Source of the DNA: Tubulanus polymorphus
Taxonomy: Eukaryota > Animalia > Nemertea
Assembly: GCF_964204645.1 (NCBI RefSeq)
Contig: NC_134028.1
Coordinates: 3,348,001 to 3,412,000 of the forward strand
Length of the DNA: 64,000 nucleotides
Direction: 5' to 3'
A program made the translations under genes and the position numbers. The notes under the pieces were generated by a model. It saw nothing but the letters and a program-made list of their open reading frames with translations. It did no database searches and was not told where the DNA came from. This document shows, piece after piece, positions 1-64,000 of this stretch. Positions within the stretch are counted from its first letter, which is position 1; each line of letters begins with the position of its first letter.

Positions 1-2047
1 GCAGGTTCGCCAGGGTAATAATATTCCAGACGAGGTTACTTTCAATCTATTTAGCAATGTCATCCGTAATTGAATGACACGATTTGGCATTTTCGAAAAA
101 GCAATACATGTGTGTACATGCCTTGGTTCCGACGTATAGGATTAAGTAAAAGATATTGCTATCTATTTTCCATCTTTTTCTTTGACCACGAAAAAAAATC
201 TTTGCACGAACGAATATCACCGACCAGAAATTCATATATAATTAAATGAAGGGATCACATTTTTCTGTGTTATATATGTATATATGTTCAGTTATGTTAG
301 TATTGTATGCTAGAAATGTAATTTTTAACTCTACGTGAATTCGCATCAACGAACGGTTATGTCAGACCGTTTGAAAAGAATATAAGTATGTCCCGGGATC
401 GGTTTTACATCATTCTTTGATATGATGTTATTCTTGTGTTCCTGGAAGTTGGATAAGGTAGAAAAGAACGCCGTTTATAAATATTTATTCTTTGCCTGTC
501 ATCACCGCAACCTCCGAACACTAACTATGTTGGAACCGTTTTTCTCTCTTGATGGATGTGAAAGAGTGAATGCAATTTTTCAGTTGGTTTATTACCGTTG
601 ATTATTCACGATGTTATACACCACTTCAGTTTACATTCTCTTCGCTTTCTCGCTGGCAAATAATTCCGATTAGTCTAGAATGTTTTCACAAAGAGATAAC
701 AAAAATGTCTTATATCCAAAATGTCTAATGTTACCATTCAATTGGCGGTATTGCGTGTATACTTTCAAATATCAACATTATGTATCAACTACAACGAAGC
801 CATTCCGAATGTGTTCTATGTCGAATATATCTATGATAATAATCTTTGCAAAATATTCGGCCGGTTCAAATGTACTTCCGTAAAGGTATTTCATTACTAG
901 ATAAACTTCCTCTTTTTTTTCTGATGATTAAGCAACTCGAATTTTATAATGTGTTACTTGGGGGTATCTTTTTTTTACAAAATATTTGTTACTAACATCT
1001 GATCGTTTTTTTTTGGAATTTTGTTTCGTGCGGATTTATTTGTTAAGCGTACTGAAAAAACTATTCTCTTTCCTATGAAGAATGTTTTTCCTCAAGATGA
1101 AGAGATGAAGTGAAATAGAAAAAAGGATATGTTGATGCTGTTGGAATTGAATGCGATTTAACTTAAAGCAATAAATTAATGATCAGTGCTGTAGCTGATT
1201 TCTATTGTAAAGGTTTGCCATTTTTGTTGGAATATATATCTTTATAGACGCTGCTGTCATAATTGGAAGTTAATATCACATCTTTTTCGTCGTCGCTGTC
1301 GTACCAAATAGTGTACATACTTAATATCAATTACGAAACTATTCTCATAAAAATTTCATCAAGAAACGCGATATTGAAAGCGAGTATATTAAAGCGAAGA
1401 TGTCTATCTAACATTATATATATAAGTCATAAGAACGCATATCATATATAGAAGGACACATAATGGCTGACGTTCAATACACGAGAAGTCAATACGCTTT
1501 TAGACTTGAATATATATGAAGTAGTTTGATATTAAGTGTTTAAGTGCTAGACATCCGATAACTGGCGGTCTTCATTTAAAATCCTACTCGAAAACTGATG
1601 AACGTTCGAAGCAATTATACACGCGAGTCCCTCACTATCGAACCGTCTTCGTGCGAACATTGAACGCTGCCACCATCTCCTCCGAATGATAATAGCGCTT
1701 TCATGGACCCAAATAAAATACGATCTCCATCAAATGACAGAAACTTGTCTGGCCCCTGGCCCCGTCCTTGTCTAGGATGCCAGCGGCGCGTACGTAAATT
1801 CATTATAGGTTAGTAAACACAGCTCTACGTGGTAGGGTGGTCCTGTATCTCAAAACATAAATAACAAATTATGTTTATATCCAGTTGTGTTGTTCTTTCT
1901 AACGAGGTACGAGATACGCACTTTGCAAGGTCTAAGGCAAGGTTCTTTCGGGCTTACCTGTAACTTCTTGTCGCAGGCAATTCCTGGAGCTATGAGGTTC
2001 TATTTGCGCATCATTGGAGGAATCATTTGTTCGTTCGCTAAGTTTAC

Positions 2048-2080
<33 letters not shown>
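2048..2080. repeat. (GATT)n microsatellite
   Basis: About 8 direct copies. Confidence 0.9.
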
Positions 2081-3300
2081 TTATTTTCATAGAACATAGT
2101 TTAGTATAATAATTTATCTTACAAAATACCACAATGAACTATGAACTATGAAGGACTCGTCCTGAGCCTGAAGGCTGTAGCTCTGAACAGAGTGGACGAG
2201 CTCCGGTGACTATGAAATGGATGATGATGACAAAGCTCATCAAAAACTTTACTGTCATAGGATTGGTCTTCATTCTTCATACAGCTAGTAACTGTATATT
2301 CCGGCTTTGTGTATCTGTTGTATTACTGAGTCTAAGGGCTCCAATTCGTCCCCTTCCCCTAATTACGTTAATCACCGATTTCGTTGCAGGCATGTACGTA
2401 CGTACGCTAACCCGGCGTCTCTTACGTTTACGACAAGCATTTTACTGGTGTAAACTAGCGCCGCGGGAGTACGACAGTCTGACTAATTACATAGTCGAGC
2501 AGTGTGATTGAGCCGTTTATCCCTAGTCTTACAGTCGTATAGTCGTGTAATAATTCGCCTTACCAAAAGACGAAACACGAAACATGGAATTTTGTACCTT
2601 CAACGATTTTGGTTTGATGCTATTTGGATCAGGGGTTGCGAAATGAAGCGATATCCATACGTTTAGTTCCAGAGTTCTTATAACCTAGTATTTTGTCTTG
2701 CTGACGCTGGCCGGTATGAAAATCATAGGATCTTTTACTATTCATAGTAACGCATTAATAGGAAAAATGCACGCATTTGACCAATAGCAAAACATGATTA
2801 ATATCTTGTCGTCTCTCGACAGGATATACATGTACATATAAACGACTGTTATCTCTGGTAGAAAACGAAAATTTCATATAAACATTCACAATATTTACGG
2901 AGCCTTTCGGGGCTTCGTGCGTCTTCGTACGTCACCACGAGAATTGACTGTGGCCCGAGGATTGAATCCCGCGGTAATTGGAACTGTCGATTTCGATAAG
3001 GATCCGATACGAAGAGATGAATAAACATAACGTCAGTATCATGTTTATGATCAAGTGCTGCAGACAAGACCCCGCGGACGAGACTTCAAAAATGTACAGC
3101 GACTTTGACATAATACTGTTCGATGAGTCCTTCAAGTGCGACGGACTCGTTTATACATCGGGGACTCGGACTCGGACCGCCGAGAAAAACTTACATCGAA
3201 TGGACGGTTCCGACCGTGAATGGTGCATCCGATGTTTGGTCATTATTATGCGACCTCGGGTCTCGATATGAAACCCAACGATCCGCGATCAAGTAAAAAT

Positions 3301-3587
3301 CGTATCGTATCGTATCGTATCGTATCGTATCGTATCGTATCGTACCGTACCGTACCGTACCGTACCGTACCGTACCGTACCGTACCGTACCGTACCGTAC
3401 CGTACCGTACCGTACCGTACCGTACCGTACCGTACCGTACCGTACCGTACCGTACCGTACCGTACCGTACCGTACCGTACCGTACCGTACCGTACCGTAC
3501 CGTACCGTACCGTACCGTACCGTATCAGTACCGTACCGTACCGTACCGTACCGTACCGTATCGTATCGTATCGTATCGTATCGTATC
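3301..3587. repeat. Compound (CGTAT)n-(CGTAC)n-(CGTAT)n microsatellite
   Basis: Pentamer array visible directly; source of the YRTVP/RYGTV ORFs. Confidence 0.97.
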
Positions 3588-4499
3588 AAAAAGCATCAAT
3601 GATTTCTATAACATTTGCCGAACGTTGCTTCCAATCTATTGCTGTATCTACGTAGAACTCTTTTGATTCGGAGAGATTTGGAAAATTGATGATCTCTGAA
3701 CACATTTTAAATCAGTCTGACACTCATCTGCTTTCCCTGTTAAGTGTAATGTACTGTGCGCAATTTGACTAACGCCCAAAAAGTGCTGGTGAACATTTTT
3801 TTCAAGCGAAACCGACACTTTATAAATCTACGGATTATTATCATTATCAATAGGTTTTCTGCTGATCAGATCGTTAAGAGAAGCTGGACTTTCGAACCGG
3901 GTGCACAAAGCCGAGAACGAATGCGTTTGTGCGCGCGAGTGTCTTTCATACTGTAAGAGATCATTGCCAAATTGCAATAAATGATTGATGCTCGCAAACG
4001 ATGGGCAGACGATCAGTGCTGTAGTACAGATTTCAGATTAAGAAAATGAGATTTTAGCTGTCTGTTTTATGCAGCTCCAGGCCTTGTATCGATCCGGACG
4101 ATGCTACAGTCGGAATTGTATTCTCTATTTGTGCTTATTCTTCGCAGTCTTTCTTTGATTTATGACGTTTCGCCATTGGCGTCTCTAAGAGAAAGAAAGG
4201 CAAATTTACAGTCGGTATCAGCTATCTAACATAGCCGTAAACTTAGCTCGTTAACATTGAACACCAGAATCGATGACCGACCCAATGGATGAGTTTAGGC
4301 CACCTGTGTCTCATAGTCGCTGATCGTCTGCGATCACTTCCACGAACTATCTTCACTATCTCAAGAAACAGATCTCCAGATTCACTAAATCGTCGCTTGC
4401 TTCCTGCACATTTCTTTTTATTTTTATCTAGCATCGGAGACTTGAGGGAAGCAACGTTCAGCGGGAAAATGCTGCGGAGTAACAAGCAGGTTCGAGTCC

Positions 4500-4633
4500 T
4501 GGGCTCAGTTCCACAGTTATGACATAAGTCAAAAAGTGGTCTTGAATCTTAAGACTGGTCTTCAGTTGTTAGATTAGCTATAAAAGGTATCAGACTGGTT
4601 TTAAGTCTAAGCCGTATAACTGAGCGAACCGGC
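4500..4633. mobile_element. MITE family A copy
   Basis: Shares the terminal ggnncagttcca motif and the gttgttagattggctata/aagactggtctt core with copies at 9526, 17242 and 34412. Confidence 0.6.
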
Positions 4634-4857
4634 ACCTGCTGGCTGCTTACAGCGTGCGACTAACGCTTTAAGACCGTCCCGTCGTGGGGGGTTAAATGAA
4701 CGAACCGAAAGGGTTAGTCTCGGCAAACGAAGATACGAACGACGAAAAGAAAAACAAGCAAGATATTAATCAAACTATTGACATGGCCGTTTGATTTCAA
4801 TTCACCTCCTGTACGTTAATCATCTTCACATATCCTCAGTTAACTTTTCTTGGTTAT

Positions 4858-5103
4858 TTGTCGAATAAACACTATACTCCGTGTAAACTGTAGATAAATG
4901 AAGAAATCCCACACTTCGAATTTAAAATTATACGATTAAATTTATTCTTACGAAAACACAACGTTTCGGCTGTTGACTAACAGCCATCGTGAGGTGGAAT
5001 GATTCCATTGATGATGGCTGTTAGTCAACAGCCGAAACGTTGTGGTTTCGTAAGAATAAATTTAATCGTATAATTTTAAATTCGAAGTGCGGGATTTCTT
5101 CAT
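4858..5103. mobile_element. Palindromic Penelope-like (PLE-derived) insertion with degenerate hammerhead cores
   Basis: Near-perfect inverted arms of about 100 bp (4896-5105); 13-bp direct repeat ttttcttggttat at 4845-4857 and 5104-5116; TTGATGA-hairpin-GAAACGTT core. Confidence 0.7.
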
Positions 5104-8100
5104 TTTTCTTGGTTATATTGTATCGAACAATCTTGGACTGGATACGTAAGGAATAAGGAAGGGAATGAACGTAGCCTTATTCATGTACTTTAGACGTGGC
5201 CTCTCTTCGTTACTTCATTGAAGAAACGTTTCATCATTCATATTCATCCTTCGTAAGAACACCTATCAATGCAACGCGACTTCAAAGTCGGACAGAAAAT
5301 GAGAAATATCATCAACGAAGAGCTCTTACATTTGCTTACACGAGGCTATGACGTCACGAACGTTATAACGTGACAGCAAACTCGTAAATACCCGGCTCGT
5401 TTACTTTCCGATGGCAATTTAAACGCGACAGAGTGATGGTTCTGGGAAAATTAATTCCAACGTGAAGTAACATGTCCTCGAAACGAACATAATGAAATCA
5501 AGGGTATTGAAATTTGAATTGTCCGCAGATATATCAAATTTTCTGCCCGATTTTGTATCAATTAAAGCTTGGCAGGTAACATTGTTACAATTGAAATATG
5601 GGTTCTTAGGCGAGCCTAAATTTCCAGGGTATCTTAATATTGAGGAACCTTGTTGTGTCCCCGTATGCTAACCGCTATGAGTACGAAATTGATATCGAGA
5701 ACGTAGAAAATCGGTTGCGTAAATCGATTTTCATTTATAATCGAAGATATTCTGAGGCAGGTTATCGACCTCTAAATGGCTTCTGTTCGGCGGTAAGCTC
5801 TGAATTAAAATTTCTCTCTTCTCGACATATTGCATTATTATCAAACGTCCACACAAATATAATGTCTTCAAACGGGAATCAGTGTGACTAACATATCCCA
5901 CGGGAGGTCGGATTTCCAGTAATCGCTATATTCGAGGCATCGGCTGCCCTGGATCTTGATTCTGCTTTAAGTCAAATTGAAATCTATCTCCCATTGGAAC
6001 ATACTTCAGAATAAAGCCCATTAACGTATCGATGTACTGACAAAGCATTGCGAACTCTCGAAACCGCCAGCTAACGGTTCCAGAATTCTCATTTAGTTTG
6101 TTCAAAATGAAAAATAGAGTTCACCTTGGTGCAAAAGTATTTTTTTGAAGAAATGATTACTAGCTATGTTTGCATGTTTTCATGGCAGAAGTATTTATCA
6201 CATGACACACCTATTTAATTCGCCGAATGACCTACAAGTGTTCTAGAATAACCCAACATTTTCGAAACTTCCAACGAAAAGTTTGACGACGAAAATGAAG
6301 GTGTTTGAACTCGTAAACAGAGATTAAACTCAGCGTGTTCAGACTCAGTTTCCAGGTCCCGGATATAGGGTTATCTTAATCAGTTATAACATATCCCGGG
6401 ACGTTTTCAATCGGCTTAAAAGATAAGAATTGTATAATGCTATTCTAGGCCACTTCAAACCCGGCTGATACCGGGGAATCTGGCCTGATAATAAGCGAAC
6501 CGTTTGGCATTATTCGATGGTTGGTTGATTTAGGAGGCCGACTTGTAGCGGCGGGTGATTGCTCGCTTCGCCGATGACCTTTACCGAATCGGTTAAGTTT
6601 AAGCGCATTAATACTGAACCACGCGCAAAATAATCTGCCGACGATCAGGAAAAAATTACCGAAAAAAGAACGTCGAGTCTACGCACTTGATAAAGCTTTT
6701 TGTTCCGCAAAAAGTGCCGTATAGTTCAAGTGAATCGGCGCGCTAAGATGCTAACTGTATAAAGATATCTCTTGTCACTAGCGGGAGAAGTTAGCCGGAA
6801 TCCGTGGAATTATTCTTTAGAAAATCGACGCTGTAATTTCATTCGAACTTGATTTCATTCAATAAACTTGAATAACGAGCCTTTCAGTTTGTACTGTTAT
6901 CTCGATCTGTAACAGCATTCCGCTTATCTCGACTTGGCGAACGAAGTTACATTCAACTCGCGCCGTTTACCAGTTATTTCTCACGTCAAGGCTGATTGTT
7001 GAACGAGACATTCCTGAACTCGATCTAATGTAATCTTTCGTTCGTTTAATCACGGTTAAATCCTCGTGTCAGTCGTCTGAATTATCTGATCCTGTCGGCG
7101 CGCGTGGGCGTTCAGTTCACGTTACACAAAGCGTCGGGACAAAATACTCGACTTAGGCGTCTTCCCTTAAACCGATCGACATTAACGAAAAATTCAAGCG
7201 CTTTGTCGGTCTCGATTATGGTCTTACCTCCCTTTCTTAAGGATGCCGAGGATTTAATTCTCCCGATGAGAAATATCGCCGCTAATTTACGTAGGTTGCG
7301 ATGCAGCGACGTTCTTAGATTGTGACAGATTCTCTTTAGATTCTGACAGATTCTCTTTCCTGTAATCGATCCTTGTGAGATCTCTTGATTTTCTTGTGAC
7401 GCTCGTCCGGGGAGTTGCTCTGGGACGAATGGTCGCTGAATGTAACGTTCTTCCGAATGGACACACCGAAAAAGGGGGTCCGTTATCTTGAGAAATCTTT
7501 TCTCTAATTTATTAATACTTGATTGCGTAATACATTCAATACATTTTACCTACAGTATTCGCTAAAGTCTGTACAAGCACTGCTGTGAAAGAATAAATGC
7601 GATGTACCACACGTCTGATGGGAGGTATATACACAAGTGTCGATACTTGATACCGACGATAAAAGATAAAAAAACTGTTCTCAGAACAACGTGCTTCTTG
7701 TAAAAGCGAGAATAATTGGCCTCTAACGAATAGAGGAATATCGCACCGTAGCCCATCAATTCAGTGTTAGATAATCGTAATCTCGACGATATGCAGCCGG
7801 TGTAACGAAATTTCCCTATCCTTATCTCCCTCTCCCTCCGTAAGGTGAAAGTTGGTGCAAATTACCTGTAGAATGTGTAGCTATTTCGACTTGTATAACA
7901 TAACCGTAAACAGTTCTATGCATACCGATAAGGAGTGTCGTCGTTTCAGTATGTGACTAACTTTTCTGTCGGCTTAAACTTTCCCCGTGTGGTCGTTGGC
8001 GCATGGCGTCACAACAAGCTTCAAACCTGCTCTTCCCCATTCGTACCTCGTGGTACGAACATTAAACATCGAATAGTTATCGCCCAGTATGCTATGGCTG

Positions 8101-9522
8101 CCTGAATACTTGATATGTCTTACCCAGGTAAGACACAAGGACTTCAGTTAATGGAAGCCGTTTGAAAATAGCTCGCATTGTATCCAACTTTCCCCGAACT
8201 GATTTCGAAAACGGATCAAGTTGGCGGAAATCAATCGGTCGGTAAAGGTACAGGTCAGGTATTCATTCTTGCTAAGTACATCGGCAAGCTTGTAATCTTC
8301 AGTTTTAGTTAACGGTCTTTTCAAATTCTTTCATAGCAAAAGTTTTACGACTGTAAAAAAGAATTTTTTATGTTTCGATAAGAAAATAAGGAAAACTATT
8401 TTTCTGGTGGCTGCATGGTCTGCAACAGCTGGATGACATTCACTGACTCAGAACTACGTGAAAATAAAGAGTGATACTCAATTAACCGAATATTGGCGAA
8501 GTTTCCTGTGAACAGAAATTGTGAATTTCGTTTCATCACCTGTTAATTAACTCAATAGAAAGGAATATTAATAGTAGAGAATGAATAGAAAGGATGAATC
8601 ATAGTTCGCCACAGAGTTGGACACACACGTAGCGTTCATTCCCTAGTGTTCGTATAAACTAGTTTATTAAAGTTTGTCTGTGTATGTGAAAACATATTTG
8701 TTTTTAAAAAGAGTCACACGCAGCTTGTCGGATTCGAATTCAATTGAATCACTGCTAATGGTACGGCCGCGTCGCATTCACTCGCTCGTGTTCAGAGTGG
8801 CTACATTTCCAGCGTCATAGCGGAAATTCTGTTCGAAGAAGTTAAAACCTTTACCAGCCGAAGCGCGGGTATTCGGTTCATGCTTACTTTACGCGACATA
8901 GGCGTTATCTTGTACGCCCACTCTTGGTAATTAGGGGCGACCGGGTTGACTAACACCTGATACTTCCTAACTGGCTTCTTAACACTCGGCGAAGAGACGC
9001 TTGTATTTTCAAATTTGTCTGATCAGTCGTCTCTCCTAAATCTCATTTCTACGGGTTTACGTCGCCCACGTTGCTATTTTATGAGTATAACGGAGCCAAT
9101 TTGCGGTAGTGAACAAGAGCTACCCTGGAATCGGTGTTCATTTTACTTCTCAAACTGAAGAGAATTTCCGATTTCGAAACATGCTATTTTCCTCAAGTCC
9201 CTGGCAGTGATTTGAAAGAATCTTATTGAAACTACGTAGACTCGAATTAAAACACGGAGCGTCTGCAGCAGTTATGTCGTCATAATCTGCTCAATTTAAA
9301 CAACGTATGGATGGTTTAATATTTAATGCACAGTTGATGAATGAAGACGATATTTCGAGACGACAACATGAAAAAAAAATCCAGCCAGATACAAAACCAA
9401 CTTCGAGAGGAAATTATATAATCACGCCACCGATGCTTTCGTCTTTATAATAATTGCGGATTTTTGCATAAGCTTTTTACTTGATATCTCAATTTACTTA
9501 TTCCGTTCACGTTTTTGTAACA

Positions 9523-9750
9523 CCAGGGGTCAGTTCAATAGACTTGGCTTAGACTTAACACCAGTCTAAGAGCATGTTAGTTCTAAAGCCAATCTAACAA
9601 TTTAAGACTAGTCTAAGAGCATGTTAGTTCTAAAGCCAATCTAACAATTTAAGACCAGTCTAAGACCATGTTAGTTCTATAGCCAATCTAACAACGTGAG
9701 ACCTTAAATTGGTCTTAAGTCTAAGCCATGACTATGGAACTGGGCCCAGG
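9523..9750. mobile_element. MITE family A copy with internal tandem triplication of about 43 bp
   Basis: TIR-like ends caggggtcagttc / ggaactgggcccag; unit agtctaagagcatgttagttctaaagccaatctaacaatttaaga repeated three times. Confidence 0.65.
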
Positions 9751-9997
9751 TGACGTAGGTGTCAGGGTCACGTATTACATAATCGTTTCAAAAACACGTT
9801 TCTGAATTTGAAATTCAGTCTCATCTCGATTCAACGGAGATGCCTATCATCTTCTTCAAGTGTTCTCCTATAAATGGACTGATTCTAAATTATGTTAAAA
9901 ACACCATTGTCTTTGCGCTAGCATTTCCGGCGTTCTAATGATGTTATTTATATACATCCTAATTATCAAGTTTGCCTGTTGTTTTTTATCTTTGTAG

Positions 9998-10160
9998 CCG
10001 CGGCGCCTCAGGTTCGGCCGATGGATGACATCATAGCAGTTGAAGGTGATACAGTTAAAATACAGTGTCGGGTGAAAGGCAACCCGAAACCTGTGGTCCG
10101 GTGGTCCAAAGACGGGCGACGTTATAAAAAACGCCGAGGAGTGCGGATACGACGAAATAG
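9998..10160 (+). CDS. NRG-like exon, N-terminal half of Ig domain
   Basis: tttgtag acceptor, gtaatg donor; AAPQVRPMDDIIAVEGDTVKIQCRVKGNPKPVVRWSKDG contains the Ig C...W motif. Confidence 0.92.
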
Positions 10161-13100
10161 GTAATGACGTGTAGGCCCACCACCCAAACAACGTTATCCT
10201 GCTGCGGTAAACGCATTTCAATGTATCGCCGTTTACAAAGACGCCTTCACCTGGCGATAAGGATCGCCGAAATTACATCAAAACCAAAACATAACTGAGC
10301 GAATATCTATGTCCGAAACGCCTTCTCTCATTTTCTTAAACTTTAACCCACTATCGATACATCAGATAAACGAGTAACGAAAATTCGACTTCAAACGGCT
10401 GTAGCGGATGTATTGTTATGTGAAGTGTCTATTTACAAGTGCTACTTAGTCCGTTACTCTACGAGGATGTGTCCCAGGGACGTATTATATTCATAGTATT
10501 TCGTCTTTTTTTTCTAGGCGAGGTTCAACTATACGTATTCGCAGAGTAAGAATTCAAGATGCTGGGGCATATACTTGTACAGCTACTAATATTATGGGCG
10601 ATGTTCGCCAAAATTTGTACCTAGCAGGTATGTATTTTCCTCGATTAGCTGGCGGACATTTTAATAAATGTTTTTCACTACTTAAAACGCCAAGATATTG
10701 TTTTTGGGAAATATATTTGTGGCACGGTCACATATTCCTGGCATTGTCCGTAGAGCGGAGTTACTTCACCAAAGACGCGTCGTTTCTAATTCGATACTAT
10801 TTCTTATCGGTCGGATAGAAACGACTGTCAGACCGTTAAGTCTGCGGGAATAGGATTGAAGTAATTTCATAGCCGATAGAGGGCGATCGAGCTGCTTCTA
10901 TTTCCAAGCCAAACGTTGTTAGATATTTGTCTAAGTCCAACAATCGTTGTCTACACGCATTCTTTCTGATCGCAGGTCTTATTATACACGTCGCACAAAC
11001 TATTGTTCTCAAAGTTCATTGAGTTTATTGCGAAAGCGCGTCACAGCGCTAGAGCAAATTAAGATGGACTCCTGGTTTTGACCAACACCACCACCTGGCG
11101 GGTATTTGACCGAATTGCCGAAAGACGTTCAGAGTTCCCGAATGACTATTTGAAACCTATCGATTAATAAACAACTTCAAAAATCTAGAATTCCGTGAAT
11201 CCTATTGTTCTGGGAAATTATTCGAAAGCAAATCGACCTGTCGCAGGAATGATCTTTTAGAGCTTACCGTTGTTCTTTTTACAGTGAACCGTCGCTCGTT
11301 TGATTTTCAAATAACTGCTCTGTCCACCACTGTACCGGTGATAACGGCGCGAGGTACAAAATATTAAAAACATGTTGTCACCATTTATATTTATCATGTA
11401 TAGCTACTTCACAGCAGCGCCGCCTATATACATTATAGCAGCTATACTAAAGCATAATCAGTAGTGAAATAGTTTAGAACTAGTTTATGTATTTATAAAC
11501 TGTGTTGTCAATATTTGTTGTCGCGTTTCATTTAAGTTACGTGTTATATACGTACTTTTTTTAATTTATCGACTGTTTCAACTTTTTCGAAGTCCATAAA
11601 TCCGATGTCTTTTGTCTATTACTGGCTGATTAATTCTCTGCACGTTTCATCTTCTGGGTTACTAATTAGGTTAAAATATAGATATTTGATATTCTTCTCA
11701 TTTTCGAGATGAAAATCTAGAAATATACGTTTCCCGGTCCGTTTCCCAGGAAATTTGAAAGCTCCAGGAAAATACATCAAATGAATCATTTGCTTTGGAC
11801 ACTACCGTACGAATTCAAAATAATTTTGAGTTACTTTGTGAAAAAAAACTTTTAAATGTTAAGCGGTTCCCTACGAGATTCAGGCAATCTTATAGCTTTT
11901 AGTTTAGAGCCAGACCAGATATGATATGTATATCGTGAATTAGCTTCTTTCAACTTTCTAAATGAAAAATCTTCGCAGCAAATACGTTTATACATTTACG
12001 CAAATGTCGATGTATTTTTTAGTGTGACATCCGAAGTTGTTTTTGTAGTGAATGGCTATATCTCATATATATTAATCAGTGAAGTTGGGAAAATTGATCC
12101 CCGTTCGCTAAAAAAGAATATGTTATTTCGAAAATTCTTTTGTATTTTCTAACAACCGGTATAAGCATGTATACATATTGAATGTTATCCTATTGTGTTT
12201 TTATGACGACAAACGCGTCATCCAAGTTCTCGGAATGCGAATACGCCGAGAATATTTGATTATCAAAATCATTGAGAGGACTAGCCCTTCAGAATACGCC
12301 CACTCGTACGAGACGTCGTGCTAAATCGGACCGGATTTTCTAATTCGCAGACAACAAAAATGAAAAGTCGGCCGTTTAGAATATCATCCAGGCTCGTCGT
12401 GCGACTTAGCTATATGATATATCTATTGGTAACCGGTTCGTTGCCATGCCAACCGCCTTTAACCGTATTTGTTTCTGTAGTTTCCTAATCTGTGCGCATG
12501 CAACTTTTGAAATATTACTTATATGTACTTCGATTTCGTAATTGCAGTTGAAACGAAATTTAATGGTGCTAGCAACCCCACTACCCCCTCACAGTCAGTA
12601 GTTACAACAGTGCCTCGGACCACTCCAAAACCCACAAAATGTAAGTATATGCATTCACCGAGGTAAAGAAAGTCTTCTTTCATAAGAATTCTGTATCAAA
12701 TTACCCACTAGTCAGTATCGAATGGCGAGCAGATCTGTTTTTTAGGTTCATATAGTCCACTGTCTCGTCCATCGTCCGTGAAACTTTCCGCGTATTTCTT
12801 ATTCAGTTTGTTACTTGCACTCGATAAGCGGTTCGATGTACTATGAACGGATTTAAAGTTGCCCACGCGTTTGTTATTATTTGTTATTAAGTTTCAAGCG
12901 GATGTTATTTCTCCGGATATGAATATATGATGAATTAATTAATTATTAGCTGAACGAAGTCGCGGTGAAAACAAAACACGATTAAAAAAAAAAAATCAAT
13001 TACTCTAGTTTTATTGAGATTCTGGTGTCCAAAACTTAAGATTCCCCAGTGCGATTTAATGGTGATTCTGATGACAATAGGCGTCCTCGGACGAGAGGAT

Positions 13101-16100
13101 CGCTCATCAAAAATATCATTACAAATCGAACAAGTGAAATATTCAACACCAGAAATTGTATTAAATTTGAAGTAAAAACGATTGATTCTATATAGTTAAA
13201 GAAGAAAATAATTTGAACTTTTAAACCGTTACTCTACTTTTTATTAACCTCGCTGAACTTGTACGGATATCATGACGAGAGGAAGGACGTTGATCGTAAT
13301 CATTAATAAAGATGAAGGTGTTGCCTTTTTGAATGAATCAGTTCAGATTTCATGGTAACGAAACAACCGATCGTTTTCCGCTGCGCGCGCACCTTACCGG
13401 TGATATAATATATATGTGCGTTTCCTCTTGGCCTTACTCGTCAACCAGATACAGACGCGTTTGTCATTATAACACTTTAACACTTGTCACCGCGATTTAG
13501 TTGAAATCCACAGAGGATTTGTCGCATTGATTTTGACACGTTGCACACGTTATACCTGCTTTGAATTTCGGAATTTATATCTAATGAAAACTTTGCTGCT
13601 GCGCACTTCTGACGTCTAGCCATTTGAAGTGACTTTCTCGCTGCCGTCATTTCTGTTTACTGTCGAAATTCACGTCGCATTTAGCCACCGCACGTCAATC
13701 GCAATGGCCAAAGCCACGTATTATAACTGGAACGTTCTCGACGCAATCAAAGGAATTCCGAAGGATGTTAAAAACAAAATAAAAGGTGAGAAACATCAAT
13801 TACGGATGGAAATTGAGTAAATGTCGAGTAAATGCGCGAAGAACTTGAAATAGAATATATTGACAGTCTTAATTCTCTTTGATGAACTCACGATTTTTTT
13901 CTTTTTGCTAATAACATTTAAAAACATAAGATAATTAAAATTAACGTAGCAATGATTTAATCTGAAGGGGGCTTATTCAAATTATACCCAGTGACGTAAA
14001 CCCGAAATAGAATTCGTTGCTTCGACATAAATTCTGTTATACTGTTTGATGGTACAGTGCGTACATCGTCACGTATTAAGACATCAACCTAATCCACGGC
14101 GGATTCTAATTGTACTTGTAAATCGATGCAGCCTTCGACATCTAACACTCCGTAATCAGGCACCAAATGTCTCGATATATTCGATGCACGAATGTACGAT
14201 TCTGTTGACATTGAATTAAACTGCTCGTGAACTGAGGCTAAACTTTGCATTTGCGATGATAGATTTAGAATAATGACCCCATGGATAGTTAAGGTAATTT
14301 GGCTAATTTGCAAAGAACCTTCCTCGTTCTCTCAGTTGTAGTACTTCTAACGGAATAACTGCAGGCCATCTGCGATATATATTACTAGTTTCGGTCTCTA
14401 TGAGCGAAACTGTATTATGCCTTTGTGTTGGACGATATAAATGGGTGGGAGTGCCAAGATGGCGATGTTTCGTGTGATCGTTCTGAGACTGGTATAAAAA
14501 GAAAGAAAGATCGATCTGGACTCTTCTCCTCGTGTGGTTTATCGCCGTACAGGGATTGGCGCGTGGTGTGTCGGATTCACAGAGATATTGACGTTCCGAC
14601 TAGACCATAAGTGCAATTCTGTTTTCAATCAATTTCATTTTAACGCATTACTCTATAGTGCACGACGGTCACAAAATTACTCCAACTATATGTCATCATT
14701 TTTCAGGATATTGAAAATTAATTGAATTCCAAATTTCTGATGAAAACTTCCTCCGTGAATCTTTGAGTTATTAGTCTTATTTAATTGGAAATATTAATCT
14801 TTCATTGCTGAAACCTGACGAAGTCCTGATGCAAAGAGTTTTTCGAGCCCTCTAACAGTCAGTTCTTTCTAGACAAACGTTCAAAATAAATGAACCTTCT
14901 TTGCCCTCTCTGTTGTTTTTCAAATGCGAACAATGATCGTCAACCTTGATCATCTTCTGCGAGATTCAACAAAGATTAAAGGATGCTCAGAAAAAGATGT
15001 TTACAGTATAAATCGTTTCACCAACCGCAGCTTATGGAGCGAATAATTGATCTTGCTCCACCGAAGGAGTTTTTTACTCGAATGATTCAAGTATCTGAAA
15101 ATTGAAACGCGGGTAAACGAATTTTTCAACCTGGAAATCTTGCAAGGCCTCTAACGCGGTTGGATTCGGGAATACATCACCTGAACGCTTCAGGCCTGGA
15201 AAGTGATTCTCCCACGATATGGGTTAAAGACCGTATGGTAATTCACATTAACCAGATCAATTTGTGTCTTGTATCTAGTCCAATATACTCATCACAGGTA
15301 CTGGCTGCTGATGTGTGATCGCGTGTCCAGAAACATTATCAGTGAACGAATTAATCGAATCGGGAGAAGACGACGATTATTTGTTTCATTTGTGTCATGA
15401 ATTCTGAATTAGAGCGGTCATCCCCGGAATGATAATATCCCCCCGTCGTGTTCGTGATTTCGTCAACGACGAACGTTGAATTAATTGGCGAATTTAACCC
15501 AGACTATGCTCTCATCTACGAATGTATATTATTAACCGATGGGTTCTTTCGGTGTAATGGCATAAACTATCACGCGCGACCGATCCAATATGGCGTTCAG
15601 CTGGTTCGATCATTATCATCGTCAGACGGCGTGGAATACGATCACTTATGACCCGAGCTCTCCTTGAACACACGTATCCGCTTAAGTATCCACCGCCTAA
15701 AAGCTCGTCATTTCAAAACACGAGTGATTGCATATATTCGATAATTCATTCGTACAATTAAAAACGCTTACATTTCACCGCCACCGAACCGTGGTCGCGC
15801 GCAGTAATGTGCATGCGTTCTGGGCATATCGAGTATCCTCATTCTATACTTTCCAAGCCTGCCGTATCATTAGTGCTGAAAATACGAGACCCATTGATCA
15901 TTGTGGTACTTCATTTCCGTTCAAAGGAAACCAAGTCAGGATGTTGTGCTAAAAATCGGATCAGTCCCCATGGCGATACTGTCATTAGTTATGCTGGTTT
16001 TCGAAATACGGCGAATACATAATTAACATAATTAGTTTTTTATCTGACACTAGAGGGCACTGAGTGCACTTTTTCTGCACGGGTAATGTTACTTCGACAA

Positions 16101-19100
16101 AGGAAAGTACTGATTCTCCTCTGTAACTGGTGTTGGGCGGCTAATGGTCGGTTGACATTGTTTACGACGAGCGCCCCCTCGCGACCGGAATTAGCAATAT
16201 GAGACTTCCTTATATCGACTCAGCTCGCGTGGTCCGTGTTATCTGAGTACAGTGAATTGACGAACAACAGCATACTAGATCAGCCTAATATAACAAAACC
16301 ATCGCCGTTCTTGTGCGAATACGTAATTCATTAAGCAGAAACGTCTCTGTCTTGGTCGGTTTACTATACGGGTGTCTAGACATAAGATGATATCCACGAA
16401 AATAATTAAAAACAATTCAAAATGATTCATAGCGCACGAATGAGAAAAGAACGATGCGACGATATCAAACGTGAGGCTATTCATTCCATAAAACGATACA
16501 GATCAGATACTCACTGATAATGTTTACAATAGGAATTGCATCTAATTCCTAAGGTTTCTTTAATTGAGGGGGGTGAATCCACGTAACACGAGATGATTTT
16601 CAATGGTCGAAAAAACAAAGGTTAACAATGTCCAGAGATAATCTGTTTCAAACGTTGATTTTCTTTTTTTTCAAAATTTCAGCTGCTGTTCAAAATTCTA
16701 CCGTAAAACCTACGGGGCATTATTATCCTTGTGAAAAACAGACGTATTGTCTCAACGGAGGCACGTGTATCTATATTCCAGCCATTAAAGCCAGTTTTTG
16801 CAAGTAAGTGTAAAATGAATTGATTTAGATCATAACATTATTTTATATACTATGTAATTTTCATCTACGATAAGCGTCCATTGTGTCTATATGTAGCTGT
16901 ACATGTATATTATACATATATATTAAGTCAAAACATTAAGAGCTCCATTATTTTGCCGTATGGAACTATTCGACAGGAAACTCTAAGTTCTAAGGAAGTT
17001 CTAAGATAAGATTCTAAGATCCTCGTAAAAACGATAGAATTCATTCGATTACACCAGACCGTTAGAGGTTCATTGTAATCATTTCATTCATATACGCGAT
17101 ACATGTTTATAATGATAGCACAGTTTTGACGTGAAAACAAAAAAAAACTACTTTCCTGGTTTTAAGCCCGAATCGATTTCGAAGACGATTAGGAAACGTT
17201 AAGGTTCTCGATAGTGGACTATTCATATTTACGACATCTGCGGCCCGTTCCAAATCGGGGCTTACGTCCAAAAGTGGTCTTAAAATCATAAGATTTATCT
17301 TAAGTTGTTAGATTGGCTATATAACTATAAGATGGTCTTAGGTCTGAGCTATGGATATGGAACCGGCCTATAATTCGTATAAACTGTATCTACCTAGTTT
17401 AAGGCACCTCTACTATTCAGAACACGGCTGTAGCCTAAACACGAAAAGAACAAATTGAAATTTCATCGATCCTCGAAAATCTAACTATTGAAACGCGTGA
17501 ACAGGGGAGATATTTTCTTGATTCATATATATACTGGGGCACATCACATAATCGTTGCCAACAACGTAAATCTATATAAATCATCGCCGAGCGACAATGT
17601 TGTTAACACTTGGGAATTGTAAGACTAATGTGAGAAGTAAGATGAATGGCATCTCTGACGGTTCTGAACCGTGTTCTCATCAATATATCACTATATTCCG
17701 TACATTCATCACGGGAATTTGATTTGAATACGCGTCGAATAGAACCTCGCAGCGCTGTATGATTAAATGTGCGGTTTAATGTAAGAATGCTGACATTTCA
17801 GCGCACCTTAAAATTGGGAATGGTCTTTTCCGTGGTGCGCGTTGTAATCGAGATTTTCATCCGTAACACTAATATCAATTTACGAATTGACATTACAGCT
17901 TAATGAAATGTAGCGAAACCGGTTTTCGATAGTTTGCGGTCGATGTACACCGCCAATCCATTCACTCAACATCACGTATGAAATACAATTGAAGTTGGTT
18001 CATAAAAAAATATTTCTAGAAATTCGATCTCACATTACCGAACAGCGAGTCAAACAAAAATGTCAAATTTGATGCCAAACTTCGAAAACAATCGCGAGTA
18101 GTTCTGTGTCTTTTGATGCTTTTACCAGGAAAGAAGTTTTCTCTCGTTTTCAATGCAGTCCAGTCTGGAAATATTCCTTTAGAAAAAATAATACGATATC
18201 CAGGTTGTGAAAGGTTTAAGGCTTATTAAAGCCCGACGCACACGACAGACAGAACACGGAAAAACGGATTCAAACGTGTTAGATTTCGGAAACATTGTTT
18301 TCTCGAAAGAAATGTTTCTCATTTCATAACAAGGAGAAACATTCCGTCTCCTGTGTCCGCGTTTCGGTGTGTCGTGTGCGAGGTGTGCGTTGGGCTTTAT
18401 CTGAAAGGATAATAACGATAATGTCTTTCGTTGTGCAACATCAAAAATTTCAAAACGACAATGAATTTTTGGTTACATAATATATGAATTACTATAAGGT
18501 CAACATAGAGATCGGCTCACACCGTGTCCCAAAACAGCAAAATTCCGAATACAACAAAGTTTCCATTTAGCTGATTTTACGACGTCAGATGAGCCAGTCT
18601 CTGAGGACCATGATAAATCTGCTATCATAAGCTAATAAATTTAACACACGACCACGCGCACTTATTTTTGTGTATGTAAAAAATCTATCCGTTCGACGTA
18701 TCCGTATCGTGTTGGTAAGTTACGGGGGACGTCATTTACTCGTGTAGACGTAGCAAACACTGTAGATTATTATTATTATACCAAAACGTATACGTTTTTA
18801 ATGTATCTCATATTATGTCGTAATCACTTTTTGTACTTTCGTTTACCGAGCGTAGCCAGCATGTTACAAATAATGATCGCACAGCAAACGTTTGATAATG
18901 AATTAGTTTCAATAATACATAATTCTATTCGGGTATAACGATTGTGAATTTACCTCTGGAAAAATACTATCGATGTTTGCTGTAGATCATTTTGTTCGTG
19001 TTGGATCGAGATCTCGGGCGAGGCAAGATATAACGAAAATACTGGCTATGCTTTCGATTGTTTCATTTCATAATGAATATGTGTTGCAGGTGTCCTTCAA

Positions 19101-22100
19101 AATACGCCGGTATGCGTTGTCAGGAAATAAATGAGCCCTTCCCAACTTTCTTTCCTAAACTTGATGGCGACGACAGTATGTATCAGAACTTACCACAGTG
19201 TGTCATGCTACCTACAACCCTCGTTTATATAACCAGCGGTGGCTCGCGAAACGACAGAACGCATTTTGTGTCGCACTACGTTGAATTAAAATACACGGAT
19301 CGGATTATTCAAAAGATGAATAGAATTGATCATCAACGAGAGATTCGTTGTGGTTTCTGGCGCATCTCATCTGTAAAAGATAAAAACGCGTAGTACGCTA
19401 TCGTGTTTGCCGTTTCGTGCTTGATCGCCCTTATATAACTAACATATATAACACTAACGTCGAGTCTGAGACAATACGTGGCACGTGGCTAGGGTAGATT
19501 ATTTTCTTACATCAATGGCATCGATTCTGCTGCTCATGGCCACCGAAGTTTCTATACTCTACGTTTTATATTAGAATCATGTTCCTACACATCAGAATCT
19601 TTATGCATGTTCTCGGCATGTTATTATTACATTACCCATCTAAACTCAATCACGAAGAGCTGATCATCCGAAATCTAAAATCCCGTTCCAATACTTATCT
19701 TACGTATAGAAAACAAACAGTTTGATTAAGTTTTGTTTTGTTGACTGACATCTTATTTTTTGAATAGCGGATTTTATTTAACTTTAGACCGTATTCAGTA
19801 CTGACAGAAGATATGCAGTTAATGATAGTTTTGCTATTAGTCAGATGTATTTGCCTCAAAATAGGATTAAGTGCTAAAAAGTCACATACCAAATGGGAAA
19901 GAAAATACACGTACGGCACTTTGCTTTGAATATATATGAATTTCAGATTTCAAATACATGAACTTGATCATGCATGAAATCTCTTGATTAGGAGCATGAT
20001 CCTACTTTCACGTATGATATATTACCCATGGCCAGCCTTGGACATCGTGATAAATTTCAGAAGAAAATGGCTTTGTATTACACGGTGTCCGTGGCTAGCC
20101 GCTTTTATCTTAATCTGAATATGATTATAACTGGCGCTTGAATAATGTATAACCATGCTTATCTACCAATAGGTGCCCGAAGGAGTTTACAGGAAATCGA
20201 TGCCAAACTAAAGACATTTTTACTCTCTTAAGAAAAATGAAGAGTATGTATATACAAATCTCGCTTCTCTGCATGCCCGCATGGTCCCACGAATTATGAT
20301 CATATATATGTGTGTTCTATAAAGTTACGTAGTGTCAAATGCTCGAACAGTACGCGGTCAAAACAACCAGCCAGACTATTAGAAGTTGGGTTTAGATTGG
20401 AAGTTCAGCCTGTTCTTATCGATATATATTAAGGCTTTGTTGATAGGCGGGATGCAATAAGCTCGGATCTATTGTCCGTTACAAAAATCTTTTTCTTGCG
20501 ATTCCATGATAGACGACAGCGGTGGAAGCTTAAACCGCTCCTCATTTTATCAATAAAAACAAGAAACTCCTACGTTTTCGATGTAGATAATGATTACACG
20601 GATCTTATTCTAATTCGTTCTAATACAGCGCCAGACATGGACACGTTGACGTATGTCTGTACAATTTTACCAGCTATCTGCAAGAATGAGGTAAATGTCA
20701 ACATTATCAGGCGAAAGAACCTTCACGTATTTATGTTACACATATATTGGAAAAGATATAAACCCACGCGATACTGGGAATTCTATATGATTCTCTAAAA
20801 GAAAATATAAAAACGATTTAGATTGATAAATAATTCATCACTTCTGCCGAACTTTTTTCTATTCCCGATGGCGTGGACCTATCCTAGCCTCTTTAAACCC
20901 CTTGTAAGAACATCTTATGCTGTCTGGTACATATCTATTTTATTGAATATCGTAAACGCAACTTGCATACAGATGCATCATCATGTCTCCTCCTGACATT
21001 AACATTTTTTGTCATCTTCTTGTTTCTTCTTCTTGCCTGATCCACAACTCGGATTTCGCCAGTTTTATTGCGTAGAAAAAAATCGTGCGCTCATAAACAA
21101 ATTTTTGTAGAACGAATGGGTTTCTACAAGCCGTTGTCTAACCCAAGCATCATTTGCGTTTATATAGCTGGTATACGTCTCGCAACTTTTTGAGCATTTC
21201 ACTCGTACATTTCTTTATGTTATTTCGCATATCATATATTATACCATATTATATCTATCTATCTTTCTACAGTAAGTATATTGTGTCAGAAAAAGTTACC
21301 TTTGGAATAAAGGGGGATAAAGCCATAATGACGTCACTTATAGCTTTGCCAGGAAACTGAATCGTTTTAAAACAATTCCGCTTTCTGGCAATTCAAAACA
21401 CAGAGCATTTCCCACGACTAAATCATTTTCTGTATATCTACGTGGCAACTAAAATTGACGAGAGAAAATGCTGCGAGTCATTTTGTTATCGTTTTACTCG
21501 TGAATATTCTTCACGAATTTCAGATGTTCCTGTCAAATTTCCACAAATAGATAACTTCTATCACGAGTGTGTACTTATGTTTTAGTCCTACCTCAGTTGT
21601 GCTTGAATGTCTTACCGCACAAAATGGATCTAATGAAAAATAAAATGTCGTTTTAAAACAGTAACTAACTAACGAACCAGACGTGTGCGAAGCTTCTCGA
21701 TTGTAATCTAATTCAATGCTCGATTAATCGTTTTTTTTAATTTTTTTTTTTAATTTGGTTCCAATTGGGCCATTACTTTTCAACTAACAACAATAATTTG
21801 ATTTACAAAATATCTGAACGATTCGTCAATCTGTTATTATCAATAGTATAAGTGGCCGATGTTTATAACACAAGTTAGGCGCGTAAGTCACTTACTGTTA
21901 TGTGATTATTTTTGACTTATTAGTAGTGAATACGGTGACGTGGGGTGGCCCCGAGAAGGACACACGATTTTGTCGTTGACACTTTGAGGTTACGTTTTTA
22001 GCGCTTGTGTACCCATTACGTAAATGATATCTACGTCATGCGATCGACCTAGTTTACTTCATTTAGATGATAGGATCAAGTATCAAAACTCCGTTTTCGG

Positions 22101-25100
22101 TTTTGTCCCCGTAATCCCACATCGTCAGTCATATGATATGCATAACCTTTGCGGTGTAAGAAAATGTTGGATGGTATTGAACTGGGTCTCGAGTTTCGTT
22201 CGGAAATGTCAGCGATACAGAGTAACCCGAACCAGGAAACACCACTTCGGTTTCCTGGTTATAAATAAAAATGATTAAATAATTCACATTCAAGTTCTGG
22301 AATTTATCCTAACTTCAGCAAAATGTTAGTTTCGCAAAAATAGATTCGAATCGCTATCGACAAAAATCGCATAATTCTGTATTTGGTTTCGAGTGACCAT
22401 TCGCGTCTATTTTGTTCTCAATAGAAATGATATGAACTCCAGTGCACAATTTCGTACCCGTATCACTTGGTATTCTTACTATAGTGTTTCTCACTGTCGA
22501 TGTTCTTGTGTTTAAATGTCTGCACGCCCGCCGCCAATGTATAGTCCACACCATGTACTGTCTATCATCATCAGTATTTCAATTTTTCATTGAGATATTA
22601 TATTATATATGAGCAAAAATATATTCTATATGTCTGCGCACCGCATGCCCATAACGGGAGCGTATTCTGAGTTGTTTATAACATTGTTCTCTTATTTAAT
22701 TGAAATCGTTTGTTATATACTATAGGTTATATATACATTTGCTCTTTTAAATTCATTGATTTATTCATATTGATAAATACTGATAATCAATGTAAATTGT
22801 AGTTAAGATGACTAATTTCCCTCCTCGTAGCTCTACGATATTCACCGAGATAAATCGGTGCCTGTTGGCGCCGTAGATACAGAGCTTGCTTACAATGATA
22901 CTTAAAAAAAGGGGAAACGGTGTTTAAAAGGTTATCGTCTATATGCGACAGGAGTCTGAAACCCAGTTTAACCTCATACAAGATGGCGGAGTTTGCAGTT
23001 AAATTTTCAGTGAACGGAACTGAAAGTTTAATTATGAACTATATGGTTATAGTGGTGCCTTAAAATCATTACATGACTATGGCCCTTTGTATAGTAAGAA
23101 TTGTTTAATAACACAGGTAGCCATACGGCGATACAACAGACTGAGTGGTATGGACTTTGGTTAGCGCGGGCCTGGTCTTCGAATGTCGCGTCTGCATCAA
23201 AAAGTCCAAAAGGTATGCGTCTTAAGGGAGTCCTTAACGAGTGACATGTATGTTGTGATGGTGTTTGTATTACTAAGAGCTGCCTACCTATTTTCAGGTT
23301 GACACACTAAGTGTGTGATATAATTATTAAATGCCAGCTGGCCGGTTGCCTCACGTGCTACTCTTCCTGGGCTGCTAATTCAAAAGCAGGGGGATGAATT
23401 TCATGAAGGTACTCTATAATAATCTGTGTTGTTCGTGGGCTTTTCTCGATCTGCACCGATATACCCTTTTACCTACGTACCCCCCACGTCACCTCGTCAC
23501 TCAAATCACTCATCATAACTACATTTACATTCACTCTCTCGCGTTGTTACATTGTGTTCGTCCTTAGTTACGGCAGTCAATGTGTCGGTGTTGTCCAGCA
23601 GCCAGACATTGTTGCTTAGCAACCAGGAAAAGAAAGCCCACTAAAATTTTAGAATTATGTGGTAGGCGGCCTTTAATGTTTTTGTTGGCATATCAGTTTT
23701 TTTTGTATTTTTTCTAAGTGTATCGGATCTGGTCTGTTCTTTTTTTTTGTGGCAGGGAATCAGCAAAAATCACATTATATCATAAGTGCAATGTATATTG
23801 AATTCTGTTTTAAAGTTTCAATATTCATTTCACACTTGTTGAATATTGTGCGCCGTACGTTAAAGTGGATTCCAAGTGGAACTCACTAATTGCGTAGGAC
23901 CTACATTTTTTCGTGATATTATAACCAATTATTTTTGTTATTTTATGTATGTATGTTTATATAAATTTTTCATATTGTCCAGCATGTATCTTTACTAAGA
24001 TTGTTAGATATTATTACGAGATGGACAATCTTCGTAGTCCAGTTATAATCCCTGCATGCCGAGCATGTTGTCCATCATTTGCATGGTACATAACGCGAGT
24101 CATTTGAATCTTCTTCGAAAATCTGATATTTCGGTAAGATGATAAAAGCGGTTTTAATGAATACAAATTCATTTACGGAAGATTAAGTTGTATATCGGTT
24201 TTCAAACTTAGAAATAATGTGTAACGGCTCAATTCATAACAGCAACTTCATGAATATTATGAAATTTGGCTGGTTGTGTTTCTAATGTTTCGATATCGAT
24301 GTATGATGTATGTCTTTATCGTGTTACAGGAGCCGAGAGACGTCATCAGGATCGGGTCATCACTGTCCTTGGTATTGTTATAGGTGTGCTAGTACTTTTA
24401 GGAATGTGTCTAGTGGCCTATTGTTTGGCTAAGTAAGTTGAAGATGTTACTCCGATCAACTTTCAGGTTTCCTTGTTTCGTAAACATGATATGATGGTGT
24501 TTGTTTACTATTACCTTATTAGGAAACGTCGTGAAGATTTCCACCGGCGACGACAATGGCGGCAAAAGGTCAAGGCTGATATTCGAAATGAAATGGCCAC
24601 AGATCAGCCTTCCGGACCGGAGAAAGTAGTTCCTGTGAAACCTAAAGTCACACGTCTAAGCAGTGTATGTTGATATGGCGTTGAGTTATGTCGTGAAAGG
24701 TTTAAGAATTTCTGTGTAATCTATATACGCAAGTTCTCTATTTGAATTTCTTTTTACATTTGTAGCAAACACAAACTGAACCAGTTCGAGTTGAACCGAT
24801 CAACCCTATAGACTGTGACTTTGAAGCTCTTTTCCCTAGAATGAAAGTCGGGATGACTACTTTGCCGACAGATGAAGCCAAACCTTCTTCAGACAGCCGA
24901 CCACGGCTGAGCGGAATCTCAACAATGCCAAAACCGGAACAATGCCTGCAAAATACGCCAGCCATTGGTGAGTCCGATCAGGGTTCAAAGGATAGCACTC
25001 CTTCCCAAAGTTCCAAGACAGAGTCGGCCCTTAGATGGCGATATAGCAGCGAAGACGCCAACTCGCGCCCAGGTAGCTGTATCGAGCAGGAACCGACAAG

Positions 25101-25542
25101 TGATTACGACAACGCCGATAGCGATATAGAAACAAAACTCAGTTGTGTGCCTGCTTATGTGAGCATTGATAGCGATCCGGGAAGTCTACAGCAGCTTCCA
25201 GACGCAAACGCGCATCAGATCGCCGCGCAGGTGATTCGGAATTTCGGCTCCGGCGATGCGTCATCGTCGAGCGATAGCGACAGTGACGCGTCCAGCGAAC
25301 GCGACATCTTGCTACATCGACGAGTAGCAGCGTTGGTAGGTTCGAAAGGTAGCAGCGACCAGAGCAGCGCCGGAGGAAGCTTAACCTGGGACGAGTACGG
25401 GAACACGTACAGCCCGTATGCAATAGACGATGATTTAGATACAAACAACAAATACTTACGTGCTGCGTATAATGATCGAAACATCGACCAGCACCAACAC
25501 CTGTTGAACGTTCGGGAAAATCAAGAGGCGGTGCCTCTTTGA
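9998..25542 (+). CDS. NRG: Neuregulin/vein-like membrane-anchored EGF-family ligand (5' exons not identified; spliced CDS)
   Basis: Exons 9998-10160, 10518-10627, 11285-11353, 12548-12640, 16683-16803, [19090-19175 or 20173-20243], 24330-24432, 24523-24664 and 24766-25542 all have AG/GT boundaries with compatible phases. Together they give an I-set Ig domain, S/T/P spacer, EGF domain (intron between Cys4 and Cys5), TM segment RVITVLGIVIGVLVLLGMCLVAYC (compare NRG1 RVLTITGICIALLVVGIMCVVAYC) and a cytoplasmic tail ending NQEAVPL. Confidence 0.92.
10518..10627 (+). CDS. NRG-like exon, C-terminal half of Ig domain
   Basis: tttctag acceptor, gtatgt donor; RGSTIRIRRVRIQDAGAYTCTATNIMG contains the DxGxYxC motif; phase 2 to 1. 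Confidence 0.92.
11285..11353 (+). CDS. NRG-like spacer exon 1
   Basis: tttacag acceptor, gtacaa donor, 69 nt, phase 1-1; VNRRSFDFQITALSTTVPVITAR. Confidence 0.7.
12548..12640 (+). CDS. NRG-like spacer exon 2 (mucin-like, T/P-rich)
   Basis: ttgcag acceptor, gtaagt donor, 93 nt, phase 1-1; ETKFNGASNPTTPSQSVVTTVPRTTPKPTK. Confidence 0.82.
16683..16803 (+). CDS. NRG-like common EGF exon (Cys1-Cys4)
   Basis: tttcag acceptor, gtaagt donor; TGHYYPCEKQTYCLNGGTCIYIPAIKASFC; phase 1 to 2. Confidence 0.92.
17242..17368. mobile_element. MITE family A copy
   Basis: TIRs ggcccgttcca / tggaaccggcc; same internal core. Confidence 0.65.
18227..18399. mobile_element. MITE-like element
   Basis: Terminal inverted repeats taaagcccgacgcacac / gtgtgcgttgggcttta plus subterminal complementarity. 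Confidence 0.6.
19090..19175 (+). CDS. NRG-like EGF C-terminal exon A (alpha-like)
   Basis: ttgcag acceptor, gtatgt donor; CPSKYAGMRCQEINEPFPTFFPKLDGDD; phase 2 to 1. Confidence 0.87.
20173..20243 (+). CDS. NRG-like EGF C-terminal exon B (beta-like; mutually exclusive with exon A)
   Basis: aatag acceptor, gtatgt donor; CPKEFTGNRCQTKDIFTLLRKMK, close to NRG1-beta CPNEFTGDRCQ; phase 2 to 1. Confidence 0.87.
24330..24432 (+). CDS. NRG-like transmembrane exon
   Basis: ttacag acceptor, gtaagt donor; AERRHQDRVITVLGIVIGVLVLLGMCLVAYCLA. Confidence 0.92.
24523..24664 (+). CDS. NRG-like juxtamembrane cytoplasmic exon
   Basis: attag acceptor, gtatgt donor; basic stop-transfer stretch KRREDFHRRRQWRQK; phase 2 to 0. 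Confidence 0.85.
24766..25542 (+). CDS. NRG-like terminal exon (Ser/Asp-rich cytoplasmic tail)
   Basis: tttgtag acceptor in frame with ORF 24841..25542; ends ...NQEAVPL-stop. Confidence 0.88.
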   Translation, partial: QTQTEPVRVEPINPIDCDFEALFPRMKVGMTTLPTDEAKPSSDSRPRLSGISTMPKPEQCLQNTPAIGESDQGSKDSTPSQSSKTESALRWRYSSEDANSRPGSCIEQEPTSDYDNADSDIETKLSCVPAYVSIDSDPGSLQQLPDANAHQIAAQVIRNFGSGDASSSSDSDSDASSERDILLHRRVAALVGSKGSSDQSSAGGSLTWDEYGNTYSPYAIDDDLDTNNKYLRAAYNDRNIDQHQHLLNVRENQEAVPL

Positions 25543-28500
25543 TTTATTTTCTTGACTAAAATCTCAATATGTGATCAATGATAACGTCTCGTTTCGTCGA
25601 AAGAAGAACATTATGAATATGATAATATAACTATTACTATTAGTGTTCGTTGCTGTAGGAGTATATAGTGATCTCCAGCATTGATAATAGTTTTAAACAA
25701 TTGTTATTTAATTACCAACATGTCGTCCTGTGAGGTGATGATGGTGACACCGCATATAGTATTTGATCTGTTTTAGGGAGGGTAGGTTTCATTATTATGG
25801 GTTTTTTTTATCCGCGCAGATACTTTACGTATTATGGTCTCTGACTGTTTAACGTGTGTATTATTTGACACTGCATTATCTGAAAAATGATTGTTGTGAT
25901 TTTATTGTTTTGTACCAATGAAGACGGTTGGAATGTCGTAAGATATATCGTCCTTCGCTTTTGAATTTGAAGAGTCGTAATGGAGAATTGGCGAATTTAC
26001 GTGGAAAAATGAACTAACGGTTGGATTTCTATGTACTGTGATTCGAATAGTCACCCCTTCTTGCAAGCGCGTAATTTAGAAATGTTTGCAGTCAGAAGCT
26101 CGTAACATGCAGTATGCATACTTTCTTGCATATGTACATGAAGATAAGAGTACTACACCTAACACGGTTGATAAAGCTTGGTTTTATGGCACGTTTAATC
26201 GGAGGGCATACAGATCTTGATTTCAAATTTCTAATTCTTCAACGTCATATCTAATTAGATGGAGGTTTTTTATAGGCGCAATTCGTATGCACTTCAACTC
26301 GGAGAGCATATAGATTCTATTTTTTCTGACGCAATATCAAACGACGCGGCAATTCCTAGGAAAAAAATTCTGCAAGATAATGATTTAAATAGTGATTTAG
26401 AAAAGTATTTGAATAACATGTTCGTAACGGATGACGAATTCCAAGAGCAAAATTCGATTGGAAATAAGAATATTCATCGATGCCCTGAATTATCTTCCAG
26501 GTATATATGTTTTTTTTTTTGGTGTGGACTCATTCTTCGTTTTCGAGTCAATGTTCGGAAATTCCTTGCATATAAACGACCAGACGTGTTTATTTTTTAC
26601 CGTTGCATGTGCTTCAATGACTCAAATAATCGCGTAGTCTTACTACTTATTACAAGGTATTCATATGTATAGTTAGATAAACGAATACAATAATATCTGA
26701 CACATAAAAATCGTGTAAATAGCTAATACATCTTAATTATTCGAAAAATGTATTATTGATATATAAACGATGTATGAAGTAAATTATTGATTATTGAAAA
26801 TATGAAAATAATCAATAAGCTAGATCTATGTACATTGCTCGGTCGGATGTAGATTTGAAAATATTTTGTTGTCGGTCGTCAAATTGAATCCATTTCGCTT
26901 TTATCATTCATATATCCATCTCTCACTTCACGAACATTTATTGATATCATCTCGAAATCGTTCATTCGTTCGACATAGCGCAAATAATGCACGCGTTACA
27001 TCGCGTTCATTATCATCATCCCTAAGAGATATCGGTACTTACTCCGTATGTTTTGTGGTAGTGTCCCAAATTACCGACGAATCGACATTGCTTTCGGGGG
27101 GGCGATCATATTGTGCCATTTAAAATGCCCGTAATTGATATATTCGGATTTGACGAAATTACGCCTCAAACTTTGTTTTGTATTCGAGATTTTTTTGTTC
27201 GTTATATTTCTTCATAAATTTCATCATTTTTAGACATTTCATTTCTGTCTTTGTCGTCATTTTCATAGTTCTTGCGCATTGTTATGGAATTCTTCATTTT
27301 TTTGGAGGGAAAAAAGTGGCAAAATGTTTTTTTTTTCTTTTATAATTCAGATACCGCATCGAAGGAACATTAACTATGTGAGTTGAGTAGGTAAAAATTA
27401 CATTCCGGAGATAATGTCCTTCCCCATAAACCCTTGATCCCTTCTCAATCTCACTCACACTGTCGTGTTGATGGGACTACGATAAAGATGAAATAACTTC
27501 GTGATCATTATAGAAATTAATAGATACAATTACTTACGTCAAGGCGGGTTTTGTTTTATAAGAGCCATACAGCAGAATTGGATAATACATTTTATGTCCC
27601 GCAGGTTGTATCTTGAATGGTCACTACCTAAGCTCAAATGCTGGTTGGAGTCAACCGATGGATAATCATGACGTAACAACACAATTTCAATTGCCACCAA
27701 AAATTTATCCACCATCTAGCTCCAACCAACTTTGAACAACTTACCTATGACCAATTAATTCGAGAACATGTAAGAATTGGCATTGACAAAATTTCAGTAT
27801 AGGCTTGAATACCCCACACTTATATCAATACGACTCTATCATAATGATGGTTAATCCAAACCCTACCAACTTTCTAACTTAGCATTTCAATTTTACACAA
27901 ATTCATGTGTCATTTTTGTGTTTATTGAATGGATAAATCGGACTAGATTTTTGCTAATTGTTTGTTTACCTGCTGGGAATTATAAAGAAACGTATGCACG
28001 ACCTATCAAAGCAACCGAAACCATAAAAGCGTCTGGTTTGCGTCGCGGCGCGGAAGACAACGATTCCCTGTTCGTTAAAACTAATCGTCTTGCGTCATTG
28101 TTAAGTATTGATTCGTTAAATGTACAAGACATGAAATCAGGACTCGATAATCAGGGAAGCGAGATTTAAAACAATATGTACTTGTTAGTTCGACGGAATT
28201 TGTTAAGTATGAAGCTCATTGGTTAATTGTCACTTGTTAAAAGCGATTGTTTATTGTTAAAACTCATGCTCTTCCTATATGAATACATATATTGTATATA
28301 AATATAAAGCATGTGTATCTTAACTCGAGTAGGTTAATATTTTGGTGGATAGAAGTTCCGCCCGGTATATAAAAACTGTACAATAAGAAAGTTTTCATTC
28401 AAGTCCCGAGAAGGCTACGGGTCCCATCTGTTCGAGCCAGCAGAATAAACAAATAGGAAGTAATATTTACACTCGCAGAACCCACCACCTAAATGAAGTA

Positions 28501-29046
28501 AATGTTCTTTCAAAACCACCCATTGCCCCGCATGCTGAAAATAACCTTCGTGCAATATTTACGGGTACATGTTATAACTAATCGGTCGCGCTGTATCCCA
28601 ATTATGTAAATAGTAAAAAATATTATCGTATATCGCTAAACATAATATAATTTAAGTCAAGCAAATCGTAATGGGTATTAATTCTGGAGATTTCGCTTAA
28701 CACATAAAATGTTTGAATGGAAAATAATGAAGATGTGGTGCCTTGTATGAACCGGGAACGAGAGAGAAGCTAAGTTTAAACGTTACAAGTTCGTGATATT
28801 TCATTGTTATGCAACGAATGGCCGAGACGTGTTAAAAATCTCCAATATTTTTATATTTTGTACTTATAAAAATGTAAATAACGAAACGAAAAACGTACTA
28901 TATCAGAAATTAATATATAACGTATATATGATAAGTAAATTGTTGATTTATTTATTATGTATATTTATATATTCTGTTGTGATTTTTGGTGTAAATATTT
29001 ACGGTCAACTGCTGTGTCATGTTATACGTAATGTAGTTTGGCCTTC

Positions 29047-29052
29047 AATAAA
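29047..29052 (+). promoter_or_regulatory. Probable polyadenylation signal of the NRG-like gene (3' UTR of about 3.5 kb)
   Basis: AATAAA at the end of an AT-rich tract, followed about 30 nt later by a GT/T-rich element (cgtgttggttttcttcgtg). Confidence 0.5.
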
Positions 29053-30139
29053 AACAGATATCGAATTAAATGCATATTTCCGTGTTGGTTTTCTTCGTGA
29101 TCGCGTTAGGAGTTCACAGAATCAAGGATAGACGTTTTCACTTTGCACGAAACCACCACCTGGTGGATTTAACTGTAACAAGTTGTCTGACTGCCACACT
29201 GACACTAATTTATCATATTTATCTATGAGAAACAGGACAACTGTTTTGACGAACACCAAACGAACTGAATCTGAGACATCAAACGCCGGATATTTTTCTG
29301 ATTGAGATTTTTCCACTTACTTTACAACTAATGTTAATACCTGAAGGTTTAGAATAGAATCGGAAAAATGGTTAAAAGGGATGTACGTTGAGAAGTAAGC
29401 CAGGTGATCTAAGTATTGTCGATACAAATATTTGAATTGGTTGACAGTTACACTGAATTTAAAGCAATCAAACAATATACTTTCGTACAAATAGATCTAT
29501 AAATAATGTGAATACAATTTAAATAGTTTTGGGAAGTCACAGCCGTTTTTCTTAAAAATCACTGCCTCCGAATACACCAGTCATTGAGAGGAGATTTCCG
29601 AAGCTATCATTCATTCTGATATCATGACACGAATATTGTTGTTCGGAAAGTTTTTAAAAAGTTGGCAAACAAGATTTCAGCTTTACTCAGATTTCAAATA
29701 TATTCAGATGATAACCACGTGAAAACATATCGTGACACAATATCTATTTATACATGATGTTTCTCAAATACATTTCACAGTCACTGATGCCACGATAATG
29801 TTTTCTGGTGCTGTTTTTACAATAGAATCGATAAGAATGTTCAATACCTCATTAAGGGCTACTAATGTGACACGTTTAAAATTCGGCCTTCAAGCGAGGT
29901 GATTAATTAAAATGATGAGTGGGCTGGTGAATTTAATTTAATGTGGCGGAAACAATTTGACAGCCGATTAGCTACAGTCATTAAATAACTGATAAAAACG
30001 GTTGTCAACATAAAATACAAATATTCAACAAAACATTATCGATATGGGTGACATGTGAATAAATAGATGTTATGGATAAATAAGAATACGAGATCTTCGT
30101 TCCTTTGATTTCATCTGCTGTATTTGGAGGAATTAAACG

Positions 30140-32438
30140 ATGTTTGCGGCTGTGCTTTGTGCCGTTTTCTTAGCCGTTACTGTCCACGGACAGGTAAAAA
30201 ATGCTATATTTTACTGTAAATAAAATAAGAAAAATTATCATATACTTCAATATTTTCTGGTTTAATAGTGGAAAACGAAGGTCGAGAAATTAATTACAGT
30301 TATTTTTATATTGTCTTCGTTTTCAAGGACTCGGAATTTGAAAAGTATAAACGTAAGTGAATCGTAATACCTATTTGTAAATAGCTTCGAAACATTCTTT
30401 TATAATCAAACCGGTATCTTTTAAATATTCATTCGAAACACGAATAGAGGAAAATCCGATGGAGTTTTCTGGCAAATATCAAGGCGACATCGACATATCG
30501 AGCAGTGGAGCGGTAAGCATAGAAATTCATCTAACATATAAGAAATGAATTTTAATGGGTTTTCTTTGTAAGATATATCTAATGTTTGTCATAAGTAGAG
30601 TCGCAAACAATATTCTGGTTAACAGAATTGAATGATCAGGCTAAGGGTTTGATTTCACTTTTATCCGCGTTAGTTAGAAAATGTAAAAAGAAACATGAAA
30701 CGAAATGGACCATTTTCTTCACAAAAATATTGGGTGATTCGAATTTCAGTTCCGTAATGCTCTGGTCGGCGCGCGTCTATGGTACAACAACGTCGTTATC
30801 TATGACGACAAGCAGATGAGTAAGTTCTATGTCGATAGGTGAAGCCAATGACAATGTCGTGAAATGTGTGTGCATTTATATCTCTACCGCGTGATTGCAG
30901 GTCCGTACGGTCAGGATATGATACGACGAGCTTTGAATGAGATAACGCAGAGTACCGGAGGATGCATCAGATTTAAACGTAGAACCTCGGCAAATCAGCA
31001 AAATTTTGTTAATATTTTCAGCGGAGACGGGTACGTGGCACAATTATTTGTCTATGTTAGATTATGAGATAATATAGGACACTCGTGTCATTTTGTGAAG
31101 TGGTGTTTATGGCAGCATCGTATATAAAGAACTAAAACCAACCATATTTCAATTTTATCATAAATATAAATGTCTCTCAAACGTCCATAAAATTTCAAGG
31201 GTATCGATCATACGTACTTATCTGAGAACGTTGTTGATAATATAGTATATACGCTGGACGACTGATGAAGTTAAAGTAAAAACCTTGATTTACTCGAACA
31301 GGCCTTTTGTCTAACTCGGGCAAGAATAAAATCGATGACGCCCGTTCTTATTTTTCCTGTCTCAAACTGAAACTTCGCTTACCTCACGGTGACCGTTTGT
31401 CCGACTTAGACGACGTTTACCTTATATTCGAAGAACAATGTAACTATTCGATCTACATTTTGTTCTCTTCTCTCAAGTTGTTACTCGCAAGTCGGTATGG
31501 TCGGTGGTGCTCAGAAGATGTCGCTGAATGAACAGGGCTGCGTTCATAGTGTTGGTACAATTCAACACGAGTTTCTGCACGCACTCGGATTCATGCATGA
31601 GCAATGTAGATCCGACCGGGATAGATACCTTCGAATCAACTGGGACAATATACAGCGCAGTAAGCAGTCATCTAATAGAACAACGAGAGAAATACCACAA
31701 TAAATTCAGCCAAAACGAGCAACTTGAATGGATGAGTATATATATTTGCGCAACGTTTCGGCTAAAGACTATTAGCCATCATCAGGCGTACTGAAACATT
31801 CTTTCATGAAACATTCAGTACGCCTGATGATGGCTAATAGTCTTTAGCCGAAACGTTGCGCAATCATCTATTCAAGTTTCTCGTGTTGGCTGAATTTATC
31901 GTGGGATTTCTCTCGTTATACACGGATATTGTGTATCTTCTCGTCGCATCTAATAGAACAAATTTGTTTAAAAACCGTCTAATCTTTCTGATGATTTTTT
32001 GTTTGTTTTAGATATGGCTTTCAACTTTGACAAGGCGAACACAAACAATCAAGACTCTAGGTACACTTATGCATCGATAATGCATTATGGAAAATTTGCG
32101 TTCAGGTAATGAATTTGTTTGTTTGCTTGTTCCATCATGTATTTTGGATATTTTGTTCAATACACTTGACAAATATGAAACATAAGACCATGTCGACAAT
32201 TTATTTGATAATGATCGTCTCGCATTCCATAAATATCAATCAGATTTGTGTGCGAATTCACCTTTGATACTACCATGTTTCAATTAATTATTTCCTATAT
32301 TCATCGATTGTTTCGCAATACTTTTTCAGTGCTAATGGACGACCCACCATGGTGCCCGTTCAGGCAGGTGCTCAAATCGGTACAAGAAAGCTGCACAATG
32401 TTGATATCAAGAGATTAAAGATTCTTTATGGTTGTTAG
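30140..32438 (+). CDS. Astacin-family (M12A) zinc metalloendopeptidase, secreted, catalytic domain only, 242 aa
   Basis: Eight exons (30140-30193, 30328-30352, 30448-30512, 30750-30819, 30901-31030, 31478-31659, 32012-32105, 32330-32438) total 729 nt in frame. Signal peptide MFAAVLCAVFLAVTVHG; prodomain YQGDI (Asp-switch); FR/NAL activation site; zinc motif HEFLHALGFMHEQCRSDRD; Met-turn SIMHY; terminal LYGC. Confidence 0.95.
31749..31788 (-). ncRNA. Minimal type I hammerhead ribozyme motif (antisense arm)
   Basis: Exact reverse complement of 31821-31860. Confidence 0.62.
31821..31860 (+). ncRNA. Minimal type I hammerhead ribozyme motif
   Basis: cgc-CTGATGA-t-ggctaa(tagtct)ttagcc-GAAA-CG-TT-gcg: conserved core, stem II, palindromic ACGT stem III, 3-bp stem I. 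Confidence 0.65.
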
Positions 32439-32474
32439 TTACGATTTCAATATTGAAAAAATCGTATTGATACG

Positions 32475-32480
32475 AATAAA
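32475..32480 (+). promoter_or_regulatory. Polyadenylation signal of the astacin gene
   Basis: AATAAA 36 nt after the TAG stop. Confidence 0.65.
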
Positions 32481-33101
32481 GTTCCGCTGATTACCGGTTA
32501 TTCCCCGGTTTAGCGTTCTGGAGAATTTTGGATTTTTACAAAAACCTGTTCAGAAAAATGCTTGCATATAGCTCATTGTTTCATCAAACCGTGTTTCGTG
32601 ATTCGGAGCGATACACGCAGTCACGAAACCAGCCAGAAATTCGTTTTTGTTTCATGTTTCGGGCTTATATATGTGCGCTATGTGCTCTAGCATTTATCTC
32701 GTCATGTGAATATAGTAGTAAGTAATTGATGATAGCATTATCACTGATGTGGGTGATTAATGTTGTAACTCAAAAATCCACCAGTAAAACTACTGTCCGC
32801 ACGAAACGACTTGTGGTAGAAATCCATTTGGTGCAGGTCGTGAAAGTATTCATTTACGCCACGCTGTGTTATCGATTTTGAGAAGAATATGAATGAATCT
32901 GATATCATTAAGCTAATCCATACTGACAATACATTTCCGTAATTTAATCAAATCTTAACACACTGACAATGTGTACGTTCTCAAACTTTTTCCGTATTGA
33001 AAACCTTAATCTGTTTTCTAATATTCACGAACAGAATGGTTTTCATAGCATAATTCAACAACAACAAAAGCATCGCAAACTTGTGAAGGTCTCTAACAGG
33101 T

Positions 33102-34088
33102 TTATTTCTGACGAACAATAGTTTTTGATATACAATGTCTAAAAATATTTTTTAAGTTCTCTCGCAACTCACGCCCAGTCAGAATATACAGATAGAAGTT
33201 TGCCGAGTAATTCCAAATAGAAAGATTGTCGGATATGAGATAGATCGTCGTTAAATTCTCCGCCCATCCCGGAATCAGAAAAAGTGTTATCACCACCGAA
33301 AATGGAACCGTTGTTACTATGAAAAACACACATGCTGAAACGACCATGACGGCAACTTGGTTAGAATCGGTTTGAGTTTTTGACGACGAAATGACCTTCC
33401 TTGCAGACCTCATTGATACAAGGATAATCATAGTCGCTACGCTGAGAACGATAGCCGGTAGGTAACACATGAAGACAAACATATAGGCAGTGTGCAGAAG
33501 AGAACCAAGTGGGGTATAATAACAAGCAGGTCCATCAGTAGGCATCGTGAACCAGAAAAACAAGAACCACAACATATTTATCGATTCAACCAGGACGATT
33601 GAAACATTTGCGACTTTCATTGTCCAAAATCGAGGCCCTCTGAACGGAAAAGTGATAACAGACATTCTTTCTAACGAAACTAACATGAGAATCGTGGGGC
33701 TGCTGCAACTTGTTACATTCAACACATAAAGAAAGAGTCCACATTTAGTGTACGAACTCAAATTGATGCAAAGATCACCCGAAATCTGGAAACAAATATT
33801 GTTCAACAAAACGCAAAACATATAAACAACGAGAAACGTATCGTTGAAGGCAATAGCGATAAAGAATCTACTGTATGACTTCTTCCAGGTTTTCTTATGC
33901 ATCATCGATATGATGATAAGACTGTTACCGATTAAACCAAATATGACGATGAAAACCATGTTAATATTTCTCATCCACCAAGATATATCTATGTTATCCG
34001 CGCGAGGGGATACGTGCATTGCTATATCTAGATAAACGCGTTTGTAAACCGTCAAATCAGTAGTGCCCTTAGCCGTGTCGTTCATCAT
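33102..34088 (-). CDS. Class A (rhodopsin-like) 7TM GPCR, FMRFamide/peptide-receptor-like orphan, paralogue 1
   Basis: Intronless 328-aa ORF with 7 hydrophobic segments; GLIGN (TM1), IAFND (TM2), LER (DRY variant), TTVP (TM6), NYSANFYLY (NPxxY variant). Confidence 0.93.
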   Translation of the reverse strand: MMNDTAKGTTDLTVYKRVYLDIAMHVSPRADNIDISWWMRNINMVFIVIFGLIGNSLIIISMMHKKTWKKSYSRFFIAIAFNDTFLVVYMFCVLLNNICFQISGDLCINLSSYTKCGLFLYVLNVTSCSSPTILMLVSLERMSVITFPFRGPRFWTMKVANVSIVLVESINMLWFLFFWFTMPTDGPACYYTPLGSLLHTAYMFVFMCYLPAIVLSVATMIILVSMRSARKVISSSKTQTDSNQVAVMVVSACVFFIVTTVPFSVVITLFLIPGWAENLTTIYLISDNLSIWNYSANFYLYILTGRELRENLKNIFRHCISKTIVRQK

Positions 34089-34411
34089 TTTCTCAGTAAA
34101 CGTTACCCAATCACTGGTCTTGAATTTCTCTATACAGCCTTTGTCTAACGACGGACGTAAGATGCAGAGAATTTTTGAAAGAATGAAACTATATATAGAT
34201 TCACATTACACAAATGGAAATGCTATAATCACATCAAACGACATTTATTTTGAAATCATTTGAATTGCGATATTAATGAAAAATTATATAAATACAAATT
34301 TGAAAGTATACACGTTTAAATGAATCTAACTGCACATTTTTTTTTTTAAATCGTTTTCGATGAAAATTTCTGGTGTCGACTTTTCTCATGTTTCTGCGCA
34401 GAATTTTTCGT

Positions 34412-34553
34412 CAGGTTCAGTTGCACAGTATTGATATAAGTCCAAACATGGCTTTGAATCTTTAGACTAGTATTAAGTCGTTAGATTTGCTATAGAACTA
34501 AGATGGTCATAGACTGGTCTTAAATCTGAGCCATGAATATGAAACTGGTCCTG
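34412..34553. mobile_element. MITE family A copy between the two GPCRs
   Basis: TIRs caggttcagtt / aactggtcctg; same internal core. Confidence 0.6.
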
Positions 34554-35255
34554 TTCGACGCTATCTCTAGAAATATGTTTTTTGAGTTTTAAAGATATTT
34601 TTAAATGTGACTTCGCAAAACGATTTATGCAATGGTTAATAATAGCTTCAATGTCAGGTGCCGATTTCGACGAAGCGCATGGCCCCCTATTTCTGTTAAG
34701 ATAACATTTTCACAGCGTGACTTGAAAAATTTACGCAGTAGAAAATTATCGCCATCTTTTTTTAGAGTCAAAGAATCCTTAGCTGCTCTCAATTCATACA
34801 TTATTCCAGATTTTCTTGAAGGAGAACCCCAAAATCCCCATTAAAGGCTAAGTGACTACGCTCGGGTGCCAACCCCCTCCCCTCCCCATTAATTCTTAAT
34901 TCCTGGATCTGTTTCTGATTGTGTTGTGTATGTAATAAGCAATCAGCAATATCCACAGTCTAATCTAATCAATGAGAATTTACGTGAAGCCATTGTTCGT
35001 TCGAGAAATACAACTGAAAAAAAAACACCTTACGACAGCCGTGTTATGGTTCATGGGGTACATCAGTTATTGTGTTTTTTAGTGCATCATCTGAGTCGAT
35101 TTCATTTGAATTGATTTTCTATTACTCTGACAATGGTCATATTATCTGCTTAAATTTCGACAAATGAAATGATAATTTGCTAACAGATTCAACACAATTT
35201 CAAATCTAACATATTTCAACAACAACGAAAGCTTCGCAGACACGTTCATGTTTCC

Positions 35256-36248
35256 TTATTTCTTACATATTATAATGGACTTTGTTAAACGATTTCTGAA
35301 CATAATCTTTAAGTTCTCTCGCAACTCACGCCCAGTCAAAATATACAGATAGAAGTTTGCCGAGTAATTCCAAATAGATAGATTGTCGGCTATTACATAA
35401 ATCATGGTCAAATGTTCACCCCATCCCGGAATCAAAAAAAGTGTTATTACCACCGAAAATGGAACCGTTGTTATTATGAAAAACACACATGCTGAAACGA
35501 CCATGACGGCAACCTGGTTGGAATCGGTTTGAGTTTTTGATGACGAAATTACCTTCCTGGTGTATTTCATTGAGACAATAATGATTAAAGTGGATATGCT
35601 GAGAACGATAGCCGGCAGGTAACACATGAAGATAAACATATAGGCAGTGTGCAGAAGAGAACCAAGCGGAGTATAATAACAAGCAGGACCGTCAGTAGGC
35701 ATCGTGAACCAGAAAAACGAGAACCACAACATATTTACCGTTTCAACCAGGACAATCGAAACATTTGCGACTTTCATTGTCCAAAATCGAGGCCCTCTGA
35801 ACGGAAAAGTGATAACAGACATTCTTTCTAACGAAACTAACATAAGAATCGTTGGGCTGCTGCAACTTGTTACATTCAATATATAAAGAAAGAGTCCACA
35901 TTTAGCGTACGAACTCAAATTGATGCAAAGATCACCCGAAATCTTGTAACAAATATTGTTTAACAGAACACAAAATATATAGACAATGATAAACATATCG
36001 TTGAAGGCAATAGCGATAAAGAATCTACTGTATGACTTCTTCCAGGTTTTCTTATGAATCATCGATATGATGATAAGACTGTTACCGATTAAACCAAATA
36101 TGACGACGAAAACCATGTTAATATTTCTCATGCACCAAGATATATCTAGGTTATCCTCGCGAGGGGATGCGTGCATTGCTATGTCTAGATAAACGCGTTT
36201 GTAAACCGCAAAATCAGCGGTGCCCTTTGCCGTGCCGTTCATTGTCAT
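35256..36248 (-). CDS. Class A 7TM GPCR, paralogue 2 (tandem duplicate)
   Basis: Intronless ORF whose first ATG is at 36248 (330 aa); same motifs as paralogue 1; about 45 aa differences by manual count. Confidence 0.93.
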   Translation of the reverse strand: MTMNGTAKGTADFAVYKRVYLDIAMHASPREDNLDISWCMRNINMVFVVIFGLIGNSLIIISMIHKKTWKKSYSRFFIAIAFNDMFIIVYIFCVLLNNICYKISGDLCINLSSYAKCGLFLYILNVTSCSSPTILMLVSLERMSVITFPFRGPRFWTMKVANVSIVLVETVNMLWFSFFWFTMPTDGPACYYTPLGSLLHTAYMFIFMCYLPAIVLSISTLIIIVSMKYTRKVISSSKTQTDSNQVAVMVVSACVFFIITTVPFSVVITLFLIPGWGEHLTMIYVIADNLSIWNYSANFYLYILTGRELRENLKIMFRNRLTKSIIICKK

Positions 36249-39146
36249 TAGCAGCACCCAATCACGGTTCTTACTTGAATACCCCGGGAATGTCTAATGA
36301 GGAAGAAAATGAAATTACACGCCATGTGTTAAATCATATATGTAATATTTCATCATGTTCGAATGAAGATGCTAAACATATCAAAATTCTATTTATGCCA
36401 TTATAACGTTAATAATATGCGTCAATAATCTGATTTTTCTTTCATATTCGTTGCATCGTATCAAATATCCACAGGAGGCATTTAACTCAAAATCGTATTC
36501 GTATCTTCTAAACACGCCGTACATGTAAAATAAAATCTATTTATAATCTCTTAATGGACAATTCAAGCGACATTCTAAATTGCCAACAAATTGTGATGAT
36601 ACATTATTTTGTATAGACCAGTTTATCACGGCATCCTTACATCTGGATGAAATTATTTTCGTTTACATTTAATACGGAGGAAGTTGTTAATGAGAATTTT
36701 AAGGTATTGCACGATAAATCACGAAGTTCGCGTGCGATGGTATTGTGAGTTTTGTCATCGCATTTTCAGTTCGTGAAATATGACGCCAGGAAATTGTCTG
36801 AATAACGAATGTTGCAGTCTTCGCTTTGACGTATGGATATTTAAGCGACAAAAAGGAATTTAGCTTTATAATAAGCTCGGGAAATAAACTATGTCTTCTG
36901 AATGTTATCAATCAATCATTGATCGATGAGCTGTCATCTGCACTAATTATCGAGTAAACACGATTTAGAAAATTAGAAAAATAAGAAAATCTCCACGACA
37001 GATTTCTTTAATGATCCAGGTCGATTCGTTCAGTCAGGTAACAGTGGTACCACGACCACGGTGGAGTGATTGTGGGCTCCGAGATCGGTCCAGTGAAGGA
37101 CTTTGACTGGAACACAACGAAATGAAACGGGCATATATTATACTGCAAAGGGTAACGTATCAAGCACGTTGAGCAGGTGGGAAGCCAAAAGGGCCTAGAC
37201 TGACTGCTGTTCTATTAGTTGCGGGACGAAAAATTGCCCTGAAAAATGCCGTTCTTTTTCATTAGGGCACGTGATAATTGAATGTACTCCTTGTGCTCCC
37301 ATTTGGGCCCATTTGGTCCCACCTGGATCTGCCCCTAGATCCCACTGCACCTGGTAGGATGGGAAATGTAGATGGGGATAAGTTTCTCGTCCTTTATGCA
37401 ATGATGGAATGTTAGATATTGTACCCGGAAGGTTGGATTAGGTCAGTATATACGCACTGTGCGGTGGTGGAACAGACTAGATCGATGTACATGACGGAAC
37501 TGAATTTTCAGATTTTATTCATTGGTTTTCGTGCACCAGGTGATGAGACTTCGCGATTGCGATTCTATCCACCTTTATCTAATTCTGTTTCTACAAATGG
37601 TAATTTGAACTTTTTTCAATCGCTTCTCGCTTTAAATGACGTCGGAAATTTATACGTCTCCGGTTTACTTGATCAACGCGTTCGAATCGATTTGTCGCGA
37701 ACGGAAACTCGCTTTATTTCAACTTACAATTTTCAGTCGATTTTGAATTTGTTTTTTCCTAATTCTCTATCGTCTGATGAAATCTTCTATTGGTTATCGA
37801 TTTTTAGAAAGTGTCCGCGATTTCAATTAGTGTAATCTAGTTTATCTATCGTCGTATTGAAACCCTCCAATTGCGCAAACAATCAAATTGAGTTTGAGAA
37901 GCACTATGTACTTTCTAACTAGTGTTTCTATTAAATAGTCTATAAGATAAATCAAGAGGAAATCGTGCTCACACTTTCTAACATTTGATGCAGCCATTTA
38001 ACGTAAATTCTTCTATTTCTATGAGCTACTGATCATCGACAATATCAATATAATGATATTAACACGTACGGTGGTCATGCATTTTCTCTTATGAAGTTCC
38101 CTTGTATTTCATGATGTGTCTGTTGTTACTGAGCGTGGCTGGCCCCGTCTTGCCTTTGATAATGAAAACCTCCGATAATTTACAGGATCAAGCGATTATG
38201 ATGTTGTATCGGTTAAGTCGCCGCTATAGACTGCTCCTGATCGATAGGTTGACATTTTGGTGTTCATATTATTCGATGAAAGGGTGCGTCTTTATGTCAC
38301 AGTCTAGTGTTACAACTTATAGTGTTACAATACAACGTTAATCAATTATCGCAATAGGTTTTTGTGCCTTTTGAAACAGATTCAATAAAAATCAACGATT
38401 TTGTCGGCCAGGTACTATATATATAATATGGATATTTAGGCTTGTACATGTTATGTAATGATACGTGCAATTGCTCGGAATGAAGAATTACATGAGGCGG
38501 GCGTAGGTTGACTTGCGACGCGACGCGTTCGGTTGCAACTGGTCACAAATGAGTATGTACGGACGCAACCGTCTACGCTGGCGTGTCGTGTAATCTGTCT
38601 CTGTCATTCGCACGAGTAGTGTACACCTATGTGGTTCGCGACTGCGGGGAGACGGTCGCGTCAAGTCGCAGAAAGTAGAACGTGCAACTCATTGTAACAT
38701 TCTCAAGGCCGTCCTTCAGCATGCTTTATAGTACACAAATCATGACATAAAGAACGTACGTGATTTACTAAAATATCAACAAAAAGTGAAACCAACGATT
38801 CGTTCTATATCTCTGTTGGCCTTAATCAGCGCCAACACCATTTTTGACTAATGCAATTCCTTTAGCGTGCAAATGAAAGAATTAAGTTGGTCGGTTTCCG
38901 GTGGTGGCTACGGTTTCATTGGATCCGATTACTGCGGTATAGTACTTTGACATTTTATCGCGTATTTGCGACATAGAAAAGACGAGTAACCCAGATATAT
39001 GAACTAAAAGCACAACGCGACTAACGGACCAAACATTCAATTACTTGCCCTCCCACGCTAACGGTGGATTAACACGGTTCCTGATGCGCGGTCGTCGCAG
39101 TAATTTCTTACTGAAAAAAAGGATACGAATCGATCTCATCTTTCAT

Positions 39147-39477
<331 letters not shown>

Positions 39478-41297
39478 ACGTGACAATGTTTTACCTCCCT
39501 TTTTCCAATTCCTGACCAACCTGACCTTTTGAAATATACATGCGGTTAGGAAATAATATGATCGCATGGGTTTTCGGTAGGATCTTCAGAATCGGGATCG
39601 GGTATCATCTATGAAAATGGATAAGAAATCCATGAATTAATCAGTTAAATGTTGCTCATCAAAATCACTTAGCAAATACAAGTGAATCGCCATCTCAAAA
39701 CTAAGGGTATCTGGTTATCTGGTTATGAATTTGAAACCGATTCACTTAGATGTCTCTTTGTGAATATTTTCATGACATAAAGCGCTTCTAAGAGATGAAT
39801 TATTATCATGTGTCATTAAACATAAAAAAAATTTCCCTCTCGGTAGAACGGTGTCTTTATACTCAATACACGGAGCTTAAGGGTTTTATCTTTTTAAACT
39901 GCAACATGTGACAATATTCAGTCCCCCACCTGACTCGCAATGGGTGTGATGTAGATGTAATGGAGCTTTCCATTAGAAAATAAAGTAAGATATAGAAAAA
40001 GATTATGTATAAAGCTTTCGAACGAGACATGATAATAGAAATAGGCAATCGACAGACGTCTGAGCAGGCGTTCATTCAGGTGGTTTTGTTAAGAAATGGG
40101 GTAAGACCCGAGCTTTGATTCTTTATTTATCATCGTCCCTCGTCCACGATGGGACTCGTCCGGCTGAACCAATATTTACCATTCGGTCTACTTTCCGCGG
40201 TACGGCAAATAAAACGCTTCATCGCCGAAACTTCACAGCGATACGAAACAAGATTAGCGCGGCAACTAAAGCCGCTCACGAGCGTACAAGAATCCAGACA
40301 ACTAAATGTAATTTGTTTCATTAACGCGCGGCACATGTTTGTACACGAGAAAGCAAAGAACAGAAGTCGCAGCGCCGGCGTTGCATACAAAACAATTCGA
40401 CGTATTTCGGGGCCCGATTGACGAATAATTCGATAAGCACCCGTCTGCAACAAGCTATACATGTGACACGAATTCATTATCGCGCCAAAGCCAAAAAGGA
40501 AAATTGCTTTAGTTGCGCATCTCGAAAGGACTACCGCCTGATTTAGTCAATATGTAGATTTAACCTATCGTGTGTTTATTTCGTTAGAAAAAGTCGATTT
40601 GTTTGAAATGAGATGGGGGTTCCTCATTCTCTGCCAAGGTCATTCTTCGATTGAACTTATATTCAATTCAACTCAATATAGTTTATTGGTCCATATAAGA
40701 TAAATAAACAGAGCACAGATGATACAATAGAATGGTTTCCATGTATGGTAAAAAGACGGCTTCAAACATAATTGCCACGGTCTATTTGATATCAAAAGGA
40801 AATGTAAGGTCGTAGATACCTTTCTCGAAGGGTACATCAATCGCGTCTCTGTTTTTGTTATATTCCCAAGCGTCTTTTGCATCGAAAGCAATTTTTTCAA
40901 TTACGAAATGAGTCTTAAAACGTTGATGAAATTTTTTCTGCTGCTATACAGGATGGTTTCACACGGCGAGAATTAATCTGCCTCTTGGCCGCCATGTTTG
41001 AACATCATTTAATCAATCGCAACCGTCGAACCACGATCCCCAGACTTGACAAATTGACAATCGCTAACGCCAGGCACTCGTAACTGAGACAGGAAAACTT
41101 TTTACAGGGTGAAATGTCTATGTATCGTTCTGTCGCTTGTCGGATTTCGACAGTCTCAGCGTTGATGGGTATCGGTAACGAGTTGCGAATCTATAAAGAA
41201 AAAAGAAATTATATTAGGTAAACAGACAGTCAACCCCGATTTACAGCCAACCTTCCCGACTTAACGTCATGTTTCTTTTTCTGATGACGGATCACTT

Positions 41298-41518
41298 GGG
41301 CCCGGTTTTATGGACCGCTAGTACCTTTGACCCGGGGACTAACTAAATCGGAAAAATGAATTGAGTTAGCCCCGGGTTAAAGGTAATACCAGTCTGTAAA
41401 ACCCATCTTCACCCGTCAAGGGATTCGAACCCACTACGCTAAAGCTGTTCGCCGAAAGTGGAAGCGAGTTCGGGAGTGATACCGGACCCCTGGCAAGCGA
41501 GGATGGTAAAACCGGCCC
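41298..41518. mobile_element. MITE-like element (GGGCC termini)
   Basis: TIRs gggcccggtttta / taaaaccggccc; internal inverted repeat tacctttgacccggggactaact / agttagccccgggttaaaggta. Confidence 0.55.
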
Positions 41519-42362
41519 CTGTATTTTGTCAAAATTAACCCTCTCTATGTCTCTAATCACCGATATCTGAGGTTTGACATTCAGCGTTATCCCTTACATT
41601 TTTACAGTTTGAATTGTTTATTTGTTTTACGTCGTTCACTTCTTCGTTTCTCAAGACATACCGAGTCATATCGGTTTGTTCATTCAACCTCGCTACGGGA
41701 CCACGGCCTTTGAAGTATTGTCCGCATTCCCGAAATGCTTGAATTGTCTAAAAGAAAAACTCAACACTTTTATGATAATGCATAAGTATCATAGTCACCA
41801 TGAACGGACACTGAATTTAATAGTGAATCTAAAAGGGGGCACGGCGCATCTTGGGGGCTGATCCGTCGCGTTTGATGTTCACGAAGGTTTTCACTGAAAC
41901 GGCGTTCTGTGCAGCTGGAGCCGATGAGGCATGATCCGCCTTCGCGTTTCGTGTTACGGTTTCAGCTAATTAATTGACAAATTGGAATATCACGTTCTTC
42001 TTATACGCGCCGTTTGTTTTGAAAAATGTTCGATTCTATTGCCGAGGAATAACGGAGTTTTAACGTTGCACGAAGCTATGCATTTATCTGAAAGAAAGAA
42101 TACAAGATGATATAAGTACATATAGGGAGAATATAATTCATTTAATGGAATAGAAAGTGAATTGGAGTTTTGCATACATAGATTCTAAAAGCCTAGCAAG
42201 ACACAGTAAGACACAGCCTGATAACGACGCAGAAACGCGTCACTGGTTTATTTCGGGGTTCCAAACACGAACGAGTTTTTTGGTAAACAACAAAAGCGTC
42301 GCTGTCTCAGGTTCCCGGTGTATATCTTGCTGTGTACACAAGACTTAGGGCTTTTTATGACT

Positions 42363-42680
42363 TGGTTACTGGTAACTGGTTACTGGTTACTGGTTACTGG
42401 TAACTGGTAACTGGTTACTGATTACTGGTTACTGGTTACTGGTTACTGGTTACTGGTTACTGGTTACTGTTTACTGGTTACTGGTTACTGGTTACTGGTT
42501 ACTGGTTACTGGTTACTGGTTACTGGTTACTGGTTACTGGTTACTGGTTACTGGTTACTGGTTACTGGTTACTGGTTACTGGTTACTGGTTACTGGTTAC
42601 TGGTTACTGGTTACTGGTTACTGGTTACGGGTTACTGGTTACTGGTTACTGGTTACTGGTTACTGGTTACTGGTTACTGG
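42363..42680. repeat. (GGTTACT)n heptamer tandem repeat
   Basis: About 45 near-perfect copies. Confidence 0.97.
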
Positions 42681-45600
42681 ATACTACAAAGTTTCAATTC
42701 TCGTTAATAGGCGACATATGCATGTGTCATCTGGGAATGTGTCATCAATATTTTACAATCCGTTTATTTGATTTCTCATAACTGTATCACTGACTGGGTG
42801 TATATAGACTGGGTGCATGTATTGGCGCTTTCTCTATTACGTTAATGAATCCACGTGAAAGAAACTGCTATCGATGTCACTTGTATCAAAATCAGTAACG
42901 ATTAATAGGTAAAGAAGAAACTCCGTGTTGAGTTTTATTAGCCGTCGACGTTTCGTCGACGTCGTCGTCGCCCGGGTTTCTGTTTTATTATGTCTCGATT
43001 TATTCCCGATGGAAATCAGATTTGAGCGTATTCGGCTGGGTCAATAAGTCCAATCCCGCGGGGACGTATCGATCAAAATACCCCTCGTATTCCAATCACG
43101 GTTCGATGAGTTACCGATGCACAACGATAAGGATTACTTTTCATCGTCGACTATTTGATTCGTTTAGTCTAACGGCGAGATTTTTTCGCCGGTCGCCTGA
43201 AGACCCGAACACCAATCATCTTTTGCCGCCCACGCACGTAAAACGGCGTGTTTAATACGTTGGTAATGACTCCGCTCTATCGTTTGCCGAACCGAACCAA
43301 TTTTCCGGTCTTATATTCTGTCTAAGTGCGTTCGTTTTGCACGCTCCATTAATAAATTGTCATCCAAGGGCTGTTTGCGACGAGCGATTACCAGTTACTG
43401 GCAATTGCAGACTCCGATTTCATTTTGGAGCTCGTACACTCCTTTCGCTGCGTTTTGACCGCGGAAAAACGTTTGCGGTCGTCGTCACTGCTGGTTGATG
43501 AATATCGTTTGTGTACGCCGTGCGCGTGGGATGACCTGCGACCTCGATCTCTGTGAGGTGGCCAGGATTCGATCTCGAAACTAAATGAACAATCCAGCGG
43601 GATATAGTTTTAGAAAACTAAGATCCAAACAACGCAAGGCAAGATAACAGACTAACAAACCTCCGTTCTAAGAGGCAATGGTCCTACCCGGTTCGACCAT
43701 GCTTTGACCAGGCCGATTGGTTGTGTGCTTGACTGAAACTTATAAAACTCGCTCTCGTGCGTACCAACGGAAATTTCCTGCAAATACGTCATTCTTGTAA
43801 GCGGGGGAATCCGCGGATTTTCGCGAAAATTTAACCAGAACGTAATTAAGTAAATTTAATTTCTCTGTTACTTTGGTCTAATGAGAACGAGATACTGGTT
43901 TCGAAATGATTAAAGTCCGTTCTAAAAGACTGACTGTTGAACTATTGGCCTATAACACGGTGCCCTTTACAAACTACCACAAAAAAACTCACAATTTCTT
44001 TACGCATTAAATATCAAATTATGAGATGTTGAAAATTGATTCTTTCCAAGAATTTGCCTCGAACTCTCATACGCGTTATTACACGGTTACCACGAGGTGA
44101 TTTCATAATGCATACCGTAATCTAGTTCAATGTGTAGGTGTCTGTACCTATGGACGTATAAACTAGTTATTCTAGTTTATACGTCCATCGTGTACCATAC
44201 TATTCGCCCTTTGGCTTATATATGATTGTGTCCGGCGTCTTTTTGCATTCGACAAACCTTTCCGAACGTGGAAGCAGTGTGGCAGAAAATGAATGCATCC
44301 GCTGGAGGAAATTGGTGCGGCGATCTGATGTCGATACTAGGCATGTCCTGTATCGCGGTTTGCGTGGGCGGGTGGTCTCACCGGTGCACCGATACATAAA
44401 CCAATTTGTAATCACCGTGTATTAGATAATAGCGACATGAAAGTCCATCACCGCGAGACCGATAGTCGGGGGAGTCTGGCTGGATCATTGTCGACTATCA
44501 TGCAATTTAGCAATCATTATCATCGCAAATGTGATCGCGGCACAATTCCGTAACTTGTTAACCGGATTCACTCAGGCGTTTTGTATGTCGCTAAGGCTCG
44601 GAAAAAAACGCTGATTTCTTGAGCAATTTTCAATGCCTGAGGCTCCCTAGTAATATATAGGATATGAGTGTGCATATATACATACATGTTTTAAGCTAAT
44701 ATGATATTTGTAATTATCTATAATTCCTAACCCTCAAGCCGAATGCAAACAGCAAGACATAAACCAACTTTTATTATATTTTTATTCTTTCTCTCCATGT
44801 TGTTTATCTCTTAGTATTTTAGCTGCATTTACAATCTCATTTGATATGATATGATTTATTTTCTCCACAAAAAGTCTTTTTTATAATTAGCCATATATAT
44901 TGAATAGTTGATCATGCTTTGTACGTATCTTTTTGTTTGTTTCTGATTCCTTGTTTAATGTTCATTGACAATCTTTGTATGTACAGATTTTGAAATTGAT
45001 AAATAAATTGAATTGAATTATAGTTTTCTTGGCTGGTTTCGTGATAGTGTGCGTTGCCTCTGAAACGCACATTCGGTAAAGCTTCAACCTTATGGTACAA
45101 TGTATTGGTTTGCTCGGCCACATTTGCGTTCTTTGTTCGCGACCTCCCTTTGGTATCATTACATTCAATGATTAGCTTGAAGCGAGCATAAAACAAATTA
45201 TTTTTCCACCCATGTCACCCTTCTGAGGTCATTGTCCGTTCATCTTGGAGTCTATTTGACCAGAACTACACTGGGAGTAACTCTATCCATCTTGTTTTAT
45301 GAATGTTTTCCGCACAATCTCCCTGTGTGTTTGCCAAATCCTGGCTAATAAAGACCCTGCTGTCCCAAAAGAAGAGCCAATTTGTTTGACTATGACCCGA
45401 ACACGAGGAATCATTGATTAGTCCCGTTGCAATTACTGGTCAACCATTCACTGGAAAATGCAATATCGTATGATGACTTCAAGTTACGGGGAACGTTCTT
45501 AGTTGGCCACATTTTATGTTATTTCCGGCAAAACTATCTAGGGTAACCGTTAATTTCTTGTTTTCGAACAAGAAACGCTAAGGAAAACGGGTTGAAATTG

Positions 45601-46618
45601 TACACTGTCACCACTACTGCCACCGTGCGGTTGATAATCAAACTACTAATTGAGAAACGAAGCTGTTGCGTGAATCAAATAAGCCATTTATATCTTCCCT
45701 TGTCACTTTGAATCATCGTAAGCAACTAAAAAAACCCGTAATACTTGATTGAGTGTGAGGATCAACGAAGGATTAGACGGAGAACATTAATCTGCTTGGC
45801 TTCTGGTGTACTTTAACGACTCGCTAAATCATTACTAGGCAACCGAGGCTTGGTATTTAGCGGTTACTCGCAACTAATATAATTATCCACCAGTCAAAAG
45901 GATTTGTCATAATCCCCTAGGGTTCTATCAAATGTTGTATAACATAAAGTTTTTAAAGAGCATTAACGACTTTTGCGCCATTTATGTACCAATGATACCA
46001 TAGCATTATATGTGATTGTGCTGAAGTTTATATCGAGAGCTTTGAAAACATGGTATGTGATAATTAGAAAGATCCGGTGAAAAATCAATTGGTCAACTGT
46101 AACACCGAGCACTGATGCCCGATGAGAGGGTACCCCGCTGTTTTCCTCGTCCCATTTCGAACTCAGATCTTGGCATACCGGGTATAAATAGCCTGCAACG
46201 AACACTAAGCGGAGCTTGTCGTAAAAATAGATGCTGACCATGAGAAACACTGCGTAGACTGACGTTTCGCGATAATGTGGAGTTAGTTGATCGCGGCGCT
46301 GGGAAAGAAAGTGACAATTCTATATGGGACAATTTCCTCGTTGTAATCGGCGATATGAAATACTAGAAATAACCTGCCAGTTTTTGTCAGTTGTCATTGA
46401 ACAGCGCTGACACTCTCGCTTGATTTCCCTGGTCGGATACGTCATAGATCGCGCAAACGACTTGCCCGCTTTCTTGTCGTCTGGTGAATGTTTCCTCGAG
46501 ACGCGTTGTATTCATTCTGTATATTCACTAAAATCAATAATTTTGGTCGTGATTCTGTTATCATTTAATTTCTTAACTGACTTGCGTACAATAAAACTAA
46601 CCTTACGTATCCATAGAA

Positions 46619-46940
46619 CGGTCGCTGATAATGCATTAATTTTTACATGAAGAAGAAAAAAACGCAAAACGTAACTTATAGGGCAAATACGTACAAACTT
46701 CGTTTTTGGGCCATAGTAAAAACGAAAACTTCATTTTTGCTATTGCCAAAAAACGAATAGTCATAGAGTGAAAACGAATCTTTTCGATTTTGCTTTATAA
46801 TATTTCGTTTTTGTGCGGTGAAGTTCTTTTTGCTAGGGTGCAAAAACGTAAAGTTCGTTTTTGCTCTATAGGTTTCGTTTTACGTTTTTCTATAATCGAG
46901 GTCACAAAATAATGCATGTGGCCCTTATCAGCCATCGGAG
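46619..46940. mobile_element. Fold-back/MITE-like palindromic element
   Basis: Ends cggtcgctgataa / ttatcagccatcg; long imperfect inverted arms built from aaaacg/cgtttt subrepeats. Confidence 0.5.
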
Positions 46941-48302
46941 TATAACAGGACGACAATTCATTGATTTTTGTCGTATGCGTTTCTTCCAGATTCGTGTATG
47001 AAAGATTTTCATGTTTTTTGTTATTTCCTAGATTTATTCGGTGTTTCTTTTGTCATCAATAAACGCGTAACCCAAGTGACAAATGGAAGAAGTTGCCAGA
47101 CATCATAAATCGCCTTATATAATTGGGGAAACGGTGCGTCGCCTTTACGTTGACTCGAATAGAAGTCGGATACAATTGAGATGATTATTTTATCCAGGGT
47201 AGGTAAGCCTATAACAATGAACTTGTACTTTTCACGAATGTAGCGACACTGCTCGGAGTTGCTTGTACAAGCACTAGGCCAACCGCCTGAAAACTGCACC
47301 AAAACTACGTCCCTTTGATATTTCATCTGTGTATTCTTATCGCTTTACTGCGAGAATTGAACAACCCAGCAACGACTGTATTTGTATCTCCAGGTCACGT
47401 TTTTCCGTGTTTGCCTTTAATCCGAGACGTTCCTTAGAATTAGCATGCTTTGGCCATCACTGCAATTGGCATCGCTCAACATCAGCTAATCATTGAAGCG
47501 TCGTGACATACAAGTTTCTATTTCGTTACTTTATTCGTCGTTGCAAAAAAGGGCCGAAGCCGCATCGATCGCATGATTCACAAAAAAAAGCGTTTCAATC
47601 TAAGAAATTAGGAAACGAACCGAAGAATTGCTTTTGCAAAACACTTTAAAAGATTGTTTAAGATTATACGTTATCGTCTTACTTCACCAGTTGTTCAGCA
47701 TCTCTCATCAATTTCCTTGTACTTCTCATCGTATATCAATTCTTAAATGAAATCGGTTCTTATTGAAAATCAATTTGTTAATGAAATCTGTGTGTATATT
47801 ACAATACGTACATGTACAAAATCTAATGAAGGATTTTATTACAATTATCAGCACTTATATATACTATTTGGGATTGGCATTGCCTGATACAGCGAATATC
47901 TTCATCAAAATCGCAAATTATTATGGTCATTGAGGTATACTCATCGCTGATAATTGACATATCGATATCACTTGTTTTTGGGCCCGGCACCTATCGATGA
48001 AACGCGTCTGAATTTTCTTCAAAACGTCATTTTTACCGAGAAAATATCCTCCTCCGTGACGGCGCTCTAACATGAAAATCTCGTTAAACGCTCGAAGACT
48101 TACGGCACTTTTAGCGATCGTTTCCGTTCCATGAAATCGACGCCAATTTAATTAAATCACTGAAATTAAATAAGCCGTCAGAAGTATTAAGCTTCAAATT
48201 TTATTGTGAGGCCTCGAGTTCACGCAGTGAATCATGTAAAAATCTTAATGTCGGTCGCGACAACGTTTTTTTCCAGTCTTTAAAACCGTTTTGTTTTCAG
48301 AC

Positions 48303-48944
48303 TCAATCTTTCACGGATTTATCGTGCCAATTTCCCGAATCACTAAAAGACGTGATTGATATATTGATGATTATAACGGCAAAACCTAGTAACGACAAAA
48401 TATTCGCTAATTTTGCGTTAAATAATTCCTTCCGCGTAGTTCCATCTTCGAGAAGTTTTTCATGAGCATTTTCTACAGCTTCTGCCCCGCCTTTGATCAT
48501 TATCTCTTCTTGTTCCGTCAATTTTCCTCCTTCCTCGACATGTCCTACCTCTTCTTCTTCTTCTTCTTCTTCATCATGTCCCTCCTCTTTTTCTTTCTCG
48601 TGTTCTTCCTCTTTCTTTTCCCCGTGTCCTCCTTCTCCTTCCTCGTGCCCACTGATCACCTGCGAGTTGGATTCGGAAGAACTGATGACCATCAATAAGA
48701 TCGCCATCGCCATTTCTAAAATGATCGATACGATCAACAGCAGCAACATCGTGTAGTAATACTCAACTCTCGGCTTTCCTTGGCTTAATATAGTTCTCAG
48801 ATGATTTATATTTGCTGTCAAAAGGGTTATATTTGACAGATTGTGCAAGTTTGTCTTCTTTGTTGCGTATCCCTTGCGCGATATTTTTGTTTTAATCTCA
48901 TGTTCTTCTTCTTGTTCACCGTGCCCTGCTTCCTCGCCTCCCAT
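48303..48944 (-). CDS. Ninjurin-family membrane protein with acidic His/Glu-rich insertion (213 aa)
   Basis: YATKKT...NITLLTANINHLRTILSQG aligns with the ninjurin YASKKS...DIALLMANASQLKAVVEQG motif; TM YYTMLLLLIVSIILEMAMAILL; terminal LANILSLLGFAVIIINISITSF (compare LNNLATGLVFIIVVVNIFITAF). First usable ATG at 48944. Confidence 0.88.
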   Translation of the reverse strand: MGGEEAGHGEQEEEHEIKTKISRKGYATKKTNLHNLSNITLLTANINHLRTILSQGKPRVEYYYTMLLLLIVSIILEMAMAILLMVISSSESNSQVISGHEEGEGGHGEKKEEEHEKEKEEGHDEEEEEEEEVGHVEEGGKLTEQEEIMIKGGAEAVENAHEKLLEDGTTRKELFNAKLANILSLLGFAVIIINISITSFSDSGNWHDKSVKD

Positions 48945-49008
48945 ATTGTACTGCACTGTTCAGTAAAACGAGTAATCGCTCATCGTGCGGTATAAAGAGT
49001 TTCGTAAA

Positions 49009-49282
49009 CTGAAACGAAATAAAAATAACAGAAAACTTAAATACGTTGGAATATATTAAACTAGATATGATTTAGTACTATTCGAGTTTTTAGTGTTGTT
49101 TTTACTTACTTTATTACTGGCAAAAGATTCGGATTCATAAATCGAAACTCATTTAGGAGCCTTAAAATTGTTGCAGTTTTATGTCGATTAAGATTTCCAA
49201 ATTCAATGACAACAGAAGTCAACAGGCCTGAGCCTGAAGTTTCGATGATTCACTGGCAACATCGCGATCTTGTGTGTTTATA
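49009..49282 (-). promoter_or_regulatory. Ninjurin promoter and 5' UTR: TATA box, non-coding exon 1 and 101-nt intron
   Basis: Minus-strand TATAAA at 49282-49277; Inr-like CAGT near 49253; GTAAGT donor at 49109; pyrimidine tract and CAG acceptor ending at 49009. Confidence 0.6.
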
Positions 49283-51925
49283 ATACCCTCATCAGTGAAC
49301 AAAATGTACACAATAAATGCACGCTCAAACCCACATGCAAAACGATAATCGGTAAAACTATATCGATTGTAAAGGGATAAATATGTGGAACATCTGTCCT
49401 CAATTACCTTTCCACTATCGGGGGAAGGTCCGCGCTACGGTTCTATGGTTGTACGGATGGGAAATACCGTAACTTTTTGGTCGCATCTTTTCACCAATGA
49501 GGTCGATTTCAATTAAGAATGACGTATTCTCAGTTGATAGTATTCCATACACCTTATATACGTTCAGACGCTCGGACAATCGAGATGTGTTTACTGATTC
49601 TTGCCACTCCTAGATTTAAAGCTTTACCGGGAAAGCTACCACGTGCGTTTCGCCGCGGGTTGAATGTTCCCCCCTTTGACGGCGATTTCCGATAACTCCC
49701 GTCTTATAATTCAAGTTGACAGGACGCAAGATTAAAACGCATGCTCCGTAAAAACATCGACCAACTGTTCTGGAGATATTAGATTAACTGTCACCTGTTG
49801 ACGACGTTTGCGTCAACATGAAACAATACCAAAACTCGCCTGTGATACACGTCGAGTTTAATGATATTCCCCCGATACGACGGATGCCGCGATACCCGTT
49901 CTCTGAACTTCCGAAATGCCCGAAACAGGATCGCGCGCTAATTTCATCGACAAAGTTCAATGCACAAGCAAAATCGAATCTTCGCGGTTTTCAGGCTTAT
50001 TATTTGCCATATCATGAAGCCTTTGATCCTGCGGTGTGTATTTCTAGACAATCAAACGCGAATTTCTGGCGAACAGATCTTTTGAGGTTTTCGCACGCGA
50101 GGTGTGACAACTTATTGTATTTGCTGTCGATGAGATGCTGGGCTGTTCTCTTTATTGATGATAAATCAAATCAATGTAAAAAAAACGTCGCTCGATATGA
50201 AGTTGAAAAGTAATTCTTTACTAGTTTAGCAGCCTGCACACTCAGACATGGAGAGCAGATAAATCAAATTACGGGATATTTCCGACTCTTCCCGTCGTCT
50301 TTTAGGTTTGTATCTAGTGGGTTTTAATCAAGTGAGTCTATACATTTCAAAGTTCCGTTTAAAAGTCTACATACCGTGACCATGACCCAGTTACGGCCCA
50401 GTTTGACAGTTCATGAATATTAGAAGGTCGTACAAAGTTACAAATCATTAATTGAGGCAGCATATCATCGTTTTTTTTCAAAGGTTATTTAATCCGTAAA
50501 TAAATAATGAATGAATAGATAAGAGAGAGAGAGAGTTTGATATGTTGTGAAAAACGTTCCTACAAAATGTAGGACTTGAAACAAAAAATGCATCACGCAG
50601 GAACTGTACCCTTGAGCACGGGCGTAACATGAAGTTATGACGTCAATTATTCGTGATGTCATTTTTTATCGTTTCATTTTTTCTTCGTTATTCCAAAACA
50701 GCGATGTTTCTAACGAATAGAAATTTCTAGAAAGAACAATTAATAATTCATTCAATTATGCAGTATTCCGGATACAGGAACATCGACGGGCTGTGCAGTA
50801 AGTATACGGCCTTCGACGTATTCTATGCGATACTAAGATTACGAAATGAAGGTTATGATTTATGTTTATTCTTTTAAAGTAAAACATTCCGATCTTTCTC
50901 TTGCAGCTTTCGGGAACGCGTGGGTTCAAGAATGCATTTTTTCGAACGAAATGCGACGAGATTCGTTTCATTTGTATTGGTATCGATAACAAATCGTCAA
51001 GTTTCATGTGATGATTTGAATTATGAACACGCCTTATAGTGACTGGTGGCCTACCTAGCCCAGCGGCATCACTATAAATAACACGCAACAAGGAAGCGTT
51101 TTTTTTTTAAATACGGAATTCGACTAAATAACGAAAAAAAAAATACACTTTCATCTTCCACAGTCGATTTAAACGAACATCAAACGAAGGAAAACCACGC
51201 GAATTCCATTGTGATTATTAAGCCTGTTTATTCGCCGTGTTTTAAGCTAACGTTTTTATAAATCCCACATTTTCTCGACGCCCACGCAACGCATTTAAAG
51301 CCGAGGCAAAAAGCTCGTCGGCAAGCGCTTTAAATTGATGTTTTATTTGCCGAGAAGGTAGATTATTTGAACAAGGGTTATTGGAATAAATGGCCCTTTT
51401 AGACGTGAAGTGATGTGCAATGTTTGGGAAGATGAAAGCAGACGCCTGTTGGTACGTGTATACGTATATCTGATATATTCTGAATCTGATATATATATAT
51501 ATTATATAACATTCAAGCTTGTTGTCAAAAAGCTGTCTGGGAAAATAGAGAGATGATAGAATCGTGCAGTTTTGTTGACATTTTAACGTACGTTTGCATT
51601 TGACTACTGATCAATCTATTTACTTGAAGAAAATTCCTTGCCTTTATCTATGTTTTTGGCTTTCAAGCGCCCTCATATGCACATCACAAGAATTCTACCT
51701 ACTCGTCCGAATCAGCTACCATAGTATATCTTCCCCAAGTCATTTCTCATTACGCTTGAATTGCAACTCTGTATCCAAGGAACGTATTTCAATGTATTTA
51801 GATCTCGAGATTGGAACTGGGTCCAGCAATATAGATCCGAGCAGATTATGACATCAGCTTCTTTTGCCTCGGTTGTACTCGTTAGCACACGATGACCGTA
51901 GCTGAACCATGGCTTTTGTAAGTGT

Positions 51926-52192
<267 letters not shown>

Positions 52193-53904
52193 AGCCTTTA
52201 TGCATCGTTCTTAAAATCTCTGACAACAATCTTGCGTTCATTAATTGACAACTAAGCCCAATTCGTAATAATTTGTTTTCTACGTCAGCAACAAATTGTG
52301 GTCCAGTCATCAAGCTTTCGTAAAGTTATTGGGCAATAAATTGAGTAATAATTTTTGCGGATATTTTATCCACCGTTCTGACACACAGAGAATAGATGAA
52401 CAACGCTTTCCTCTTTCTTTTCTGAGACAGTATGCACCAGGCTCTAAGCCTGAAATGAGGCTGACATATTTTTCTGGTGCAGGTTCTCGAAGGTCGTCGA
52501 TCGTCAAAAATTCAAAGCCGTGAAAAAAGACGGCGAATCCTGTGTTGGCAGACTGTCCAGGGTTCTGGATAAAGCGGACACTGCGTTCTAAATTAATGAG
52601 GTATTATAACTATCTATGTGGTCGGGATTATTCGGGGATTTTCGCGGAACGAAGTCACTTATTTTCTCGGCGTTACTTACCCTTGATGTACGTCTTGACA
52701 AGACGCTATGATTGACGAGGTGCCTAGAAGAAAGCACAGATATTTCACTGATTCACGCTTTTTTATCCATCCACCGATCTACGGACCACTGGTATGAAGT
52801 ACGTGTCATTGGTTCACGCTGCCTCTATGGCCTATAGCAAAATATAAACCCGAGAATTTTGTTTTCAAATATTTTGATGAACTAAGGTGAGATTTTCAAA
52901 GTTCAATGCCACGAGCTATTCGTGCTGATAGATAATAGCAGTTCTGTTTCAATTTTTTTCTATATCACCCATTCGCCCTGCCTCAAATCATATTGATAAT
53001 ATTTTGAATATTTGATATGAATATGTTGAGTGACATCAGAACCTCGATAGTTATACATTTCGCCTATTCCACTCGATATATGTATTGACAACGTGCTTAG
53101 TTTTTAGCGATGATGTTAAGATGAATTGATTGCATTTAAATATATCATTCGCTTTCGCAATTGCAAAAAAAACGACTGTTGGGTGAACGTTTTTGTATGA
53201 ACGTGTATATTCTAAGGCTTGAGTTCTATTTATAAGACATCGGCGGTGACGTATAATGTATTGATTTCAAAGTGTATTTATGCAATTAAAATGGCATCGC
53301 TTTACTATTTGAAAGAAAGATTATTCTAGGCTGCAGGGGTTTGACATTAAATCGTCGGAATAACCACCATTTTGCGTTGATGCAGTATTGTTTGTTGATA
53401 TGTAAAACGTTTAAATACATTCAAGTGAAATGTCACTGAACGGAAATAGATGAACGGGGCTAAATATAGCTATTAACTTACATTGATAAAAATATATGTA
53501 TGCGCAATGCTACTGTAATCTCGCAATTTTGATTGGACCCTACGAGCAAACTATTTCTAATGTCTCATTTTTCTGGGTGTTTCCTTTCATTCGAGCAGCC
53601 CTTTTGATTTCGAAATTAACTTTCTAATTTGACCACACCCATTTCAATTACCAATCTTATCATGAATTTCATGAAATATGAAGCTGTATCGTAATTATGG
53701 TGTTCTTAATTTCATATTACAATTGAAATCAATCCAATCACTGATGGGATAAACTGTGTACAAGCTGGGTACAAGGGACCATACCTCGTTGTCGTATGGA
53801 CGCTGTTGAATTTTGTAAACGTTCCCATTCAACATAAGTATGTACATGTATTCATAAAGAAAGATACTCCTCAACGTGAAAGATTTAGAATGGTGGAAAA
53901 TAAT

Positions 53905-54237
53905 TGTTCGATTGCTCTCGTCCGTTCCAATGTCCGAATTGTTCGCATGTCCGTGTTCGATTGCTCGTATCCGTTCCCATGTCCGAATTGTTCGCATGTC
54001 CATGTTCGATTGCTCTCGTCCGTTCCCATGTCCGAATTGTTCGCATGTCCGTGTTCGATTGCTCGTGTCCGTTCCCATGTCCGAATTGTTCGCATGTCCG
54101 TGATCGATTGCTCTCGTCCGTTCCCATGTCCGAATTGTTCGCATGTCCGTGTTCGATTGCTCTCGTCCGTTCCCATGTCCGAATTGTTCGCATGTCCGTG
54201 TTCGATTGCTCTCGTCCGTTCCCATGTCCGAATTGTC
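53905..54237. repeat. 49-bp minisatellite, about 6.8 copies
   Basis: Unit tgttcgattgctctcgtccgttcccatgtccgaattgttcgcatgtccg starts at 53905, 53954, 54003, 54052, 54101, 54150 and 54199. Confidence 0.95.
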
Positions 54238-55723
54238 CCCATTAAATCCGTTTTTTTTCTATTTACAGACGATCTATTGCTTCGTCTGCTTTTAATGGTC
54301 GTCTTTCTCGAAATGTCATGGTTGTTCCGACAGACGTCGGCCCAGCTCCAGTCGAATGTGAAATTCGTATACGACCTTTTCATACGCTGGGTGTCTAGAT
54401 CGAGTTTTGCGAGGGCGGATCTGTACCGCTACGGGCAGGTTGTTGGTTGGTCTTTCTTCACTTCCATCAACGAGTCAAACAAACAAAACCGCGTTGATTT
54501 TTTCCAGGAAATCCAGGCGCTTAATGCAACTGATTCGCGAACTATACAAATAACATCCGACACATTGTACAAGAAAATAGGAACGTTTTGTGTTTTCGTC
54601 ACCATCCGGACTACATGCAATAAATGTACGGCTAGAAATTGGATTTCTGTCGCTGAAACTGAATCAGCATGGCGAGTTTTAAAATTTGATTTGCGCCTTC
54701 GTTTCTAGCGCCGATAATTCACTGCCTAGTATCGAGAAATCTTTAATAAATTCTCAAACCCCCAGGGATATAGTTTTCCACAAGATTTGGAAAAATGAAA
54801 TTCGAAATCGAAAATTAAGCCATCGTTGCCTCTTACATTTTCCTTCGTTCGATTATATACACGTGTAGCTTTCATATTTCTGTTTATTTCAAATCCTCGC
54901 AGTATTTTTCAATGACAAACTAAGCGATTTCTCATCGAGCGCAGGTGGTTTTCATTAATTCAGATGGATCAGAGAAGACGGCTTTCTTTCCAACGCGATT
55001 GGTGACGATACGAAAGAATTATGCGGATTTTAAGGAAAAAAAACAGATTAGAACGAGGAATATTTTTCAGCTCGTTATCAGGCAGAAGCTTCACTCGGCG
55101 TCGATCACAAAGGTAGAAATCAATGGCGGCGCATATAGGCGTGGGAGGCAAGCGCCTGAGTGACGTATCTCTAATTTACAGCTGTAAACCGAAGGTTGAT
55201 GATCATCTTTGCGTTCTTATCGTGTCTTTGCAGAAACCCAAGAAACTGCGTCTTATCTCAAAAACAAATTGACACAAAACAACGCTCTATAAGACGCGAT
55301 GCGCCGCATCAAGCTTAATTCTTTTCCCGTTACAGATTGAAAATTTAATTGCCATATACAAAAACCAGCAGTGTTTTTTATACATGCGCTTCTAGTTCAC
55401 GTATGAAGAACAATCGAAAGTTTTCTTTCCATTTTGGGTAAGATTGTAGTCGGCGAACAGCAATGGACATCATTAAAGAAAGGCATATATAATTGTTTGA
55501 AAGCAGGGTCGGATAGAAGGGGGACCTAAGCGCGGGCCTCCCTTTTTTGTCAAGATATAAATGTTCACAGAAGCATTAAGAAAGTTATACATACAGTGGT
55601 AAATTATTGCCTAATCATTGCTGAAGGACTATTCACAATTCCTGTATCCACCCCTGGAAAGGAAAAGTAAAGTGTGGGTCAAGATGGCGTAACAGAACGC
55701 TGCGCTTTATTTGCAGTGAAAAC

Positions 55724-55967
55724 TAGTTCATTTTCAACTAAATTTGAACTGGAATTTTAGGCTTCCAAAACCGAAGATCATCAAACAAGTCATCAAATAG
55801 GCATTAGATTCACTTCCCCACTGTATACGGTTTAGATATCATTGAATTAGTTCATTTTCAACTAAATTTTGAACTGGAATCTTAGGCTTCCAAAACAGAA
55901 GATCATCAAACAAGTCATCAAATAGGCATTAGATTCACTTCCCCACTGTATATGGTTTAGATATCAT
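55724..55967. repeat. Tandem duplication, period about 124 bp
   Basis: tagttcattttcaactaaat...tttagatatcat occurs at 55724 and 55848 with few mismatches. Confidence 0.9.
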
Positions 55968-56449
55968 CGAAATTCGATTTATGGAATGTAGAAGTTGATT
56001 CGAATTTAACCGATTATATTGACCAATACGCCGACCCCTGGTGGGTCGTCACGTAATCCTCGCTTGTCGCAGTAGCTGTGCCGACCCCGCATTCGAAATA
56101 GGCCTAAAAAGACGCCCTCGTCGGTTAATCGCAAAAGAAACCGTTTAACATGTATACGTGGCTATATAGAGCGATGAAGAAGTCATCTTGCGTCATCTTT
56201 CTACGTGGGACCGTTTCTTATTTATTCTACACGACCGCCAGTAAATCATTTGCCTGTGCCAATATGCACACAGTGACACGCCGAGAAGAACTTCGGCGGA
56301 AAATTCCATCATAAACTGCGACAAAACATCAATGATGTCGCGATGCGAGAGTAACAGTGAAGACACCTTCATTAAATGATATTTTACGCGGTTGCCAGGG
56401 AGATATGGGTCACTAGAAAAACTCACGCTTCAGCGGTGATAGTTGATAG

Positions 56450-56580
56450 CTGATGACGTCATCAGGCAGCGGTGTTTGCTTTCCATTCATTCTATCAACG
56501 ATTCGACATCTTCTTTCGGTAGTGACGTCATCGTAGGCTCTCGACGGGTATAAGTGTGGCTCTACTCGTTCACTGGAATT
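56450..56580 (+). promoter_or_regulatory. Candidate CRE/TATA promoter of a downstream gene
   Basis: Full TGACGTCA sites at 56454 and 56523 followed by TATA-like TATAAG at 56549; CpG-rich leader; donor-like AG|GTAAT at 57365. Confidence 0.4.
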
Positions 56581-59500
56581 AAATCGCTATATGTCGCCTT
56601 TCATCAGCAATACGATCAGATTCCTCGATAAACTGCGCAGTTTTCGGTGTCTCCAAAACCTAGCGAGAAACACCAAGTTAGTCTGCGACAAAAACCATAA
56701 CAAGGTGAAGGACGCATGAGCGTGACCGTGTCGACTGACCATTTGACAAGGAATGCCCTACTTCCGTTCGCAGCTTCTACGTCATCGCAAATATTCTAGA
56801 AACGCTCGCTAACGTTGTCTTCATTGAGACTATTATTTTATGAGCCAAACGATAACGTTGTTGCTACGAAACAACGTATTTTATACTGAGCAATAATAAG
56901 ATACGTATATCTAATATCTGTGTAAATTTCTCTGGGCGAAGCCTGTGAACAGTGTCAGTTTGGTTTCCAGTGTACGGAAACAGAGAAGTCGAGAGAGGAA
57001 ACGAGAGACTGTATTTTACTGCGACGGTCTTTTTGCACGCCGACGTCGAGTCTTTTGTTCGAATCGATCCGACTGCGGGGAGATGGTTTTACCGGTTCAC
57101 GGTACATACTGCATATCGGTTTTTACGGCTCGGCGTTAGTGACATCATCAACGAGCTAGTGACGTCACCAAGCAGCCATCAGCGTCGGCGTTTATAACGT
57201 CGCGGCGTGCTTCATCGGCAATGATTCGACGACGTCGAATGTTAACACGCGCACGGTTTGAACGCTGTACGACGTTTTGACGACGAATTTGATAAGAAAC
57301 GTGTTCGTTAGAAGCCGCAGATTGACCAGAGTCTGGATTTACCAATAACATTCTACTTAATTAAGGTAATTTACAAACATTTATTTATATATACTTCGCG
57401 TTGAGTTTTATGCGTATTTTTTATTTTTCAATGAAATCTGATTTTTTAATCTACTTCATGAAATTCGACGTTGGAATTGATGCTTACAGATGAAAACATT
57501 TATACAATCGGCAATTGTCATTGAATGTAACAATTCTATCATTCGCTAAGTTCATTAATGATTACATTGGACTAAGGTTATATGAACATCTTCCTAAAAA
57601 AGCTTGTACGGCATTTCTATGGCAGTATTTTGAAATTTGATAGCGACTTCTTTTTTGAGATACATCGTGTGTTTTCACAAAACTGGTGTTCGTGTCACAC
57701 GAGTGATATTGTTTGAAGGTTTGTCCACGGACTCTAAAACGAAAGAGTCCGCGGTTTATTGATGGAATCAGTTCGAACATAAAGGTGTTCGCAGCTGTTA
57801 AGGATTATACGATACGCTTTGATATCTGAGGAGAGCGGAGTGCGGTCGTGTATATCTGATACACAGCAATATTCAACCGCGGCGTCTGTCGTGATGACCT
57901 TGACTGTTCGTTTTGACAGTCGTTCTCGGCTGTCGGTGATTTATCGTATGAATATTCTGTGGGATCCGGACAGATTTTGTAATCTAATCAAAATTGTTTG
58001 GTTTATGATTTATCTAAACGCGACTAGGTTCTCACCCGATGACTGCAGCTTATCATTGAGCCGTAAGTCTTTTGGGCGGTGTTGCTCGGTCCAAATAGCA
58101 TTCATTTTCGATATCATAGGTAAGAATCTTATTTCACCGTCAATCGGTATATCATTTATTCATCTCATTTTTACCTGCTCGATGCGGGCACTCCCTCGTG
58201 CGAAGGGTTTGGCTCGTGTTGACAATTTAATTAGAACATGGATTAAGAGTTTACGCGTCAATTATCACATTGTTCTTGCGTTAATTAATTGAGAGCTTCT
58301 TCTAAGAAGCATGTTGTGAGTGCTGTGAGGACGAGTGGTTTAAGGCTATTCGAACATGAATGAGAGTTTCCTGGTCGAAGGTTCCTTTCGGCCTCTCCCC
58401 TTCCATGGGTAAAAGAAAGATTGGCCAGGCTTGAGTTCCATCCATCCGTCAAGCCATTCGCTTTCGTGAATTGCTGGTGTGAATCAAATGAAAATATATA
58501 CATCTTTATTTCACAGTTCCTTGGCCTAGACTCTCACGCCTAATAAACATAAATAAACGCGAGTTTGTGTCATTCATTATCACCTATTCATCACTAGAAT
58601 CCCCCTGTTAGGACATCTCCGTCCAAACCGTTTACAGCTTTTTCAGGCCCTCGTGTTGTAAACGGTCCACTTAATTGGAGAAAATGTGTGAAAAGCCATG
58701 CATTAACGGGTGGCACCTTGCTAATGTACCCCTCCAGATGATGACCTCATTCATAGAGGAAAGGTTTTCATCCTGATCGGCCACACCTTTGTTCTATTTG
58801 TACCAAGGGAACCTCCCCGTCGTACGACTATATATACGATTCGCAGAGATTTTTAGGCTTAGTAAGTCTAATATTATTAACGAATTGTCGTTAATTCGCA
58901 TCGGGAATCTATAATTGGATTATGTCGTCATCACGAAGGCTAAATTCAATTTCGCGCGTACACGCCCGAATGAATTTGAAGCGAGATCGCCATTTCGACC
59001 GAAACAAAAAAGCGATACACTTTTGCCGATAATATCGCGCGCGTAATCCGTTTGATCCAAGAATGAGAACAGCCGAACAATAAAAGCGATCCTTCGGGAA
59101 TAAACGACGCCAAACAACCTAATCCACCGTGCCTTATGAAGCAAATTCATTTTTCATGTTTTCACAGATTCTACGCTTCAGAGAACCGAGCGTTCTGCGA
59201 TGAATCTGCAATGAATTTCGATACGAACGTCCTATCATTCTCTGGCCATTGAGATGAAATCTGACTATTTTCATTGAGATGCATGCGAACCTTTTACACT
59301 CGAGCGCGGTCTGATTTTAGATCGCGATATAGATTCGCCCTTGTAGTCACGGCACCCGGCCTTTTCGCATCAGAGAGAGGATTACCCGTATTTTCTAAGT
59401 GAGAATTAAAATTCGTAATTCAATTGCTTTGAAATTCGTAGCCGTCGGCCACAATAACGGACTATTCTAACTGTTTACGTCTAATTTACTCTGCCTCCAG

Positions 59501-62500
59501 GACGCGAAGTTAATTTCAATTATTTCTAAATTTGGCGGCGAAGATATTTTCTTGACGAGTCCCTGGTGCTCACGCTATAACCGTCCATATAGTGGAAAAA
59601 GGGATTCGAAATTTATGAATGATTGCGAGATTTACGATGGTAAAGTGTCGTATCATGCAATTACGTTCAATGTCTGATTATCAATTCTGAATTAGCGAAT
59701 ATTTTTCTGGAAGAACTACGTCGATCAGAGTAGCATTTCTTCGAACAATTACGCCGTTTTTTTCGGCCGATGAAACACTGAACCCACGCACCCTCGAATA
59801 GCATATCGGTTCTTTGTTCTTTTTGTACCTTTCGCTAATTCATCCACCTACCAGTGGCGCAGCGAAGCTAAACAGCATCTGTCGACGACAATGTCTGCGC
59901 GTATACCCGTGGGATCTCTTCACCGATAAAGCGAATGAATGAAGCTGTGTAAAGGATGATGGAGCTATCAGCGTAACTAGGAAACGACGCGTATACCTCC
60001 CGCTACAAATCGATAAACAGGAAAAATGTGCACGTTGAATACAAGGTGAGGCGAGATATATCGCGATGACAAAGTTTTACGTCGTCGAAGTAGTACTAGT
60101 GAATGGCTAAACAAATTGGAGTTTTCGGTAATGGCTGTACTCATTTGGCCAATCAGAATCGCCGTCGACAACATTCATCCAATCATTGCGTAGTAACAAT
60201 TTAGTAGGATCTAAAGGACGAAGACAGTAGCGCGATCCTTTCGTATTCTCTTTTCTAAGCATGCATTCCTGAATTCATTGAAATTCTATTTCGATTTCCA
60301 ACCACATATTTTCCATGGTATGTTCAAGAGATATATACTTATCGCAGACGCCAGATGTTATGTCAAGATATTCTGATTTTTTTAAGATAGCAAACGCGGG
60401 GTAGTTTGGAGATTTGATTTCGGTCGAAGAGCGCGGGGTCATTGGTCATTGAATATCAGGGAGGTGCTTCCCCCCTCTATATCGATACATTTCATCAACA
60501 AATATTTTTTTGGACTCGGGCCATGGAAGCATCATAACTTCACTATCCGAGTTAGAAGTCAAAACAATTGGTTACACCATTCACAGCGCCCTCTAGTATT
60601 CGGAAGAAAAACGAATTAATATATTTCTACAACTTGCACCGTCTTGGAACCCTCCTCTCGAGGCTCATTTCATGTGAATCGTTACTCGATACTCGACATT
60701 CGATATCCGATAACCGTTTTGATAATTGCTCTTCGGTTTAACGTCTAGAATTATGGAGCGTACGTTCCGGTATTAATGAAACGATAGCATAAACTATCGT
60801 TTGATGGATCGGCATAATTACCGAAAACCCATCATATTAATCACTCGACTGTCTGGAAAATGCTTAAGATTTTGAGAGCGGAAAAAAGTATTCGAATATA
60901 GACGGGTGATGTACTGACGAGGAGAACTGTGGCATCTCATCGAAAATGATTGATAACTATAATAACATTATCATTTCTTATCGAAACGCAGTAGTATATG
61001 ATTAGAGAAAGTTTGTTCCAGTAACCGCAGCACGATGTCTCCTAGACGTCACCATTATTAGTTCAGAAATCTTAATTTCTACTCCGTCAAAAATGTCGCT
61101 CTTAGTCTTTTTATCGTGCTTGCTGACCCCGCCCCTATACCCTTGGCGAGAGGGGATTTATCACCAGCTGTAAAGCGTGAAATAGATTGCATGATTGCAT
61201 AATTAAAAATCGCCCTTGATTCCGTCACTCTTATCCAAACAAACCTTTTTCTATTTTTTCCAGAGATGCACTCATTGCGTTAAGTAGATATTTTTACGAG
61301 AAAATATTCGGTCGTGGATTATATCAAATACTCTTCCGTTCGATTCGAGTGTGTCTTCATTATTCATTCATTCGCATAGCGAATAAACAGAGCCCCTGGG
61401 CCGGCTCTTGATAAGGTGGTGTGACAGCGTTACCTTATTACAAAAATTACGCATATCGAATCAATCTTGTTCAAAACGCTGAAAGCAGCAAAGCGCAGAG
61501 ACTGGCGCATTGATTACTGATATTTTTATCACTGCTGTCAACCACGGAAGCCATATGTGTCTTTTAGCCGTGTATTTATAGCGGATCGATCAGTTATTTA
61601 TAGCCCAAACGGGAGAAGGTATCACGGCAACCTTGTCAAGCGGTATAGCGTACGTAGACGGATGCCTGAGCGTTCTTTTAACACCATCTCGTTCAATGCC
61701 AGAAGCCGACGACGTGTTCTCTCTCTCTCTCTTTCTCCACGGGAACTCGTTCGACATGAAATCTAACTTAACGCGGATCGCGATGTAATTACGAATTCCG
61801 CAGATGATGGCGAGAGAATGAAAGCAAGCGAAAATGAAGAATGATCTGTGCGCGCGCGCGCACACCGACCTTCAACGAATGCGGTAGAACCTTATTAAAA
61901 AGTGTGACGTATACAAAATTGATGAATGCTACAGGCAGTTTTTTGGTAAATGGGAAAATGTCGCTTCATCATTTGACTTAATGTCGCTACCACCGATTAA
62001 CTTTAAACTTGAAAGCAATCGGTGCTCTTAAAAATGTGTCTGATGAAAATACATTATATACGTATATACCCATGACATTTCTTTATGAAATACCAACCGA
62101 GGGGGATGGATGGAGAGCATACACGTAATGCACACTTTGCCCCAGTCGTGATGTCGGAATGATCATTAGTCTAACCTGAACATTAGTAGAAATTCATTAG
62201 TAGAACCCTTCTCATTAGATGTCATTATACCTATGGACATGTCCTCTAGACCAAGTTAGTAATGCTAATGGCAAGCCCTTATACTGATAGAGGTATTCCA
62301 AGCGATGGCGTTTGACTTTTAACTAAAACGACTGCTGATGTTTCGTTTGTCTACACCTACGTATTTTTCGGAGTTCTCCGAAAAAAAAAATGTTACTCGC
62401 CTCGAGAAAACCGACTGTGAAAAGGTTACATGCATGATTATGGAAAGCTTTTTTGCCCATGGCGCATGTGAAAATGCGTTATTATTTCACTTTTGTGTCT

Positions 62501-64000
62501 AATGCACGAAGCCACACGCAATACATATTAAATGCCATATCAATCATCTTAATGTTAATGAATCGATAGAATATAAAAAGTTATTTCAGAGTTTTGATCT
62601 CTTTTTTTTCTGGTTGATTTGCTCGGCAATCATTTATATTCTATACGAACAAAGCGTTAGAATACGCGAATGAGGTCAAGTTCAAGGTAATGATGTTCAT
62701 TACCGAGTACATGATAATGCGATAGAAAATTAGGGAGGAGAGATCTGAGAATTCTGAGATTACTATCATCAAGGAAATACTATCGAGTTAATTCTGGGAA
62801 GATCTCTCTAGGAGAACAATGTCGATACATCGTTTCGAAAAATCACCGCTGTTCGGTATTTGATCCCCGGCAATAATAAGGTGGCGGACACACAACCGTG
62901 ATGATGTTGATGATATGAAGCCTTCACGGGATAATCACCACTCCATTTTCTCATCACCAGTCGCCTACGACTGTCGGCTTGTGAATAAATCCAACATGTA
63001 TCCCGGCTGAAATTAAAGCTTCCTGTCGGAATCGGTGCAAAATAACACTGCAAATAAAGCCCTATTTCCTGCACTTAGTGAGTATGTTCCGGCTGCATAC
63101 ACCGATCCATGTGCTCAATCCGCCATGCTTGTAGCACGACTAACCGTTTTACTCCGTGTTTGACAAGCAATTAGTACTCGAGATGAGCATATTCGTTGAT
63201 GGACGAACGAAGATGGGACGAAAAACCATCGCCGAAAACCTGCAGCATATCGGTTTCATCGCTGTCAAATGCCGAGACACGTATTAAAAGGCGAAGAATA
63301 CAATTTTGTTGCGCTTTTCTGAAATGTCTGAGGTAATTTGCGCTGTAGATTTGTTCATTCACACAGTAATAAAGTGGGTGTGTGTAATGTAGAGAGGAAG
63401 TTTAGAAGTTTTTATCAAATGACTTCTGGTTGCGTGTGCGTTGTAACTTGAGGCGAGTAAAAGTCTCTAATTTTTTCGAATCGTGGGCTGGCGTCTGCGA
63501 CACCTTTCCCGTAGCAGTTGCGGCAGAGACAGCTATCTATTATGGTCGTTTAAATTGATATTACCATTCCCTGCGGACTGAACCTAATACGTGCCATTTT
63601 AATGATGCTAAAATGATAACGTTTCGCTGCGCTTAAGATATCTTTTACCCGTTGAAATATATCATGCCTTGTGCGGTCGGTACCGCGGCACCCACCCCCA
63701 CATCTTTGAATGGATATTGTTACTCCGAGCTAGAAGAAAAAGAAGTGCACTCGAGCTACTTAAGAATAAGATAAAGAAATTTTTCCGAACTGTGTTTGTT
63801 GATAAATGTTAAGATTTTTAAGGAACGTCGCCGCAATATTTCAGATGAATGTTTTATGAATTCTTTATTCAATTCGTTTCCGTCTCAGTGGGATCGGACA
63901 TTAGCATCGTCATTTCGTATATTCGAAATTGTCGGTGATTTAAACAATAGTTCATCAAATATAGAACATAAATAGATATAGATTGTGTGTGATGTGGAAG

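Follow-up and report, generated by a model that had tools for sequence, protein, structure and literature searches.

Tandem alternative EGF-completing exons in a ribbon-worm neuregulin gene, a probable ancient splice switch

The neuregulin gene of the nemertean Tubulanus polymorphus carries two tandem alternative exons (A and B), each completing the same EGF domain, and we consider it probable (about 0.72) that they give rise to two ligands and represent an ancient switch. Through the choice of A or B, the animal's EGF receptor would be offered ligands with different receptor-contacting tails and different stalks, the stalk being where shedding would occur. The comparable alpha/beta choice of neuregulins has been studied in vertebrates, in which it sets potency on ErbB3/ErbB4; a splice choice of this style probably has a much earlier origin, or a wider distribution, than has been described. 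The window, i.e. the whole 64-kb stretch of DNA analysed, contains most of this neuregulin/vein-type gene, with a 100% match to the RefSeq protein, in the following exons:

9998..10160, + strand: first exon that lies within the window, Ig (I-set) domain (RNA contig joint, Pfam I-set, RefSeq protein mapping)
10518..10627, + strand: Ig domain, second exon (RNA contig, Pfam I-set, RefSeq protein mapping)
11284..11352, + strand, limits approximate: optional 23-codon spacer exon (RNA contig, RefSeq isoforms)
12548..12640, + strand: Thr/Pro-rich spacer exon (RNA contig, RefSeq protein mapping)
16683..16803, + strand: common EGF exon, Cys1-Cys4, 121 nt, phase 1 to 2 (joints 12640>16683 and 16803>19090, Pfam EGF)
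19090..19175, + strand: alternative exon A, Cys5-Cys6 and an 18-residue Pro-rich acidic stalk, 86 nt, phase 2 to 1 (run X4 contig, RefSeq isoforms X1 and X3)
20173..20243, + strand: alternative exon B, Cys5-Cys6 and a 13-residue basic stalk, Phe at +6, 71 nt, phase 2 to 1 (splice signals, frame, RefSeq isoform X2, orthologous form in Lineus and Owenia)
24330..24432, + strand: transmembrane exon, 103 nt, equal in length to NRG1 exon E103 (RNA joints, RefSeq protein mapping; E103 as given in the accessible part of PMC3176322)
24523..24664, + strand: first cytoplasmic exon (RNA contig, RefSeq protein mapping)
24766..25542, + strand: final coding exon, encoding the cytoplasmic tail as far as the stop (RNA contig, RefSeq protein mapping, frame check)

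The RNA contig extends past the stop at 25542, to 27042. The 23-codon spacer exon is kept in RefSeq isoforms X1 and X2 and skipped in X3 and in the run X4 contig. Residues 1-161 (signal peptide and NRG2_N-like domain) fall outside the window.

The earlier note, made from the DNA letters, had proposed an invertebrate neuregulin-type ligand, which the RefSeq match and the Ig and EGF domains bear out; the sequence is identical to the Tubulanus polymorphus record and is thus not vertebrate. The I-set domain of the protein lies above its Pfam cut-off and the EGF domain is also matched; NRG2_N scores 25.5 bits (under the cut-off of 27) in Tubulanus and 34.8 bits in the Lineus orthologue, and is above cut-off in both the Lineus and Argopecten proteins. 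The Pfam Neuregulin intracellular domain (PF02158), present in pike, has no match in five of the proteins scored, that of Tubulanus included, a difference from NRG1. The closest Atlas clusters are NRG2 and vein (0.90-0.91). When the PDB was searched with the B-form EGF stretch, the top matches were EGF and NRG1-beta chains; the 60 best matches to the whole protein, and likewise those to the B-class alignment, were Ig proteins only. The whole protein also retrieved mostly multi-Ig proteins from a representative library, with two new orthologues among the 150 matches listed, and a metagenome pattern scan gave 53 matches, no relative among them.

Barberan et al. 2016 define NRG-type EGFR ligands by an EGF domain that occurs together with an Ig domain of the I-set type and a transmembrane region, and the protein has all three. 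It also has the splice site between Cys4 and Cys5 (joint 16803>19090) and the membrane-proximal EGF module by which Stein and Staros 2006 recognise EGFR/ErbB ligands (accessible part of PMC1618406). The Arg preceding Cys6, equivalent to EGF Arg41, whose role is described in the available text of PMC4282322, is present in both A and B. These sequence features support assignment of the gene as an Ig-EGF-transmembrane ligand precursor of the invertebrate neuregulin/vein type, the product of which is likely a ligand, as yet putative, of the worm's EGFR.

AG acceptors and GT donors flank both A and B; these signals and the frame confirm that the common EGF exon is followed by two phase 2 to 1 exons, with the translations originally noted. 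On both strands of the window, A and B are the sole matches to an acceptor followed by Cys-x5-Gly-x-Arg-Cys, and the stretch from 16804 to 24329 has no further Cys5-Cys6 exon; among simulated 7.5-kb introns, one match to the pattern was found in 1/300 and two in 0/300. Splicing of either A or B alone leaves the frame open to the stop at 25542, inclusion of both leads to a stop at 20231, and omission of both to a stop at 24432. The frame shift that had been claimed for both or neither exon is therefore real; the accompanying claim, that the frame forces mutual exclusion, does not hold, as joint transcripts are only truncated. Steric exclusion of joint splicing is ruled out by the length of the A-B intron, since at 997 nt nothing steric bars joint inclusion. 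Transcripts with both exons or neither are likely decay targets, truncated by the frame, and would thus be removed or shortened. In wild-type mouse, Nrg1 transcripts without the beta exon and stalk are recorded in the accessible part of PMC3176322.

Both of the junctions predicted for A, 16803>19090 and 19175>24330, are present in a 3643-nt spliced contig from run X4, in which A is included and B skipped; A is also used in RefSeq isoforms X1 and X3. For B, usage is based on the RefSeq isoform X2 model and on its intact frame and splice sites; none of the run X4 contigs, which can show presence but not absence, covers B or its joints. Although this lack of an RNA contig is what a silent relic or annotation artefact would give, we regard such an explanation of B as very improbable, because its frame and splice sites are intact, it has close counterparts in Lineus isoform X2 and in Owenia, and it fits the Pfam EGF model better than A (24.9 vs 20.4 bits).

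Among 23 named invertebrate species, 18 have two Cys5-Cys6 forms on a common Cys1-4 half and membrane segment, the other five being represented by one record each; at the protein level, every species that has two or more EGF-bearing records (18/18, drawn from nemerteans, an annelid, limpets and bivalves) shows both forms. The comparison uses annotated proteins, genomic exons and their order being read in Tubulanus alone, and spans Lophotrochozoa and pike. In Lineus, Patella, scallops, mussels, oysters and clams the gene is annotated in RefSeq as 'pro-neuregulin-like', and in Owenia it is unnamed; all of these genes share with that of Tubulanus an orthologous architecture and the two forms. Their isoforms are automatically annotated, and we found no paper treating them as a conserved system. 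Both forms from Argopecten, and both of the Magallana type, also occur in Logan assemblies. The residue that separates Cys4 from Cys5 in scallops switches between Gln and His along with the form, as expected from a codon split in phase 2. Of the two origins initially suggested, ancestral or convergent in this lineage, convergence at the nemertean level is contradicted by the two forms in an annelid, limpets and bivalves.

Labelling of the invertebrate forms alone gave one consistent A/B partition, which beats a column-swap null (2/400 at 18 columns, 4/400 at 16); on the 10 residues from Cys5 to Cys6 alone, the best solution differs from the labelling used. In leave-one-out fits, 3/8 lineages reach P<0.05 at either length, with P values at 18 columns of 0.009 for Tubulanus, 0.003 for Owenia and 0.041 for scallop; Lineus, Patella, Mytilus and the heterodont clams never fall below 0.05. 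A 22-column tree, mostly unresolved (2/26 branches starred), needs five changes of A/B label and places Mytilus A with B forms and heterodont B with A forms. The clustering of Mytilus A with Mytilus B and of Lineus A with B forms, and the similarity of the heterodont B form to Owenia A, could reflect several independent duplications, or exon homogenisation, within Lophotrochozoa, in which case some mollusc pairs would have no orthology to the nemertean one. We think this unlikely, given the two forms in every multi-record species, the performance of the joint partition against the null, the survival of a single A clade in the AU test (p-AU 0.18), and the class-to-class agreement of the Tubulanus, Owenia and scallop pairs. 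We infer instead that one exon duplication preceded the nemertean, annelid and mollusc split.

With respect to function, the earlier note had pointed to the position five residues after Cys6, which corresponds to EGF Leu47; in the accessible part of PMC4282322 this residue packs into the domain III pocket of the receptor. In Tubulanus, A does have Glu at this position and B has Ile. The switch is not borne out as a general rule: a hydrophobic residue in B with a polar one in A occurs in 1/14 invertebrate pairs, and the +5 residue is identical between the forms in 7/14. At +6, F, Y, I or L is found in 12/14 B forms and 0/14 A forms, and the tail after Cys6 is of 12-14 residues in all 14 B forms and 9-23 residues in A. 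Judged from the aligned proteins, the conserved A/B contrast is hydrophobic +6 in B together with the stalk, not +5. In the AlphaFold model the B tail and the membrane segment form one uninterrupted helix (362-429; pLDDT of the B tail about 50-74), and the A tail is a low-confidence coil. B would accordingly be characterised by a conserved hydrophobic contact and a short, predicted helical stalk, and A by a variable, Pro-rich, flexible one.

The switch could mainly set shedding or stalk geometry, with both EGF domains binding about equally. Consistent with this are the retention of the Gly, Arg and both Cys in A and B, the frequent identity at +5, and the nature of the most clearly conserved contrasts, which concern the tail: its length, charge, Pro content and predicted helicity. 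We hold this reading only tentatively, however, as the conserved hydrophobic +6 adjoins the Leu47-equivalent position and the Cys5-Cys6 loop itself differs between the forms (14% identity over 14 variable positions in Tubulanus). By analogy with NRG1-beta, B may signal more strongly than A, for which we would give even odds; vertebrate beta is 10-100-fold more potent than alpha according to the accessible parts of PMC3176322 and PMC13466763.

The resemblance to vertebrates is extensive. NRG1/NRG2 and the Tubulanus gene each encode an Ig, EGF and transmembrane precursor with a common Cys1-4 exon, and NRG1 likewise has two alternative Cys5-Cys6 exons between the common EGF exon and a 103-nt membrane exon. 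As had been proposed, the exon phases are those of NRG1: the Tubulanus exons of 121, 86, 71 and 103 nt have the same remainders modulo 3 as E130, E68, E59 and E103 (NRG1 exons as given in the available portion of PMC3176322). From Cys5 to Cys6, 8/10 residues are identical between Tubulanus B and NRG1-beta. The genes differ in that NRG1 has a stalk exon, E24, with no separate counterpart in the Tubulanus run X4 contig or RefSeq isoforms X1-X3, and the tails after Cys6 have no convincing alignment. Drosophila Vein and C. elegans SISS-1 also combine Ig with EGF and have an intron between Cys4 and Cys5, and differ in that no alpha/beta choice is described for them in the accessible parts of PMC1618406 and PMC11686035.

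Whether the lophotrochozoan A/B pair and vertebrate alpha/beta share an origin is finely balanced; we lean slightly towards one origin. In the best tree the neighbours of pike alpha are mainly A forms and those of pike beta mainly B forms, with a weak split (65/94); Pro follows Cys5 in beta, in 12/14 B forms and in 5/14 A forms; and the Ruditapes A form shares its first four residues with human alpha. The pair also occurs in the same gene family in both superphyla, for which a single origin is simpler. Independent tandem duplications of the same Cys5-Cys6 exon nevertheless have a chance only somewhat below even. The Cys4/Cys5 intron is near-invariant in EGFR ligands (accessible parts of PMC1618406 and PMC11686035), so any duplicate of the Cys5-Cys6 exon acquires these phases automatically; the +6 pattern is not common to vertebrates, where the bulkier residue is in alpha and not beta; and making sisters of pike alpha and beta costs just 0.27 log-likelihood units relative to the best tree. 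With pike as the sole vertebrate in the 22-column tree, the AU test rejects neither A=alpha (p 0.18), nor the swap (0.19), nor a separate vertebrate duplication (0.48), and pike alpha/beta, the sole vertebrate pair scored, fits the invertebrate classes at chance level (P 0.38 and 0.24). That the alpha/beta exon pair of human NRG1/NRG2 goes back to a single exon duplication in the last common protostome-deuterostome ancestor is, in our estimation, an evenly weighted proposition.

Reconstruction assigns a single EGFR and a single NRG-type ligand to the ancestral bilaterian (PMC4914847). The presence of the splice architecture in nemerteans, annelids and molluscs implies either an origin of that age or two separate origins within the same gene; in both cases, the alpha/beta choice cannot have arisen only to discriminate the vertebrate ErbB paralogues. 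If the bilaterian origin is true, the exon pair would be older than the four ErbB receptors and would have been kept for >500 million years as a means of tuning, by strength and by shedding, a single ligand on a single receptor. The isoforms are already in RefSeq and GenBank, and their conservation as a system appears undescribed: full-text literature searches gave no title or abstract that deals with alpha/beta splicing of neuregulins in invertebrates, which is no proof, as most subscription papers lie outside their scope. The purpose of the weak alpha form becomes testable in a simpler receptor setting, such as Owenia, oysters or mussels.

A second Tubulanus haplotype (run X1) has 40 substitutions in 7481 bases, with none in A or B against 0.84 expected (P 0.43).

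The common EGF exon, encoding Cys1–4, is a 100% match to a RefSeq protein of Tubulanus polymorphus, a nemertean. Three RefSeq isoforms are recorded: Cys5 and Cys6 are supplied by exon A in X1 and X3, and by exon B in X2. From residue 162 on, nine exons per isoform were mapped within the window; residues 1–161 of the protein did not map inside it. Pfam searches of the protein gave I-set, EGF and weak NRG2_N matches and no Neuregulin intracellular domain, and the NRG2 and vein clusters of the Atlas are nearest to the ectodomain. The gene is an NRG-type ligand in the sense of Barberan et al., who define this type and date it to Bilateria (PMC4914847).

Alternative Cys5–Cys6 exons
19090–19175, + strand: exon A, 86 nt, AG/GT ends, phase 2 to 1
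20173–20243, + strand: exon B, 71 nt, AG/GT ends, phase 2 to 1

The earlier note had placed both exons correctly, in coordinates and phases. When both strands of the whole window were scanned for an acceptor with Cys-x5-Gly-x-Arg-Cys directly after it, they were the sole matches; of 300 simulated introns, 1 contained a single match and 0 contained two. Either exon alone leaves the frame open up to a stop at 25542. Inclusion of both or neither breaks it, as had been claimed, with early stops at 20231 (257 nt upstream of the last junction) and 24432 (142 nt upstream), respectively. Under the established rules of nonsense-mediated decay, both-exon and no-exon transcripts would be likely targets.

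Four runs contain the stretch, and the spliced contig described here comes from one, X4. It is 3643 nt long, has GT-AG joints, and runs from the common exon through A to the membrane exon, skipping B. None of X4's contigs covers exon B, which says nothing against B because such assemblies lose minor bubbles; use of B in Tubulanus rests on the RefSeq model of isoform X2. Splicing also varies at a 23-codon spacer exon (11284–11352), which is left out of isoform X3 and of the X4 contig. The B-to-membrane intron holds an unspliced 784-nt X4 contig (22971–23754; depth 14), the deepest among the intronic pieces listed. Read-through of the B donor (20244–20299) gives 18 codons and then a stop, with AATAAA at 20552, and that of the A donor (19176–19393) adds 72 codons; on frame reading, either product is predicted to be secreted without a membrane segment, compare NRG1 beta3.

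Sequence searches, cluster look-ups and two further orthologues supplied records for 23 named invertebrate species, two large clusters being represented by 15 of 94 members and 15 of 22 members. Among the records listed, 18 species have two distinct Cys5–Cys6 segments, flanked by an identical Cys1–4 half and an identical membrane segment (Tubulanus, Lineus, Owenia, two Patella, Argopecten, Pecten, five Mytilus, Saccostrea, Ostrea, Magallana gigas, Mercenaria, Ruditapes and Dreissena); Ylistrum, Mizuhopecten, Magallana angulata, Mactra and Pinctada have a single record each. In scallops the two forms differ, Gln against His, at the residue between Cys4 and Cys5, which would be expected if a phase-2 intron splits that codon. 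Logan assemblies contain both Argopecten forms and both oyster-type forms, which implies spliced RNA, these being multi-exon proteins. For other species we infer tandem exon structure and order from proteins rather than genomic exons. The two-exon EGF switch is a real feature, kept across three lophotrochozoan phyla, a scope beyond what the earlier note could know from sequence alone. Three Logan records of the oyster cluster (P0246, P0251 and P0252; 12, 4 and 3 contigs) end a few residues past the A-type segment and are candidate secreted isoforms, and in four Mytilus isoforms (P0263, P0265, P0267 and P0268) an insert of 18 residues, two of them Cys, separates Cys4 from the A-type Cys5, probably through an upstream alternative acceptor.

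Labelling was scored on 14 invertebrate pairs from 8 lineages, vertebrates left out. A single best A/B labelling was obtained at 16 and at 18 columns, failing to exceed the column-swap nulls in 4 of 400 and 2 of 400 sets, respectively; at 10 columns a different labelling scored best. P<0.05 was reached at both of these lengths by Tubulanus and Owenia, at 16 columns by oysters, at 18 by scallops, and at neither by Lineus, Patella, Mytilus or the heterodont clams. A 22-column tree splits mostly-A from mostly-B forms with weak support, requiring five label changes. One duplication in lophotrochozoans is the best reading, short of proof.

The exon B Ile aligns with EGF Leu47, a residue described as packing into a pocket of domain III (PMC4282322). 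The Leu47-type switch proposed earlier holds in Tubulanus but not as a general rule: B is hydrophobic and A polar in one of 14 pairs, and this residue, +5 after Cys6, is identical in both forms in seven. The contrast kept across pairs sits one residue beyond, at +6, where 12/14 B forms and 0/14 A forms have Phe, Tyr, Ile or Leu, a partly circular count as the labelling comes from the same data. Tails are 12–14 residues and mostly basic in B, 9–23 residues and mostly acidic in A. Structure models of modest pLDDT give the A tail as low-confidence coil and the B tail as a helix that continues into the one crossing the membrane. Exon choice therefore alters the final loop of the EGF domain, the tail that contacts the receptor and the stalk together, and may thereby affect affinity and shedding.

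The lophotrochozoan switch resembles NRG1 alpha/beta in architecture. In vertebrate NRG1 and NRG2 the alpha exon lies upstream of the beta exon. NRG1 joins E130 to either E68 (alpha) or E59 (beta) and this to E103, each exon being named for its length (PMC3176322); the worm exons (121, 86 or 71, and 103 nt) share these frame remainders, and the membrane exon is equal in length. Such matching phases do not prove a single duplication, because the Cys4/Cys5 intron is described as general to EGFR ligands (PMC1618406, PMC11686035). Pike NRG1, the sole vertebrate pair scored, points to A as alpha and B as beta, not significantly (P 0.38, 0.24). By eye, that match is favoured by the Pro that follows Cys5 and by the way the Ruditapes A form begins, and opposed by the +6 pattern. 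AU tests rejected none of three arrangements: A as alpha (p 0.18), the swap (0.19) or a separate vertebrate duplication (0.48). The odds that the A/B pair shares ancestry with vertebrate alpha/beta are about even.

Full-text literature searches, with little cover of subscription papers, gave no title or abstract describing an invertebrate alpha/beta-type neuregulin splice pair. The words 'isoform' and 'splic' are absent from the main text of the pan-metazoan survey (PMC4914847), whose supplements may bear on the point, and the available text of PMC11686035 mentions alpha/beta for NRG1 and NRG2 only.

Elsewhere in the window, a repeat of very high copy number with inverted joints occurs twice (~9550–9750 and 17260–17330; summed contig depth in the thousands) and may be a small inverted-repeat transposon. 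An astacin metalloprotease gene (Pfam Astacin) has exons at 30852–31700 (+), and two similar rhodopsin-family GPCR genes, each a single ORF with Srw-type matches, lie in tandem at 33102–34205 and 35256–36293 (−). Repetitive ORFs at ~3270–3600 and 39100–39500 reflect a tandem array with a five-base unit and long runs of dinucleotides.
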